Shown here one piece after another: positions 1-64,000 of a stretch of 64,000 nucleotides of DNA (its first letter is position 1; each line of letters starts with the position of its first letter). Made by a program: the position numbers and the translations under genes. The stretch covers positions 1 to 64,000 of the forward strand of contig CDROCS010006015.1 of assembly GCA_977020255.1 (NCBI GenBank). The letters are read 5' to 3'. The notes under the pieces are model-generated. The model saw only the letters and a list, made by a program, of their open reading frames with translations, had not been told where the DNA came from and ran no database searches. Origin of the DNA: Obrimoposthia wandeli. Taxonomy: Eukaryota.

Positions 1-112
1 GTGGGGAGGAGGAGTATTTTTCCCGTGTCGTTTGTTTTATTTTCTTGAGCGTTTTAAATCATCAATGTAACTCGCTTACAGAATCTACGCGCACGTGCAG
101 CACCGCACCTAA

Positions 113-128
113 CTGTATAAAAACACAG
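113..128. promoter_or_regulatory. LexA (SOS) box upstream of ogr
   Basis: CTGTATAAAAACACAG = CTGT-N8-ACAG, 10 bp before a TATAAT (139-144). Conserved at 34698-34713. Confidence 0.8.
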
Positions 129-165
129 CGCTTTAATATATAATAGATGGGTCGTCAGTGAGTTA

Positions 166-429
166 ATGGATATGTTTATGCGAGTGCCTTGCCCGGAGTG
201 TGGAGTTAAAAGCCGCATTCAAAAAACAAACAGAATTTCTAATAGTTATACCGATTTATACTGCAGTTGCAGTGACCCTGAATGTGGCCATTCTTTTGTA
301 ATGAATCTTAGTTTCAGTCATACGTTGAGCCCATCAGCTAAAACGACTTCTCAAATTGCTATGGAGCTAATGAGAACGCTAGCGCCCGAACAACGCCAAG
401 AGTTACAGCTGCAGATGTCTTATCTGTAG
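166..429 (+). CDS. ogr: Ogr/Delta-family zinc-finger late transcription activator (start may be 178)
   Basis: CPECG...LYCSCSDPECGHSF C4 motif typical of Ogr/Delta. Confidence 0.9.
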   Translation: MDMFMRVPCPECGVKSRIQKTNRISNSYTDLYCSCSDPECGHSFVMNLSFSHTLSPSAKTTSQIAMELMRTLAPEQRQELQLQMSYL

Positions 430-434
430 GCAAC

Positions 435-465
435 AAAAAGCCCTCAACATTGAGGGCTTTGTTTA
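435..465 (+). terminator. Intrinsic terminator after ogr
   Basis: AAAGCCCTCA-acat-TGAGGGCTTT hairpin with A/T tails. Confidence 0.8.
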
Positions 466-494
466 CCCCATAATGCAAACAACTACACTTCTTA

Positions 495-510
495 CTGTAT
501 AAAATACCAA
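495..510. promoter_or_regulatory. Imperfect LexA-like box
   Basis: CTGTATAAAATACCAA: left half perfect, right half CCAA instead of ACAG. Confidence 0.3.
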
Positions 511-569
511 TTGTTTCATGATCACATTTGAGATAATGTGAGTATATATAATATTTTTATTGTCCTATA

Positions 570-598
570 TTTACTATATATATGTTAGCGAGTATAAT
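570..598 (+). promoter_or_regulatory. Sigma70-type promoter of the two-gene moron
   Basis: TTTACT-17bp-TATAAT. Confidence 0.6.
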
Positions 599-647
599 TC
601 GCGGCACATTTTTCATGACAATACGACGCACTGCTAGGAAGGTATAT

Positions 648-833
648 ATGTCTTTTTTCAATCGTAAAAATTCACCTGAAGATGATACTGAACGCCTTCT
701 AAAAATAATGGCGAAGAATCGTGATCGCGTAACTATCAGTGATAGTGGCGTAATTCGCGTCAATCTAAATAACGCGGACGTTAAAAGAAAAATCCGTGAA
801 CAATTCGATAAGTTAAAAGCACTAGAGGTTTAA
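648..833 (+). CDS. Small basic accessory protein, 61 aa (ORF track start 582; RBS favours 648)
   Basis: AGGAAGG RBS at 636-642 before the ATG at 648. Stop is 2 bp before the next gene. Confidence 0.7.
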   Translation: MSFFNRKNSPEDDTERLLKIMAKNRDRVTISDSGVIRVNLNNADVKRKIREQFDKLKALEV

Positions 834-835
834 TA

Positions 836-1654
836 GTGCTAGTCATTGTCGCGGTCATTTTAATTGCAGGTTACCTTTTTTCGTCTCAACACCTTACATC
901 TAGTTATCAGCTTAATCGTACCTCTGGTTGGCACTCTTACTTTTATGTTGCTGCAAAGGGGGTTTGGTTTAGTATTATCAGCCTCATTGCATGTCTTTTC
1001 GTTGATTATAAAAACTATACTTCTGAATTCTTAATTTACATCGATCTCCACCTCACAGATATCGATAATATGTTTATATCCCTTAAAAACATAAAAATAG
1101 GTGCGTGGGGACTGCTAACAATGGGTCTTGCGTTTATTTCTGGCAAAATATCTAAATTCTATTACTCCAAATTTGAATCAAAAAAAGATGCTAAACTGCT
1201 TAAATTAGTCAGTGATAACAATTTAGAATTTTTCATATTTGAAGCAACATTCCGCCAGTTCCCTATCGTTTTAACTCTTAGTTCGCGTAAAACATACGTT
1301 GGTTTATGCATGGGGGATGAACTAGCTAATGGCGAAATTGAACATATTGCTATTATCCCATTATTAAGCGGCTATAGAGATAAAGATGACTTATCGTTAA
1401 ACGTAACAACCAATTACCAAACTCATTTTGAGGATGAGAAGATCGATGAGGAAGGTTACGGGGGTGAGCTAACAATTAATGATTTTAGATTTATAATTCC
1501 TAAAGAAAACGTCGAATCATTTTCTTTCTTTGATCTTGACACTTTCATAAAATTTAAAAAAATAGAAAAAGAAAAAAAACTCAAGATGCTAAATAACAAT
1601 GCTTACCCCAACTACAGCGTTGAAAATTTCAATGGGAAGCCTCCTGTACTTTAA
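836..1654 (+). CDS. Accessory membrane protein with about 3 TM segments plus a C-terminal soluble domain; function unknown
   Basis: Hydrophobic N-terminal segments; C-terminal RKTYVG...IIPLLSGYRDKD motif; AT-rich; oriented opposite to the early operon. Confidence 0.8.
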   Translation: MLVIVAVILIAGYLFSSQHLTSSYQLNRTSGWHSYFYVAAKGVWFSIISLIACLFVDYKNYTSEFLIYIDLHLTDIDNMFISLKNIKIGAWGLLTMGLAFISGKISKFYYSKFESKKDAKLLKLVSDNNLEFFIFEATFRQFPIVLTLSSRKTYVGLCMGDELANGEIEHIAIIPLLSGYRDKDDLSLNVTTNYQTHFEDEKIDEEGYGGELTINDFRFIIPKENVESFSFFDLDTFIKFKKIEKEKKLKMLNNNAYPNYSVENFNGKPPVL

Positions 1655-1666
1655 CGCTTCAATCTT

Positions 1667-1701
1667 TTTTATCAGGTCACCAAATTGATGACCTGATAAA
1701 A
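1667..1701. terminator. Bidirectional terminator between the moron and the early operon
   Basis: TTTTATCAGGTCA...TGACCTGATAAAA inverted repeat between convergent genes. Confidence 0.8.
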
Positions 1702-1708
1702 GCCATAT

Positions 1709-2050
1709 TTAATTCTTATTACAAACAAGTAAGTCACCACAACAAAGAGCATAATGATCACTTGATAACTCAGCCAAGATCACCGATTTTTGCCCAACAG
1801 AGTATTCACTTAAATCTTTCTCGAAAACGCCAACTTCAGAATTTTCAACACCAATCTTGATTTCATCCACTACGGCACTAATCGTAAACATATCGAATAC
1901 GGCCATGCATATCGTATCCATTCTTTTCTGCAGTTCTCTTACAATATCGTCTGCCGTTTCTGGTTCGCCTGGGTTACCAAAACCTGAAAAGAAATCGCCA
2001 AATTCTGAATCTACTAAGTTTTTAATTTTCTGTAACATCTTCAACTCCAT
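1709..2050 (-). CDS. Phage hypothetical protein (distal early operon)
   Basis: 113-aa ORF co-oriented with rep and overlapping the upstream ORF. Confidence 0.7.
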   Translation of the reverse strand: MELKMLQKIKNLVDSEFGDFFSGFGNPGEPETADDIVRELQKRMDTICMAVFDMFTISAVVDEIKIGVENSEVGVFEKDLSEYSVGQKSVILAELSSDHYALCCGDLLVCNKN

Positions 2051-2210
2051 TATTAGCTAGGCTATGGCATTTTCTTTTGCCTACAAACTCCCGAAAAGAT
2101 TCGTTTCGTCTACGGTCTATAAAAGCTACAGCAGCTATTACAGAAACAAACAATACTGTGACAAAAATTAGTGCCGACAGAATCCATACATCAACGTGTT
2201 CACATACCAT
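2022..2210 (-). CDS. Small single-TM phage protein
   Basis: Hydrophobic VWILSALIFVTVLFVSVIAAVAFI followed by a basic tail; identical in copy B. Confidence 0.65.
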   Translation of the reverse strand: MVCEHVDVWILSALIFVTVLFVSVIAAVAFIDRRRNESFREFVGKRKCHSLANNGVEDVTEN

Positions 2211-2220
2211 AAGTCACCTA

Positions 2221-2376
2221 TTATTTAAGCAGACGATCTAAGTCTACTAAATTAAATATTTCCCAAGCCTCTTGGAGATATACATCAACGTATCTCCCGA
2301 GCTCACCTTGTTCGAAGCAATACCCCTTCTTCTTTGCTGCATTTTCAAAGGCTGCTCTCCTCTCTTCATAATTCAT
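2221..2376 (-). CDS. 51-aa phage protein not in the ORF track (MNYEERRAAFENAAKKKGYCFEQ...)
   Basis: Open frame translated by hand; GAGGG RBS; fills the gap in the early operon. Confidence 0.6.
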   Translation of the reverse strand: MNYEERRAAFENAAKKKGYCFEQGELGRYVDVYLQEAWEIFNLVDLDRLLK

Positions 2377-2538
2377 CGAAACGCCCTCATTTGGCCAACA
2401 TCGATAATATTAACTATGCTGCATGTGTATATCTCTAACCCCAATCCTACGATTCCCAACCTGGTATGAAATTGGACTTATCTTTAATTTCAGTTTCAGG
2501 ACTGTTCAACTCCATTATTTATTAAGCTGTAATTCGCA

Positions 2539-2718
2539 TTATGCGTTTGAATTAAAACGGTGCTTACTAAGCTCTAGCGTTAATCGAATAAGTGATTTAA
2601 TCACCTCTTCATTATCAGCGTGTTGAGATACGTAAATAAGCATTTCACCATTTTTCTGGAATTTACAAGATAACGCTTGGCCCTCACGTTCCGCTACTGA
2701 CTTTAATTCTTTATGCAT
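2539..2718 (-). CDS. 59-aa phage protein coupled to the rep stop
   Basis: ATGCATAA start/stop overlap with rep; conserved in copy B. Confidence 0.6.
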   Translation of the reverse strand: MHKELKSVAEREGQALSCKFQKNGEMLIYVSQHADNEEVIKSLIRLTLELSKHRFNSNA

Positions 2719-4825
2719 AACTTTCCCCGTTAATTTTAAAACTGCAGACACCACAGAAAAATAAATCTGACTTACCGTAAAAATCACTTTCACTACCGCA
2801 CTCATTGCAATGCTGTTTAGCTAAATCATCGTTCTTATCCAATACTTCAACTGGTTCTTCAAAATATGAACCCGCATATATCTGTTTGGGTGACAGGTTA
2901 CTGGTACCAATATCTGGAACACAGGTGCTTTCCGATGGAATAGCACCTCGCGTACAGTTATTGACACTAGTCCAAGGAAAACGGCTCCCGCCGCTTTCAG
3001 CAAGACCCAAAGACTTAAAAACCAAGAAACCCAAAGACCCTAAAATACGGGTAACCTTGTTACTTTTCTTGGTCTTAATGGCAACCTGTCGGGCGAATGC
3101 GCGAACAATATTAGTAACGTTGTCCTTTGCTTCCACGTCTTTTTTAACTAGCGTCCACTGCTTTTCACGGGTTAATACCGTTAAGCCAGAACCTTCTAGA
3201 CCTGCAGTTTTCTTCACTAATTCTTGGTAGTGATTTTCTGATAATTCGTAATAAAGCTTAACCGGACGATTACGCTGTTTTAGTCGATGCCCACCCATCC
3301 AATTGAAATAAGATGCAAAGCAACCCACATCTGCAGCAATGCGGATCTTTTCAAATAGACAGAATTCTTGCGTGGTTTTGATGCGGCGAAGTTCGCGCCA
3401 AACCGTAACGGATGGCGTTTTTTGAAATTGAAATTGGCGAAAACGGTATGTACGAGACCATGCCGTAACATTGGTCACGCTCTCGGTTAGGTCGACAAGT
3501 TCTGAATCTAAATCTTTTTTGCCATCGAGCTTATGTGCATCAATATTTTTAGAGATGTATTTAGCGATATAAGACACCGCATCACCTTTGCTACGATCAA
3601 CAAGTTCAACTTTGATACGTGCTTTCATTGCTCCTAGCTTCGGCAATCCTTCATCGGTAACTAGCTCATCACCGTCACGTTGATGTTGGTAATGCGTTAA
3701 TCGCTCAGTGAATTCTTCAACCTGTTTTTCAGGCACAAAAAAAACAGCATGCCAATGAGGAGTGCCGTCTACGTGCGGTTCAACCACACGCATACCGTAA
3801 TAGGTTAGATTGCGTCGATCAGCAGAAGAACGAAAACGTTCCCATGAAGTAGATAACCACTCATGCGCCGCTACTGGATAAGCGCCGTTCCAGTTTTCAT
3901 TCTCAATAAAGAATTTACCGCGTTTTTTCAATCGGTGATAACGACCAGGTGCAGTCATGGTAATGAACAACGCAATGTGTCCATTTTCATCTGCGTACTC
4001 CTGGCAACCGCGAACACGCGCCATTAACTCATTCCTGCGGTTTGCAGGGTTAGACACGGATGCTTCATGCACTGTTTTTAAATCGAGCACTTCACCATCA
4101 TCACTTTCGATAGCCATGCTTTCCATCCAATCCAGCTGTTTTACCTGGCGGTCTTTTAGCCATTGGCAAGCAGCAAACGAGGCGTAAGGGCTAGAATGTG
4201 GCGATACCATCCCAGCAGCACGACGAGCAGATTCAAAGGCAATAGTCACCTTTTGAGTGATAGCATTAAGCCAAACAGCATCATCACAAGCACGAGCAAT
4301 TAGTCCAAAATAAATATCATCATCACAGCTACCTCTTGGCAAAAAATTCGGCATCCATAATGACAGTCCTGTGAACTCGTTAATTTCTTCTAACGCGCCC
4401 AGTGGCGATTTACCTGCTTTTTTTGCAAGTTCTAAATGCAAACGAGCGCGCCCTACTAATTCATCAGCAAGACGGACTCGTTTATATTTAGTATCTATGG
4501 CATACCAAGGCTCAGGCACCAAGCCCAAGCTAGCCATTACATGACCACTACGATCTTCAATGTATTTAACGGTGCGTTTCAAGCCATATTGCTTTAACTT
4601 TCTCGCACCTGTTTTATCCAGGTAGTTTTTAATATCGTAAGGAACGTTAAGTTTAGACACGACCGAACGCGCGAACGCAAAGGCGCGATCACGAGCTGGT
4701 TCGGTATTGTATTTATTTGCGTTGTTATCAACGAAACTCGCTAATTCACAACGCAGGTTATACGGTAGTTTTTTAAGCGGATTTTTGCTGTCTTTAATCG
4801 GGGCAAACATCGAAGTCCTCACCAT
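2711..4825 (-). CDS. P2 gpA-type rolling-circle replication endonuclease
   Basis: FITMTAP, HVDGTPHWH (HUH), YIAKYISKN catalytic tyrosines and WSRTYRFRQFQF motifs. Confidence 0.95.
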   Translation of the reverse strand: MVRTSMFAPIKDSKNPLKKLPYNLRCELASFVDNNANKYNTEPARDRAFAFARSVVSKLNVPYDIKNYLDKTGARKLKQYGLKRTVKYIEDRSGHVMASLGLVPEPWYAIDTKYKRVRLADELVGRARLHLELAKKAGKSPLGALEEINEFTGLSLWMPNFLPRGSCDDDIYFGLIARACDDAVWLNAITQKVTIAFESARRAAGMVSPHSSPYASFAACQWLKDRQVKQLDWMESMAIESDDGEVLDLKTVHEASVSNPANRRNELMARVRGCQEYADENGHIALFITMTAPGRYHRLKKRGKFFIENENWNGAYPVAAHEWLSTSWERFRSSADRRNLTYYGMRVVEPHVDGTPHWHAVFFVPEKQVEEFTERLTHYQHQRDGDELVTDEGLPKLGAMKARIKVELVDRSKGDAVSYIAKYISKNIDAHKLDGKKDLDSELVDLTESVTNVTAWSRTYRFRQFQFQKTPSVTVWRELRRIKTTQEFCLFEKIRIAADVGCFASYFNWMGGHRLKQRNRPVKLYYELSENHYQELVKKTAGLEGSGLTVLTREKQWTLVKKDVEAKDNVTNIVRAFARQVAIKTKKSNKVTRILGSLGFLVFKSLGLAESGGSRFPWTSVNNCTRGAIPSESTCVPDIGTSNLSPKQIYAGSYFEEPVEVLDKNDDLAKQHCNECGSESDFYGKSDLFFCGVCSFKINGESYA
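2952..2979 (-). other. Candidate replication origin (nick site) inside rep
   Basis: CCTTGGACTAGTGTCAATAACTGTAC at the position encoding WTSVNNCT, where P2-type ori lies. Identical in copy B (37535-37562) within diverged flanks. Confidence 0.55.
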
Positions 4826-5003
4826 ATTGAGCTCTGAACTCTTTGACCGTCATTGTTTTAAGCTGACCCGCTTTAACTTTGATACGCTGCATATAATTAC
4901 GTTTCTTATAGTTTTTACGTTCACTGATCACTTCTAGGCTAGCGCGTAACTTTTTGACATTAGCCAAGCCACGACGTCTTTCTTCAATGGTTAATTTATT
5001 CAT
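4794..5003 (-). CDS. Small basic phage protein overlapping the rep start
   Basis: 69-aa ORF in the early operon. Confidence 0.65.
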   Translation of the reverse strand: MNKLTIEERRRGLANVKKLRASLEVISERKNYKKRNYMQRIKVKAGQLKTMTVKEFRAQYGEDFDVCPD

Positions 5004-5017
5004 AATTTAAATCACCC

Positions 5018-5671
5018 TTAGAACGGTATATCTGGATCAAATGGAAGTAGAGCTTTAGCTGCCACCATGTCTTTATAGCTATCAGTAGCACGTCGTGCTA
5101 ATTCATATCGGCGGAACTGAGAGGGGCGGGTAATCCGTCGTGAATAAAAAATATAATAAACACATGCCTTCATTTTGGGAGTGTGCATATGACGTAAATT
5201 GTCACGCGGATTATCAAAATGAGAAAGCCATTCTGAAAGATGAATATTTTCAAGTAATCTAGCAAGACGTAGAGAACGGTAAAAAAACGCCCATGATTCC
5301 CGTGGTGATATTGCATATTTAGATCTATACATACAGTCCATATGTGCTGCATATATAGCTTTTACCTCTGGTTCAGCTCTTATAGCTTTGGTGTCGCCAT
5401 AAAACTCCATATCTTCAAATTTAAAGAGATAACGACTATTCTTACCATCAAACCCAAAGCAGCTAACAAAATCTTCTAAAAGACATTTAAAATCATTTTC
5501 TGGAATATATTCATAGTGGTTAGCAGCTAGCTTTCGAACTGCTTCGTGCAAATATTCAGTAAGTTCTTCACATGGGTAACCATCAATAATTGAACCTGCA
5601 AACTGATCAAAAATACCAATCATTTCTTGTTCGTTAATTTCATGCCTAACAATCATCGTTAATTTATTCAT
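5018..5671 (-). CDS. Early phage protein ending in an SSB-like acidic tip (PFDPDIPF)
   Basis: 217-aa ORF coupled to its neighbours; C-terminus resembles the DDDIPF tip of SSB. Confidence 0.75.
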   Translation of the reverse strand: MNKLTMIVRHEINEQEMIGIFDQFAGSIIDGYPCEELTEYLHEAVRKLAANHYEYIPENDFKCLLEDFVSCFGFDGKNSRYLFKFEDMEFYGDTKAIRAEPEVKAIYAAHMDCMYRSKYAISPRESWAFFYRSLRLARLLENIHLSEWLSHFDNPRDNLRHMHTPKMKACVYYIFYSRRITRPSQFRRYELARRATDSYKDMVAAKALLPFDPDIPF

Positions 5672-5895
5672 ACCTCTGCGAACTCCTGTATATCTAATAC
5701 GATGTAACCACCCGCATTTTTAAGACTACGAAGTACGCCGCGGTAAAGTTGGCGGCAACCCAATAGATGACACGCATTTTCAACTGCATCGGCTTTACTG
5801 TCGTGATCACCGATTTCAACAGTTTGAGGCTCGTTGGTTTTAGGTTCACGAATTGTGCCGCCACTTGGACAAATCTTTATTGCTACAAATTTCAT
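5668..5895 (-). CDS. Phage hypothetical protein
   Basis: ATGA-type overlaps with both neighbours. Confidence 0.75.
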   Translation of the reverse strand: MKFVAIKICPSGGTIREPKTNEPQTVEIGDHDSKADAVENACHLLGCRQLYRGVLRSLKNAGGYIVLDIQEFAEV

Positions 5896-6209
5896 GCTGC
5901 CACCGCTGTTGAAACTTGCGTTGCCATTAATGCTAATATTTTACTTTTGGCATTAAGCACAGCCTCTAGCGGTGTCTTTTTGTTGTCATCAAGTAAGGAT
6001 GCCTTGCCATCTAACCTAATGTATTTACTGAAAAGCACAGCGTCACTTAAGCCTTGTGTCGTCATCCGTCCAACATTAATATTTGAACGAAGAACATGTA
6101 TAAATATTGAATCGCCAAGGCCGTGATACTCAACTGTGATATCAATTGCATCTGGTCTAGACATTGCAATAAACATAATTTCATTAATAACGCTTTGAAC
6201 TGTATTCAT
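5892..6209 (-). CDS. Phage hypothetical protein
   Basis: Coupled ORF; homolog at 40481-40798 with conservative changes. Confidence 0.75.
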   Translation of the reverse strand: MNTVQSVINEIMFIAMSRPDAIDITVEYHGLGDSIFIHVLRSNINVGRMTTQGLSDAVLFSKYIRLDGKASLLDDNKKTPLEAVLNAKSKILALMATQVSTAVAA

Positions 6210-6475
6210 AATATTTCCTTAGTTAATTCTTCAGACCAAAATTCTTCAAGGTCATTGTTATCAAAAAAACGAACACCTATAAGTGGTTCTTTAGGATAAG
6301 ATTGACCGCAACCACCGTCATATTCGTAATACAAAACTTTTCCTTTACGACCTATATGTTCTTCAGGCATATCATCTTGAACACCAACGACTAACACGAT
6401 GTTATGAATTGCGAACGGCGCTCCATCTATGTTTCTACGTTGCGGTTTTGCACCTAATACCTGTTCTAATGTCAT
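6206..6475 (-). CDS. Phage hypothetical protein
   Basis: Coupled ORF with GGAGG RBS; homolog in copy B. Confidence 0.75.
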   Translation of the reverse strand: MTLEQVLGAKPQRRNIDGAPFAIHNIVLVVGVQDDMPEEHIGRKGKVLYYEYDGGCGQSYPKEPLIGVRFFDNNDLEEFWSEELTKEIL

Positions 6476-6484
6476 TAAACCTCC

Positions 6485-7003
6485 TTACATGCCTGGCATT
6501 GGTATGCCGCTAAGTACCGTATCGGCGAACATAGAAACGAACGGCCCTACACCACCACAACGGTTTTCAACGTCAGATATAAGAAAGACCAATTCACGGA
6601 TTGTTGACTGTGCCTTGGTAACAATTGCGTCTTTTTTATATAGCGTCAGTCTGCTATCAGATTCGGCCTCTATAACGTGATTACAAATATCACCAGCCTG
6701 CCCCGCAACACTCATCGCACTAATTGCTAATGGTTTAGCTCCTGCCGCCTTTGGTAGGCGAACAGCAACGAGCCCAATTTCTAAAATTGCACTATTGATA
6801 ATGTCGTGATTATCAGTGGCCTTGGTTATCTTGATTAACTCATTAACCGTTAATTGGTGGGGCTGGTTCGGGTTCAACTTATTACGGAGCATCTGACCAC
6901 GTATGCCACAGTCATTTGCAATTGACTCTACGTTTTCAATATTCGCAAAACGGATGCAAGCCGCGTCAATTACGCTTTGTTTGCTATCATTAATTTCAAA
7001 CAT
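6485..7003 (-). CDS. cII: 186/K139-type CII regulatory protein
   Basis: GQMLRNKLNPNQPHQLTV motif; position directly after cox. Confidence 0.85.
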   Translation of the reverse strand: MFEINDSKQSVIDAACIRFANIENVESIANDCGIRGQMLRNKLNPNQPHQLTVNELIKITKATDNHDIINSAILEIGLVAVRLPKAAGAKPLAISAMSVAGQAGDICNHVIEAESDSRLTLYKKDAIVTKAQSTIRELVFLISDVENRCGGVGPFVSMFADTVLSGIPMPGM

Positions 7004-7150
7004 TGAACAAATTTCCCTATTTGAGATGATTGAGTTACGCAGTGACGACCGCGTTTAAAAGGCAACCGATAAGAACCAGCTCAATGGCACTAGGCACAAG
7101 CAAACATAATTCTTGTCGGTATTTGTGAATGAAATTGATGAACGGCATGC

Positions 7151-7351
7151 TTAATGTTCCTGCTCATCTGCTTGTTTAAATAGCGCGACCATGTTGATTA
7201 ACACTGTCGCGTTTTTAGAACGCTTAGGCATGATTGGGATCTCGCCGCGTGCAATAAAGGTATCGATCACACGCACAGACATGCCCGTAATAGTCGAATA
7301 GACCTTTCTTGTTACGTACGGTGAGTCTATTTGTAGAACTGTATTAGCCAT
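7151..7351 (-). CDS. cox: Cox/Apl-like repressor-excisionase, 66 aa (true start MANTVLQ)
   Basis: Winged-HTH-like YVTRKVYSTITGMSVRVIDTFIARGEIPI; divergent from cI; copy B ORF starts at the same Met. Confidence 0.8.
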   Translation of the reverse strand: MANTVLQIDSPYVTRKVYSTITGMSVRVIDTFIARGEIPIMPKRSKNATVLINMVALFKQADEQEH

Positions 7352-7445
7352 GTGATTCCCCTTGATAAATAAATGTTTAATAAAGCCAGTAACGCCAATG
7401 ATTTTGCCTGCCATTACTGATATTCTTATCGGTTGACTAAATGCG

Positions 7446-7530
7446 GTTAAATGCAACCATTTAACTGATATCAGTATTATTGATCACATATCTAAACACG
7501 TCAATGAATATGTTTAGATATCTGATCACA
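7446..7530. promoter_or_regulatory. cI/cox switch operator region
   Basis: Inverted repeats GTTAAATG-N4-CATTTAAC (7446-7465), ACTGATATCAGT (7464-7475) and ATATCTAAACA-N12-TGTTTAGATAT (7488-7521) flanked by TGATCA. Confidence 0.6.
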
Positions 7531-7551
7531 AAATAGATGGGTGATTAGGAT

Positions 7552-8517
7552 ATGAAACAGTTCTCGGAGTGTGAAACACAAGATTTCCCACATAGATTAA
7601 AAGAAATAATTGGTAATGAATCTATAAGGAAATTCTCAGTACGCTGCGGATTGAGTCCAGCGACAATATCAAACTATGTAAATGGTCAGCATGGTCCATC
7701 TTTAGAAAATATTGAGATCATAGCCAGAGTGGCAAATGTTGACATTGCGTGGCTTGCAACCGGAATTACTGCTCAGAATAATGATCACCCTTTAATGTCT
7801 AAAAATACAAATTCACAGAATGTGCACACTGATTTCGGGGAGCGTCTAAAAGAAGTGATAGGCACAACTTCGATTAAATCTTTTTCAACAGAGTCAGGGT
7901 TAGGTACAACAACTCTTCAGAGTTATATGAAAGGAGCTAGTTATCCAACCCTAGATAGATTGAATTTAATTGCTGCAACCGCAAAAGTAGATATAAATTG
8001 GTTGCTCACTGGTGGCGGTGATGTAAATACCGAACACTCTAATGCCTCGAAATACATAAAGATCCCACACTTTGATGTTCAAGCCTCAGCGGGCACAGGT
8101 TCTGAACTGGTCGAAAGCGGCATAAGCAAGAATACAGTGGACATACATCCACAAACCTTATTAGACCAGGGCTTGAATCCTGAAGGCTTATTGTCTATGT
8201 ACGTGAAGGGTGATTCGATGGAACCGTCTTTGTTTGATGGGGATATGATTTTAGTAAAGAAGATGATCAGTCCGTTTAGCATTCTTGAAGGCGTGTATAT
8301 CTTTCGCGTGTTTAACGAGATATTCATTAAGCGTATACAATTCAACAAATACAGTGCGAAGCTAAAAGTTGATAGTGACAATCCCTTTTATGATTCATAC
8401 ACCATTACAGGCAATGACCTTAACGATGTTGAAATTATCGGTGAAGTGATCTGTACTATTTTCAGTAAGGTCAGACGAATAGTTCGACCAACCGATGAGT
8501 CAGTAGCGGTAAATTAG
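7552..8517 (+). CDS. cI: Immunity repressor with two tandem XRE HTH domains and an S24 autopeptidase
   Basis: Two RLKE.IG...GL...T...Y..G...P.L.....IA....VD..WL.TG repeats; ASAG cleavage site; GDSMEP serine; IKR lysine. Confidence 0.9.
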   Translation: MKQFSECETQDFPHRLKEIIGNESIRKFSVRCGLSPATISNYVNGQHGPSLENIEIIARVANVDIAWLATGITAQNNDHPLMSKNTNSQNVHTDFGERLKEVIGTTSIKSFSTESGLGTTTLQSYMKGASYPTLDRLNLIAATAKVDINWLLTGGGDVNTEHSNASKYIKIPHFDVQASAGTGSELVESGISKNTVDIHPQTLLDQGLNPEGLLSMYVKGDSMEPSLFDGDMILVKKMISPFSILEGVYIFRVFNEIFIKRIQFNKYSAKLKVDSDNPFYDSYTITGNDLNDVEIIGEVICTIFSKVRRIVRPTDESVAVN

Positions 8518-8546
8518 GTAATGCGGGATTTAGTAAGGCTTAATTA

Positions 8547-8603
8547 GTCCCTGAATATTTTAAAATTATCGGTGAAGTTATTTGGTCTGGGCAGAGAATG
8601 TAA
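8547..8603 (+). pseudogene. Relic 3' end of a former S24 repressor gene (VPEYFKIIGEVIWSGQRM*)
   Basis: Shares AAATTATCGGTGAAGT with cI (8432-8447 vs 8563-8578). Copy B reads VPEDFEIIGEVIWSGQRM*. Confidence 0.6.
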
Positions 8604-8631
8604 GCAGCTGTTGTCAGCAGCTGCTTACATT
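8597..8631. terminator. Hairpin between the convergent cI and DUF4041-like genes
   Basis: AATGTAAGCAGCTG-N7-CAGCTGCTTACATT, 14-bp stem; compensatory change in copy B. Confidence 0.7.
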
Positions 8632-8633
8632 AG

Positions 8634-10265
8634 TTAAGAAGCCATGGCTACTTCATTTTGTTTCGTAATAGCCAAAGACTCTCTATATTCAGCGGCGTCC
8701 GCTTTCATGGTCCAATGCACCTCTTCAATACCTTGCTGGTCAACTGCTTGTTTGATTGCAGCGAGTGACACATTGAAGAATTCTTTTCTGAAGTTAATCT
8801 TGTTCACTGAGTCTAACTTGAATTTTTCATGCAACTTTTTTTCCAACTTAGGTGCATCTTCGCTGTAAAGCATTGCGTGAACATCAAATGAAAATGGCAC
8901 TGAAGCATCACCAAGTTCTTTTACCCTGTCCATAGGCTCTAATCGGCGAGTCATGCCAATTTTAAAGACTTCTTCACCAAAGCTACCAATATTACTAATC
9001 ACGTAAACATGACCACGACGCGTTTGCTGAGCCATAGACATTGCACGCACACCTCGTTCGCTAGCTTCAGCAAGTTTACCTTCTAATTCAGCTAGCTTAG
9101 CCTCAAACTCTAAGCGTTGATCATCATTAGCACCAGCCAACTCCGCACGTGCTGTTTCAAGTGTTTTTTGGATAAGTGCTTCTTCTTTTTGAGCTGCTTT
9201 AATCGCTTTATCCATTTCTCGTTGGGCTTTTTCTTCCTCACGAATTTGCTGTTTAATTTCTCTCTGCTCTTCAAGCTCTATTTGGCGAAGCTCATAAGTA
9301 GCAACAGCCCATTTCAATTCATCAAGTCGAGCATCTAAGAAATCTTGATTAATACGTGCATCTCTAAATGATTTACCATTGTGATTAACAAGAGCAAAAG
9401 CATCTATTATTTCTTGTTTTATTTTGCCGTAATTATCAACTTTTACTTTCGCTAATGCAGAATCTACCTTGCCATTAAAAGCATCTACAACAAAGTGCTC
9501 TGCATACAGTTTTCTTTGTTTTTCAACATAATCACAAGTACCGGCCATGCTTTGCTTAACCAGTAATTTAACTAAAGCCCTAGTCTTCTTAAGCTCTGCG
9601 CCAGCTTCTTTATGGCTAAATTCATCAGCCAAATCATCAAGAACGGAATGATTCGGAATGATATAATCATCTCGATAACCTTCAATGGTATTTTTCATTG
9701 CTTTAATAGCTTTAGCATACGTATCCGCTTTTTCTTTTGCTTCATAAGCATCACCAGCAATTTCTTGTGCTTGTGTTTTAGCGGAAGTAACCACCCTATC
9801 GGCTTCAGTTCGAGCGCTTTCAATTATGGTTAATGCTTTTTCATTTGCGCCATTAATCTTCAAATTTGCTTTAGCCGTTAGCTCTTTAGCTGCTGTTTTA
9901 TCTGCACTAATTTCACTATAGGCTTCATATTTTTCAGTGCTTATCTTTCGTTCCGCATCATTGATTTTATTTCTTAACTTATCTTCTTCAGCATTGATGT
10001 ATGTTTTTGACTTAGCGATATCTTGCTGTATCCCTAAATTAGACTTTTCAATTTCCTGCTTAATATGTTCTTCTATATCAATAATATTCCCATACTTACC
10101 TGTTAGCATTTCAACTTCAGATTTGTATTTTTCTAACTCAACTTCTGTATCATCAATAATTTTATTCAACTTTCTCTTTGCCATTCGCCCAGTAATAAAT
10201 AATATTATTGGTAATAGGATCAAACAAGAAATAAATATAATCGCACCCAATGCACCGTCTTCCAT
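8634..10265 (-). CDS. Membrane-anchored coiled-coil protein with DUF4041 and T5orf172/GIY-YIG-like C-terminal domain
   Basis: N-terminal TM; long heptad region; GHVYVISNIGSFG...FKIGMTRR...RV.EL..ASVPF.FDVH motif. Confidence 0.85.
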   Translation of the reverse strand: MEDGALGAIIFISCLILLPIILFITGRMAKRKLNKIIDDTEVELEKYKSEVEMLTGKYGNIIDIEEHIKQEIEKSNLGIQQDIAKSKTYINAEEDKLRNKINDAERKISTEKYEAYSEISADKTAAKELTAKANLKINGANEKALTIIESARTEADRVVTSAKTQAQEIAGDAYEAKEKADTYAKAIKAMKNTIEGYRDDYIIPNHSVLDDLADEFSHKEAGAELKKTRALVKLLVKQSMAGTCDYVEKQRKLYAEHFVVDAFNGKVDSALAKVKVDNYGKIKQEIIDAFALVNHNGKSFRDARINQDFLDARLDELKWAVATYELRQIELEEQREIKQQIREEEKAQREMDKAIKAAQKEEALIQKTLETARAELAGANDDQRLEFEAKLAELEGKLAEASERGVRAMSMAQQTRRGHVYVISNIGSFGEEVFKIGMTRRLEPMDRVKELGDASVPFSFDVHAMLYSEDAPKLEKKLHEKFKLDSVNKINFRKEFFNVSLAAIKQAVDQQGIEEVHWTMKADAAEYRESLAITKQNEVAMAS

Positions 10266-10336
10266 AGCAACCTTCTAAAATTAAAATGTAAAAATATAAC
10301 TGCAAGTAGTATTACTTCAAACAGCAGTTTCGTAAT

Positions 10337-10597
10337 CTATAAACCCTTCCACGTAACGTAAGTTTTATTTGCAAAGAAAAGAGTGAACACAGTTAGCACG
10401 ACAGGCATTAGCCAGCGAACGAGCAATAGTGGTGCTATCGCTTCGGCTACATACCCTGAAGGACTAGCACTTAAACACCAGTTAATTGACAACATAGTAA
10501 GCACTGCCATCACCAGTGTAATAATGAGACCTACAGGCCAAAACCATCCCGTTACTTCATAAAGCTGTTCTATGATCTGTTCTTTTTTTCTCGCCAT
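10337..10597 (-). CDS. Small 2-TM membrane protein
   Basis: Two hydrophobic segments; identical in both copies. Confidence 0.7.
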   Translation of the reverse strand: MARKKEQIIEQLYEVTGWFWPVGLIITLVMAVLTMLSINWCLSASPSGYVAEAIAPLLLVRWLMPVVLTVFTLFFANKTYVTWKGL

Positions 10598-10707
10598 TTA
10601 ATATCCTTATGGGATAGCTATTTGTGGTTAGGGTATAACTATACCCAGATTTATAGCGTTGATTAGTGACATTAATTACATAATGAGGGAATTTTTTGAG
10701 TAGGTAT

Positions 10708-10730
10708 AAAAAAGCCTCCGTGTGGAGGCT
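10708..10730 (-). terminator. Terminator of the GHKL-STAS-TM operon
   Basis: AGCCTCC-gtgt-GGAGGCT with an A6 tract on the plus strand (U tail on minus). Confidence 0.75.
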
Positions 10731-10758
10731 CTGACTTATGAATTAGACGGCTAATTAC

Positions 10759-11232
10759 CTACTGAATAACCCACAAAACTATTTCTATTAATGCATACAT
10801 ACTTAAAGCAGAACAAAAAACACCAGCTAATGTATATCTATTTATATAAAAAATAGCATATTTACTTTGTACTTTTTCATGAAAGCAAGTGTCTATGTGT
10901 TCAACAGCATCGTAGCATCGGTTTGTTAAATCCGTCTGAGAACTCTCTACATCAAATGTAAAAATAGCACTTATAGGTTTACTTTTAACTGAAACAATCT
11001 CCGTATCAACAAGTGAGTTAAACTCTTTTATCTTATTCTCAATACGAGCAAATTTATGTGAAAATGTTGTTTCCTTTACTAAGGTCCCAACATCCTCTTT
11101 ATACTCTTTAATTAAGCTATATATCTCATCAATAATGGCTTCTTTTGTATTATATAATGCCGTTCTTTTTAAAGTATTTATATGAATGAATACTGCCAAC
11201 AGCCAACTCATAGCATAAATTGCGTAGCTCAT
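10759..11232 (-). CDS. 2-TM protein with a helical soluble middle; putative effector
   Basis: Hydrophobic N- and C-terminal segments; TAATG overlap with the STAS gene stop. Confidence 0.75.
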   Translation of the reverse strand: MSYAIYAMSWLLAVFIHINTLKRTALYNTKEAIIDEIYSLIKEYKEDVGTLVKETTFSHKFARIENKIKEFNSLVDTEIVSVKSKPISAIFTFDVESSQTDLTNRCYDAVEHIDTCFHEKVQSKYAIFYINRYTLAGVFCSALSMYALIEIVLWVIQ

Positions 11233-11582
11233 TACAGCCTCGCAAGTCGATCAGCTTCAGCCTCTCTGATACGCTCATCAATAATAGTAATTACAGATGT
11301 TAAGTGATCATGTTTATAAATAAGTTTTTCATCCAATTCAGCTTTAATGAATCCAGATTTCCTAATCAATGCTCCAAACCCTTCATCAAGGAACGAGCGA
11401 CCGTAACGATTATATCCAGTTAAATCTACAGTCACCTGGTCATATTCACGTAAATCAACAGCTAGCATGTCCTCTCGAAATGTTTGCCCTGAAGTCTCAG
11501 GACAAGTAGTGCAGTCATCTCTGTATCTGCCATATGGCTTCGCATGAAAATCTTCAACAAGCAAAATTGTTTTATTATTCAC
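11232..11582 (-). CDS. Stand-alone STAS-like (DUF4325-type) protein
   Basis: PYGRY...SGQTFRE...VTVDLTG...GRSFLDEGFG.L motif; GTG start 1 bp after the kinase stop. Confidence 0.8.
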   Translation of the reverse strand: MNNKTILLVEDFHAKPYGRYRDDCTTCPETSGQTFREDMLAVDLREYDQVTVDLTGYNRYGRSFLDEGFGALIRKSGFIKAELDEKLIYKHDHLTSVITIIDERIREAEADRLARL

Positions 11583-11583
11583 T

Positions 11584-12699
11584 TTAAATACTCCACTGAA
11601 TCAATGTTCCTTGAATTTTATATTCTGGATTAGATAGATTACTTTCATTATCGCTCTGTTCATTAGTATAACGATAAAAGCCGTAATTACTAAACATAAG
11701 CAAAAAGCTTCGTTCATCTCCTTCTGATATCAAAGCCTTAATACTCTTACTACCTTGCCCATGACCTGCAACGTCGGTTGATGTTGTATTTTTATGCATT
11801 GCAGCACGAATGAATTGGCCATCGCTTAAACTTTTTCGTAACACTTTAACTTTAACTAATTCAGCCCATTTTTTGAAAACTGAATCATCACGAATTGAAT
11901 CTTTAATGCTTCCATTAAACGCATCTGGATAAAGTGCGTTAATTCTAGAAAGAATAACTTCGTTGTTCTCTGATAGTGAATCAGGAATGCCGACACCAGC
12001 ATCATAAATGACAATAAAAAGGTTATCCCCTAATCTATCACAACAAAACCACCACTTTTTATTTTCGTGTAATTCTTCATCAGGATACGCATGTCGTCCT
12101 ACATTATCAAAAGTTTCGGTTATTGCAGAGCTTATTTGCTGCTCTTTTTCTGCTGACGCCCCTGGGAAGTAGGAATCTAAGATGTAATCAACGATTAGTT
12201 CCTTCAATTCTGAAACTCGAGCATTATCGCCCATGATGACCGGTAGTGTGGTCGTATCTTTAATGCTAGTTTCTCTTTTTTCTGCCGTGAGGAATAGCCC
12301 TGAACCTTTAATAGTACCGTTGACTTCTTTTGACTTTTTAGACCAGATAATACCAATTTTAGTGTTCACATTATGAATATTTCGAACCTGATCAATGATT
12401 GAATATATGACAAGAACAGGCATCGCTTTTAATATTTTGGTTTGACTAAATGATATGTAAATCGATTCTGGATTTCTCGCTAGCGCAGCTTTTAATTTTT
12501 CAAAGAATTCATAGCATGAAAAATTTTCTCCCTGCATTAAATCAACACAAGTTGGAGCATCCACAATTTCAGCACCAAAAAGCTGTTTGTTTTTCTCTTT
12601 TATTCGTGTTTGATAATTTAATGAACTAGCTTCTCTTTTTTGCTCTCTTAACTTTATTAAATTACGCTTTCTAGAATTTAACTGTTCAAACTTTCTCAT
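11584..12699 (-). CDS. GHKL (HATPase_c-like) ATPase/kinase with an N-terminal STAS-like region
   Basis: N box TETFDNVGRHAY, G1 YDAGVGIP, G2 GHGQG, terminal GTLIQW; no HisKA helix seen. Confidence 0.8.
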   Translation of the reverse strand: MRKFEQLNSRKRNLIKLREQKREASSLNYQTRIKEKNKQLFGAEIVDAPTCVDLMQGENFSCYEFFEKLKAALARNPESIYISFSQTKILKAMPVLVIYSIIDQVRNIHNVNTKIGIIWSKKSKEVNGTIKGSGLFLTAEKRETSIKDTTTLPVIMGDNARVSELKELIVDYILDSYFPGASAEKEQQISSAITETFDNVGRHAYPDEELHENKKWWFCCDRLGDNLFIVIYDAGVGIPDSLSENNEVILSRINALYPDAFNGSIKDSIRDDSVFKKWAELVKVKVLRKSLSDGQFIRAAMHKNTTSTDVAGHGQGSKSIKALISEGDERSFLLMFSNYGFYRYTNEQSDNESNLSNPEYKIQGTLIQWSI

Positions 12700-12981
12700 T
12701 AAAAATTTCCAATATTGATAGTTTATCTAGAATAAATGGAGCGATAAAAATTAATTAAAGCATTTGATATAAATCTAATTGATAGTTAATAACGTCCATT
12801 GTTATAAGTGATCTAGTATATCAACAATTTAACACGGTTCAATGCAATTCGGTGCAGCTCAATCATCCTGTAGTGTATAGAAAGTTTTATTTAGGTGGGA
12901 GGCATTCTCACACAGCTTGTAAAGACCCATGTTTATTCACTTGCGATCAAACATAGCTTACTTTGATAACATGCATTATAA

Positions 12982-12997
12982 CTGTATATAAAAACAG
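12982..12997. promoter_or_regulatory. LexA (SOS) box upstream of the integrase
   Basis: CTGTATATAAAAACAG, 11 bp before TATAAT (13009-13014). Conserved at 47595-47610. Confidence 0.85.
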
Positions 12998-13053
12998 TGC
13001 TTGTGACTTATAATCTCAGACACATCTTTTTTACACGTTATAGGAACCCCTTC

Positions 13054-14112
13054 ATGTCTGTTCGCAATCTCAAAGATGGCAACAAAAAACCTTGGCTATG
13101 CGAATGTTATCCCAACGGCACCGCTGGTCGTCGTATTCGGAAACGCTTTGCCACAAAAAGTGAGGCAACGGCTTTTGAGCATCACACAATAAAAGAAACC
13201 GAAAAGAAACCATGGTTGGGAACAAAAAAAGATAAACGGCATTTACTTGAATTGATAGACTTGTGGCACAAGCTACACGGCAAAAACTTAAAAAGTGGGG
13301 ACCAATCCTATAACAGACTGCAAGTCATCTGTGAGCAGCTAAATAACCCCGTTGCCGCTGAGTTAACAGCTAATGATTACGTTCATTACCGTGCAACGCG
13401 CTTATCTGTTCGTAATAGCGAAGAGTCATTAGCGAAATCAACTCATAATTATGAGATCACAATATTGAATACCGTCTTCAATGAGCTGATTAAGATGGAT
13501 GAATGGAAACTACCAAACCCGTTTATCAAGCTAAAGAAGTTTAAACTTGAAGAAAAGCCACCTTCTTTTTTAAATGACAAACAAATAGATTTCTTGTTAG
13601 AAGAGATCAATCCAACCCCGCTCGATGTCGATATTGACCGGGTAATTAAAATTTGTTTATCAACCGGTAGTCGAGTGATGGAAGCCGTGAATTTAAATGT
13701 AACTCAATTATCAAAATACAAGATCACTTTTACCAACACAAAAGGCAAACGCAACAGAACGGTACCTATATCAAAAGATCTATACGACGAAATACACAGT
13801 GATGTTGCGGGTCAATTATTTTCATGCACTTATAATGACATTAGGGATAGGATAAGAAGTAGCATAGATGAATTGCCAAAAGGACAGGCCACCCACATAT
13901 TACGGCATACATTCGCAAGTCATTTTATGATGAATGGCGGTAATATCTTAGTATTACAACAGATTTTAGGCCATACTAATATTAAGCAGACAATGGCATA
14001 TTCTCATTTTGCACCGTCACATTTAAATGACGCTATATTGCTTAACCCTCTTGATATGAGGAGAAAAAGTGGCGGCCAGCAAATTCAATCGCCACTTAAT
14101 CGCCACAAATAA
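13054..14112 (+). CDS. int: Tyrosine integrase, HP1/186 type (352 aa from the ATG at 13054)
   Basis: STGSR, HILRHTFASHFMMNGGNI and LGH...T..Y catalytic motifs. Confidence 0.95.
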   Translation: MSVRNLKDGNKKPWLCECYPNGTAGRRIRKRFATKSEATAFEHHTIKETEKKPWLGTKKDKRHLLELIDLWHKLHGKNLKSGDQSYNRLQVICEQLNNPVAAELTANDYVHYRATRLSVRNSEESLAKSTHNYEITILNTVFNELIKMDEWKLPNPFIKLKKFKLEEKPPSFLNDKQIDFLLEEINPTPLDVDIDRVIKICLSTGSRVMEAVNLNVTQLSKYKITFTNTKGKRNRTVPISKDLYDEIHSDVAGQLFSCTYNDIRDRIRSSIDELPKGQATHILRHTFASHFMMNGGNILVLQQILGHTNIKQTMAYSHFAPSHLNDAILLNPLDMRRKSGGQQIQSPLNRHK

Positions 14113-14318
14113 AACAATTAAATGTAAGTAATTGATTTAAAAGGCGTTAACTCGTAAGTAATTCATAGGTAAAATATTACCTATTCTTTAGCCCATTAAT
14201 GGTAACTCATTGAAAAACAACTAAATCATTGTTTTTCAATGTTTATTAAATTATCCTCTCTACGCATATAGCCACATTTAGCCGTGTATAGTCACCAGTT
14301 GACCGCCACTTAATCGCC
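14090..14318. repeat. attP-like junction: arm repeats, IHF site and core
   Basis: CGCCACTTAATCGCC at 14090-14104 and 14304-14318 flanks the palindromic core ATAGGTAA-AATA-TTACCTAT (14165-14184). IHF consensus match AATCAATTACTTA on the minus strand at 14125-14137. Confidence 0.8.
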
Positions 14319-14366
14319 TTCATAACTGACCACTTTAGCGTTTTCTTCATTTTACAATTTAAAGGC

Positions 14367-14564
14367 TTACGTCACTTGATACTGCCCAGCGGAACTACCA
14401 CCCGGCACCACGACCAATCCATTAGCCGTTATTTCATCGACAACCGCATTAGCAATTGCTTCGGCAAATTTACCTGCCATTGCAAATTCACCATCAAGCA
14501 CAAAGCCTTGTGCTTTAAGTTCTGTTTCCAACTTTCCTTTTAGCGAACTCTTACTCAATGCCAT
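14367..14564 (-). CDS. Small conserved tail-region protein, 65 aa (start MALSK)
   Basis: Last gene of the tail operon, coupled to the spike gene. Confidence 0.7.
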   Translation of the reverse strand: MALSKSSLKGKLETELKAQGFVLDGEFAMAGKFAEAIANAVVDEITANGLVVVPGGSSAGQYQVT

Positions 14565-14565
14565 A

Positions 14566-15330
14566 TTATTTCCCTGCAAATACTGTTGTTGATACATCTA
14601 CATGTGGTGAACCAGTGAATGGGCACATAGTTTTACCAGTGCATACACCAGCGCCGCCATTTAATTTAATTGTGTCAGCATCTTCAATTATATTTTTGGC
14701 TTTAATGATCAAGTCTTTCGATACGGTTAAGCTGGCTTGACCTTCTATTTTTTCAACTTTATTTTTGAGAATGGTGATCTCTTCATTTTGTTTCACCACA
14801 ATTTTTCGCATCTGCTCAATAATAGCGGTGTAATTGCTGGCGTTAACGGTTCTATCTATACAGCTTAAGTTGGCATTTTTGTCTGTGGTGCTGTCGAAAT
14901 TACCGGCTTCGTCTACGTGATGGTAAACACCTTTTCGTTTTTGATAACGGCTTTCACCTTGTTTGATACCAGGTAACTTAAATCCCAACGGTAAGACGCA
15001 CCGGATAAAAGGTTTATCTGGCTGTCCGAGCATAAAACCCAGTTCAACAATACTGCCTATTGCTGGCGGCTCTAATCGACCGGCATGATCACCAAGTCCG
15101 GGAACCGGCAAAGGTACAGCTTGCAGTGCTGGCTTGTCTTCATATTCCATGCCTTTCTCATCGAGCAGCTGCACATCAACGGCATAGTGAGGATAAAAGC
15201 GTTCAGAAAAATCACCTTCCTTTGGTAGTTCTGGCAATGCAACCACTTTGCCCCATCGTGGTAAGTGCCACTGACCTGTGAATTCAGGAAACAAGCGGAA
15301 GATAATACGCTTAATAACATTTACATCCAT
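14566..15330 (-). CDS. Baseplate spike / gpV-like protein
   Basis: OB-fold-like N-terminus (YAVDVQLLD...GSIVELGF), beta-repeat C-terminus with CTG...CPF.G..H tip. Confidence 0.7.
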   Translation of the reverse strand: MDVNVIKRIIFRLFPEFTGQWHLPRWGKVVALPELPKEGDFSERFYPHYAVDVQLLDEKGMEYEDKPALQAVPLPVPGLGDHAGRLEPPAIGSIVELGFMLGQPDKPFIRCVLPLGFKLPGIKQGESRYQKRKGVYHHVDEAGNFDSTTDKNANLSCIDRTVNASNYTAIIEQMRKIVVKQNEEITILKNKVEKIEGQASLTVSKDLIIKAKNIIEDADTIKLNGGAGVCTGKTMCPFTGSPHVDVSTTVFAGK

Positions 15331-16019
15331 GTTAACTTTGCCTCCGTTCCTTCAAACTCGACCCCGACTAAGCGAAGTCCATTAACAACAACACCGGGTC
15401 TTAATTTGGGAATAGCCGGTACCTTTACTGACTTATTCGCCGTGTGGTTGGTCATTAACGCATTGGGGATACTGACTGGCTTATCTGCCCAAAATGAATC
15501 TTTCCAACTACCAACGTAAATTTGCCCGTTACCCTGTTGCTGCCAAAACATATCATCAATACTGAATGCTTGAGCCAGTTCGTCAATCACTCGATAGCCA
15601 TTACCATCGCTATAAAAACAAGGAATGGCAGTTTTGCTGTAGGCCTGTTCTGGTACCACAAATTGCAGGCCTGTTTTGTTGGTTACTTCGCTAAGCAGCT
15701 GCATCAGTGTTGGGTGACGCATGATGATATTAAGCGGTTTGTATAGTATGGCGGCCAGTTCTCGGCAAAAGACTTTTGACCAGCCCTTTTCTGCTGGCTG
15801 TACTCGTTCAATGTAGCCGAGAAATACACGCGTTATCGACTCCCCCCAACCTAAGTCAACAGCAATTATCGTGTTTGGCTCTGGAGCTCCTTCGACGGTG
15901 AGCTGACCGCGCCCAGGTGTATTATCACTAAAGACAATGCGATGGTGTTTTACATTAGTTTTGTGCTTTCCAATGTAAGCACGGCAAAGAAATTTATTGT
16001 TTGTCATGATGGTCACCAC
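15321..16019 (-). CDS. Tail/baseplate hub protein (gpD-like)
   Basis: Position and K139/HP1-type synteny. Confidence 0.55.
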   Translation of the reverse strand: MVTIMTNNKFLCRAYIGKHKTNVKHHRIVFSDNTPGRGQLTVEGAPEPNTIIAVDLGWGESITRVFLGYIERVQPAEKGWSKVFCRELAAILYKPLNIIMRHPTLMQLLSEVTNKTGLQFVVPEQAYSKTAIPCFYSDGNGYRVIDELAQAFSIDDMFWQQQGNGQIYVGSWKDSFWADKPVSIPNALMTNHTANKSVKVPAIPKLRPGVVVNGLRLVGVEFEGTEAKLTWM

Positions 16020-16555
16020 TAGGCCAAGGCATTGTCGATGCTTTTCAGTACTTTCAACACACCCGTTAATTCAACATCCGTATCAGGCGGCACATTTTCA
16101 TTTTGTCCGCTTATCACGGGTGTGCTAACACCTTGCACTTTTTGCTGTGCTGCAACTTTATCCGGTTGACGTTGCTCTACTCGCTCCGGTACAGAAAGAT
16201 GTTCTATCAGTTCAAATGACACACTCCATTGCCGGAGAGTATCTTGCTCATCGGCTCGAATGGCGCCTTGAAACTTTATTTGACGTATCTTCAGCGCTTC
16301 TGCAGTCTGGTTACTGATACGGTAAATTTGGCGAGCACCGTCATCCAGTGCTTCCGCCATCCTGAACAGGCTTGTTAATAGCTGTTTATTGTTAAAAGGA
16401 ATGACGCCTTTCACGTTCATGATTTTCCCTTTACTCCCCGTTTCCGCTTGGTCGGTAGCAGAGGTTTGGCCGGACATATCCTGTCCGGCCAATTGCTGAC
16501 GAACGCTAATGCGTAGGTTCTTTAATGGGAGCTGAGTACCGTTGAGGGTTAGCAT
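16019..16555 (-). CDS. Tail/baseplate protein
   Basis: Synteny with K139/HP1-like tail modules. Confidence 0.55.
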   Translation of the reverse strand: MLTLNGTQLPLKNLRISVRQQLAGQDMSGQTSATDQAETGSKGKIMNVKGVIPFNNKQLLTSLFRMAEALDDGARQIYRISNQTAEALKIRQIKFQGAIRADEQDTLRQWSVSFELIEHLSVPERVEQRQPDKVAAQQKVQGVSTPVISGQNENVPPDTDVELTGVLKVLKSIDNALA

Positions 16556-16708
16556 TTATAACTTCTCGTCGAATTCAGAACGAGCAATGGTTCTCACATC
16601 ACTTTTATCGTTTTTAACATGAAAAATAACTTCCTTTTTATTAATGCTTAAAATAACAATTGGTGTATCTGAATCTTTAAAGGTTATTTCACTATTTATG
16701 TTTATCAT
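16556..16708 (-). CDS. 50-aa AT-rich ORF coupled to the tail fibre (not in the ORF track)
   Basis: ATGA overlap with the fibre stop and TAAATG junction with the next gene; open frame checked by hand. Confidence 0.55.
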   Translation of the reverse strand: MININSEITFKDSDTPIVILSINKKEVIFHVKNDKSDVRTIARSEFDEKL

Positions 16709-19116
16709 ACTGTAATCCCCATAATGGAAAAATTAATGATGGCATCATCAGTCAAAATGAAACCCGGTAATGAGTAAACCTTAACTGTTATATGGTTAGT
16801 CTCTTGCGTATCAATAATTACATTATGTGGTGATAATAAAGTTATATTTGCAATATATAAATCATCCAAATATGGTTTCTTGAAATTAATCTGATAATGA
16901 CCAACATCCAACCTAACAATATCAAAAATATTTGCATCACCTACTTTTTTAGATTCGCTAGCCAATGTCAATCTACCAAGAGCGCTAACTTTACGCGAAT
17001 TTTCCGTCAAGCGTGGATCGATCCCTATTGGCATCGGATTGTATTGATTGGATTTGTATCTAAGGTCTATTGTATCTGTCAAATTCACAGCACCAGCCAT
17101 GCTTCTTGGAGACGCTGCCATACCATTCTTATCGGTAGCATAAATAACACTATGGACAATATTATGCCCTCCACTACCAGCCCCAAGGAAGACAACACCA
17201 CCTTCATTGCAAAAATATATATCAGTTTCAATTTTGCAATCTTTTACATTTTCAGCAATTACGATGCCTTGGTTTATTGTTCGCCAGCTAGCTCCGTTAG
17301 ATTTATAACCAGAAAAATATCGACCACGCTGAATTTGTACACCATCAACGCCAATATAAACTTGACCATTAAGCCCCCCTTCGCCAACACAATCATATAA
17401 ACGAGTCGAACCTCCATAGACTTCATATGGATATCTTAAGTAACCATAACAATGGCTATAGCTAATAATACATGCTCCAGCGCCAGTACCAGTCTTGATA
17501 CCAAATGCCGTGGGAGAGTAATCTGTGTCCCCCCAATTATCATCTCCTAATGCTATGACAATTGAATCTTTAATAAAACAGTCGGTCGGAGACTCTAAAA
17601 ACACCCCTCCCTGAAAACACTTGAATCCTTTCGTTTTAGTTATATAACTTTCTATATGTTCTGTCGCTTGGTTTAAATCAGTTGGCTCCGTTGATGTTGC
17701 ATAGATCCCTATATCACCATACTCACCATAATCTACATCATGGATTTTATAGTCATAACCCTTAACATAAATAGCTGACTGCGGAATTTTGTTACCGTCT
17801 GGCTTCGGTGACCAACCGCCTATAATAGTCATTTTTGTTATTTCAAAACGAGTAGTATTCCCCTCTATAACATCAAAAGAATTAGACTTAAACCCAATAG
17901 CAACAGTAGGGTGTTTAATTATTGTTCCTTCTTTAGACAGACCACGAATACTTGATAGCTCATAATAAACGACCGTTTTATCAAACAACCAGTCGCCTTC
18001 GTTGAGCATTACAGGGGCAGCTTTTAAGTCGATACAATATTGCACCGCGTCACTATCGTAATTAACCCCATCAACAAACGCACCAGCATCAACAGGCCAA
18101 ACACCATTTAACGCTATCGCGAACCAACCACAAGCCAAAGGAATACTGCGAGTTGTTTTATTAGCGATAATTCTAAATCTAGATACTCCTGTTTCTACGA
18201 CTTCACCCAGCCGCGATGTTTGCGATTTTATCATTTCAGGTATAGAGTTAAATTTTCGACGGGTCGTTTCAAACAATGACAATTTTCGACTGTCAACAAC
18301 CGAACCATCAACCAACACTTGAGCAATTTTACAGACAAAGTGATTAACACCTTGCTCGTTTGTGTAGTCGTCTTTTTCTTCTGCAGTAATAACGAAATCA
18401 AACAGCGTGACTTGCTCACCTGTTGGTGTCCCTTCGCGATGTGCGTCAATATAAATAAAAGATGGCTTGTTAGGTACCAGAACTGTGCGATCAAATTCGA
18501 GAACGACACGATTGCCCGACACATAACCGGCACCCGCTTTAATATTGAAAGCTGTTGATTGTGGAGTGACCTGAAAACCAGCTTCAATAAACCAATCTTT
18601 GCCGTTCTGGTCTATGTTCGCTTGGGCAGTATCGCTGTCCATCTTCTTCATACGTGGGTTAGCGTTGTACTGCCAGCTTGATGCGTCAACTGTGATATTG
18701 GTGATCGCGGCAATGTCTTTGTATTCCAACACCACCGAACGCACTAATGTGTTACCTGCAACACCCGGTTCATCGGAGGTCTTCGGTGTCAGAGCATGGT
18801 GGTCGATTGTGACTAACACGCCATATTCAGAACAGTAAGCACCCGTCCAGTTAAATTCAAATGGTCCATCGGCACTTGCTAACGTTGAGCTGTAAATAAC
18901 AGAATCAACAGACAAACGGCCGCGTTGTTCGACAGGTGCGTCATGCACAACATGACTTTCTGGTACGCCATCTTCAGGTTGCGGAAACTCAGGTCGATTA
19001 GGTACGTTGGCAAAAATCATCTTATCGATAATCAGTGGTTTTTCTTCTGCATTAAGCTGTGCCAAAAGTGCCTTACCTGCAGCGGTTAAAATCGACTTGT
19101 CAGTGGTATTTATCAT
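16705..19116 (-). CDS. Tail fibre/tailspike with a pectate-lyase-like beta-helix (putative depolymerase)
   Basis: Typical fibre N-terminus (SILTAAGKALLA), then DAGAFVDG.NYDSDAVQ...V.L..G.W beta-helix entry motif; AT-rich C-terminal part. Confidence 0.8.
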   Translation of the reverse strand: MINTTDKSILTAAGKALLAQLNAEEKPLIIDKMIFANVPNRPEFPQPEDGVPESHVVHDAPVEQRGRLSVDSVIYSSTLASADGPFEFNWTGAYCSEYGVLVTIDHHALTPKTSDEPGVAGNTLVRSVVLEYKDIAAITNITVDASSWQYNANPRMKKMDSDTAQANIDQNGKDWFIEAGFQVTPQSTAFNIKAGAGYVSGNRVVLEFDRTVLVPNKPSFIYIDAHREGTPTGEQVTLFDFVITAEEKDDYTNEQGVNHFVCKIAQVLVDGSVVDSRKLSLFETTRRKFNSIPEMIKSQTSRLGEVVETGVSRFRIIANKTTRSIPLACGWFAIALNGVWPVDAGAFVDGVNYDSDAVQYCIDLKAAPVMLNEGDWLFDKTVVYYELSSIRGLSKEGTIIKHPTVAIGFKSNSFDVIEGNTTRFEITKMTIIGGWSPKPDGNKIPQSAIYVKGYDYKIHDVDYGEYGDIGIYATSTEPTDLNQATEHIESYITKTKGFKCFQGGVFLESPTDCFIKDSIVIALGDDNWGDTDYSPTAFGIKTGTGAGACIISYSHCYGYLRYPYEVYGGSTRLYDCVGEGGLNGQVYIGVDGVQIQRGRYFSGYKSNGASWRTINQGIVIAENVKDCKIETDIYFCNEGGVVFLGAGSGGHNIVHSVIYATDKNGMAASPRSMAGAVNLTDTIDLRYKSNQYNPMPIGIDPRLTENSRKVSALGRLTLASESKKVGDANIFDIVRLDVGHYQINFKKPYLDDLYIANITLLSPHNVIIDTQETNHITVKVYSLPGFILTDDAIINFSIMGITV

Positions 19117-19128
19117 TCTTTAAAATCC

Positions 19129-19803
19129 TTAGCCTTTCGCTGTGGCTTGGTAGTATTCACAATCAACATTGAACATATTCGGTAACATGCTGACATTAAT
19201 TCTTGTTTTCACATGTGCCATTGCATATTCCGCTTTAACGTTTAATATTTTGGGTAACATGCTGACATTGATTCTTGTTTTTACATGCGATATTGAATAT
19301 TGCGCTTCAATCTTTTGGCTTTTCGCTGCCAATGGCATCGCAACATAACTGGTGTATTGGTAACGGCGACACGTGCGCCCATACTGGCGAACAACGGTGT
19401 CTAATAATTTAGGGACATGCGTTAAGTCCCCGTCCCTAATTTTTAGGCTGATAACATCCCAATCGATATCAGCTAGCCTTTCATCTTGGGCGATATGCGG
19501 ATAGCCGAGTTTGGCAAACATATCTTCCCAGCCTGAAACTGAACCAGCATCACGGGAAAAGCCGTAAGCATGCGCGACACGAATGCGAAACAATTCTTCT
19601 GGCTCTTGCCCTAGTTTTTCAACGCCACGTTGCCAGGCTAAAATATTCACCAATGCCATAGGGGCAACCAGTGGATCATGTTGCTGCAGCGGCATTTCAA
19701 ATGCGGCTTTCACATGTCCCCAGTAGTTATGCAATGCGCGAGCAAGTTTTGCTAACTCACCTCTGCCCATCCAATAACGCAGCTTTATCTCAGGTATTTT
19801 CAA
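19129..19803 (-). CDS. Tail protein gpI-like
   Basis: L..LAWQRG...EPEELFRIRV..AY motif; follows baseplate J. Confidence 0.8.
   Translation of the reverse strand: MKIPEIKLRYWMGRGELAKLARALHNYWGHVKAAFEMPLQQHDPLVAPMALVNILAWQRGVEKLGQEPEELFRIRVAHAYGFSRDAGSVSGWEDMFAKLGYPHIAQDERLADIDWDVISLKIRDGDLTHVPKLLDTVVRQYGRTCRRYQYTSYVAMPLAAKSQKIEAQYSISHVKTRINVSMLPKILNVKAEYAMAHVKTRINVSMLPNMFNVDCEYYQATAKG
19181..19287. repeat. 72-bp-period tandem repeat in the gpI-like C-terminus
   Basis: GGTAACATGCTGACATT(A/G)ATTCTTGTTTT(C/T)ACATG at 19181 and 19253; HVKTRINVSMLP occurs twice. Confidence 0.85.
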
Positions 19804-20977
19804 TAGAGACCCCCAACGTCTGAATGCGTGGTACCGTCAGGTTGTTGATGATATCTGTGTTATCAAAATCCAGTGATTCGATCTGCGAAAACTGACCATG
19901 TAGCTCTTTGCCAAGTTTGGAGAAACTAAAACGTAAAATAGGGTTAGTGACCGTTGGTTGATAATCCGCATTTTCACGGAATGCCGCTTCAATGAATTTT
20001 TCAACCGCGGCTTTTAACTGGGTTCGCTCATCGATGGTGAGAGAGCGAAGCGCCCACACATGACAAACAATGTCGTGCTGTGTTTCTGGCATAGCCATCA
20101 CCTGCAGATCGTCACCATGACCGTGCTGACCCTGTTCACGAATATGGGTATTCAAGTCAGTTAACATATCTTGTGATGGTTCACCGGTATCAAGCAGAAT
20201 ATAAGCATTTGCAGTACCGGGACCACGGGGCGCGTTATGCTCGAAATACACATTATCGTCATTAATACCCGCTCGACTGGTCAACAATGCACGATAAGCC
20301 GCATCAATGTGCCACTTGGCCACCGCGCTCCATTGGTTACGGATACGTAAGCGAAGCTCATCATTGCTTTCTTTATCGGCCCCCGCTTCATTCAACCACT
20401 CAGCCGGGTTAGTCGCTGCCGCTATACCCGCGATCGCCGTTGATAAAATATGGTAATAACCTTCGCCGAGGTTATAGGCAGCACCTTCGTGTTCAGCTTC
20501 CACTTCAACTGATACCAATGTTTCATTCTCTGGCAATGTGGTATCAGCAAGTACACGAACGCGGTAAATATTACCGTTAATAGCTTCAGTCTGGATCCAA
20601 GTATCTTTTGGAATGACTAATGCCGGCCCTTTCACTGCAGCACGTTGAAAAGCGACAAGCCCTTTGGCTTTAGTCGCGCTCTTACGGGTTAGTTTGCATT
20701 GCCAAGCCTGCATGTCTAACCATTCATCGGCTGCCGTTGCTACAAACATATTTGGCAGTACGTAACCCACCAATAACTGATTGATGAGCCAGAGCGTTGT
20801 TTTGATAACAGCCGCTTCAATCAGGCGCCAGAATGGGGAGAACAGCGAATCGTTAGAAATAATACATTCTTCCGCTTTCATTTCGTCTTTAAGCACTTTT
20901 TTCCAACTGGCCGCATCGGTAGGAATACCAGATTGCTTTACCAGTTCGGCGTAATCTGGTTTAGGAATATCAGACAT
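19790..20977 (-). CDS. Baseplate J-like protein
   Basis: KESNDELRLRIR and PRGPGTAN motifs; size and position. Confidence 0.9.
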   Translation of the reverse strand: MSDIPKPDYAELVKQSGIPTDAASWKKVLKDEMKAEECIISNDSLFSPFWRLIEAAVIKTTLWLINQLLVGYVLPNMFVATAADEWLDMQAWQCKLTRKSATKAKGLVAFQRAAVKGPALVIPKDTWIQTEAINGNIYRVRVLADTTLPENETLVSVEVEAEHEGAAYNLGEGYYHILSTAIAGIAAATNPAEWLNEAGADKESNDELRLRIRNQWSAVAKWHIDAAYRALLTSRAGINDDNVYFEHNAPRGPGTANAYILLDTGEPSQDMLTDLNTHIREQGQHGHGDDLQVMAMPETQHDIVCHVWALRSLTIDERTQLKAAVEKFIEAAFRENADYQPTVTNPILRFSFSKLGKELHGQFSQIESLDFDNTDIINNLTVPRIQTLGVSIENT

Positions 20978-21302
20978 TAACTAACTCCAATTCTAATTCA
21001 CCAAAGTCGATGGTTTTTGCAAAGATAAAAATCGTGCCCTCTTTGGGCTCATCCAGTTGTACCGTGCCTGGTATCAGACGAATATCTTCTTCAATTAACA
21101 GCTCTAACTTGGTGCGAATATCTGCTTTCTTTGACGGACTGCGTTCAGCAATCAATATCACTGCTAGCTGACTTTCTAAGATCGCATGTTTAATATCTTG
21201 CGCTATCACTGCACGGTCCTGGATCAAGACAGGGTTTCGACCGGCGTCTAGCACCACATCCCCGTTTTCAATTAAGATGTCCTGGTATTTAAACTTCGCC
21301 AT
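20970..21302 (-). CDS. Baseplate wedge protein (DUF2590/gpW-like)
   Basis: IAQDIKHAILES motif; lies between the tape measure and J. Confidence 0.75.
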   Translation of the reverse strand: MAKFKYQDILIENGDVVLDAGRNPVLIQDRAVIAQDIKHAILESQLAVILIAERSPSKKADIRTKLELLIEEDIRLIPGTVQLDEPKEGTIFIFAKTIDFGELELELVNV

Positions 21303-23191
21303 TAGCCTGCTGCCATTTCGAGTTCACTGGCCATATCCTGCGGACTGGTCATGTAAGTTGGGTAAATCGATACGCCGCCGTAGTCATTCGAACTACTTTG
21401 ATAGTTGGCGATATTCTTAGCCGCGCCACCTGGTTGGATCTGCGCTGAAGGTGTGGCCATTTGTACTGATTTAGATTTCAGTTCGATAGATTCATCATCG
21501 CTCCCCATACCCGGGATCCAATCTGTCAAACCTTTGATATTTTCCCAAATCGCTGCCAACTTGCTCGAGAACCAATTAAAGACACTGCCGAAAATGTTGC
21601 GCATGGAATCGGCCATCTCACCGATAAAGGCAAAGCCACTGGTATCGCTGAAGCCACTCATGACCCACTGCCACCCTGCTTTGACAAATTCAAACAGGGC
21701 TCTAAATGGCAGGGTAAGCAAGGTGATCGCGCCTTCTAACACTTGAAACCACGTTGTATCGCCAAAGGAGGCTTTTAAATCATCCCAGTAATAAATCAAT
21801 GCGCCCACAGCTGCGATGGCAATCATTACCGCACCAACCATTAAGATGATCGGGTTTGCTGCAATGACTAAATTCACTGCCAACATGGTCCCGCGCAGGG
21901 ATCTCATGGCGCTTGTGAATAATAAATTTATACCTGCCGCTATTTTCATCGTGAGCATGTAACCCGCCATGACTTGCTTGGCCACTCCCATGATTAACGT
22001 AAACGCGCCCATTGCAGCGACAATACCCAACACTGCAACACCAGCAAAGCCAATATATTTAGCCAAATTGGGGAACATGCGGGTCCATTCGATGATTTGT
22101 GTTGCACCATCGGCCATTGACCCAACAACGGGTAATATGGCAGGTAGCAATACTGAACCAAACGCGGCACTGATTGCGAAGACACCTTGTTCTAAGCGTT
22201 CCCATTGGTCGGTCATGGCACCTGCCATTTCCTCTGCCACATCGAGCCCTTTCACTTTGCCTAGTTCATCAATTGAACTGGCCAGTCCCTCGGTATTCTG
22301 CATTAACAGTTGGATCATCGAGGTTGCTTCTTGTGTACCAAATGCTTTGCTCAACTCAGCGGATTCAGCAACAGAAATAGTCTCTCCGTAACGACCTTTT
22401 AGTTGATTCAGAATATCAACCATTGGCAACATCTGGCCTTGTGCATTCGTAAATTGCATATTCAATGCTTCTTGTGCTTTCGCCGTACCAGCAAGGAACG
22501 CGCGGTATTTGGTACCCGCTTCACTGCCGCTCATTGTTGCCTGCAACGTACCAAGGATCGCCATTTGCTCAGTCATGCCAACACCGACTGATGTTGCCGA
22601 AGCGCCCACAGAAGTAAAAGCAGATGACATACCATCACCCGTTGTTTTAAACATCTGCACAGCTTTTGCAGTTTGACCACCCAGCATATTCACCCAATCA
22701 GCTTTACCCATTTGGTTTGCTGTGTTCTGAAAAATGCCGTACATGCTACCCACATAGTTGGTAATGGTTGACGTATCTGCTTTCGTCGCAGCCGCTAGCA
22801 CGCCCGATGCGCGCGTAAACTCTGACAGTTCATTACCGCTCAAGCCTGAAATAGCAGATTGAATATCATAGGATGCAGATACAAATTCTGAGGCCGATTT
22901 ACCATACTTGATTGAAAATTCAAGCGCGGTATCACTTAACTGCTTAAGCTGCTCATCAGCCACACCAAGCGATTTCACTTCACCCAGAGCACGGTCCATT
23001 TCAATGGCGGGCATCAACGCTTGTTGCAACGCAAACCCAGCACCAACCATACCCGCAGCACCTGTCATCATGCTTTGTGTACCTTGGTTATAGGTATTCG
23101 TCACGTCTCCCAGTGACCGTTGGATATTCGCCAACGGGCTTGAGATTTGGTCAATCAGTCCGACTTGAAATCTGAGTGCGTCTGGTAACAT
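21302..23191 (-). CDS. Tail tape measure protein
   Basis: 629 aa, Ala/Gly-rich helical; SGSEAGTKYRAFL motif. Confidence 0.9.
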   Translation of the reverse strand: MLPDALRFQVGLIDQISSPLANIQRSLGDVTNTYNQGTQSMMTGAAGMVGAGFALQQALMPAIEMDRALGEVKSLGVADEQLKQLSDTALEFSIKYGKSASEFVSASYDIQSAISGLSGNELSEFTRASGVLAAATKADTSTITNYVGSMYGIFQNTANQMGKADWVNMLGGQTAKAVQMFKTTGDGMSSAFTSVGASATSVGVGMTEQMAILGTLQATMSGSEAGTKYRAFLAGTAKAQEALNMQFTNAQGQMLPMVDILNQLKGRYGETISVAESAELSKAFGTQEATSMIQLLMQNTEGLASSIDELGKVKGLDVAEEMAGAMTDQWERLEQGVFAISAAFGSVLLPAILPVVGSMADGATQIIEWTRMFPNLAKYIGFAGVAVLGIVAAMGAFTLIMGVAKQVMAGYMLTMKIAAGINLLFTSAMRSLRGTMLAVNLVIAANPIILMVGAVMIAIAAVGALIYYWDDLKASFGDTTWFQVLEGAITLLTLPFRALFEFVKAGWQWVMSGFSDTSGFAFIGEMADSMRNIFGSVFNWFSSKLAAIWENIKGLTDWIPGMGSDDESIELKSKSVQMATPSAQIQPGGAAKNIANYQSSSNDYGGVSIYPTYMTSPQDMASELEMAAG

Positions 23192-23217
23192 CGATGATCC
23201 TCTATTTGCTAAAAGGC

Positions 23218-23406
23218 TTATCCGCTAAAGGCTTTTGCTACACCGTTAGCAGTAACGGCTTGCATATTTTCCCAGTGGTTTTTCTCTAACCAAATCGCGT
23301 AAGCAAAGCTTTGTTCAGTATCCGCTTCATTTGGTAGCCACTTTCGCCGCCACGCGTGCATTTTTTGCCTGTCACTGTTTTCAATCGCAGTGACAAGCGC
23401 ATCTAT
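23218..23406 (-). CDS. -1 frameshift extension of the tail assembly chaperone (gpE'/GT-like)
   Basis: Slippery A AAA AAA at 23406-23412 before the chaperone stop; the -1 frame stays open for 62 codons (IDALVTAIENSDRQK...). Confidence 0.75.
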   Translation of the reverse strand: MDALVTAIENSDRQKMHAWRRKWLPNEADTEQSFAYAIWLEKNHWENMQAVTANGVAKAFSG

Positions 23407-23666
23407 TTTTTTACAGAGATAGTCAGTTTTGGTGCGTATTCTTTAATAACGTGACCATAAATCTGCGTGGCTGCACCGGCATTACTTTTCGTGATTTCAC
23501 GCAGTGCAGCTTTTGATTCGGCGGTGACAGTGCTCATTATAAAATTATGCGCGGCGCTGCTGGCATCACCTTGTAAAATGGTGTTCTGCGCTTCATCGTA
23601 ATCAGCTGCCGATGGGTTGAAAGCAATCTCGGTATCGCCCACAGTTAAGATAATGTTCTTACTCAT
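23403..23666 (-). CDS. Tail assembly chaperone
   Basis: Position before the tape measure with a slippery site at its end. Confidence 0.8.
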   Translation of the reverse strand: MSKNIILTVGDTEIAFNPSAADYDEAQNTILQGDASSAAHNFIMSTVTAESKAALREITKSNAGAATQIYGHVIKEYAPKLTISVKK

Positions 23667-23937
23667 GATTTATTCCTTTTGTATTTTCGTGTCTAGCACG
23701 CCATGTTAAATAATCGGTTGTTTGTTCTGCACACTGACTAAGTGCTGCTTTTAATTTCGGTACGTCTTCACTGGCCGTCACGTTCGGGTTAGTGCCTATC
23801 ACATCGGGTTTAAAACAGGGCACGATTAACCCCGCAGGTGGCAGTTTAATGATCACCTGGTTGGCGACGGTCTCAGTACGGTTCGCGCAACCGTTCAGCA
23901 ACATCACTAGGCCAAGGGCGCTGATAACATTCATCAT
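23659..23937 (-). CDS. Outer-membrane spanin (Rz1-like lipoprotein)
   Basis: Lipobox LLNGC; Pro-rich; overlaps the 3' end of the i-spanin in another frame. Confidence 0.75.
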   Translation of the reverse strand: MMNVISALGLVMLLNGCANRTETVANQVIIKLPPAGLIVPCFKPDVIGTNPNVTASEDVPKLKAALSQCAEQTTDYLTWRARHENTKGINHE

Positions 23938-24229
23938 TGGCCAATGCGTTTTTAAGCGTGGTAATGTCTGCATGTAATTTCCCCTCTGCTTGATTTTGCG
24001 ATTTTTTGCGTTTAACCAATAGCGTGTTGATGTTGCTGTTTTCATCTTGCAATGTATTAATGGTGACAAGGTTTATTGCGTTATCTGCACTGGCTTTTTC
24101 TAACTTAGCGCTGAGTTCATTTTCTTTGGCTTCACTGGCTTGCAGTGCTAACCACATCATCGCGATAATTATCAGCAATAACGCAAGACCAATCGCTTTA
24201 ATCCATTTCCATGCAGCGATCATATTCAA
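23873..24229 (-). CDS. Inner-membrane spanin (Rz-like)
   Basis: N-terminal TM, coiled coil, C-terminal C...PWP; follows the endolysin. Confidence 0.75.
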   Translation of the reverse strand: MNMIAAWKWIKAIGLALLLIIIAMMWLALQASEAKENELSAKLEKASADNAINLVTINTLQDENSNINTLLVKRKKSQNQAEGKLHADITTLKNALANDECYQRPWPSDVAERLREPY

Positions 24230-24788
24230 GTCCTCGCCTGTTCACTAAGCCTTTCAACTTTTTCCCACCGCCATATACCCATTTGGGCAGTTCCTTGCAG
24301 GCTTTTTCGTAGCGACTTTGTTTGATATAGGTAAATATGCGCGTCGCACTGCCATCGGGATTACGCATAAAGCGAGTGCAACCGGTGTTAAAACTAAATG
24401 ACGTAAAGGCATCAAACTGGCCTTGTGTCATCGGCCTATCGGTACCTTGCTCCACACGCGTAATACATTGCTCAGCATGTTGCAGGTTATTCACCCAATC
24501 TTTAGCAACTTGCTCAAGCGTCACCACTTGTCCGGGTACGTTATGCGTATTACCAATACCGTTGGTGATTAACCCTGCTGGACAGGCATATGGATTTAAC
24601 CGACAGCCTTCAGCATTACCCGTAATAGCCAACGCTTTTGGGCTGATCCGTAACACACCAAGATGTTGATTTTCGATAACCACTTGTCCAACAGATTTTG
24701 TCGGTGCTGGTTGGTAAACTGTCGCACCACCTGTTATCAAACCGATAACAGCCACGACTGAACAAATAATTTTATTAGCTAATTTCAT
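24198..24788 (-). CDS. GH24 lysozyme endolysin with a SAR-like N-terminus
   Basis: EGCRLNPY.CPAG..T.GIG triad; QGQFDAFTSF.FN.G; GL..RR..E. Confidence 0.9.
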   Translation of the reverse strand: MKLANKIICSVVAVIGLITGGATVYQPAPTKSVGQVVIENQHLGVLRISPKALAITGNAEGCRLNPYACPAGLITNGIGNTHNVPGQVVTLEQVAKDWVNNLQHAEQCITRVEQGTDRPMTQGQFDAFTSFSFNTGCTRFMRNPDGSATRIFTYIKQSRYEKACKELPKWVYGGGKKLKGLVNRRGLEYDRCMEMD

Positions 24789-24993
24789 TGATAAATACGC
24801 CTTTTTCTTTCGCTATTTTTTGCAAAACACGTTTGTGCCATACATTTGCCAATAGCGCACCTACACCAATTAAAATTGAGGTAAGGAAATACCATTGCTC
24901 TAATGTTAACGAACTAACCAATACCCCTGTTGCTGACATTGAATAGGCAACGTAACTGGTGAGTTTGTCGAACCAATCTTGCATCTCAGTCAC
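24775..24993 (-). CDS. Holin (HP1-like)
   Basis: Small TM protein with a basic C-terminus directly before the endolysin. Confidence 0.8.
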   Translation of the reverse strand: MTEMQDWFDKLTSYVAYSMSATGVLVSSLTLEQWYFLTSILIGVGALLANVWHKRVLQKIAKEKGVFINEIS

Positions 24994-25199
24994 TCCTTTT
25001 GTGCTTGGCAGGGTGTGCAGTATTGACAGCCTGGTATGTGTTGGCGCCGCCCTTCTGGGATAGAATCACCACATTCGCCGCATTCAAATGCACTTTCTCG
25101 TAATTCAGTTTTTCGAGACTTTGCGAGTTGGTTAGCCAGCGCCACTTCGGTGAACTGGGCTTCAATGCAACTGGCCTGATCAAATACATCTGTCATCAT
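24990..25199 (-). CDS. TraR/DksA C4 zinc-finger protein
   Basis: CGECGDSIPEGRR...GCQYCTPCQ. Confidence 0.9.
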   Translation of the reverse strand: MMTDVFDQASCIEAQFTEVALANQLAKSRKTELRESAFECGECGDSIPEGRRQHIPGCQYCTPCQAQKE

Positions 25200-25207
25200 G
25201 CCCCCTG

Positions 25208-25663
25208 TTATTGAACCAAACCTTCGGTTTCATCTGGGCGCAGATATGGCACGCCGTTAATGCTAACGAAATCTGGGCTTGTGACTTCAAATGGCAGTTT
25301 GTGAACTAAGGCGCTGCCACCATTCGCATCCAGATCAAGTAAGTCAGATATTTTGATACGACAACCAAAGGCTTCCACTTTTAGTTCATCTTTATCAATC
25401 TTACCGTAGAACAAGGCATCAAAGTCAGGTAAGCCACGCCAAGAGCCGGCTTGTTTTGCTGCCTTACTGAGTTGGGTAAATTGAGCGGTGGTCAACTCCA
25501 TTTCGCCACTGGCTTCAACGTCACCATCCACCCAACCGTCCGGCACACCAGATGTTTTATTCACCGCTGAATTGTCGGTAATCGAGAGGGTTACTTTTTG
25601 GGATTTAAGCTTGTAATCACCCAATGAAAAGTGCATGTTCTTGCCAGAAATACGCATACTCAT
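25208..25663 (-). CDS. Tail tube protein (DUF2597-like)
   Basis: RISGKN..., GVPDGWVDGDVEASGE and SPDFV.INGVPYL motifs. Confidence 0.8.
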   Translation of the reverse strand: MSMRISGKNMHFSLGDYKLKSQKVTLSITDNSAVNKTSGVPDGWVDGDVEASGEMELTTAQFTQLSKAAKQAGSWRGLPDFDALFYGKIDKDELKVEAFGCRIKISDLLDLDANGGSALVHKLPFEVTSPDFVSINGVPYLRPDETEGLVQ

Positions 25664-25666
25664 AAA

Positions 25667-26788
25667 TTACGCCTCCAAATCAGCGGGGTTAGAAAGATCA
25701 AGCGCGATGTTGACCACGATGTGTTTTGGGCAATTGTGAGGGCGGATCATTAGCCCAATCATTACCTTGGTTTTACTCATCCACTGAATGGTTACGTCTT
25801 CATCGCGTGGTGGCATGATTTCACCAGGGAAAGTAATACCACCAATCTCTGTGGTTTTAGACATATCACGCATGTCTTTGCGAAAATAAGCACGGTTCAG
25901 CTCAATGCTTGGTGGCGTGGAATTTAAAATTCGGTCAGCGACTCGACGAATCGATTTGATACGTACTTTGCGGTTAAGTTTGTGAACCGGTCGTACATAT
26001 TCTAAGAACTGATAATCACCGCCTTTGGCTTCCAGCGTGGTGGCATCTGTCCAGTAAATACCTTCTAAGTCGGCATACCACTGTGGCAGTGAATAACGGG
26101 CGTTTGCCAGTACTGCGACAGTGCTCATTTCCAGTGGTGCGTCTGCGCTGTCCAATGGCATTTCACCCAGTCCAAGCAAGTTACCCGTAGCAACACGCAT
26201 CGGGCTGTCTGCAACGGTGACCACGCGATCACATAAACGACCACCCAATACACCCACATTATTACCGTTAAGCTGTGGTACTGGCGTCACCAAGTTAGCA
26301 GCAACATCTTTCACCAGTGCCAACATCGCAGTTTCGTAGTCGGCCCACGTTTGCGATGCTTTATCAATGCCCGGACAAGCCGCAAGAAAGAATACCCAGC
26401 GACCCAATTTACTCGTTAGTTCGGTCGCTTTCGCTTGCATTGCATCAAATTCAGCTTTATCCGTGACAACATCACAAATACAGATACCTTCAAACGAGTC
26501 ACTGCGGTTGGCAATGTCGACAGCGGCTTGCCATGTATCATCTGCGGCCAAGCCAAAGATTGCGCCCGTCCAGTTTTGTTTACCATTAAGCTGCGCTGCG
26601 TTGACGTTTGCGCCTAAGGCATCGTCAGCCAACACATCATCAAGATTACTCATGTTGTTAACGCGCGTGACTTTGCCTTGTAGTTCAGCTTTATCAGTGC
26701 GTCCGATGTAGAGTAAATGGCGTTCAATTTCTGGAATGCCACCTTGCCCTAAATTGAGGTTATTTACCTCTACCTTTCCGGTTGCCAT
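25667..26788 (-). CDS. Tail sheath protein (DUF2586-like)
   Basis: V.VNNLNLGQG...EIERH.LYIG start; 373 aa; precedes the tube gene. Confidence 0.8.
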   Translation of the reverse strand: MATGKVEVNNLNLGQGGIPEIERHLLYIGRTDKAELQGKVTRVNNMSNLDDVLADDALGANVNAAQLNGKQNWTGAIFGLAADDTWQAAVDIANRSDSFEGICICDVVTDKAEFDAMQAKATELTSKLGRWVFFLAACPGIDKASQTWADYETAMLALVKDVAANLVTPVPQLNGNNVGVLGGRLCDRVVTVADSPMRVATGNLLGLGEMPLDSADAPLEMSTVAVLANARYSLPQWYADLEGIYWTDATTLEAKGGDYQFLEYVRPVHKLNRKVRIKSIRRVADRILNSTPPSIELNRAYFRKDMRDMSKTTEIGGITFPGEIMPPRDEDVTIQWMSKTKVMIGLMIRPHNCPKHIVVNIALDLSNPADLEA

Positions 26789-26791
26789 TTG

Positions 26792-27448
26792 TTATTTCCT
26801 CTGTTTAGCCTGCTCAAATACTTCGACGAGTTTACGGTTAACGTCACTTTCACTACTGCCTAATATTTGGCGTTTGGGTAATGTAATATTCCAAGCCGTT
26901 ATATGCGGAAGATTGCTTAGTTCTCTTATTTTTTGCCCTGCTTGACCATGGGTAACGGTGTCCATTAATTGCCGTATACTCGGTTTTTTTCGCCCCTTGC
27001 CTTTTTTGCGCGGCACGGTATAACCCGATTCTCTTAACTTACGAGCTTGCGCTTTAGTGCATGGCGCTGAATAGTCGGGCGTTCCCCAACGTTTTTGCAT
27101 CTGCCGCTTGGTCATTTTTTGCTTTTGGCCAAGATGGTGTCTTGCTGCAATCTTGCCAGTTTGCTTACTGCTCCAAGTAAGATCTAATGTATTGGCGTTC
27201 CTGACATAAGGCGTTAAACCTTTCGCCATTTTCCGCATTACTCTGCCGCGTTTATCGCCTTTTTTTGCTTCTAATGCGCGGCCGTGAATATCTTCTTGTT
27301 GTTGAATGCGTTTACGCACATTCGCTTTTTCCCAACGACCCAAGGTTTTTAATATCCAAATACGCTTATTAGGCGGCAGCGCTAACATGGCAAGCTTCTC
27401 TTGCATGTTGAGCACATCTCTTTGGTTTGCGCTAATCGTCGGTTGCAT
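26792..27448 (-). CDS. Virion morphogenesis / tail completion protein (gpS-like)
   Basis: Basic protein; IAARHH.G and LPKRQILG motifs. Confidence 0.75.
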   Translation of the reverse strand: MQPTISANQRDVLNMQEKLAMLALPPNKRIWILKTLGRWEKANVRKRIQQQEDIHGRALEAKKGDKRGRVMRKMAKGLTPYVRNANTLDLTWSSKQTGKIAARHHLGQKQKMTKRQMQKRWGTPDYSAPCTKAQARKLRESGYTVPRKKGKGRKKPSIRQLMDTVTHGQAGQKIRELSNLPHITAWNITLPKRQILGSSESDVNRKLVEVFEQAKQRK

Positions 27449-27875
27449 TCGCCAACTCCGCTTCTTCTGCGATGTAAACCTCAGCGGCCTGAACTCGATA
27501 CTTAATTCCGCGCCACGTAATCATTCCACATTCAGGATCAGGGATGAGTTCGATAGGCTCCATCAATTCAAGTTCAATTCCCACATCAGCCGACTCATGA
27601 CTAGTCACATCGACAGACAGTGTCGGGTCACCTAGTTCATCTTCGTTACGATCTTCTTCATGATCACTTAGCCAACACGCAACCAGAGCCAGTAAACAGC
27701 GCGGGTCTAACAGCTGATGAGGGAAATCCTCAATATGGATCACTGCGTTGTATTTCCAATGACAAGCGATATAACCGCCGTTTCCTCGGTCTTCACCGTT
27801 CGGCACGATGGTGCCATTTTCTTGCCAGGCATCAATTTTGTTATCAAGCACATTACTGTTTAGGTGACTAATCAT
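27432..27875 (-). CDS. Tail completion protein (gpR-like); start may be a little upstream
   Basis: Position after head completion; acidic. Confidence 0.7.
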   Translation of the reverse strand: MISHLNSNVLDNKIDAWQENGTIVPNGEDRGNGGYIACHWKYNAVIHIEDFPHQLLDPRCLLALVACWLSDHEEDRNEDELGDPTLSVDVTSHESADVGIELELMEPIELIPDPECGMITWRGIKYRVQAAEVYIAEEAELANATDD

Positions 27876-27916
27876 GTAATCAGTCAGATGCTCAAGCTTG
27901 GTTTTGTTATAGGTAA

Positions 27917-28342
27917 TCAGATCACCCCCACCGATACACTGCTTAGGCCGAGCAGCAGTCGGATATCGCGCCCACTTTGTGAGATGAATTCATCAACCTG
28001 TTCAGGTCCATTTTCGGCCAAATTATTTGCTTCTTTGCGACGGTCTTGCGTCGCGAACTCAGGTAACAAATCAGCGTGAGCACGGCCATAAACAGCACGG
28101 CAATAGAGTGCTGTATCTGTTTCATCAAATGTCGGAGGTAAATTTTCATCATCTAACAGTTTGTATAATTGTTTCTGGACTGTCTTAGCTGCAATGCGAA
28201 TAGCCATGACCATCGAATCATTATCAAACGTGGTTGGGATGCGACGCAGCTGGCGAAAATCACCTGTTGATAACGAAGGCCAGCCACGACCATCAATATT
28301 TACACTTTCGTCTACAATCTGTTTACCGCCAAAACTCATCAC
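27917..28342 (-). CDS. Head completion/stabilisation protein (gpL-like)
   Basis: GWP.LS..DF...RRIP and Y.RAVY..A.A.LL motifs. Confidence 0.85.
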   Translation of the reverse strand: MMSFGGKQIVDESVNIDGRGWPSLSTGDFRQLRRIPTTFDNDSMVMAIRIAAKTVQKQLYKLLDDENLPPTFDETDTALYCRAVYGRAHADLLPEFATQDRRKEANNLAENGPEQVDEFISQSGRDIRLLLGLSSVSVGVI

Positions 28343-28464
28343 ATCACCTTTAAAAAATGGGGGCGCCTCTAGCCACTGGGTCGACGGATTAAGCGGAGTA
28401 ATAAATTACTTGCTCATCCTCGCCAGTCGAGGCGCGGTGGCATAGGAGCTGTTAACTAAACAAC

Positions 28465-29181
28465 CTACAGATTCGTTCCTTCAACAAGGGCGCGAATACG
28501 TTGGTCAATCTTGTCTAGCTGTGTCGTTACTTGCGCACCAGAGTGTTGCTTATCAGCTTCTTGTAACAACGCTTTGGCTTTTTTCAATGTTTCTACATCG
28601 GCAACAGAAGACGCTTTTGGCTTGCCGTTTTCGTCACGTAATAAAAACAATCCGGCAAATTTGAAAAACTTAGCGGTTAACGCTTCGTTAATACGCCACT
28701 CTTCACGTACTTTGGTGAATACCTGGCTAAAGTACGGGTCAATTGAATGGCCTTGCGCTGACATGCGTTCAGCCCATTTCAATACTTCATCAGCACAGAA
28801 GGTGGCAAAGTCACGCTTGAAACGTTCCGGCGTATCAATGCCAAATTCAATGGCTTTATCACACCATGCAATAGCTGTTTCTAGATCATCAATATCAAAT
28901 AACCAAATGACCATTTGAGCAAACAACGGGTTATCAAACGGCTCTTCACCTGCAAGGTATTCTTCAACCGCAGGGCGATATTTGGGCACTAACACATCGC
29001 GCTTGTGCTCAATTTTATCTTCACGACGATTAAAGCCTTTTAGCACCTTGATATCGTTTTCCATTTCAGCAAGCAACAAGTGCAAGCTTCGAGGCTCAGC
29101 ACCAGACGTCTTAGCCTGATGTCGCGATGGTTCCAGCTTTTTCAGTATTGCGTTGCGTTGCTTTCGTAATGGGCTAACCAT
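28465..29181 (-). CDS. Terminase endonuclease subunit (gpM-like)
   Basis: IWLFDI.D...AI.W...AIE.G...P..F motif. Confidence 0.85.
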   Translation of the reverse strand: MVSPLRKQRNAILKKLEPSRHQAKTSGAEPRSLHLLLAEMENDIKVLKGFNRREDKIEHKRDVLVPKYRPAVEEYLAGEEPFDNPLFAQMVIWLFDIDDLETAIAWCDKAIEFGIDTPERFKRDFATFCADEVLKWAERMSAQGHSIDPYFSQVFTKVREEWRINEALTAKFFKFAGLFLLRDENGKPKASSVADVETLKKAKALLQEADKQHSGAQVTTQLDKIDQRIRALVEGTNL

Positions 29182-29193
29182 ATGACTCTCCTA

Positions 29194-30204
29194 CTACGCG
29201 GGTGCTACAGGTTCTACAATTTCAACAGCTTCAATTGCTGCGAACTTGTCATAATCACCAACCGCGTAACCTTCCATGCGCAGGAATGACGTTTCATATT
29301 GCTTACGGTCTTCTTCATTGCGAGATTTACGCCATTGCGTGCCCTTTTGGGTCAACACTTGAAGATTTGCCAATGTAGTTATCCAAACCATCGTTGCAGG
29401 GAAAAACGGTGGGGTATAGGCTGTTAAACCTGCCACTGTTTTCGCCAATGTTTGCGCCGCTTTATGTTCAGTCGGAGTGCTTGCTGCTTCAAGTAAACGA
29501 TGCTGTTCTGCAGCAACCAAATCACGACCAATTAAAACAACGAGGTCAGGACTACCTTGATGTACTTCATTAATGACGTTATTTGATAAATCATTCACTA
29601 ATGAATCGAGGTTTTTATAAGAATCTGCAGTAACACCCGTTGGATCTAATTTTGCAGACGCAAGTACCTGGGCAGCGGCTTTTTCTTTCGCCAGCTGTAA
29701 CCAACCTTTATTTACGTCTTGGCCAAGCGGGTATGTTCCCGGATCAGTTGTTTCCGCAATACTGATACCATTAAAACCAATACGCAGCATGTCGAGTGCA
29801 AAATTACGCGTGATAGCACTGTTCATTAATTTAATAAACTCGCCAGCAGTACCTGAGTTCGCCCACTGGGTTAGTGTTGTCCAGGCAACAGCAGCACCCG
29901 AATCGGTCTCGGTTAACTCATAGGTATTTTCAGCATGACCAAGCGTGGCACTGAATCGACCCGTTTTACTGCGACCAGTTAGTAAGCCGCCAGTACCAAC
30001 ATCGATAACACGACCTTTAATTTGGTCTACAGGGATCATTGATATCATTTTTAAAAATGAGTCAGCATGCATGATTGCTAGGCGTAGTTTCGTTTCCATT
30101 GGTGGCGCAATTGAAAACTGCTTTGTTGCGTCAGGAACGCCAGCTGCAGTCGCAACTGCAATTGAATATTTTTCTAAAAAGCCACTTGCTAGTGCACTAA
30201 ACAT
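29194..30204 (-). CDS. P2-family major capsid protein (gpN-like)
   Basis: F.I.PPMETKL, ALDMLRIGFNG and QDVNKGWLQ motifs. Confidence 0.95.
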   Translation of the reverse strand: MFSALASGFLEKYSIAVATAAGVPDATKQFSIAPPMETKLRLAIMHADSFLKMISMIPVDQIKGRVIDVGTGGLLTGRSKTGRFSATLGHAENTYELTETDSGAAVAWTTLTQWANSGTAGEFIKLMNSAITRNFALDMLRIGFNGISIAETTDPGTYPLGQDVNKGWLQLAKEKAAAQVLASAKLDPTGVTADSYKNLDSLVNDLSNNVINEVHQGSPDLVVLIGRDLVAAEQHRLLEAASTPTEHKAAQTLAKTVAGLTAYTPPFFPATMVWITTLANLQVLTQKGTQWRKSRNEEDRKQYETSFLRMEGYAVGDYDKFAAIEAVEIVEPVAPA

Positions 30205-31127
30205 TAAATAGCCTCCACGTTGGTGTCATCGGCACCTTCACCAGCGTTACGCTGACCGGGTACTTCTTTTTTTAAATCGCTAAACTGGGTGTCTAACTCA
30301 CCTTGTTTGGTGAGTACATTATCGACCTTACTCATTAACGTGCTAAATTGTTCGGCTGTCATACCAGCGTTACCCGTTGGTTCTGTCTTATCTTTATCAT
30401 CAGCAATATTGGGTTTATCACTAGTGTTGGCAGTTGGGTTTTTCAGCTTTTTAGCAAATTCAGTCTGGTTTGTTTCTAGTTCAGACTGTTTTGTTTCAAT
30501 GGTATTTAGTTTGCCCATCAACGTGGCGAACTGTTCTTTATCCATGGTTTCGTCTTCCTGTTGTTGAGGTTCGGCTTCAAGTGCTGGCAGTTTTCCGCCA
30601 GTTTCAAAGAAGTGTGCAATTGTAGAAAATGCTTTTGCCAGTGGATTGAGCGTGACGCATTCAGAAAAATCAATTTCTTCTAGTTCGCTATACTCGTGGC
30701 TGCATTCTTCACCACACCCCTTTGAAAATTTTAAACGTGTTGTACCTGTTGATGCGGGTGAGTCAGTCACCGCCAGTCCCATCAGGTAACAACGACCTTC
30801 GCCTTTGTAGTCAGGGTTTGGCTCAATGGATGTAAAAAGCTTTTGCCCTTCTGCATTCGCTTTTAATAAATGGGCATTGGGCGTAATTTTGGCTAACAAA
30901 CGTAGTTTGCCTGCACGCTTTTCGGCTTTAATTTCTTCGACAGTACCCCAGTTTTTACCTTCGTACTTGTCCCAGCGCGAGCGACTGTGTTCCGGCCAAA
31001 TCAACGCTGTGTATTCATCAGATGAATATAATGCAGCCATATCTTTGATCCAGTTAGTAGTGATGGCACGACCATCAACCGTCGCGCCTTCTGTTGCTAC
31101 TATTTTCCAATCACTCGTTTTACTCAT
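30204..31127 (-). CDS. Capsid scaffolding protein/protease (gpO-like)
   Basis: VATEGATVDGR.I and YL.GLAVTDSPAS.GT motifs. Confidence 0.95.
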   Translation of the reverse strand: MSKTSDWKIVATEGATVDGRAITTNWIKDMAALYSSDEYTALIWPEHSRSRWDKYEGKNWGTVEEIKAEKRAGKLRLLAKITPNAHLLKANAEGQKLFTSIEPNPDYKGEGRCYLMGLAVTDSPASTGTTRLKFSKGCGEECSHEYSELEEIDFSECVTLNPLAKAFSTIAHFFETGGKLPALEAEPQQQEDETMDKEQFATLMGKLNTIETKQSELETNQTEFAKKLKNPTANTSDKPNIADDKDKTEPTGNAGMTAEQFSTLMSKVDNVLTKQGELDTQFSDLKKEVPGQRNAGEGADDTNVEAI

Positions 31128-31212
31128 AAGCCCACTTTATGTTTTAAATTTATAACTGTGTCGTCAGTGAACCCAACAATACGCTTTTAAATGATGCTGT
31201 TCAGCTAGTTCT

Positions 31213-31257
31213 ATTCCGCTGAATTCCGTTTTCAGCGTTTCTGGAACTGAGCGGAAT
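31213..31257. promoter_or_regulatory. Inverted repeat in the divergent late promoter region
   Basis: ATTCCGCT-N29-AGCGGAAT with internal ATTCCG/TGGAA copies between the gpO and gpP starts. Confidence 0.4.
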
Positions 31258-31323
31258 TTCACTTAAGTATTTGCCGTTTTCTCAGCGGTATGATGTAAAA
31301 ACGTAAACACAGAAAGGGCAAAC

Positions 31324-33099
31324 ATGGCGTATTCACCAGAAATAAGACAAGCTGCACGTGCGTTGTATTTGAAGGCTTGGACACCAAAAGAAGTCGCTAG
31401 AGAACTGAGTCTCGCAAATGAACGTATTGTTTATTACTGGGCTGACCGATACGGTTGGCGAGATATGCTGCGGGAACACACTGTTGACGAAGCCATTTCA
31501 ACGCGCATTCAAGCGATTCTTGAAAACCCCGAGCCGAGTAAATCACAACTCGACTTGCTGGATCGCTTAATCAAACACCATACGAACCTGAAAAAGCTTC
31601 GTACTCAAGAGCAATCCCGAGAAAGCCAGCCTGACGGGGACAATAAAAAAGAAAGACGCAATAGCGGTAAGTCCCGACAAAACAACGCGGCGGAAAGTCC
31701 GAAGAAGAAAAAAGCCGGTAAGAATAACATTGAGCATTTAACACCTGAAGATTTTGAAGACTGGCATTCGTCGTTATTTGAATACCAGTTAACAATGCGA
31801 GATAACCTGTCACAACGTATCCGCAATATTCTTAAATCACGCCAAATCGGTGCGACTTATTATTTTAGTGGCGAGGCGTTGGAAGACGCGATATTAACCG
31901 GCGATAATCAGATTTTTCTGTCGGCATCACGCGCCCAGGCGGAAGTGTTTCGCAGTTACATTATTGCTATTGCCGATAATTTCTTTGGGGTACAACTCAC
32001 TGGTAACCCAATTATTTTATCGAATGGTGCTGAACTTCGATTTTTATCAACAAATTCGAAAACGGCGCAAAGTTATCATGGCCATGTTTATGTTGATGAG
32101 TATTTTTGGATCCCCAAATTTGAAGAGTTAAATAAACTTGCCTCGGCGATGGCGACACATACAAAATGGCGAAAGACCTATTTTTCAACCCCATCATCAA
32201 AGACCCATCAGGCTTACCCTTTTTGGACTGGTGATAGTTGGCGGCGTGGTAAAGAAAGTCGTGAACGCATTGAATTTCCAACTAACAAGCAAATGCAGAA
32301 AGGCATCGTTTGCCCCGACAAGCAATGGCGCTACATAGTCACCATTGAAGATGCTGTCGCTGGCGGGTGCGGTCTCTTTGATATTGAAGAATTACGCGAT
32401 GAATACAGCCACGCAGATTTTCAAAATCTATTTATGTGTGTCTTTGTTGATGGCGCCAGCTCTGTTTTCCAATTTTGTCACCTTGAACGTTGCATGGTTG
32501 ATATCTCGCATTGGCAAGATTTAAAACAAAAAGATAAACGCCCCTTTGGGCATCGGGAAGTATGGCTTGGTTATGATCCCTCACGAACGCGGGACAATGC
32601 CTGCCTTGTTGCAGTGGCGCCGCCGATTGTGGCCCCCGAAAAATTCCGCGTGCTCGAGAAGATTTATTGGAAAGGCCTTAATTTTCAGTATCAATTTTCT
32701 CAAATAATTAAGTTCTTTGAGCGTTATAACGTCACGTACCTAGGCGTTGATACCACGGGGATTGGTGCGGGGGTATGGGATTTAATCCATAAAAAATACC
32801 CACGTGAAGCGCACGCAATTCATTACAGCAATGAAAGCAAAAACCGACTAGTCATGAAAATGATTGATGTCATTGAAAGTAACCGGCTGCAATTTGATGC
32901 TGAACATAAAGATATAGCGATGGCATTCATGGCAATAAAACGTGCATCAACACATTCAGGCAATGCAATGACCTTTAAAGCAGAACGCAGTGAATTAACA
33001 GGCCATGCCGATGCGTTCTGGGCCATTGCTCATGCCGTTATCAATGAACCGCTTGATCACAACTCTAAAACTAAATCAACTTGGGCAACCGCAGCATGA
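31324..33099 (+). CDS. Terminase ATPase subunit (gpP-like) with an N-terminal HTH
   Basis: KSRQIGAT Walker A, YVDE Walker B, GYDP and HADAFWA motifs. Confidence 0.95.
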
Positions 33100-34121
33100 C
33101 CGATAAACAAATAATTAACGATGAAGTACATGATGAACCAAACAATGAAAGTGTAATGTTCAGCTTTGGTGGGCCAGAAGTCATGAATAACGGCTTTAAC
33201 AATTATGAATACAGTGAATTATTTTATAATGATGGAGGTGATTACTGGGAACCACCTCTCGATAGAATGGGACTAAACAAACTCACCCGCGCCAACGCCT
33301 ATCACGGCTCTATCCTGATAGCACGGCGCAATATGATTGCGGGTCGATTTGTCAAAGGTGGCATGCAAACACAACAGGTTCAATCTCTTGTAAATGATTA
33401 CTTGGAGTTTGGCGATGTTGCCGTTGTAAAAATTCGAAATCACTTTAACCAGGTAGTGGATCTGCACCCGCTGCCATCCGCATACATCCGTAAAAACAAA
33501 AAAGGCAATTTTGTCTTGTTGGAACGTGATGATAAAAAGCGTAAATATAAAAAAGAAGATATCATTTTCATCAAGCAATATGATGCCATTCAACAGGTTT
33601 ACGGGGGTCCCGATTACCTTGGGTGTGTTCAATCTGCATTACTGAGTACTGATGCTACGTCATTTAGACGCCGCTATTATAAAAACGGTTTGCACATGGG
33701 GTTTATCTTTTACGCTACCGACCCGAATTTAAGCACGGAAGATGAAGCCGATCTCAAAGAGAAAATGTCTTCTAGTCGTGGGGTTGGTAACTTTCGCTCT
33801 ATGTTTGTCAATATTCCCAATGGTAAAGAAAAAGGTATTCAGTTAATTCCAGTGGGTGACATTGCCACTAAAGACGAATTTGACAAAATAAAAAGCGTGT
33901 CAGCGCAAGAGGTATTAACAGGCCATCGTTACCCCGTAGAGCTGGCCGCTATCATTCCGAACGGCGGCACGCGTGGTGACCCTATCAAGTTTAATTTTGT
34001 TTATAACAAAAACGAAGTTATCCCCGCCTGTAAAATAATCATGGATGCAGTCAATAACGACCCCGAAATACCTAACCAGCTTAAACTAGAGTTTGATTTA
34101 AAAAATACCATGACCGAATAG
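33081..34121 (+). CDS. Portal protein (gpQ/PBSX family); start probably 33096
   Basis: YY.NG.HMGFI.Y and G.GNFRSMF...P.GKEKG motifs. Confidence 0.95.
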
Positions 34122-34576
34122 ATTATTTATTGCTGACGGAAAACAGGAAATAACCTGCTTTCCGTGGGTCTGATTTGTGGATAAATAGCAATTTAGCCGC
34201 CATTATCGAGTCTGATTTTTTGAAATTTACTTTTTAGCCTGAAATCACCTCTCAGCCCTTATAGCAATTGGCTTGGTCTAATTATTATTTCGGTGGTATT
34301 TAAAATAAAAAATCACTTAAAAGCCCACGTAAAATCATTGAAAAAGTTAACATTCAATAACTTAACATATGATAACGCAGGGTTTAAATGTAATAAAATC
34401 ACAATAAACTGTAATTTCTTTCAATTGTTGAAATTTTAAAAGGACGCTTGAGAGCCATTTTAAGCGTCTTTAAATTCTCTAACACCCCGCACAGCATAAG
34501 GGCTCGTTGATAGCTTCACGAAATCGCCAACCCCATTAACTGAAGAATTTAAAACTGAAATAAAAACAAATATAAA

Positions 34577-34600
34577 GCGTCGCAGGTGGGGAGGAGGAGT
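34577..34600. other. Candidate cos region
   Basis: GCGTCGCAGGTGGGGAGGAGGAGT downstream of the portal, where P2 cos lies; G-run resembles the P2 cohesive end GGCGAGGCGGGGAAAGCAC. Confidence 0.4.
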
Positions 34601-34697
34601 ATTTTTTCCGTGTCGTTTGCTTTGTTTTCTTGAGCGTTTTAAATCACTCATGTAACTCGCTTACAGAATCTACGCGCACGTGCAGCGCCGCACCTAA

Positions 34698-34713
34698 CTG
34701 TATAAAAACACAG
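34698..34713. promoter_or_regulatory. LexA box upstream of ogr (copy B)
   Basis: CTGTATAAAAACACAG. Confidence 0.8.
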
Positions 34714-34762
34714 CTCTTTAATATATAATAAAGGGGTCAGTCAGTGAGCCAATGGATGTGTT

Positions 34763-35014
34763 ATGCGAGTACTCTGCCCAGAGTGTGGTGATAAAAGCCG
34801 GATTCAAAAAACGAATAGAATTTCTAATAGTTATACCGATTTATACTGCAGCTGCAGTGACCCTGAATGTGGCCACTCTTTTGTAATGAATCTTAGTTTC
34901 AGTCATACGCTGAGCCCATCAGCTAAAAGTACGTCTCAAATGGCGATGGATCTGATGAGAACGTTAGCACCCAAACAACGCCAAGAGTTACAGCTACAGA
35001 TGGCTTATCTTTAG
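34763..35014 (+). CDS. ogr: Ogr/Delta activator (copy B)
   Basis: C4 motif; several substitutions versus copy A. Confidence 0.9.
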   Translation: MRVLCPECGDKSRIQKTNRISNSYTDLYCSCSDPECGHSFVMNLSFSHTLSPSAKSTSQMAMDLMRTLAPKQRQELQLQMAYL

Positions 35015-35019
35015 GCAAC

Positions 35020-35049
35020 AAAAAGCCCTCAACATTGAGGGCTTTGTTT
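35020..35049 (+). terminator. Terminator after ogr (copy B)
   Basis: Same hairpin as 435-465. Confidence 0.8.
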
Positions 35050-35230
35050 ATTAATGCAAACAACTTCTACACTTCTTACTGTATAAAATACCAATTGTTT
35101 CATGATCACATTTGAGATAATGTGAGTATATATAATATTTTTATTGTCCTATATTTACTATATATATGTTAGCGAGTATAATTCGCGGCACATTTTCATG
35201 ACAATACGACGCACTGCTAGGAAGGTATAT

Positions 35231-35417
35231 ATGTCTTTTTTTCAATCGTAAAAATTCACCTGAAGATGATACTGAACGCCTTCTAAAAATAATGGCGAAG
35301 AATCGTGATCGCGTAACTATCAGTGATAGTGGCGTAATTCGCGTCAATCTAAATAACGCGGACGTTAAAAGAAAAATCCGTGAACAATTCGATAAGTTAA
35401 AAGCACTAGAGGTTTAA
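35231..35417 (+). pseudogene. Copy of the 61-aa moron gene with an apparent +1 frameshift
   Basis: T7 instead of T6 after ATGTC; probably a sequencing error. Confidence 0.6.
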
Positions 35418-35419
35418 TA

Positions 35420-36237
35420 GTGCTAGTCATTGTCATGGTCATTTTAATTGCAGGTTACCTTTTTCGTCTCAACACCTTACATCTAGTTATCAGCTTAATC
35501 GTACCTCTGGTTGGCACTCTTACTTTTATGTTGCTGCAAAGGGGTTTGGTTTAGTATTATCAGCCTCATTGCATGTCTTTTCAAGTTGATTATAAAAACT
35601 ATACTTCTGAATTCTTAATTTACATCGATCTCCACCTCACAGATATCGATAATATGTTTATATCCCTTAAAACATAAAAAATAGGTGCGTGGGGACTGCT
35701 AACAATGGGTCTTGCGTTTATTTCTGGCAAAATATCTAAATTCTATTACTCCAAATTTGAATCAAAAAAAGATGCTAAACTGCTTAAATTAGTCAGTGAT
35801 AACAATTTAGAATTTTTCATATTTGAAGCAACATTCCGCCAGTTCCTATCGTTTTAACTCTTAGTTCGCGTAAAACATACGTTGGTTTATGCATGGGGGA
35901 TGAACTAGCTAATGGCGAAATTGAACATATTGCTATTATCCCATTATTAAGCGGCTATAGAGATAAAGATGACTTATCGTTAAACGTAACAACCAATTAC
36001 CAAACTCATTTTGAGGATGAGAAGATCGATGAGGAAGGTTACGGGGGTGAGCTAACAATTAATGATTTTAGATTTATAATTCCTAAAGAAAACGTCGAAT
36101 CATTTTCTTTCTTTGATCTTGACACTTTCATAAAATTTAAAAAATAGAAAAAGAAAAAAAAACTCAAGATGCTAAATAACAATGCTTACCCCAACTACAG
36201 CGTTGAAAATTTCAATGGGAAGCCTCCTGTACTTTAA
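35420..36237 (+). pseudogene. Copy of the 272-aa membrane moron gene with several indels
   Basis: Near-identical to 836-1654 apart from homopolymer indels. Confidence 0.7.
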
Positions 36238-36289
36238 CGCTTCAATCTTTTATCAGGTCACCAAATTGATGACCTGATAAAAGCCATAT

Positions 36290-36632
36290 TTAATTCTTAT
36301 TACAAACAAGTAAGTCACCACAACAAAGAGCATAATGATCACTTGATAACTCAGCCAAGATCACCGATTTTTGCCCAACAGAGTATTCACTTAAATCTTT
36401 CTCGAAAACGCCAACTTCAGAATTTTCAACACCAATCTTGATTTCATCCACTACGGCACTAATCGTAAACATATCGAATACGGCCATGCATATCGTATCC
36501 ATTCTTTTCTGCAGTTCTCTTACAATATCGTCTGCCGTTTCTGGTTCGCCTGGGTTACCAAAACCTGAAAAAGAAATCGCCAAATTCTGAATCTACTAAG
36601 TTTTTAATTTTCTGTAACATCTTCAACTCCAT
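36290..36632 (-). pseudogene. Copy of 1709-2050 with a 1-bp insertion
   Basis: Extra A in an A-run near 36570. Confidence 0.6.
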
Positions 36633-36792
36633 TATTAGCTAGGCTATGGCATTTTCTTTTGCCTACAAACTCCCGAAAAGATTCGTTTCGTCTACGGTCT
36701 ATAAAAGCTACAGCAGCTATTACAGAAACAAACAATACTGTGACAAAAATTAGTGCCGACAGAATCCATACATCAACGTGTTCACATACCAT
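36604..36792 (-). CDS. Small single-TM phage protein (copy B)
   Basis: Identical to 2022-2210. Confidence 0.65.
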   Translation of the reverse strand: MVCEHVDVWILSALIFVTVLFVSVIAAVAFIDRRRNESFREFVGKRKCHSLANNGVEDVTEN

Positions 36793-37119
36793 AAGTCACC
36801 TATTATTTAAGCAGACGATCTAAGTCTACTAAATTAAATATTTCCCAAGCCTCTTGGAGATATACATCAACGTATCTCCCAGCTCACCTTGTTCGAAGCA
36901 ATACCCTTCTTCTTTGCTGCATTTTCAAAGGCTGATTTCCTCTCTTCATAAGTCATCAAAATTCCCTCTTTTGGCCAACATAGATAAAAATAACTATGCT
37001 GCAGCGTGTATATTTCTAACCCCAATCCCACGATTCCCAACCTGGTATGTAATCGGATGTATCTTTAATTTCAGTTTCAGGGCTGTTCAACTCCATTATT
37101 TATTAAGCTGTAATTCGCA

Positions 37120-37299
37120 TTATGCGTTTGAATTAAAACGGTGCTTACTAAGCTCTAGCGTTAATCGAATAAGTGATTTAATCACCTCTTCATTATCAGC
37201 GTGTTGAGATACGTAAATAAGCATTTCACCATTTTTCTGGAATTTACAAGATAACGCTTGGCACTCCACGTTCGCTACTGACTTTAATTCTTTATGCAT
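37120..37299 (-). CDS. 59-aa protein after rep (copy B); in frame with the rep C-terminus here
   Basis: Homolog of 2539-2718. Confidence 0.55.
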   Translation of the reverse strand: MHKELKSVANVECQALSCKFQKNGEMLIYVSQHADNEEVIKSLIRLTLELSKHRFNSNA

Positions 37300-39408
37300 A
37301 ACTTTCTCCCCGTTAATTTTAAAACTGCAGACACCACAGAAAAATAAATCTGACTTACCGTAAAATTCACTTTCACTACCGCACTCTATACAACGCTGTT
37401 TAGCTAAATCACCGTCTTTATCCAAAACCTCAACTGATTCTTCAAAATATGAACCGGCATATATCTGTTTGGGTGTCTGGTTACTGGTATCAATACCTGG
37501 TACATCGGTGCTTTTCGATGGATCAGCACCTGGCGTACAGTTATTGACACTAGTCCAAGGAAAACGGCTCCCGCCGCTTTCAGCAAGACCAAAAGACTTA
37601 AAAACCAAAGAAACCCAAAGACCCTAAAATACGGGTAACCTTGTTACTTTTCTTGGTCGTAATGGCAACCTGTCGAGCGAATGCGCGAACAATATTAGTA
37701 ACGTTGTCTTTTTTTTCCACGTCTTTTTTAACTAGTGCCCACTGCTTTTCACGAGTTAATACCGTTAAGCCAGAACCTTCTAGACCTGCAGTTTTCTTCA
37801 CTAATTCTTGGTAGTGATTTTCTGATAATTCGTAATAAAGCTTAACGGGACGATTACGCTGTTTTAGTCTGTGTCCGCCCATCCAATTGAAATAAGATGC
37901 AAAGCAACCCAAGTCAGCAGCAATGCGGATCTTTTCAAATAAGCAGAATTCTTGCGCGGTTTTGATGCGGCGAAGTTCACGCCAGACCGTAACCGATGGC
38001 GTTTTTTGAAATTGGAATTGGCGAAAACGATACGTACGAGACCATGCTGTAACATTGGTCACGCTCTCGGTTAGATCGACAAGTTCTGAATCTAAATCTT
38101 TTTTACCATCGAGCTTATGAGCATCAATATTTTTAGAGATGTATTTAGCGATGTAAGACACCGCATCACCTTTGCTACGATCAACAAGTTCCACTTTAAT
38201 ACGGGCTTTCATTGCTCCTAACTTCGGTAATCCTTCATCGGTAACTAGCTCATCACTGTCACGTTGATGTTGGTAATGCGTTAATCGCTCAGTGAATTCT
38301 TCAACCTGTTTTCAGGCACAAAAAAAACAGCATGCCAATGAGGAGTGCCGTCTACGTGCGGTTCAACCACACGCATACCGTAATAGGTTAGATTGCGTCG
38401 ATCAGCAGAAGAACGAAAACGTTCCCATGAAGTAGATAACCACTCATGCGCCGCTACTGGATAAGCGCCGTTCCAGTTTTCATTCTCAATAAAGAATTTA
38501 CCGCGTTTTTTCAATCGGTGATAACGACCAGGTGCAGTCATGGTAATGAACAACGCAATGTGTCCATTTTCATCTGCGTACTCCTGGCAACCGCGAACAC
38601 GCGCCATTAACTCATTCCTGCGGTTTGCAGGGTTAGACACGGATGCTTCATGCACTGTTTTTAAATCGAGCACTTCACCATCATCACTTTCGATAGCCAT
38701 GCTTTCCATCCAATCCAGCTGTTTTACCTGGCGGTCTTTTAGCCATTGGCAAGCAGCAAACGAGGCGTAAGGGCTAGAATGTGGCGATACCATCCCAGCA
38801 GCACGACGAGCAGATTCAAAGGCAATAGTCACCTTTTGAGTGATAGCATTAAGCCAAACAGCATCATCACAAGCACGAGCAATTAGTCCAAAATAAATAT
38901 CATCATCACAGCTACCTCTTGGCAAAAAATTCGGCATCCATAATGACAGTCCTGTGAACTCGTTAATTTCTTCTAACGCGCCCAGTGGCGATTTACCTGC
39001 TTTTTTTGCAAGTTCTAAATGCAAACGAGCGCGCCCTACTAATTCATCAGCAAGACGGACTCGTTTATATTTAGTATCTATGGCATACCAAGGCTCAGGC
39101 ACCAAGCCCAAGCTAGCCATTACATGACCACTACGATCTTCAATGTATTTAACGGTCAGTTTCAAGCCATATTGTTTTAACTTTCTCGCACCTGTTTTAT
39201 CCAGATAGTTTTTAATATCATAAGGCAAATTCAGCTTAGCCACGATCGAACGCGCGAAAGCAAAGGCGCGATCACGAGCTGGTTCTGTGTTGTATTTATT
39301 TACGTTGTTGTCAACGAAACTCGCTAATTCACAACGCAGGTTATACGGTAGTTTTTTAAGCGGATTTTTGCTGTCTTTAATCGGGGCAAACATCGAAGTC
39401 CTCACCAT
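37292..39408 (-). pseudogene. gpA-type replication protein, copy B, split by indels
   Basis: Fragments 38281-39408, 37598-38212 and 37120-37608 match copy A rep. Confidence 0.85.
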
Positions 39409-39586
39409 ATTGAGATCTAAACTCTTTGACCGTCATTGTTTTAAGCTGACCCGCTTTAACTTTGATACGCTGCATATAATTACGCTTCGTATAGTTTTTA
39501 CGTTCACTGATCACTTCTAGGCTAGCGTAACTTTTTTTGACATTAGCCAAGCCACGACGTCTTTCTTCAATGGTTAATTTATTCAT
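39377..39586 (-). CDS. Small basic protein before rep (copy B)
   Basis: Homolog of 4794-5003. Confidence 0.6.
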   Translation of the reverse strand: MNKLTIEERRRGLANVKKSYASLEVISERKNYTKRNYMQRIKVKAGQLKTMTVKEFRSQYGEDFDVCPD

Positions 39587-39600
39587 AATTTAAATCACCC

Positions 39601-40249
39601 TTAGAACGGTATATCTGGATCAAATGGAAGTAGAGCTTTAGCTGCCACCATGTCTTTATAGCTATCAGTAGCACGTCGTGCTAATTCATATCGGCGGAAC
39701 TGAGAGGGCGGGTAATCCGTCGTGAATAAAAATATAATAAACACATGCCTTCATTTTGGGAGTGTGCATATGACGTAAATTGTCACGCGGATTATCAAAA
39801 TGAGAAAGCCATTCTGAAAGATGAATATTTTCAAGTAATCTAGCAAGACGTAGAAACGGTAAAAACGCCCATGATTCCCGTGGTGATATTGCATATTTAG
39901 ATCTATACATACAGTCCATATGTGCTGCATATATAGCTTTTACCTCTGGTTCAGTTCTTATAACCTTGGTATTGCCATAAAACGCCATATCTTCAAATTT
40001 AAAGAGGTAACTACCGTTCTTATCATCAAAACTAAAACAGCTAATAAAGTCTTTTAAAAGACATTTAAAATCATTTTCTGGAATATATTCATAGTGGTTA
40101 GCAGCTAGCTTTAGAACTATTTCATGCAGATATTCAGTGAGTTCTTCACATGGGTAACCGTCAATAATTGAACCTGCAAATTGCTCAAAAATATCAATCA
40201 TTTCTTGCTCGTTAATTTCATGTCTAACAATCATCGCTAATTTATTCAT
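39601..40249 (-). pseudogene. Homolog of 5018-5671 with indels; N-terminal half diverged
   Basis: The DPDIPF-encoding 3' end is identical; frameshifts near 39730-39870. Confidence 0.7.
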
Positions 40250-40484
40250 ACCTCTGCGAACTCCTGTATATCTAATACGATGTAAATTCAATAACCACCC
40301 GCATTTTTAAGACTACGAAGTACGCCGCGGTAAAGTTGGCGGCAACCCAATAGATGACACGCATTTTTTCAACTGCATCGGCTTTACTGTCGTGATCACC
40401 GATTTCAACAGTTTGAGGCTCGTTAGTTTTAGGTTCACGAATTGTGCCGCCACTTGGACAAATCTTTATTGCGACAAATTTCAT
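40246..40484 (-). pseudogene. Homolog of 5668-5895 with indels
   Basis: Same N-terminal 39 aa, then shifted. Confidence 0.65.
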
Positions 40485-40798
40485 GCTGCCACCGCTGTTG
40501 AAACTGGCGTTGCCATTAATGCTAATATTTTACTTTTGGCATTAAGCACAGCCTCTAGCGGTGTCTTTTTGTTGTCATCAAGTAAGGATGCCTTGCCATC
40601 TAACCTAATGTATTTACTGAAAAGAACGGCGTCTTTTAAGCCTTGGGTCGTCATACGTCCAATATAAATATTTGACCGAAGAACATGTATAAAAATCGAA
40701 TCACTCATACCGTGATATTCAACCGCGACATCCATTGCATCGGGTCTAGACATCGCAATAAACATAATCTCATTAATAACGCTTTGAACTGTTTGCAT
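40481..40798 (-). CDS. Phage hypothetical protein (copy B)
   Basis: Homolog of 5892-6209. Confidence 0.75.
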   Translation of the reverse strand: MQTVQSVINEIMFIAMSRPDAMDVAVEYHGMSDSIFIHVLRSNIYIGRMTTQGLKDAVLFSKYIRLDGKASLLDDNKKTPLEAVLNAKSKILALMATPVSTAVAA

Positions 40799-41064
40799 AA
40801 TATTCCCTTTTTTAATTCCTCAGCCCAAAATTCTTCAAGTTCATTGTTATCAAAAAAACGAACGCCTATGAGTGGTTCTTTAGGATAAGATTGACCGCAA
40901 CCACCGTCATATTCGTAATACAAAATTTTTCCTTTACGGCCTATGTGTTCTTCGGGCATATCATCTTGAACACCAACGACTAACACGATGTTATGAATTG
41001 CGAACGGTGCTCCATCTATGTTTCTACGTTGCGGTGCAGCACCTAATACCTGTTCTAATGTCAT
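40705..41064 (-). CDS. Phage hypothetical protein (copy B), C-terminally extended by stop loss
   Basis: Homolog of 6206-6475; the TGA is lost because the next gene starts ATGCAA. Confidence 0.65.
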   Translation of the reverse strand: MTLEQVLGAAPQRRNIDGAPFAIHNIVLVVGVQDDMPEEHIGRKGKILYYEYDGGCGQSYPKEPLIGVRFFDNNELEEFWAEELKKGILCKQFKALLMRLCLLRCLDPMQWMSRLNITV

Positions 41065-41073
41065 TAAATCTCC

Positions 41074-41596
41074 TTACATGCCTGGCATTGGTATGCCGCT
41101 AAGTACCGTATCGGCGAACATAGAAACGAACGGCGACTATACACCACCACAACGGTTTTCAACGCGTCAGATATAAGAAAAGACCAATTCACGGATTGTT
41201 GACTGTGCCTTGGTAACAATTGCGTCTTTTATATAGCGTCAGTCTGCTATCAGATTCTGCCTCTATTACGTGATTACAAATATCACCAGCCTGCCCCGCA
41301 ACACTCATCGCGCTCATTGCTAATGGTTTCGTTCCACCCGCCTTTGGTAGGCGAACAGCTACGAGTCCAATTTCTAAAATCGCACTGTTGATAATGTCGT
41401 GGTTGTCAGTGGCCTTAGTTATTTTGATTAACTCTGTAACCGTTAGTTGGTGTGGTTGATTTGGGTTTAACTTATTGCGAAGCATCTGACCACGCATACC
41501 ACAGTCGTTTGCTATTGACTCTACGTTTTCAATATCCGCAAAACGGATGCAAGCCGCGTCAATTACGGTTTGTTTGCTATCATTAATTTTATACAT
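41074..41596 (-). pseudogene. cII: CII (copy B), apparent 3' frameshifts
   Basis: Homolog of 6485-7003; synonymous divergence in the 5' half, indels in the 3' part. Confidence 0.75.
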
Positions 41597-41745
41597 TGAA
41601 CAAATATCCCTATTTGCGATGATTGAGTTGGCGCAGTGACGACCGCGTTTAAAAAGGTAACCGATAAGAACCAGCTCAATGGCACTAGGCACAAGCAAAC
41701 ATAATTCTTGTCGGTATTTGTGAATGAAATTGATGAACGGCATGC

Positions 41746-41946
41746 TTAATGTTCCTGTTCATCAGCTTGTTTAAATAGTGCGACCATGTTGATTAACACT
41801 GTCGCGTTTTTAGAACGCTTTGGCATGATTGGGATCTCGCCACGCGCAATGAAGGTATCGATCACACGTACTGACATGCCCGTGATATCCGAATAGACCT
41901 TTCTTGTTACGTACGGCGAGTCAATTTGTAGAACTGTATTAGCCAT
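41746..41946 (-). CDS. cox: Cox/Apl (copy B)
   Basis: One amino-acid change versus copy A, many synonymous changes. Confidence 0.8.
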   Translation of the reverse strand: MANTVLQIDSPYVTRKVYSDITGMSVRVIDTFIARGEIPIMPKRSKNATVLINMVALFKQADEQEH

Positions 41947-42150
41947 GTAATTCCCCTTATAAATAGATAAATGTTTAAATAATCACAGTAACCTCGATGA
42001 TTTCACCCATCATTACTGATATTATTATCGGTTAACTAAATGCGGTTAAATGCAACCATTTAACTGATATCAGTATTATTGATCACATATCTAAACACGT
42101 CAATGAATATGTTTAGATATCTGATCACAAAATAGATGGGTGATTAGGAT

Positions 42151-43125
42151 ATGAAACAGTTCTCGGAGTGTGAAACACAAGATTTCCCACATAGATTAAA
42201 AGAAATAATTGGTAATGAATCTATAAGGAAATTCTCAGTACGCTGCGGATTGAGTCCAGCGACAATATCAAACTATGTAAATGGTCAGCATGGTCATCTT
42301 TAGAAAATATTGAGATCATAGCCAGAGTGGCAAATGTTGACATTGCGTGGCTTGCAACCGGAATTACTGCTCAGAATAATGATCACCCTTTAATGTCTAA
42401 AAATACAAATTCACAGAATGTGCACACTGATTTCGGGGAGCGTCTAAAAGAAGTGATAGGCACAACTTCGATTAAATCTTTTTCAACAGAGTCAGGGTTA
42501 GGTACAACAACTCTTCAGAGTTATATGAAAGGAGCTAGTTATCAACCCTAGATAGATTGAATTTAATTGCTGCAACCGCAAAGTAGATGGCATAAATTGG
42601 TTGCTCACTGGTGGCAGGTGATGTAAATACCGAACACTCTAATGCCTCGAAATACATAAAGATCCCACACTTTGATGTTCAAGCCTCAGCGAACTGGGTT
42701 TCTGGGCTGGTCGAAAGCGGCATAAGCAAGAATACAGTGGACATACATCCACAAACCTTATTAGACCAGGGCTTGAATCCAGAAGGCTTATTGTCTATGT
42801 ACGTTAAGGGTGACTCGATGGAACCGTCTTTGTTTGATGGGGATATGATTTTAGTTAAGAAAATGATCAGTCCGTTTAGCATTCTTGAAGGCGTGTATAT
42901 CTTTGCGCGTGTTTAACTTGAGATATTCATTAAGCGTATACAATTCAACAAATACAGTGCGAAGCTAAAAGTTGATAGGTGACAATCCCTTTTATGATTC
43001 ATACACCATTACAGGCAATGACCTTAACGATGTTGAAATTATCGGTGAGAAGTGATCTGTACTATTTTCAGTAAGGTCAGACGAATAGTTCGACATCAAC
43101 CGATGAGTCAGTAGCGGTAAATTAG
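42151..43125 (+). pseudogene. cI: Double-HTH S24 repressor (copy B) with many indels
   Basis: Aligns to 7552-8517; scattered raw-read-like errors. Confidence 0.8.
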
Positions 43126-43248
43126 GTAATGCGGGATTTAGTAGGCTTAATTAGTCCCTGAAGATTTTGAAATTATCGGTGAAGTTATTTGGTCTGGGCA
43201 GAGAATGTAAGAATATAAGCAGCTGTGCTCAGCAGCTGCTTATATTAG

Positions 43249-44880
43249 TTAAGAAGCCATCGCTACTTCATTTTGTTTCGCAATAGCCAAAGACTCTCTA
43301 TATTCGGCAGCGTCAGCTTTCATGGTCCAATGCACCTCTTCAATACCTTGCTGGTCAACTGCTTGTTTGATTGCAGCAAGTGACACATTGAAAAATTCTT
43401 TTCTGAAGTTAATTTTGTTCACTGAATCTAACTTGAATTTTTCATGCAACTTTTTTTCCAACTTAGGTGCATCTTCGCTGTAAAGCATTGCGTGAACATC
43501 AAATGAGAATGGCACTGAAGCATCACCAAGTTCTTTTACCCGGTCCATAGGCTCTAATCGACGAGTCATGCCAATTTTAAATACTTCCTCACCAAAGCTA
43601 CCAATATTACTAATCACGTAAACATGACCACGACGCGTTTGCTGTGCCATAGACATTGCACGTACACCTCGTTCGCTAGCTTCAGCAAGTTTACCTTCTA
43701 GTTCTGCTAACTTGGCTTCAAACTCTAAGCGTTGATCATCATTAGCACCAGCCAACTCTGCACGTGCTTTTTCAAGTGTTTTTTGGATAAGTGCTTCTTC
43801 TTTTTGAGCTGCTTTAATCGCTTTATCCATTTCTCGTTGGGCTTTTTCTTCTTCACGAATTTGCTGTTTAATCTCTCTTTGCTCTTCAAGCTCAATTTGA
43901 CGAAGCTCATAAGTAGCAACAGCCCATTTCAATTCATCAAGTCGAGCATCTAAGAAATCTTGATTAATACGTGCATCTCTAAATGACTTACCGTTGTGAT
44001 TAACAAGTGCAAAAGCATCTATAATTTCTTGTTTTATTTTACCGTAGTTATCAACTTTGACTTTGGCTAATGCAGAGTCTACCTTTCCATTGAAAGCATC
44101 TACAACAAAGTGCTCTGCATACAACTTCCTTTGCTTTTCGACATAATCACAAGTACCTGCCATACTTTGCTTAACCAGAGATTTAACTAAAGCCCTGGTC
44201 TTCTTAAGCTCTTCCCCAGCTTCTTTATGACTAAATTCATCGGCCAAATCATCAAGAACTGAATGATTCGGAATGATGTAATCATCTCGATAACCTTCAA
44301 TGGTATTTTTCATTGCTTTGATAGCTTTAGCATAAGTATCAGCTTTTTCTTTTGCTTCATAAGCATCACCAGCAATTTCTTGTGCTTGTGTTTTAGCGGA
44401 AGTAACAACCCTATCGGCTTCAGTTCGAGCACTTTCAATTATGGTTAATGCTTTTTCATTTGCGCCATTAATCTTCAAATTTGCTTTAGCAGTTAGCTCT
44501 TTAGCTGCTGTTTTTTCTGCACTAATTTCACTATAGGCTTCAGATTTTTCAGTACTTATCTTTCGTTCAGCATTATTGATTTTATTTCTTAATTTATCTT
44601 CTTCAGCATTGATGTATGTTTTTGACTTAGCGAGATCTTGCTGTATCCCTAAATTAGACTTTTCAATTTCCTGCTTAATATGTTCTTCTATATCAATAAT
44701 ATTCCCATACTTACACGTTATAATTTCAACTTCAGATTTGTATTTTTCTAACTCCGCTTCTGTATCATGAATAATTTCATTCAACTTTTTCTTTGTCATT
44801 CGCCCAGTAATAAATAATATTATTGGTAATAGGATCAAACAAGAAATAAATATAATCGCACCCAATGCACCGTCTTCCAT
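43249..44880 (-). CDS. DUF4041/T5orf172-like membrane protein (copy B allele)
   Basis: Intact 543 aa; diverged from copy A. Confidence 0.85.
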   Translation of the reverse strand: MEDGALGAIIFISCLILLPIILFITGRMTKKKLNEIIHDTEAELEKYKSEVEIITCKYGNIIDIEEHIKQEIEKSNLGIQQDLAKSKTYINAEEDKLRNKINNAERKISTEKSEAYSEISAEKTAAKELTAKANLKINGANEKALTIIESARTEADRVVTSAKTQAQEIAGDAYEAKEKADTYAKAIKAMKNTIEGYRDDYIIPNHSVLDDLADEFSHKEAGEELKKTRALVKSLVKQSMAGTCDYVEKQRKLYAEHFVVDAFNGKVDSALAKVKVDNYGKIKQEIIDAFALVNHNGKSFRDARINQDFLDARLDELKWAVATYELRQIELEEQREIKQQIREEEKAQREMDKAIKAAQKEEALIQKTLEKARAELAGANDDQRLEFEAKLAELEGKLAEASERGVRAMSMAQQTRRGHVYVISNIGSFGEEVFKIGMTRRLEPMDRVKELGDASVPFSFDVHAMLYSEDAPKLEKKLHEKFKLDSVNKINFRKEFFNVSLAAIKQAVDQQGIEEVHWTMKADAAEYRESLAIAKQNEVAMAS

Positions 44881-44951
44881 AGCAACCTTCTAAAATTAAA
44901 ATGTAAAAATATAACTGCAAGTAGTATTACTTCAAACAGCAGTTTCGTAAT

Positions 44952-45212
44952 CTATAAACCCTTCCACGTAACGTAAGTTTTATTTGCAAAGAAAAGAGTG
45001 AACACAGTTAGCACGACAGGCATTAGCCAGCGAACGAGCAATAGTGGTGCTATCGCTTCGGCTACATACCCTGAAGGACTAGCACTTAAACACCAGTTAA
45101 TTGACAACATAGTAAGCACTGCCATCACCAGTGTAATAATGAGACCTACAGGCCAAAACCATCCCGTTACTTCATAAAGCTGTTCTATGATCTGTTCTTT
45201 TTTTCTCGCCAT
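44952..45212 (-). CDS. Small 2-TM protein (copy B)
   Basis: Identical to 10337-10597. Confidence 0.7.
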   Translation of the reverse strand: MARKKEQIIEQLYEVTGWFWPVGLIITLVMAVLTMLSINWCLSASPSGYVAEAIAPLLLVRWLMPVVLTVFTLFFANKTYVTWKGL

Positions 45213-45373
45213 TTAATATCCTTATGGGATAGCTATTTGTGGTTAGGGTATAACTATACCCAGATTTATAGCGTTGATTAGTGACATTAATTACATAATG
45301 AGGGAATTTTTTGAGTAGGTATAAAAAAGCCTCCGTGTGGAGGCTCTGACTTATGAATTAGACGGCTAATTAC

Positions 45374-45847
45374 CTACTGAATAACCCACAAAACTATTTC
45401 TATTAATGCATACATACTTAAAGCAGAACAAAAAACACCAGCTAATGTATATCTATTTATATAAAAAATAGCATATTTACTTTGTACTTTTTCATGAAAG
45501 CAAGTGTCTATGTGTTCAACAGCATCGTAGCATCGGTTTGTTAAATCCGTCTGAGAACTCTCTACATCAAATGTAAAAATAGCACTTATAGGTTTACTTT
45601 TAACTGAAACAATCTCCGTATCAACAAGTGAGTTAAACTCTTTTATCTTATTCTCAATACGAGCAAATTTATGTGAAAATGTTGTTTCCTTTACTAAGGT
45701 CCCCAACATCCTCTTTATACTCTTTAATTAAGCTATATATCTCATCAATAATGGCTTCTTTTGTATTATATAATGCCGTTCTTTTTAAAGTATTTATATG
45801 AATGAATACTGCCAACAGCCAACTCATAGCATAAGTGCGTAGCTCAT
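45374..45847 (-). pseudogene. 2-TM effector-like gene (copy B), frameshifted
   Basis: Extra C in a C-run near 45700 and a deletion near the start. Confidence 0.65.
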
Positions 45848-46197
45848 TACAGCCTCGCAAGTCGATCAGCTTCAGCCTCTCTGATACGCTCATCAATAAT
45901 AGTAATTACAGATGTTAAGTGATCATGTTTATAAATAAGTTTTTCATCCAATTCAGCTTTAATGAATCCAGATTTCCTAATCAATGCTCCAAACCCTTCA
46001 TCAAGGAACGAGCGACCGTAACGATTATATCCAGTTAAATCTACAGTCACCTGGTCATATTCACGTAAATCAACAGCTAGCATGTCCTCTCGAAATGTTT
46101 GCCCTGAAGTCTCAGGACAAGTAGTGCAGTCATCTCTGTATCTGCCATATGGCTTCGCATGAAAATCTTCAACAAGCAAAATTGTTTTATTATTCAC
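45847..46197 (-). CDS. STAS-like protein (copy B)
   Basis: Identical to 11232-11582. Confidence 0.8.
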   Translation of the reverse strand: MNNKTILLVEDFHAKPYGRYRDDCTTCPETSGQTFREDMLAVDLREYDQVTVDLTGYNRYGRSFLDEGFGALIRKSGFIKAELDEKLIYKHDHLTSVITIIDERIREAEADRLARL

Positions 46198-46198
46198 T

Positions 46199-47312
46199 TT
46201 AAATACTCCACTGAATCAATGTTCCTTGAATTTTATATTCTGGATTAGATAGATTACTTTCATTATCGCTCTGTTCATTAGTATAACGATAAAAGCCGTA
46301 ATTACTAAACATAAGCAAAAAGCTTCGTTCATCTCCTTCTGATATCAAAGCCTTAATACTCTTACTACCTTGCCCATGACCTGCAACGTCGGTTGATGTT
46401 GTATTTTTATGCATTGCAGCACGAATGAATTGGCCATCGCTTAAACTTTTTCGTAACACTTTAACTTTAACTAATTCAGCCCATTTTTTGAAAACTGAAT
46501 CATCACGAATTGAATCTTTAATGCTTCCATTAAACGCATCTGGATAAAGTGCGTTAATTCTAGAAAGAATAACTTCGTTGTTCTCTGATAGTGAATCAGG
46601 AATGCCGACACCAGCATCATAAATGACAATAAAAAGGTTATCCCCTAATCTATCACAACAAAACCACCACTTTTTATTTTCGTGTAATTCTTCATCAGGA
46701 TACGCATGTCGTCCTACATTATCAAAAAGTTTCGGTTATTGCAGAGCTTATTTGCTCTTTTTCTGCTGACGCCCCTGGGAAGTAGGAATCTAAGATGTAA
46801 TCAACGATTAGTTCCTTCAATTCTGAAACTCGAGCATTATCGCCCATGATGACCGGTAGTGTGGTCGTATCTTTAATGCTAGTTTCTCTTTTTTCTGCCG
46901 TGAGGAATAGCCCTGAACCTTTAATAGTACCGTTGACTTCTTTTGACTTTTTAGACCAGATAATACCAATTTTAGTGTTCACATTATGAATATTTCGAAC
47001 CTGATCAATGATTGAATATATGACAAGAACAGGCATCGCTTTTAATATTTTGGTTTGACTAAATGATATGTAAATCGATTCTGGATTTCTCGCTAGCGCA
47101 GCTTTTAATTTTTCAAAGAATTCATAGCATGAAAAATTTTCTCCCTGCATTAAATCAACACAAGTTGGAGCATCCACAATTTCAGCACCAAAACGCTGTT
47201 TGTTTTTCTCTTTTATTCGTGTTTGATAATTTAATGAACTAGCTTCTCTTTTTTGCTCTCTTAACTTTATTAAATTACGCTTTCTAGAATTTAACTGTTC
47301 AAACTTTCTCAT
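46199..47312 (-). pseudogene. GHKL kinase/ATPase (copy B), frameshifted near 46725-46755
   Basis: Extra A in ATCAAAAAG and a 3-bp loss versus copy A. Confidence 0.7.
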
Positions 47313-47594
47313 TAAAAATTTCCAATATTGATAGTTTATCTAGAATAAATGGAGCGATAAAAATTAATTAAAGCATTTGATATAAATCTAATTGATAGTT
47401 AATAACGTCCATTGTTATAAGTGATCTAGTATATCAACAATTTAACACGGTTCAATGCAATTCGGTGCAGCTCAATCATCCTGTAGTGTATAGAAAGTTT
47501 TATTTAGGTGGGAGGCATTCTCACACAGCTTGTAAAGACCCATGTTTATTCACTTGCGATCAAACATAGCTTACTTTGATAACATGCATTATAA

Positions 47595-47610
47595 CTGTAT
47601 ATAAAAACAG
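47595..47610. promoter_or_regulatory. LexA box upstream of int (copy B)
   Basis: CTGTATATAAAAACAG. Confidence 0.85.
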
Positions 47611-47667
47611 TGCTTGTGACTTATAATCTCAGACACATCTTTTTTACACGTTATAGGATCACCCACC

Positions 47668-48726
47668 ATGTCTGTTCGCAATCTCAAAGATGGCAACAAA
47701 AAACCTTGGCTATGCGAATGTTATCCCAACGGCACCGCTGGTCGTCGTATTCGGAAACGCTTTGCCACAAAAAGTGAGGCAACGGCTTTTGAGCATCACA
47801 CAATAAAAGAAACCGAAAAGAAACCATGGTTGGGAACAAAAAAAGATAAACGGCATTTACTTGAATTGATAGACTTGTGGCACAAGCTACACGGCAAAAA
47901 CTTAAAAAGTGGGGACCAATCCTATAACAGACTGCAAGTCATCTGTGAGCAGCTAAATAACCCCGTTGCCGCTGAGTTAACAGCTAATGATTACGTTCAT
48001 TACCGTGCAACGCGCTTATCTGTTCGTAATAGCGAAGAGTCATTAGCGAAATCAACTCATAATTATGAAATCACAATATTGAATACCGTTTTCAATGAAC
48101 TGATTAAAATGGATGAATGGAAACTACCAAACCCGTTTATCAAACTAAAGAAGTTTAAACTTGAAGAAAAGCCACCTTCCTTTTTAAATGATAAACAGAT
48201 AGATTTATTGCTAGAGGATATAAATCCAACCCCGCTCGATGTCGATATTGACCGGGTAATTAAAATTTGTTTATCAACCGGCAGTCGAGTGATGGAAGCC
48301 GTGAATTTAAATGTAACTCAATTATCAAAATACAAGATCACTTTTACCAACACGAAAGGCAAGCGCAACAGAACGGTACCTATATCAAAATCTCTATATG
48401 ACGAAATATACAGTGATGCTGCAGGGCAATTGTTTTCATGCACTTATAATGATATTAGGGATAGGATAAGAAGTAGCATAGATGAATTGCCAAAAGGACA
48501 AGCCACTCACATATTGCGGCATACATTTGCAAGTCATTTTATGATGAATGGGGGGAATATCTTAGTATTACAACAAATTTTAGGCCATACTAATATTAAG
48601 CAGACAATGGCATATTCTCATTTTGCACCGTCACATTTAAATGACGCTATATTACTTAACCCTCTTGATATGAGGAGAAAAAGTGGCGGCCAGCAAATTC
48701 AATCGCCACTTAATCGCCACAAATAA
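47668..48726 (+). CDS. int: Tyrosine integrase (copy B)
   Basis: Intact 352 aa with catalytic motifs. Confidence 0.95.
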   Translation: MSVRNLKDGNKKPWLCECYPNGTAGRRIRKRFATKSEATAFEHHTIKETEKKPWLGTKKDKRHLLELIDLWHKLHGKNLKSGDQSYNRLQVICEQLNNPVAAELTANDYVHYRATRLSVRNSEESLAKSTHNYEITILNTVFNELIKMDEWKLPNPFIKLKKFKLEEKPPSFLNDKQIDLLLEDINPTPLDVDIDRVIKICLSTGSRVMEAVNLNVTQLSKYKITFTNTKGKRNRTVPISKSLYDEIYSDAAGQLFSCTYNDIRDRIRSSIDELPKGQATHILRHTFASHFMMNGGNILVLQQILGHTNIKQTMAYSHFAPSHLNDAILLNPLDMRRKSGGQQIQSPLNRHK

Positions 48727-48805
48727 AACAATTAAATGTAAGTAATTGATTTAAAAGGCGTTAACTCGTAAGTAATTCATAGGTAAAATATTACCTATAC
48801 TTTAA
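48704..48805. repeat. Prophage-host junction att site (one arm plus core)
   Basis: Arm repeat 48704-48718 and core 48779-48798; identity with copy A ends about 48804. Confidence 0.85.
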
Positions 48806-48897
48806 ATTAGTCATCCAGTACTTTAGTTAATAGGCATAATAACCCAGTGATTAATCAAAAGTACGCTGGATCAACATCATAAGTTGCAGGGACGCAT

Positions 48898-49479
48898 ATG
48901 GATATTAATTCGTTAACTTCACGTTTTGTACTATCACCTCGTGATCAGTCAATCAGTAAACTAACCAAAGTATTTACCCCTGCAGCAGTGCTCTTTCCGA
49001 TTGTCGAACGCGATAAAGAGTTAAATCTCATTCTCACGCGCCGCGCGTCACATTTACGTCACCACAGTGGTCAAATAGCCTTACCGGGTGGTAAAACAGA
49101 AAAAACAGATAGTTCATCCATTGCCACTGCATTACGTGAAACCCATGAAGAGATTGGCATTCCCGCCAATAAAATCACCGTATTAGGCACACTACCGAGC
49201 CGTCCGACGATTAGCCGTTATTACGTCACCCCAGTAGTGGCTTTAGTCGACAGTGATTACCAAGCTAAAATTGATCCGAATGAAGTCGACGAAATTTTTG
49301 AAGTTCCGCTGTCTTTTTTACTCGACGACGATAACCATATTATTGAGAAGAGTTTATTTAAAGGTAAATACCGTGAAGTGATGTTCATGCCTTGGGGTAA
49401 GTATCCGATATGGGGAACGACGGCAGCCATTATTAAAGATTTTTCAAAACATATTAGATCGCATGAAGCCCAGAGCTAA
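48898..49479 (+). CDS. nudL: CoA pyrophosphatase (Nudix)
   Basis: AAVL, LTRRA..LR.HSGQIALPGG and ALRE..EEIG Nudix box; IWG.TA. Confidence 0.9.
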   Translation: MDINSLTSRFVLSPRDQSISKLTKVFTPAAVLFPIVERDKELNLILTRRASHLRHHSGQIALPGGKTEKTDSSSIATALRETHEEIGIPANKITVLGTLPSRPTISRYYVTPVVALVDSDYQAKIDPNEVDEIFEVPLSFLLDDDNHIIEKSLFKGKYREVMFMPWGKYPIWGTTAAIIKDFSKHIRSHEAQS

Positions 49480-49856
49480 AGACACACCGAAAACATACTC
49501 GGTACTATCGGTGTGATGACTAAATGTCTATCTTACGGTACCTATTTTAGAACCCTATCTCCCCCCCTATCTACTAACCCTATTTCAGCACTAACCAAAG
49601 TGCATGCACCATGCCAGGGATAACAAACAGAAAGCAAAGTAAGATATTAATCAGCAAGTCTTTACCTGCGCCATTGTTAAGAAATACAGCGACAGGTGGT
49701 AAGAATATAGCCAAGATTATTAACACTATTTTATTCATCTGATTTTCTCCAACGGCCGTGAATCATCACATCAAGTCATTTCATTATAGAAGTCATATTA
49801 CCGCCAGTCCAAATTAAGACCGACGGCAATCATTAAATCTAATTTTAACCTAACAA

Positions 49857-51578
49857 TTATTCAGCTGATTTTTCTACCATGTGCAGATGCACGTCTTGTT
49901 GTGGGAACGGGATAGACAAACCTTCTTTATCAAAGCGGAGCTTCACTTCACGTGTGATATCCCAGTACACATCCCAATAATCTTCTGTTTTCACCCAAGG
50001 GCGGACAATAAAATCAACCGAAGAAGTATTGAGTGTATGCAGCTTGATTATCGCTTCTGGGTTCTTCAATACCAGTTCATGAGATTGCACAATATCAGCT
50101 AATACCGTTTCAGCCAGCGTGATATCATCGCTATAACCAATACCAAACACCATATCAACACGACGAACACGTTCATGGGTAATATTTTTAATAATATCGC
50201 CCCATATTTTGCTGTTCGGTACGATAATAACTTGGTTATCAAAGGTCTTAATCGTGGTATTCACTAGGCTCATATGGGCAACTTTACCTGATACACCACC
50301 CGCTTCAACAAAATCACCTTCATCAAATGGACGATAAATCAGTAGCATCATGCCAGACGCAAAGTTAGACAAGGTATCTTGCAATGCAAAACCAATCACT
50401 AAACCTGCCACACCAAAACCAGTTAAGATTGGCGTTAAATCAACTCCTACTTGCGACAGTGCAATCAATAAACCAATCGCAAAAATTACATTACCCGACA
50501 TCGAGATAAAGAAATCTTGTATCAAGCGAGACAATTTCAGGTTAGGCGATGCTACGGCTTTTTTAACCATAGTGCGGGTTAGTTTTTTCAACCAACGAAA
50601 CCCTAAAATAATAGCAACAAAGATCAGTATTTTGAATAATAATTCAGGCGCATTATTGGCTAACCAATCACCAGCCCCCTCACCCCAAGTAGAGATAATC
50701 GACAAGATTAAATCCACATTAAGTAATTCGTCAGTCAATGTACCGGTGGCTTGAAACAGCTGTTGTTTATATTGCGTCGTGTCTAAAGACATTTTATCCG
50801 CAAGCGTCACCAAAAACTGTAACGTCGTAATATCATTATTTACCTTACGCTGAGCAAGGATATGCTCGATCTGTACTGTGGTTTTCTCACCTTCGGTAGC
50901 TGATTTAAGTTGCTTACTTAACAAGGCTTCTTGTTGATTATCAAAAGTCAAAGACGCAGACATGAATCCAAGTCGACGCTCAATATCACCAATTAAGGCT
51001 TTTTCTTTTGCTGGTGCAGATTGATCGAGTAACTTCAACCATTGATAATTAGTCCACTGGTCGGCTAATAATCGCGTTGAAAAACGACGCGACTCATCCA
51101 ATGATTTCTGCGCTAATAATTTACCTTCATTAGTTTCTTCTTCTAATGCTTTTTCAGTTGTTGCGATCTTATTTAACAGATACTTTGACGCATCTGAAAT
51201 AAACGCTACCTGCTGATTAACTTGCTTTAACAAGATGCCGAGAGTCTCATCTGTACGCTCATCAATAAGCTCTTGAATCACTTCTCGCAGTGCATCATTT
51301 TTATTTAATAATTGTAAACGCACGACATCTCTGGCTGTACCAGTCATGTCTTTTGATTCGTTATATAACACCGAGATGTCATTATCGAGCTTATTTAGCT
51401 TTTCTATCTGTGGTGAGGTTACATGTTGGGTAGCTATTTGTGATGAAACAGCTTGTGGCGAAGATACCTGTGCAAAAGAAAGGCTAGGCACTAATAACAT
51501 CAATAATAGAACTATAATTCTCATTATTACTTCAACTTTATCATTAGGGTTTAACAAGAATAGCAAAGCAAACAGCAT
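49857..51578 (-). CDS. MscS-family mechanosensitive channel with a long N-terminal periplasmic region
   Basis: GFALQDTLSNFASG...YRPF..GD.VE and IPNSKIWG..I.N motifs. Confidence 0.9.
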   Translation of the reverse strand: MLFALLFLLNPNDKVEVIMRIIVLLLMLLVPSLSFAQVSSPQAVSSQIATQHVTSPQIEKLNKLDNDISVLYNESKDMTGTARDVVRLQLLNKNDALREVIQELIDERTDETLGILLKQVNQQVAFISDASKYLLNKIATTEKALEEETNEGKLLAQKSLDESRRFSTRLLADQWTNYQWLKLLDQSAPAKEKALIGDIERRLGFMSASLTFDNQQEALLSKQLKSATEGEKTTVQIEHILAQRKVNNDITTLQFLVTLADKMSLDTTQYKQQLFQATGTLTDELLNVDLILSIISTWGEGAGDWLANNAPELLFKILIFVAIILGFRWLKKLTRTMVKKAVASPNLKLSRLIQDFFISMSGNVIFAIGLLIALSQVGVDLTPILTGFGVAGLVIGFALQDTLSNFASGMMLLIYRPFDEGDFVEAGGVSGKVAHMSLVNTTIKTFDNQVIIVPNSKIWGDIIKNITHERVRRVDMVFGIGYSDDITLAETVLADIVQSHELVLKNPEAIIKLHTLNTSSVDFIVRPWVKTEDYWDVYWDITREVKLRFDKEGLSIPFPQQDVHLHMVEKSAE

Positions 51579-51597
51579 TTGCTAAAATGGAAACCAT

Positions 51598-51628
51598 AAA
51601 AAAACCACGCGATTAAGCGTGGTTTGAA
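51598..51628 (-). terminator. Terminator after hemF
   Basis: AAACCACGC-gattaa-GCGTGGTTT hairpin with an A tract. Confidence 0.7.
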
Positions 51629-51635
51629 TCAAATA

Positions 51636-52490
51636 CTATACCCAGGCTTGGGGGTTCGTGACTACATCGACCAACGCTTGCTGCGCAGCGTTCTGCGGTT
51701 CTAAATCATCATAGTGCCAACTCGCAAGTGGTGGCATCGACATCAAGATTGATTTTGTCCGGCCTTTACTTTGCAAGCCAAAAATAGTGCCACGGTCGAC
51801 AATCAAATTAAACTCGACATAACGCGTACGACGGAACAATTGGAACTGACGTTCTTGTTCAGTATATGGCTGATTTTTACGTTTAGCGATAATCGGTGCA
51901 TACGCTTGGGTATACCCGTTAGCAACAGACTCAATAAAGCTCAAGCTTTTGTCGATATCCCATTCATTCAGATCATCATAAATAATACCGCCGATACCAC
52001 GATATTCTTCGCGATGTGGCATATAGAAGTATTCATCCGCGTCTTGTTTGAATTGTTCATACAAGTCTTCACCAAATGGGCTAACCGCATCACGGGCTGC
52101 CGTATGGAAGTGACAAGCATCATCGGCATATAAATGAATAGGCGTTAAATCGAATCCACCGCCTAACCACCAATGTTGTTGGCCATCATTATCCGTCACC
52201 ATGAACATACGCACGTTAGCATGACTTGTTGGTGCATGTGGATTACGTGGGTGCACAACCACTGACACGCCCATCGCTTGATATGACATACCGGAAATTC
52301 AGGACACGCTGATGCAGCAGCCGGTACTGGTCACCGCTCACTCATCGAAAATCTTACGCCTGCACTTTCGCACGCCATCACGTATCATACAACTCGTACC
52401 CTGACCTAAATGGCTAGTCCAATTATCGGCAATAAACTCGCCTTTGGTTTCTCCCGCTTGAGTGCCGATAATCAAGTGGATATACATGAA
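51636..52490 (-). CDS. hemF: Oxygen-dependent coproporphyrinogen III oxidase; 5' part garbled by indels, start approximate
   Basis: GVSVVVHPRNPHAPTSHANVR, WWLGGGFDLTP and RRTRYVEFNL..DRGT.FGL motifs. Confidence 0.9.
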
Positions 52491-52641
52491 AAATGATTTC
52501 CCAAATCATTGATTCTGACAGCCTATGCACCTACTTACAACTTAAGTGATAATCGCCTATACACAGGACACCTAAAAAAGATATGAATAAAAACCGTTTC
52601 GAGTATATTAAAGCATAGATTCAAAAATAGTTTATTTCGTA

Positions 52642-53406
52642 TTATGCAGAGATCTCAGCGTACAGATCGCAAAATTGCTGCGTCACTTTATGCTTCGGCG
52701 CGCAATTGATCAAGGGTTGGGAGATATTATGTGATTCTTTTATTTTAACTGAACTGTGGATCAGGGTATTTAAAATCGGTAGATTTTCAGCCCTTAGTTC
52801 GGCAACCAATTTTTTTGGTAAGCTGGCTTGCCCTTGGTACTGATTCACTACAATCCCTTCGACACGTAATTTATCATTGTGATCTTGTCGTGTTTCTTCA
52901 ATGTTGGCTAACAAACTGTATAAACCACGACGTGAAAAGTCGTCACAATCAAAAGGAATCAAACAAGTATCCGCGGCGATTAAGGCTGACAAGCTATAAA
53001 AGTTAAACGCTGGCGGCGTATCGATATACACTTCATCATAATCACGCTTTAACTTCACCATCGCATCACGCAATTTATAGATCTTATGGCGTTGCTCTAA
53101 TTTAACAATCAAGTCACCCAGTAATTCAGATGCGGGCATAATAGATAAATTCGGAAATGCTGTTGGCGTAATAAAATCATGATAAGGCCGGCCTTTCATG
53201 ATGATATTGAGTGTCTGCTCAAAAAACTCAGCAACACTAAATTCAACCTTATAATCATTACCTAATAAATAAGCGCTGGTATTACATTGGCTATCTAAAT
53301 CGATAATCAACGTACGCTTACCTTCTGATGCAGCAATGGCCGCTAAATTACTGCAGATCGTAGATTTACCTACGCCACCTTTTTGATTAAACACTACACG
53401 GATCAC
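52642..53406 (-). CDS. ParA/Soj-family ATPase (orphan)
   Basis: NQKGGVGKST deviant Walker A; IDLDSQCN; IDTPP. Confidence 0.9.
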   Translation of the reverse strand: MIRVVFNQKGGVGKSTICSNLAAIAASEGKRTLIIDLDSQCNTSAYLLGNDYKVEFSVAEFFEQTLNIIMKGRPYHDFITPTAFPNLSIMPASELLGDLIVKLEQRHKIYKLRDAMVKLKRDYDEVYIDTPPAFNFYSLSALIAADTCLIPFDCDDFSRRGLYSLLANIEETRQDHNDKLRVEGIVVNQYQGQASLPKKLVAELRAENLPILNTLIHSSVKIKESHNISQPLINCAPKHKVTQQFCDLYAEISA

Positions 53407-53468
53407 GAGATACTCCCTTCTCTTAATGATTTAATTCGTTAATTTGCTAACTGGCTATTTGATCATGC

Positions 53469-54248
53469 TTAACTGTCTGAACTGGCTTCGCAGACGATCG
53501 ATTCCACTTGGTGTAGCTGTAATAATTTCGCTAACTCTTCTGGTGGTTCTTTGTCGGTAAATAATTTATTCACCTGATTTACATTACCAATATTGACCAT
53601 AGCATTACGACCAAACTTAGTATGATCGAGCGGTAAGAAAACCTCTTGTGAACACTCGATTATCGCTTGCGTTACGCGCACTTCTTGATAATCGAAATCC
53701 AGTAATGAACCATCCATATCCAAGCCACTAATCGTGACGATACCAAAATCCATTCTAAACTGCTTAATAAAATCAACCGTTGCTTCACCAACCACTCCGG
53801 CATCTTTATTACGCACTTCACCACCAGCAACAATGACTCTGAAGTCGGGTTTTTGCATCAAAATAGTGGCTACATTAAGATTGTTGGTAACAACACGTAA
53901 ATTAGTATGATTAAGTAATGCACGCGCCAATGCTTCAGACGTAGTACCAATATCAATAAACAGTGATGATCCATCTGGAATTAATTCAGCCATCGCCTGT
54001 GCGATTTTCATTTTTTCTTTGGCTGTTTTCTGCTTACGGTTAACGTATGAATCGTTAACAACACTGCTCTCTAATAATGATGCGCCACCGTGATGGCGAC
54101 GTACTAAATTATTTTCGGCTAATTCATTTAAATCTCGACGGATAGTTTGCGGGCTTACTGAAAAGTGCTCAACCAACACTTCAGTACTGACAAAGCCTTC
54201 TTCTTTAACCAACGAAATTATTTTTTGGTGACGTGTATTTTGTCTCAC
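53469..54248 (-). CDS. glpR: DeoR-family regulator, glycerol-3-phosphate regulon repressor
   Basis: VSPQTIRRDL..L HTH; RRHHGGA; FIDIGTT; DFDYQEVRV. Confidence 0.85.
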   Translation of the reverse strand: MRQNTRHQKIISLVKEEGFVSTEVLVEHFSVSPQTIRRDLNELAENNLVRRHHGGASLLESSVVNDSYVNRKQKTAKEKMKIAQAMAELIPDGSSLFIDIGTTSEALARALLNHTNLRVVTNNLNVATILMQKPDFRVIVAGGEVRNKDAGVVGEATVDFIKQFRMDFGIVTISGLDMDGSLLDFDYQEVRVTQAIIECSQEVFLPLDHTKFGRNAMVNIGNVNQVNKLFTDKEPPEELAKLLQLHQVESIVCEASSDS

Positions 54249-54503
54249 ATCTTTCTCCCTGTTTCCCCTAATGTCATTATCGAAAGGGAGTTAATATTAC
54301 CCCTTAGTTTATATCATATTTACACCTGTAAACCTGATAAATAGCGTCAATAAACAAAGTTTAACGTTATTTTGAGATATACTCATGCCTGTTCATTCAT
54401 ATACTCATACTTGTTAATCAATAATATCAAGCAGTGAACCCCAATTTAATCATGACAAATAACGACCATTTCAAATAACAGCAACACGACGAGACAATAA
54501 AAA

Positions 54504-54779
54504 ATGGCTTCAGATCCCGATAAACTCCTCAAAAAGCACCCTGGATTAACCCATTCGGAACACCAAAAGGTGACTTCTCACGTACAGCGAGAGAAAGACG
54601 AGTGGTTTCTCAATACCGTGATGATAAAAGGCTACACAGTGCCGTTTAAGTTTAAGCGTAAAAAAGCCTATAAACCGTTAACCGGTGCCAGTGTTAATAT
54701 CACCTACTATCCAGAGGTCGAAACGGTTGCAGGATTCAAAATAGAGATCATGCATGTGGTCAGAATTAAAAAATCATAA
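54504..54779 (+). CDS. Conserved hypothetical protein
   Basis: 91-aa ORF with a plausible start; function not recognised. Confidence 0.65.
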   Translation: MASDPDKLLKKHPGLTHSEHQKVTSHVQREKDEWFLNTVMIKGYTVPFKFKRKKAYKPLTGASVNITYYPEVETVAGFKIEIMHVVRIKKS

Positions 54780-54902
54780 CCTATTTTATGTGGCCTTAAG
54801 CCTGCCTATTTTTATATGGTGATTAAGCTTGTTGCAAACATTTCAGCGAGTTACACTAGAGTAAATATTACTAACTTAACGATGATTCGAGGGAACGACT
54901 AG

Positions 54903-55880
54903 ATGAGTAAATCTAAAATAATTACCGGTATTGCTGCGATCAGCATTATCTTTTATGCCACTTCAGTTTATTGGAGTGTTGAACCAGACAATTTTAGTCC
55001 AACACAAGTTACGGAAGAACTGACTAAAAATAATGCCAATATTGCGGTTGGTTCTTACACCACTGCGACCCTGATTAAATCCCTACTAACGTTAAATGAA
55101 AAAAATGGCGGTTACCTGAGTAATTCAGTGTTACCACCAGCAATTTTGATGGATAACATGCCATCATGGGAATATGGTTTATTAGAACAGTCTCGTGACC
55201 TTATGTTGGTATTACGTCGTGATTTAAGCCGTTCACAAACGCAATCAACTGAAAATAAAGACTTACAAAAAGCACACGGTTCATTAAATGTTGAACACAC
55301 GCGTTTATTCCCAACCAATGCTAACTCTGAATACAAAAAAACCATTACTGAACTGCAAACATACCTCGACAAATTAAACGATTCGCAATCTAAAAACGCA
55401 CAATTTTATGCCCGTGCCGATAACCTTGCTGAGTGGTTTAAACAAGTTGAGAAACGTCTTGGTTCATTGTCACAACGTTTAAGTGCGTCTGTTGGCCAAT
55501 ACCGTATCAACACGGATTTATCTGGTGATCTAGGGGCTGAGCAATCAACATTCACAGAGTCCGGTTCTAACGTTAAAACGGCCTGGTTAGATATTGATAA
55601 TGTATTCTGGGAAGCACGTGGTTCTTCTTGGGCACTGTATCATTATCTAAAAGCAGCACGTATTGATTTTAAAGGCGTGTTAGAGAAGAAAAATGCCCTA
55701 GCAAGTGTTGACCAAATCATCCTTGAATTAGAAGCATCACTTCAGCCTGTCGGCAGCCCGATCATTCTTAATGGTGCTGGTTTTGGTTTTTTTGCTAACC
55801 ACTCGCTGGTAATGGCAAACTACCTGTCTCGTGCAAACGCGGCTGTTATTGACCTACGTAGATTACTAGAACAAGGTTAA
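54903..55880 (+). CDS. DUF2333-like protein
   Basis: N-terminal TM; DNMPSWEYG and D..F.EARG..WAL motifs. Confidence 0.8.
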   Translation: MSKSKIITGIAAISIIFYATSVYWSVEPDNFSPTQVTEELTKNNANIAVGSYTTATLIKSLLTLNEKNGGYLSNSVLPPAILMDNMPSWEYGLLEQSRDLMLVLRRDLSRSQTQSTENKDLQKAHGSLNVEHTRLFPTNANSEYKKTITELQTYLDKLNDSQSKNAQFYARADNLAEWFKQVEKRLGSLSQRLSASVGQYRINTDLSGDLGAEQSTFTESGSNVKTAWLDIDNVFWEARGSSWALYHYLKAARIDFKGVLEKKNALASVDQIILELEASLQPVGSPIILNGAGFGFFANHSLVMANYLSRANAAVIDLRRLLEQG

Positions 55881-55904
55881 TCTTCGTTAGCATAAGTAAC
55901 GCTT

Positions 55905-55945
55905 AAGCCCGTGACTCTATTTAAACCGAGTCACGGGCTTTTTTG
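55905..55945 (+). terminator. Intrinsic terminator
   Basis: AAGCCCGTGACTC...GAGTCACGGGCTTTTTT. Confidence 0.9.
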
Positions 55946-56065
55946 AGCCTGAATTTCATGCCACACTGCATTATTATTTATAGCTAATAATTAATAGCTA
56001 ATGTCGAATGTCGAACAAAAACATCAGCGATTTATTAAGCTTAAAACAGCAAAGGATACTCTTAA

Positions 56066-56891
56066 ATGCAAACCGTACTCATCACAGGGGCTTCAACAGG
56101 CATCGGTTATCACGCGGCAACAGCTTTAAAAGCCGCAGGTTATCGTGTCTTTGCAACCGCAAGAAAGCTCGCAGACGTAAGCGCTTTAATTGGCCAAGGT
56201 TTTGAAAGTGTACAGCTGGATTTAAGCTCGACAGAATCAATCACTGCGGCAGTTGCGCATATATCTAAGCTCACCGAGGGTAAGATTGATGTACTGTTTA
56301 ATAACGCAAAGCTTACGGCCAACCAGGGTGCAGCTGAAAGAGATCTGCCAGCTGATGCTCTGTACAATTTGAAGCCAATGTATTTAATACGATGAGCTAA
56401 CAACACAAATCATTCCGTTAATGCGCGCTAATGGTCGAGGTCGCATTATCCAAAACAGTTCGGTATTGGGCTTGATAGCGATGAAATATCGCGGCGCGTA
56501 CAATGCCAGCAAGTTCGCGATAGAAGGACTTACTGATACGCTCAGATTGGAATTGTTGGATTCACCAATCAGGGTATCTCTGATTGAACCGGGACCAATT
56601 GAAAGTCAATTTCGTGCCAATGCCCTCGTCGCATTTAAAACCAATATCGACATAGAAAATAGTGTCCACAGTGACGATTATCAGCAGCAGATTAGCCGCC
56701 TTGGTAAAAAAGACGTCAGTAACAAATTTACTCTTGGTCCAGAAGCCGTCACCAAAGCACTGATTCATGCCATCGAAAGTAACAACCCGAAAGTACGTTA
56801 TTACGTGACGTTTCCAACCTATTTATTTGCCTTGTTAAAACGTATTTTACCCTTTAAAGTATTGGACAAAATATTAGTCAAATCAGGTTAG
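56066..56891 (+). CDS. SDR oxidoreductase, frameshifted in this assembly around 56300-56420
   Basis: TGASTGIG, NNA and YNASK motifs split across two ORFs. Confidence 0.8.
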
Positions 56892-56931
56892 TATTAACCT
56901 ATTTCTGTTTGAACAACCATGGAGTTAACGC

Positions 56932-58425
56932 ATGACAACTAAATCAGCTTATGACCAGCTTTCTAAGCATTTTAAAAAGATCCATAACCTAAGCCACCTG
57001 TCTTCTATCTGTGGTTGGGACCAAGCGGCTATGATGCCAGCGGGCGGTAATGAAGCGCGCTCTGAAGCCATGGCAGAACTGGCGGTGATGATCCACCAAC
57101 AAAGCACGGCGCCACAACTTGCGGACTTAATTAACCAAGCGCAAACTGAAAATCTATCTGGCGAACAACAAGCCAGTTTGGCAGAAATAGATCGTAGCTG
57201 GCAACAAGCCAATATCGTGCCTGAAACACTTGTTTCAGCGCAATCGTTAGCAGGATCTAAATGTGAACACGCTTGGCGTACCCAACGTAAAGAAAATGAT
57301 TGGGCTGGTTTTGCCAAGAACTTAAAAACAGTAGTTGAGCTATCGCGTGAAGAAGCCAGTATTCGCGCACAAGCCAACAACTGCAGTAATTACGATGCTT
57401 TGATGGATCTATACGAACCAGGCATGACCAGCGCACAACTGGATCCTATTTTTGATGATGTAAAATCATGGTTGCCAGAATTAACGCTCGCAGCACAAGA
57501 AAAACAAAAATCAGACAAGGTTATTATGCCAACGGGTCACTTCCCGATTGCCGCACAGCAGCAATTAGGTTTGAAAACGATGGGTATTTTAGGCTTTGAT
57601 TTTGACCACGGTCGCCTTGATGTGTCAACGCACCCGTTCTGCGGTGGTGTATCTTCTGACGTGCGTATTACCACGCGCTATGAAGAAGACGATTTCACCC
57701 AAAGCTTGATGGGCGTTGTCCACGAAACCGGTCATGCACGTTATGAACAAGGTTTACCAAAAGCATTAAACCACTTACCTGTCGGTCAAGCACGTTCAAT
57801 GGGTATTCATGAAAGCCAAAGTCTGTTATTTGAAATGCAGTTAGGTCGAAGTGAAGAGTTTTTAACTTTGCTAACGCCAGAAATTAAACAAGCATTTGGC
57901 GGCACAGATACAGCTATTTATAACCCACTGAACCTAAGCCAGTGTTATACCCGTGTAAAGCCTGATTTCATCCGTGTTGATGCCGATGAAGTGACTTACC
58001 CTGCTCACGTGATGTTACGTTATGAAATTGAACAAGCATTAATGAATGGCGATATTGAAGTAGATGATATTCCAGAGTTATGGGCACTGAAAATGCAGCA
58101 ATATTTAGGTGTGAATACCAAAGGTAATTACCGTAACGGTTGTATGCAAGACGTGCATTGGACCGACGGTAGCTTTGGTTACTTCCCGTCTTATACACTG
58201 GGTGCTATGTATGCAGCGCAATTTATGGCTACGATAAGAAAAACTATAGACGTTGATGCAGTCATTCAAAGTGGTGACCTATCACCAATCTTTAGCTGGC
58301 TGTCAAAGAACATTTGGAGTAAAGGTAGCTTGCTTTCTACGAATGAATTAGTAAGACAAGCGACGGATGAAACGTTAAATCCTGCGTATTTTAAAAAACA
58401 TTTAGAAGATCGCTACTTAAAATGA
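56932..58425 (+). CDS. Carboxypeptidase Taq (M32) family
   Basis: GRLDVS.HPFC, HETGHA, HESQS and GC.QDVHW.DGSFGYFPSY.LG motifs. Confidence 0.95.
   Translation: MTTKSAYDQLSKHFKKIHNLSHLSSICGWDQAAMMPAGGNEARSEAMAELAVMIHQQSTAPQLADLINQAQTENLSGEQQASLAEIDRSWQQANIVPETLVSAQSLAGSKCEHAWRTQRKENDWAGFAKNLKTVVELSREEASIRAQANNCSNYDALMDLYEPGMTSAQLDPIFDDVKSWLPELTLAAQEKQKSDKVIMPTGHFPIAAQQQLGLKTMGILGFDFDHGRLDVSTHPFCGGVSSDVRITTRYEEDDFTQSLMGVVHETGHARYEQGLPKALNHLPVGQARSMGIHESQSLLFEMQLGRSEEFLTLLTPEIKQAFGGTDTAIYNPLNLSQCYTRVKPDFIRVDADEVTYPAHVMLRYEIEQALMNGDIEVDDIPELWALKMQQYLGVNTKGNYRNGCMQDVHWTDGSFGYFPSYTLGAMYAAQFMATIRKTIDVDAVIQSGDLSPIFSWLSKNIWSKGSLLSTNELVRQATDETLNPAYFKKHLEDRYLK
58161..58199 (+). repeat. 39-bp direct repeat, copy 1 (inside the M32 gene)
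   Basis: GACCGACGGTAGCTTTGGTTACTTCCCGTCTTATACACT, identical at 60556-60594. Confidence 0.95.
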
Positions 58426-58858
58426 GGTTAAAGAAAAAGCGGCAATGTTTCTAAAAAGGAATGCCGCCTTTAATGAAGGGGGTTACGTCAGCTCGGTAAG
58501 ATAATTATAAATATACGCATTAAATTCTGACGGTTCTTCATAAATCCTCATGCCATATAGCCAGCAATGAAAGCTGGTTATAGATATAAGAAAAAAGGCA
58601 TTATCTGGATGATACCCCTAGTTTTGCGGGCATTACTGTTATGTTTTTTGTTTGAAAATAAAACACAAGTAGCTAATAATTAATCACTTTAATTAAATAT
58701 CGATTACAGTAAACTTGAATCCGTATGGGATTTTAATTAACTTTGTAATCAATCACACTAGAAATAGAGCTTTCACACTAATTATTTGATTGAAATCAAA
58801 ATTATAATCCACACGTTCTATAAATTATGTTCTTTTAAATAAAAACAGAGCTTATACT

Positions 58859-60331
58859 TTGAAAAAACTAACAATTTTAGCATTAAGTGTCGCATTTACG
58901 TTAACTGGGTGTGGTGGCGGTGATAGTAGTGGTGATAGCAGCAATGAAGGTAATAGCGGGGGAACCTCAAAGCCAACTGAACCAAGTGAACCGCTCTACG
59001 AACTGGTTGAACATGTGTCCGCGCAAGAATTACCTGGAATGGTAAAGAGCACCTATATGATTAAGGACGGTGGTGCTTATGTGCCACTTACATCAGAAAT
59101 GGGTGATCATTGCGTCGGTGAGTTTTACGCATACAAAGCAGGAAAAGTGATTGATACCTGTAGGGGCGGAGATGAAGTGCCGAGCTTTACTGCTGATGAT
59201 GCTGCAACAACTCTAAAAGCTGTAGATCGCGCTCTCAATGAATTGTATGTTCCGCTTGGTTACGAGTCTGCAACAGATATGATTCATATTTTTCGACGTG
59301 AACATCTACGTAATAGCAGAATTGTTGTAGGGCTAATTGCAAATGATCTTTACCTTGACGATAGCGGTATTGAGCCAACATTCATTTCTATTGATGAAGT
59401 GGATGCTATAAACGCAACGCTCTCTACATTGCCTTCATGCTTGAATAAGCAAATACGAGGTGAGGACTACATTGGATGCATGGCATCGAATTACTATTAT
59501 TCTCTAGAACACGAGACTATTGACGGGCGTGTTAAGCAAGCTAAGTTTGCTAAAGCTGCTGTGGATTTATTTACAACTGACTTTGCCCTAATTGATTCAA
59601 CATTAAAAAGTAATCAGCCTGACGGTGATTACGCTAAATATGCTAATTTCAATGAAGACAAGATAAAAGAAGAGCTTCATAAATTAAAAGTTGATTATGT
59701 TGATGGTGGCGTATCGCTAGAGGTTCGTCCTAATTCTTTCCTTAATGGTGCTGTGTCATCTGCTAGTTCTATGGATGATTACATTGAGTTACCTGAAACC
59801 ATGTATAAACAGGACTTTTATTACCCAATAGTTAAGCATGAAAGTATTCACGCCTTAATGCATGCCTTGAATAATCACTATCGGTTTACAACATCATGGT
59901 ATGTAGAGGGTGTGGCTGTATTTTATGCGCAACAAGCATTAGATTCGTGGGCTGAGTTATCGGAAGTTCCTCAAGAAGCATTCGACTCGTGGGCTAACGG
60001 TGATAATGTTTCCGTTGATCGTTCTTTTTATCCGATTTATGGTGCAATGTTTCAGTATTTAACAATTGCGACTACTGAGGAAGATGCTGTTCTAAAAAAT
60101 GAAAAGCTACTGACTTGGATTAAAGGCGCAAATGTTGGAAGTGATCCAGAATCAGAAGGTGATAAAGTTAGACGATTATTTAACGAGCAGAAGTTTACAG
60201 ATCATAAAGGTGGCATCTTAACGTATACTTCATTCCATAGAGACATTAAAGCACTGGCTTTAGAGTTAAGTCAGGAAGAAAATGTAGGAAGCTACAAGTC
60301 ATACGGGCATGATGATTACGGTCGCAAGTAG
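58859..60331 (+). CDS. Lipoprotein, putative gluzincin-type zinc metallopeptidase
   Basis: Lipobox LTGC plus a Gly/Ser linker; HESIH (HExxH) followed by WYVEGVA. Confidence 0.75.
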   Translation: MKKLTILALSVAFTLTGCGGGDSSGDSSNEGNSGGTSKPTEPSEPLYELVEHVSAQELPGMVKSTYMIKDGGAYVPLTSEMGDHCVGEFYAYKAGKVIDTCRGGDEVPSFTADDAATTLKAVDRALNELYVPLGYESATDMIHIFRREHLRNSRIVVGLIANDLYLDDSGIEPTFISIDEVDAINATLSTLPSCLNKQIRGEDYIGCMASNYYYSLEHETIDGRVKQAKFAKAAVDLFTTDFALIDSTLKSNQPDGDYAKYANFNEDKIKEELHKLKVDYVDGGVSLEVRPNSFLNGAVSSASSMDDYIELPETMYKQDFYYPIVKHESIHALMHALNNHYRFTTSWYVEGVAVFYAQQALDSWAELSEVPQEAFDSWANGDNVSVDRSFYPIYGAMFQYLTIATTEEDAVLKNEKLLTWIKGANVGSDPESEGDKVRRLFNEQKFTDHKGGILTYTSFHRDIKALALELSQEENVGSYKSYGHDDYGRK

Positions 60332-60350
60332 AGACGCACATTGATAATTT

Positions 60351-60372
60351 AAAGGGAGGCTTGCCTCCCTTT
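60351..60372 (+). terminator. Terminator after the lipoprotein gene
   Basis: AAAGGGAGGC-TT-GCCTCCCTTT. Confidence 0.8.
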
Positions 60373-60555
60373 GTTGTATCTGCACTAATGATAATTCACT
60401 GGCTATTTGTAATGCATAATCACTTTGTCGTTCTAACAATCCCCCTTTTTTTGAAGAGGATTGGAAAATCTATGATATGAATAAATCTGTGTGCCCATAA
60501 CCATATAACCTACTTATTTTTTATTAACTATATATGCAAATTACATTGCACACCA

Positions 60556-60817
60556 GACCGACGGTAGCTTTGGTTACTTCCCGTCTTATACACTAGGCGC
60601 TATGTATGCCGCGCAGTTTATGACAACGATTAAACAAGAAATGGATGTCTCTGCCATTATTACTAGCGGCGACCTATCACCTATCTTCACTTGGCTTAAA
60701 ACCAATATTTGGCAAAATGCTTCACTACTGAGTACTAACGACTTAGTGAAACAAGCAACGGGCGAAACATTAAGCCCAGCGCACTTTAAAGCCCATTTAC
60801 AAGCGCGTTATTTATAA
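60556..60817 (+). pseudogene. Displaced 3' fragment of an M32 carboxypeptidase gene
   Basis: TDGSFGYFPSYTLGAMYAAQF...ARYL* parallels the last about 87 aa of 56932-58425; no own start. Confidence 0.9.
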
Positions 60818-60983
60818 TCCTTTTATGAATAAGTGTATAAATATCGGTAGATGAATATTTGTATATGAATAGTATCGTTTAAACGAATAAGCGTAACAAC
60901 CGACTAATGCAATGCGTCTGTTGTTACCGCTTCTCATTATTTTAGATAATAGCCTTAAGCAACTGTCATCGCCGTTTAGCCAA

Positions 60984-61319
60984 TTACTTTTTATGATATA
61001 AAGCTTGATCCGTTTTATCCTTATCAGACCAAAAATTAATATTGAACTGCGCATCAGGGCTTAATTCAATACGGTGCCAATATTGCGGAGGACTCGTTGC
61101 AAACTGTCCCGCTTCAATCACTACTTTTATTTCAGGTTCTGTTGCTTCACTATCGGCAAAACCAAAATAAGTCACCACCCCTTCCATCACACATAACTGC
61201 CCGAAAACATCTTCAGCTGTATTGTGATGACTGAGTAACGCCTTCGGTACATTTTCATTAGTGAAAAATGGGGTTGAACGTTGAATTTTCCAGTTTGCTG
61301 GAATACGTTGATGGGACAT
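60984..61319 (-). CDS. DUF1971 / YeaR-like cupin
   Basis: P.ALL..HNT...VFGQL.V.EG and PPQYWHRIE motifs. Confidence 0.8.
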   Translation of the reverse strand: MSHQRIPANWKIQRSTPFFTNENVPKALLSHHNTAEDVFGQLCVMEGVVTYFGFADSEATEPEIKVVIEAGQFATSPPQYWHRIELSPDAQFNINFWSDKDKTDQALYHKK

Positions 61320-61409
61320 AATATTCTCCTAATCATACAATTTTTAAGGCCTTATAGACAAAGACCTACTTTATTTTTTATTAAGTACTTATTTATTGAA
61401 CATTTGCTA

Positions 61410-62567
61410 TTAAGTATTTGCAGGCAGTGCCCTAAGCAGCGGAAAGGCATTTTTCATATGATCTTGCGTCACCACAAAACCAATTAATTGCTCTGCGCTA
61501 TCATAAGCCTTTGCCGTCATGCCTGATGCTGTCATATCGATCTGCCAATTTGTATCAGCTGCCGTCGTGCTACCACTTAACTGCATCGGGTATAACGGTG
61601 TTTTCACTTTGACTAACATCGCCGGAAACATGACTTCAGTAGCAGTGCCGTTGAGCGTTTTCGCTAACGCGTTAGCACTGAGAATGATTGGTTGTAAAAA
61701 GGCTAAATGTTTACCATCAATCTCAGCGCAATCTCCTAGGGCAAAGATTGACGGGTCGTTAGTTTTTAATTGCTTATCAACCACGATACCGCGATTTACT
61801 GCTAAACCAGCTTGGCTTGCTAACGCCGTATTGGGTTTCAAACCTGCTGCGCACAACACACTATCCACATTGGCGGTATGGCCGTTCTTAAAGCTAACCG
61901 CAACGCCGGTGTCTGTTTTAGTCATACTACTGAGCTCATTACCCAGTTGTAATTCCACCCCTTGTCTTCTCATGGTTTGGTAAAGCTGAGATGACACAAA
62001 TTCAGGCAGTAAACTCGGCAGTAATGCATCAGCACGGTCGCTTAATATCACCTTATAATCCGCAATGGCTAAGTCCATCGCGATTTCAGTACCCACCAAC
62101 CCCGCGCCAACAACTAATACAGATTTAGCCTTAGCCAATTTAGCCTGTGACAACTGATACTCATCTAGACTATTCAAGGTAATAATGTCTTTCGCTGCAT
62201 CACCCTCTACAAAGGGCACAAACGATTGCGCCCCCGTGGCTAGTACCAAATTTTCGTAGGCAATGTCGATGCCCTGACAACTCACGGTCTTCTCTAAACG
62301 ATTAATCTCATCAACACGAGTATGATTCATCAGGGTAATATTATATTCCACGGCGAAGTCTGATCCACTTTGCTTGATCATGTCTTGCGCTGTAAGCTTT
62401 TTGCTAAACACATGGCTTAATTCTGGTTTGACATAATCATCACCACTACCTGCGGTGATGACAATAATTGCTTGATCTGCGCTTGTTCGACGAATTGATT
62501 TAACTAATTGATAGGCAGCAAAACCACTGCCTAGGATAACGACCGATTTTTCTTTACCACCAATCAT
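61410..62567 (-). CDS. norW: NADH:flavorubredoxin reductase
   Basis: [30 protein letters not shown] and VKVKTP..P motifs; directly after norV. Confidence 0.9.
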
Positions 62568-64000
62568 GCTACCGCCTTCTTGGTCTTTATCGCTTCAAAT
62601 ACGTCTTTGCCTAAGCCACATTCAGGGCAAAGGAAATAATCAGGTACTTCTGACCATGCAGTGCCGGGGGCGACATCTTGATTCGGCTCACCTTGGGCAG
62701 GATCGTATACCCATTGGCAAACTGTACATAACATCGACGTATCTGGACTAAACTGCACGACAGCGCCGTCTTGCATTGGCTTTACGACTTCAACGACTTG
62801 CGGCGCTTGTTCTGCGGCAGTTTGTTGTTCTGTTGATAGCTCTATTGATTCTTTTATTGGTTGCTCTGCAGCTTGGTTGGCAGCAGGTGCCGCTACATCT
62901 GCAATCGTATTACTTGTCAGTGCCCATTCTTTTGCTAACGTACGGCCATATTCACGGCACTCTAATATCGCTTTACCATCTGGTTTCCATTTCGTTTTCA
63001 AACTTGGGTAAGGTGCAAAACCCGCATCATCCAATCGGCTTTCAATGCGATCAATCGCGCCACCAGTCCAACCATAACTACCAAACGCAGCCGCTTTTTT
63101 ATTTTTAAAACGCAGACCTGTGATCTCTTCAAGCATACCCGCTACTTTCGGCATCATCACGTTATTCATCGTTGACGAACCCACCAGAATACCTTTAGAA
63201 ATAAAGGCATTAGATAAGATTTCGTTTTTGTCATGACGTGATACGTTAAATACTTTCACCGCCACATTACGGTCAACCTCATGGATACCTTGAGCAATCG
63301 CATCCGCCATCATGCGGGTATTGCTCGACATTGAATCGTAAAAAATAGTAATGCGATCTTCTTGGTATTGATCTGCCCACGTTAGATATTGCTCAATGAT
63401 CTGGATCGGGTTATCACGCCACACCACACCGTGTGCAGTCGCAATCATATCAACGGGTAAATTAAAGCTTAATACTTCTTTGATCTTAGCAGTAACCAGC
63501 GCACTAAAGGGCGTAAGAATATTGGCATAATAACGTAAGCACTGATCCATCAACTCTTTAGTATCTACTTCATCATTAAATAAACGTTCATCGCAATAAT
63601 GCTGACCGAATGCGTCGTTACTAAACAGCACGGCATCACCCGTCATATACGTCATCATACTGTCAGGCCAATGCAACATCGGCGTTTCAATAAACACCAA
63701 CTGCTTACCATTACCCAAATCTAAACTGTCACCCGTCTTCACCACATTGAAATTCCAATCAGGCTGGTGATGGTGACCAACAATTGAATCGATGGCATTT
63801 TCGGTACAATAAATCGGCGTATTCGGAATTTTATTTAATAACGCCGCGAGTGCACCTGCATGGTCTTCTTCTGCGTGGTTAATAACAATGTAATCAATTT
63901 TGTTAAGGTCAATTTCTAATTCTAATTGCTGAATAAATTCGTAACAAAACTTGTGATCAACCGTATCGATTAATACCGTTTTTTCCTCTTGAATCAGATA
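62564..64000 (-). CDS. norV: Flavorubredoxin (NO reductase); 5' end lies beyond the window
   Basis: [23 protein letters not shown], flavodoxin domain and C-terminal [10 protein letters not shown]...CPECG rubredoxin; frame open to the window edge. Confidence 0.95.

What the first reader, a model, noticed from the sequence alone, without database searches (positions are those of the whole stretch)
10708..12699. STAS-GHKL kinase / STAS / 2TM three-gene operon: candidate partner-switching anti-phage system
Seen: three AT-rich, translationally coupled genes (TAA-a-GTG and TAATG junctions) with their own terminator, divergent from int, in the cI-int accessory interval. The 371-aa protein has GHKL boxes (ETFDNVGRHAY, DAGVGIP, GHGQG) without a HisKA helix, plus an N-terminal STAS-like segment. 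The 116-aa protein is a lone STAS with a Ser in GRSFLDEGFG. The 157-aa protein has two TM helices. Known: GHKL Ser kinase plus STAS pairs (RsbW/RsbV, SpoIIAB/AA) work as partner switches, and P2-like prophages carry defence operons in accessory slots. Inference: no sigma factor is present, so the switch may gate the 2TM protein as a membrane-disrupting effector, triggered when a phage protein is sensed. It may equal an already catalogued three-gene system such as Rst_3HP; I cannot check that here.
Basis: partly seen in the sequence, partly recalled or inferred. Interest (0 to 1): 0.82.

Follow-up and report, generated by a model that had tools for sequence, protein, structure and literature searches.

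The report
Kinase–STAS–membrane protein prophage defence cassette
A three-gene cassette in a prophage (a STAS-plus-GHKL kinase, a small STAS-like protein with an invariant serine, and a membrane-anchored helical protein) is real, widespread in phage and satellite defence hotspots, and looks like a membrane-effector version of the VapKSC kinase-controlled toxin–antitoxin defence system described in 2026; nobody has tested it.

Summary
Three tightly coupled minus-strand genes (A 371 aa, B 116 aa, C 157 aa) end in a strong terminator. They lie between cI and int of a P2-like prophage, next to a PD-Lambda-1 gene.

- **A:** a basic N-terminal helix, a STAS-like α/β domain and a GHKL domain whose N, G1, G2 and G3 boxes are invariant in 25 homologues.
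- **B:** Pfam DUF4325 ("STAS-like"), with Ser63 invariant.
- **C:** all-helical, with a weak N-terminal and a strong C-terminal hydrophobic helix and no known fold.

The A–B–C order recurs in all 33 non-redundant loci examined whose contig reached the third gene. These include P2-like prophages, an E. coli P4-like satellite at the int–psu hotspot, lambdoid prophages, plasmids and a temperate phage.

It is not Rst_3HP and has no PADLOC v2 match. Rousset et al. 2022 listed it as an untested hotspot cassette ("HATPase_c | DUF4325").

The closest characterised system is VapKSC (Chambers et al. 2026), which has a STAS–GHKL kinase, a 116-aa STAS antitoxin with a phospho-serine, and a PIN toxin. Here a membrane protein replaces the PIN toxin.

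Best reading: the kinase phosphorylates B, and B then releases a membrane effector. This mechanism is inferred, not shown. I rate it a new variant of a known kind, interest about 0.6.

The parts
11584..12699 (-). Gene A (371 aa). It has a basic N-terminal helix (residues ~2-34), a STAS-like α/β domain (~43-158) and a GHKL (Bergerat-fold) ATPase/kinase domain (~183-371) with a long insert between the G1 and G2 boxes.
   Evidence: ORF. AlphaFold2 model with pLDDT 81.8 and pTM 0.81. Foldseek against PDB finds CheA P4, SpoIIAB (1tid_C, TMt 0.72, prob 1.00) and SiaB. The N, G1, G2 and G3 boxes are invariant in 25 homologues. phrog_3364 matches at 4e-44. The N-terminal 40 residues carry a median net charge of +9.
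11232..11582 (-). Gene B (116 aa). It is a DUF4325 'STAS-like' protein with an invariant Y60-G61-x-S63-F64-x-x-E67 motif and a C-terminal helix. Ser63 is the candidate phospho-acceptor.
   Evidence: Pfam PF14213 at 7e-12, above the gathering score. Invariant columns. The top PDB sequence hit for two of three family profiles is 9z7o_A VapS (E 0.02 and 0.26). In both, Ser63 aligns with chain residue S66, which is native S48.
10759..11232 (-). Gene C (157 aa). It is an all-helical protein with an N-terminal hydrophobic helix (2-21), a central ~110-residue helical domain predicted to be cytoplasmic (basic residues follow helix 1), and a C-terminal TM helix (134-157). It is the candidate effector.
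   Evidence: ORF. Hydropathy. AlphaFold2 model with pLDDT 81.5 and five helices. No PDB fold match (best E 0.25). No Pfam, NCBIfam or PADLOC family. Homologues follow B in every locus examined.
10708..10732 (-). Intrinsic terminator of the three-gene operon: a 9-bp stem, a 4-nt loop and a U run.
   Evidence: Sequence. RNA fold with z-score -4.96.
12700..12996 (.). Divergent intergenic region between A and int. It contains one sigma-70-like site on the minus strand (12842-12815, TTGAAC-16-TATACT with TG). This is a candidate promoter only.
   Evidence: The number of promoter-like sites is not above the shuffled expectation, so this is a consensus match and not evidence of function.
8634..10265 (-). 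Neighbouring known defence gene: PD-Lambda-1 (DUF4041/SNIPE plus a T5orf172 GIY-YIG-type domain, with an N-terminal TM helix). It is not part of the trio, but it shows that this interval is a defence slot.
   Evidence: PADLOC PDLC03976 at 3.8e-117. Pfam DUF4041, T5orf172 and MUG113. The same kind of gene lies directly upstream of A in V. aestuarianus.
12997..14112 (+). Prophage tyrosine integrase, divergent from the operon. The similarity between the two prophage copies ends about 78 nt downstream of its stop codon.
   Evidence: Pfam Int_N and Phage_integrase. Copy boundary.
7552..8517 (+). cI-like repressor (two HTH domains plus Peptidase_S24). It bounds the accessory interval on the other side.
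46199..47312 (-). Second copy of gene A, in the tandem second prophage. It is broken. Relative to the first copy it has 1 substitution, 1 frameshifting single-base indel and 1 in-frame 3-base indel.
   Evidence: Only counts and outer bounds are given.
45847..46197 (-). Second copy of gene B. It is intact and identical in nucleotide sequence to the first copy.
45374..45847 (-). Second copy of gene C. It is broken. Relative to the first copy it has 1 substitution and 2 frameshifting single-base indels.
   Evidence: Only counts and outer bounds are given.

Best explanation
The cassette is a prophage-borne, kinase-gated defence (abortive-infection-type) module built on the same logic as VapKSC.

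**Proposed mechanism.**
1. In the resting lysogen, the small STAS-like protein B binds the cytoplasmic helical domain of the membrane protein C and keeps it inactive.
2. An infection-associated signal activates the STAS-GHKL protein A. By analogy with CapK/VapK this is most likely single-stranded DNA, bound between A's STAS-like and GHKL domains, perhaps with help from A's strongly basic N-terminal helix.
3. A transfers phosphate from ATP to the invariant Ser63 of B.
4. Phospho-B lets go of C.
5. Free C disturbs the inner membrane, through oligomerisation and loss of membrane potential, and so stops the infected cell from producing phage.
6. No phosphatase gene is present, so the switch would act one way.

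**Shown here.**
- The three genes, their coupling and their terminator.
- The GHKL fold and its invariant catalytic boxes.
- DUF4325 membership of B and its invariant Ser.
- The membrane-anchored helical nature of C.
- The strict A-B-C order across many taxa and mobile elements.
- The location in known defence hotspots.

**Inferred.** Kinase activity, Ser63 as the acceptor, B-C binding, toxicity of C, the trigger and protection against phage.
For: **Architecture equals VapKSC except for the third gene.**
- VapK is STAS plus GHKL. VapS is a 116-aa STAS protein with a short C-terminal helix and an invariant phospho-Ser48. The third gene is the toxin. That system gave about 2 log protection, which was lost in kinase-site, Ser and toxin mutants (PMC13373217).
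- A has the same STAS-like plus GHKL layout and invariant N/G1/G2/G3 boxes.
- B is 116 aa and a DUF4325 protein. Ser63 is invariant in 48 close and 17 diverse homologues.
- VapS (9z7o_A) is the top PDB sequence hit of two B-family profiles. In both, Ser63 aligns with the VapS phospho-serine.
- An independent survey recorded a VapC subgroup (PIN.4) as transcriptionally coupled to DUF4325 genes (PMC5499597). DUF4325 proteins therefore do sit beside toxins.

**Gene order is strict.**
- A-B-C recurs in 17 of 17 species-representative genomes, spanning Vibrio, Aliivibrio, Shewanella, Pseudomonas, Edwardsiella, Yersinia and Hafnia.
- It recurs in all other full-length contexts looked up.
- The junctions overlap or lie within 5 nt in 12 of 13 other loci.

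**Defence-hotspot context.**
- P2-like cI-int interval, here and in Aliivibrio logei.
- E. coli P4-like satellite between int and psu.
- Beside integrases of other prophages.
- A V. parahaemolyticus satellite-like element.
- A plasmid, beside MazEF and an antirestriction gene.
- Adjacent to PD-Lambda-1, here and in V. aestuarianus.
- Listed among P4 and P2 hotspot cassettes by Rousset 2022.

**C topology.** C has a membrane anchor, and the basic residues after helix 1 place its central domain in the cytoplasm, where B could reach it.
Against: - No experiment bears on this cassette.
- The Pfam HATPase matches of A are all below the curated threshold. GHKL domains can be ATPases rather than kinases.
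- The sequence link from B to VapS is weak (E 0.02 and 0.26). It disappears with a narrower 48-sequence profile.
- A could not be compared directly with VapK, because no reference to that sequence was available.
- The N-terminal domain of A shows no sequence similarity to B or to STAS profiles in the window protein.
- C matches no known pore-former or effector.
- The N-terminal helix of C is only marginally hydrophobic here. Enterobacterales relatives of C lack the C-terminal TM helix, so a two-helix pore cannot be the general mechanism.
- The third protein of Marinobacter phage AS1 is not detectably related to C.
- The trigger is taken entirely from analogy.
Confidence: 0.55

Rival explanations
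1. Classical partner switch with the kinase as the inhibitor (RsbW/SpoIIAB logic). A itself binds and holds C, or another target. Unphosphorylated B competes for A and frees the target. Phosphorylation of B resets the system.
For: Foldseek relates the GHKL domain of A to the anti-sigma kinase SpoIIAB and to SiaB of the SiaB-SiaC switch. NCBIfam gives a faint RsbW match (E 0.06). The pairing of a GHKL protein with a STAS-like protein is the hallmark of such switches (established knowledge of RsbW/RsbV and SpoIIAB/SpoIIAA).
Against: There is no sigma factor and no PP2C phosphatase gene in or beside the cassette, in this window or in any fetched locus. A carries its own STAS-like domain, as CapK and VapK do, and in those systems the STAS protein, not the kinase, holds the target.
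Confidence: 0.12
2. The cassette is mainly an addiction or stabilisation module, or a superinfection-exclusion module, of mobile elements. C acts at the membrane, for example by blocking DNA entry or killing cells that lose the element. It is not an infection-triggered abortive defence.
For: The cassette is always on or beside mobile elements: prophages, satellites and plasmids. In phage AS1 it lies just downstream of the gene divergent from cro. In the plasmid it neighbours MazEF. In the second prophage copy, A and C are broken while B is intact. This is what one might expect if B neutralises C, although three frameshifts missing B is not significant (about 0.55 by length alone).
Against: An ATP-dependent sensor kinase with invariant catalytic boxes is more than a simple addiction pair needs. 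The cassette also occurs with no mobile-element genes called within about 6 kb in V. aestuarianus and in the hut-operon neighbourhood of L008/L009. The related VapKSC protects against phage. The two roles do not exclude each other.
Confidence: 0.15
3. A is an ATPase that does not phosphorylate B (a chaperone-, MORC- or GyrB-like use of the GHKL fold). B is a nucleotide- or ligand-binding STAS adaptor. The three proteins form a membrane-tethered ATP-driven complex of some other function.
For: The Pfam HATPase hits are sub-threshold. The long insert between G1 and G2 (residues ~240-312) is atypical for anti-sigma kinases. Foldseek also returns Hsp90-type N-domains, though with low probability.
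Against: The best fold matches are kinases: CheA P4, SpoIIAB and SiaB. The invariant Ser of B sits, in the profile alignment, exactly where VapS is phosphorylated. No transducer or second domain typical of GHKL ATPases follows the ATP-binding domain.
Confidence: 0.1
4. A and B are a CapK/CapS-type transcriptional controller of the adjacent PD-Lambda-1 gene, and C is an accessory protein.
For: CapK/CapS pairs sit next to immune operons. PD-Lambda-1 is adjacent here and in V. aestuarianus.
Against: B is 116 aa and has no winged-helix domain, which is what makes CapS a repressor. A strong terminator and an 86-aa ORF separate the trio from PD-Lambda-1. tblastn with the PD-Lambda-1 protein found a relative beside the trio only in V. 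aestuarianus (L006, L007, L028) among all fetched loci. In V. aestuarianus the PD-Lambda-1 gene lies upstream, not downstream.
Confidence: 0.03

Closest known systems
VapKSC (VapK kinase / VapS STAS antitoxin / VapC PIN toxin), Chambers et al., EMBO J 2026 (PMC13373217; PDB 9Z7O)
   Same: Both are three-gene operons in the same order. The first protein is a STAS plus GHKL kinase without a HisKA helix. The second is a 116-aa STAS-type protein with an invariant Ser and a C-terminal helix. The third gene is the presumed effector. Neither has a phosphatase or a sigma factor. Both are found near other defence genes. VapS is the top PDB sequence hit for two B-family profiles, with the serines aligned.
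   Different: The third protein here is a membrane-anchored all-helical protein, not a PIN nuclease. A has an extra basic N-terminal helix. The sequence similarity of B to VapS is marginal. A was not compared directly with VapK. No function has been tested for this cassette. The VapKSC paper does not mention a transmembrane variant (the word occurs 0 times).
CapK/CapS transcriptional controllers of immune operons (same paper)
   Same: Both have a STAS plus GHKL kinase that acts on a STAS protein through a conserved serine, and both are associated with defence loci.
   Different: CapK has an N-terminal HTH, whereas A has a basic helix instead. CapS carries a winged-helix DNA-binding domain, which B lacks. 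CapKS lies upstream of an operon that it regulates, whereas this cassette has its own third gene and terminator.
RsbW/RsbV and SpoIIAB/SpoIIAA anti-sigma partner switches; SiaB/SiaC
   Same: All pair a GHKL-fold Ser kinase with a STAS-fold substrate. The fold matches to SpoIIAB and SiaB support this.
   Different: Here there is no sigma factor and no PP2C phosphatase. The kinase is twice as long and carries its own STAS-like domain. B belongs to DUF4325 rather than Pfam STAS (PF01740). The cassette lies on mobile elements.
'HATPase_c | DUF4325' cassette in the P4 and P2 hotspot catalogues of Rousset et al. 2022 (PMC9122126, Tables S1 and S5)
   Same: It is the same cassette. The E. coli proteins WP_016234813, WP_016234814 and WP_016234815 listed there are the trio found in the P4-like satellite of E. 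coli PSS-16.
   Different: That work catalogued it (9 occurrences at the P4 hotspot). It does not appear in the table of systems evaluated for defence (0 mentions), and it received no name, mechanism or link to kinase/STAS switches.
Rst_3HP (the 'HP + HP + HP' system of Rousset et al. 2022)
   Same: It is also a three-gene system of a P2-like prophage hotspot.
   Different: Its proteins give only weak HHpred matches (Cap4_SAVED 83%, Ish1 87%), with no HATPase or DUF4325. B matches DUF4325 at 7e-12. The two are different systems.

Membership tests
VapKSC | The first gene encodes a STAS domain followed by a GHKL kinase domain with a conserved active-site Asn. | tested here: met
   The AlphaFold2 topology and the Foldseek hits to CheA P4, SpoIIAB and SiaB support this. 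N199 and the other boxes are invariant. Direct homology to VapK was not tested, because no reference to its sequence was available.
VapKSC | [quoted passage not shown] | tested here: met
   B is 116 aa and matches DUF4325. Ser63 is invariant. It aligns with the VapS phospho-serine in weak profile hits (E 0.02 and 0.26). The hit is lost with a narrower profile.
VapKSC | The third gene encodes a VapC-like PIN-domain nuclease. | tested here: not met
   C has no Pfam, NCBIfam or PADLOC family. Its model is all-helical with terminal hydrophobic helices and has no PDB match. No third protein was annotated as, or scanned as, PIN in any locus examined.
VapKSC | [quoted passage not shown] | not testable with these tools
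   This needs biochemical or structural data.
CapK/CapS | CapS has a STAS domain followed by a winged-helix DNA-binding domain. | tested here: not met
   B is 116 aa. Only DUF4325 is matched (residues 31-91), followed by a single helix.
CapK/CapS | CapK has an N-terminal HTH before the STAS and GHKL domains. | tested here: not met
   The model of A has one long basic helix (residues 2-34) before the STAS-like domain, and no HTH family is matched.
Anti-sigma partner switch (RsbW/RsbV, SpoIIAB/SpoIIAA) | A sigma factor is the target, and a PP2C phosphatase usually resets the switch. | tested here: not met
   No sigma or PP2C gene lies in or beside the cassette, in this window or in the fetched loci.
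Anti-sigma partner switch (RsbW/RsbV, SpoIIAB/SpoIIAA) | The antagonist belongs to Pfam STAS (PF01740). | tested here: not met
   B matches PF14213 (DUF4325) only. A canonical STAS chain (3t6o_A) appears only at E 1.1.
Rst_3HP | Three hotspot proteins without recognisable domains (HHpred in Rousset 2022 Table S3 shows only weak SAVED and Ish1 matches). | tested here: not met
   This is an indirect test. B has a clear DUF4325 match and A has GHKL boxes, and neither appears in the published HHpred table for HP+HP+HP. No Rst_3HP sequence or model could be compared directly.
Any system or candidate in PADLOC-DB v2.0.0 | A match to a PADLOC profile. | tested here: not met
   A and B have no hit at E <= 1. 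C has only a chance-level PtuB hit (E 0.007, 14 bits). The neighbouring 543-aa protein is PD-Lambda-1.
Pfam DUF4325 (STAS-like) | A score above the gathering threshold of PF14213. | tested here: met
   B scores 45.3 bits against a threshold of 23. All 120 listed B homologues carry PF14213.

The most novel reading that the evidence does not exclude
The kinase-STAS pair (CapK/VapK-type sensor plus a DUF4325 substrate) is a general, portable trigger module. Its commonest partner is not the PIN toxin through which it was discovered. Instead it is a previously unrecognised family of membrane-anchored helical effectors. The A-B-C trio would then be a large, unnamed defence family, with about 1,500 clusters at 50% identity matching the A profile at E <= 1e-10. 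It would occupy P2, P4, lambdoid and satellite hotspots across Gammaproteobacteria and convert a DNA-damage or ssDNA signal into membrane failure.
Probability: 0.4. Interest if true: 0.72.

Novelty: new variant of a known kind. Interest (0 to 1): 0.6.

Why it matters
If the reading is right, three things follow.

- **A portable switch.** A phosphorylation switch that was characterised only in 2026 (a STAS-GHKL kinase acting on a STAS antitoxin) would not be tied to one toxin. It could be plugged into different effectors, here a membrane protein.
- **A large unnamed family.** The A-profile search found 2,535 cluster representatives at E <= 0.001. A cassette that has sat unnamed in the published P2 and P4 hotspot catalogues since 2022 would gain a name and a testable mechanism.
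- **A new effector family.** It would add a membrane-effector family with no known fold relatives.

For genome annotation, the practical gain is that [quoted passage not shown] trios next to integrases can be flagged as a candidate defence system. Current PADLOC v2 models miss them.

Tried and rejected
**Dead ends**
- DNA similarity of the cassette to the phage collection gave no match.
- Single-sequence searches of A, B and C against PDB sequences gave nothing meaningful.
- The A-family profile against PDB sequences returned only a chance-level PhoQ fragment.
- The 48-sequence B profile lost the VapS hit. I therefore treat the B-VapS sequence link as weak.
- hhalign of A's N-terminal domain and of its GHKL domain against the B family gave no signal. 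The "two STAS domains" idea thus rests on the predicted fold and on one sub-threshold Pfam STAS hit in a homologue.
- Foldseek of the C model against PDB returned only generic helical bundles.
- Foldseek of the A model against viral structures returned one unnamed 233-aa protein (E 2.4e-6) and otherwise weak GHKL hits.
- I tried to find a relative of A that is followed by a PIN gene, which would tie A to VapK. I looked up increasingly distant profile hits (P0222, P0300, P0284, P0320). All that had enough contig showed DUF4325 plus a non-PIN protein beginning with a TM helix.

- Direct comparison with VapK, VapS or CapK sequences was not done. They exist only as text in a supplement and have no reference usable in the tools.

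**Ideas rejected**
- Identity with Rst_3HP.
- A CapKS-type regulator of PD-Lambda-1, because B has no DNA-binding domain.
- A sigma-factor switch, because there is no sigma gene.

- I stopped, entered it in no tool and based no conclusion on it. The serine equivalence rests only.


Full report
**1. What is in the sequence**

Three ORFs lie head to tail on the minus strand: A 12699..11584 (371 aa), B 11582..11232 (116 aa, GTG start) and C 11232..10759 (157 aa).
- The junctions are TAA-a-GTG and TAATG, each preceded by a Shine-Dalgarno-like GGAG or GAGG.
- Twenty-six bases after the stop codon of C there is a 9-bp GC-rich hairpin with a U run (10708-10732). It folds far better than shuffled sequence, with z = -4.96.
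- GC content is 0.33-0.35 here, lower than in most of the surrounding prophage.
- The operon diverges from a tyrosine integrase (12997-14112, +). It shares the interval up to a cI-like HTH/S24 repressor (7552-8517, +) with two further minus-strand genes. One is an 86-aa protein with two hydrophobic helices. The other is a 543-aa protein that matches PD-Lambda-1 at 4e-117.
- The surrounding element is a temperate myovirus with P2-type early genes: a GpA-like nickase and a CII/CP76-like activator. It also has sheath, tape-measure, baseplate and terminase genes.
- The closest relative of A (98% identity) is from Moritella viscosa.

**2. The three proteins**

*Protein A.*
- Pfam gives only sub-threshold HATPase matches (E 0.009), but 20 of 25 homologues repeat them.
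- The Bergerat-fold boxes are invariant in an alignment whose members are 31-59% identical to the window protein: E195-x3-N199, D233-x-G235-x-G237, H313-G314-x-G316 and G364-T365.
- An AlphaFold2 model (pLDDT 81.8, pTM 0.81) shows three parts. These are a long helix (2-34), an α/β domain of alternating strands and helices (43-158, pLDDT >90) and the GHKL domain (183-371), which has a long helical insert between G1 and G2.
- Foldseek against the PDB returns CheA P4, the anti-sigma kinase SpoIIAB (TM-score 0.65-0.72 on the target, probability 1.00) and SiaB.
- The N-terminal α/β domain has a STAS-like topology. A Providencia homologue gives a near-threshold Pfam STAS hit (E 3e-4). The window protein's own sequence gives no such signal.
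- The first 40 residues are strongly basic throughout the family, with a median net charge of +9.

*Protein B.*
- B matches Pfam DUF4325, annotated "STAS-like", well above threshold.
- B is the most conserved of the three. It keeps 50-66% identity as far as Pseudomonas, Providencia and Proteus.
- Y60, G61, S63, F64 and E67 are invariant, even when the distant phage and plasmid versions are included.

*Protein C.*
- C matches no family.
- Its model (pLDDT 81.5) is five helices and has no structural relative in the PDB.
- The C-terminal helix (134-157) is clearly membrane-spanning. The N-terminal one is marginal in this copy but is a full TM helix in homologues.
- Basic residues follow the first helix, so by the positive-inside rule the central domain should face the cytoplasm. 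This is an inference.

**3. Conservation of the trio**

*Family sizes.*
- The word-based search found 40 relatives of A, all marine Gammaproteobacteria.
- An exhaustive profile search found 2,535 cluster representatives at E <= 0.001 and 1,491 at E <= 1e-10. Almost all are 330-390 aa long.

*Gene order.*
- Every context I could read shows the same order: A, then a DUF4325 gene, then a 140-225-aa protein that begins with a hydrophobic helix.
- This holds in 17 of 17 species-representative genomes: Vibrio, Aliivibrio fischeri ES114, Shewanella, Pseudomonas, Edwardsiella anguillarum, Yersinia ruckeri and Hafnia paralvei. There, HMMs of B and C score 1e-35 to 1e-61 and 3e-7 to 2e-79 respectively.
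- It also holds in all the individually fetched loci. In one of them the B gene had simply not been called.
- The junctions overlap or lie within 5 nt in 12 of 13 other loci.
- The third protein diverges fastest. The Pseudomonas version is still recognisably related (hhalign 90%). The Providencia one is borderline. The one in Marinobacter phage AS1 is not detectably related beyond the N-terminal helix.
- Enterobacterales versions lack the C-terminal TM helix.

*Contexts of the trio.*

| Host or element | Position |
|---|---|
| Aliivibrio logei P2-like prophage | between cI and int |
| Pseudoalteromonas, V. cholerae and E. coli EC416 prophages | next to the integrase |
| V. parahaemolyticus element with AlpA, VapE-primase and int | satellite-like element |
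| Providencia lambdoid prophage | between lysis genes and terminase |
| Temperate phage AS1 | just downstream of the gene divergent from cro |
| Two Vibrio plasmids | one beside MazEF and an antirestriction gene |
| E. coli PSS-16 P4-like satellite | exactly between int and psu |

- The int-psu interval is the P4 defence hotspot of Rousset et al. 2022.
- Their supplementary tables list these very proteins (WP_016234813, WP_016234814, WP_016234815) and a cassette type "HATPase_c | DUF4325" with 9 occurrences at the P4 hotspot. DUF4325 loci also appear at the P2 hotspot. The cassette is absent from their table of tested systems.
- A Francisella prophage paper shows the same layout between cI and int: a 293-aa hypothetical protein, a 112-aa DUF4325 protein and a 125-aa TM protein.

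**4. Comparison with what is known**

- PADLOC v2 has no model for A, B or C.
The published HHpred table for "HP + HP + HP" shows only weak SAVED and Ish1 matches.
- The closest characterised system was published in 2026 (PMC13373217).
  - The related VapKSC operon encodes VapK (STAS-GHKL), VapS (a 116-aa STAS protein with a C-terminal helix and phospho-Ser48) and the PIN toxin VapC. VapS inhibits VapC until it is phosphorylated.
  - VapKSC gave about 2 log protection against one phage.
- The cassette here has the same first two components in the same order, with no phosphatase and no sigma factor. Its third protein is a membrane-anchored helical protein instead of a PIN domain.
- Two of three B-family profiles rank VapS (9z7o_A) first among 177,635 PDB sequences (E 0.02 and 0.26), in the same register. 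Ser63 aligns with chain residue 66. This is native Ser48 once the 18 extra residues of the crystallised chain are subtracted (134 against 116 aa).
- These E-values are not significant on their own, and a narrower profile loses the hit.
- An earlier survey noted a VapC subgroup coupled to DUF4325 genes. This fits VapS being a DUF4325-type protein.
- I could not compare A with VapK directly.
- The cassette therefore works like VapKSC on present evidence, but it is not a member in the strict sense. The defining PIN toxin was tested for and is absent.

**5. Mechanism**

- The best-supported model has four steps. B holds the cytoplasmic domain of C. A senses an infection-linked signal, by analogy ssDNA, and phosphorylates Ser63. 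Phospho-B dissociates. C then damages the membrane.
- Only the anatomy, the conservation and the context are shown. Every biochemical step is inferred.
- The rivals are as follows:
  - an RsbW-style switch in which the kinase is the inhibitor;
  - a stabilisation or exclusion role for the mobile element;
  - a non-kinase ATPase;
  - a CapKS-type regulator of PD-Lambda-1. This last is largely excluded, because B has no DNA-binding domain and a terminator separates the genes.

**6. Other observations**

- The window contains two tandem, diverged copies of the prophage. Positions 1-14190 match 34586-48804 at 96.4%. Identity in 1-kb bins ranges from 91% to 99.7%, and the trio region is the most alike.
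- The second copy of the trio has an identical B. Its A is broken by 1 frameshifting single-base indel, and it also carries 1 in-frame 3-base indel and 1 substitution. Its C is broken by 2 frameshifting single-base indels and carries 1 substitution.
- Eighteen of the 40 single-base indels between the two copies lie in homopolymer runs of four or more. Read errors therefore cannot be excluded.

**7. Verdict**

It gains an experimental precedent, loses the Rst_3HP equation, and has an unsupported trigger.
- Novelty: a new variant of a known kind. The cassette was already catalogued, but it has not been named or tested.
- Declared slip: while reasoning I recalled a short motif of a Bacillus STAS protein from memory.

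Noticed in passing
window 1-14190 and 34586-48804: There are two tandem, diverged copies of the same ~34.6-kb P2-like prophage. They are 96.4% identical over 14.2 kb, with 1-kb bins ranging from 91% to 99.7%. A complete copy spans about 14191-48804. Similarity ends about 78 nt after each int stop codon, which is probably the att boundary. The mosaic identity argues for two related phages, or an old duplication, rather than an assembly artefact.
   Followed up: partly
window 45374-47312 (-): The second copy of the trio has an identical B. Its A is broken by 1 frameshifting single-base indel, and also carries 1 in-frame 3-base indel and 1 substitution. Its C is broken by 2 frameshifting single-base indels and carries 1 substitution. 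The breaks could be real decay, with the putative neutraliser retained, or homopolymer read errors.
   Followed up: partly
window 8634-10265 (-) and 43249-44880 (-); L006/L007/L028 about 4400-5980: A PD-Lambda-1 (SNIPE/DUF4041 plus T5orf172) gene lies beside the trio in both prophage copies. The two copies differ by 78 substitutions and no indel. A 63%-identical PD-Lambda-1 gene lies 19 nt upstream of A in Vibrio aestuarianus. I could not tell whether the two systems travel together more often than chance.
   Followed up: partly
window 10337-10597 (-): An 86-aa ORF with two strong hydrophobic helices lies between the trio's terminator and PD-Lambda-1. It is identical in both prophage copies. 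It has no relative in any fetched locus and no family match.
   Followed up: partly
L038 3792-5704 (E. coli PSS-16, NZ_AP027713.1): The same trio sits in an E. coli P4-like satellite between int and psu, which is the published P4 defence hotspot. Ten of 5,426 complete E. coli genomes carry a B gene similar at the DNA level.
   Followed up: yes
L036 2845-4771 (Marinobacter phage AS1, genes AS1_41 to AS1_39); Francisella phage KIRK Fhv_0046 to Fhv_0048 (PMC7924643): Temperate phages outside the Vibrio/Enterobacterales range carry an A-like gene, a DUF4325 gene and a small protein with an N-terminal hydrophobic helix that is not detectably related to C. This suggests that the third gene is exchangeable.
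   Followed up: partly
phrog_5816 (profile positions 342-437 of 441), seen with window 11232-11582: B matches only the C-terminal quarter of a 441-position PHROG profile. This hints that some phages encode a fusion of a larger protein, possibly A-like, with the DUF4325 domain.
   Followed up: no
window 11584-12699, residues 214-220 and 1-40 of A: An invariant K-x-W-W-x-x-C motif follows the N box. The N-terminal helix is very basic (net charge +6 to +9 or more in all homologues). Both are absent from ordinary anti-sigma kinases, and both are candidate nucleic-acid contacts.
   Followed up: no
L025, L029, L030 (Edwardsiella, Yersinia ruckeri, Hafnia); L012 (Providencia): In Enterobacterales the C relatives keep the N-terminal TM helix and the conserved motif after it, but they lack the C-terminal TM helix. 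The effector may therefore not need two membrane spans.
   Followed up: partly
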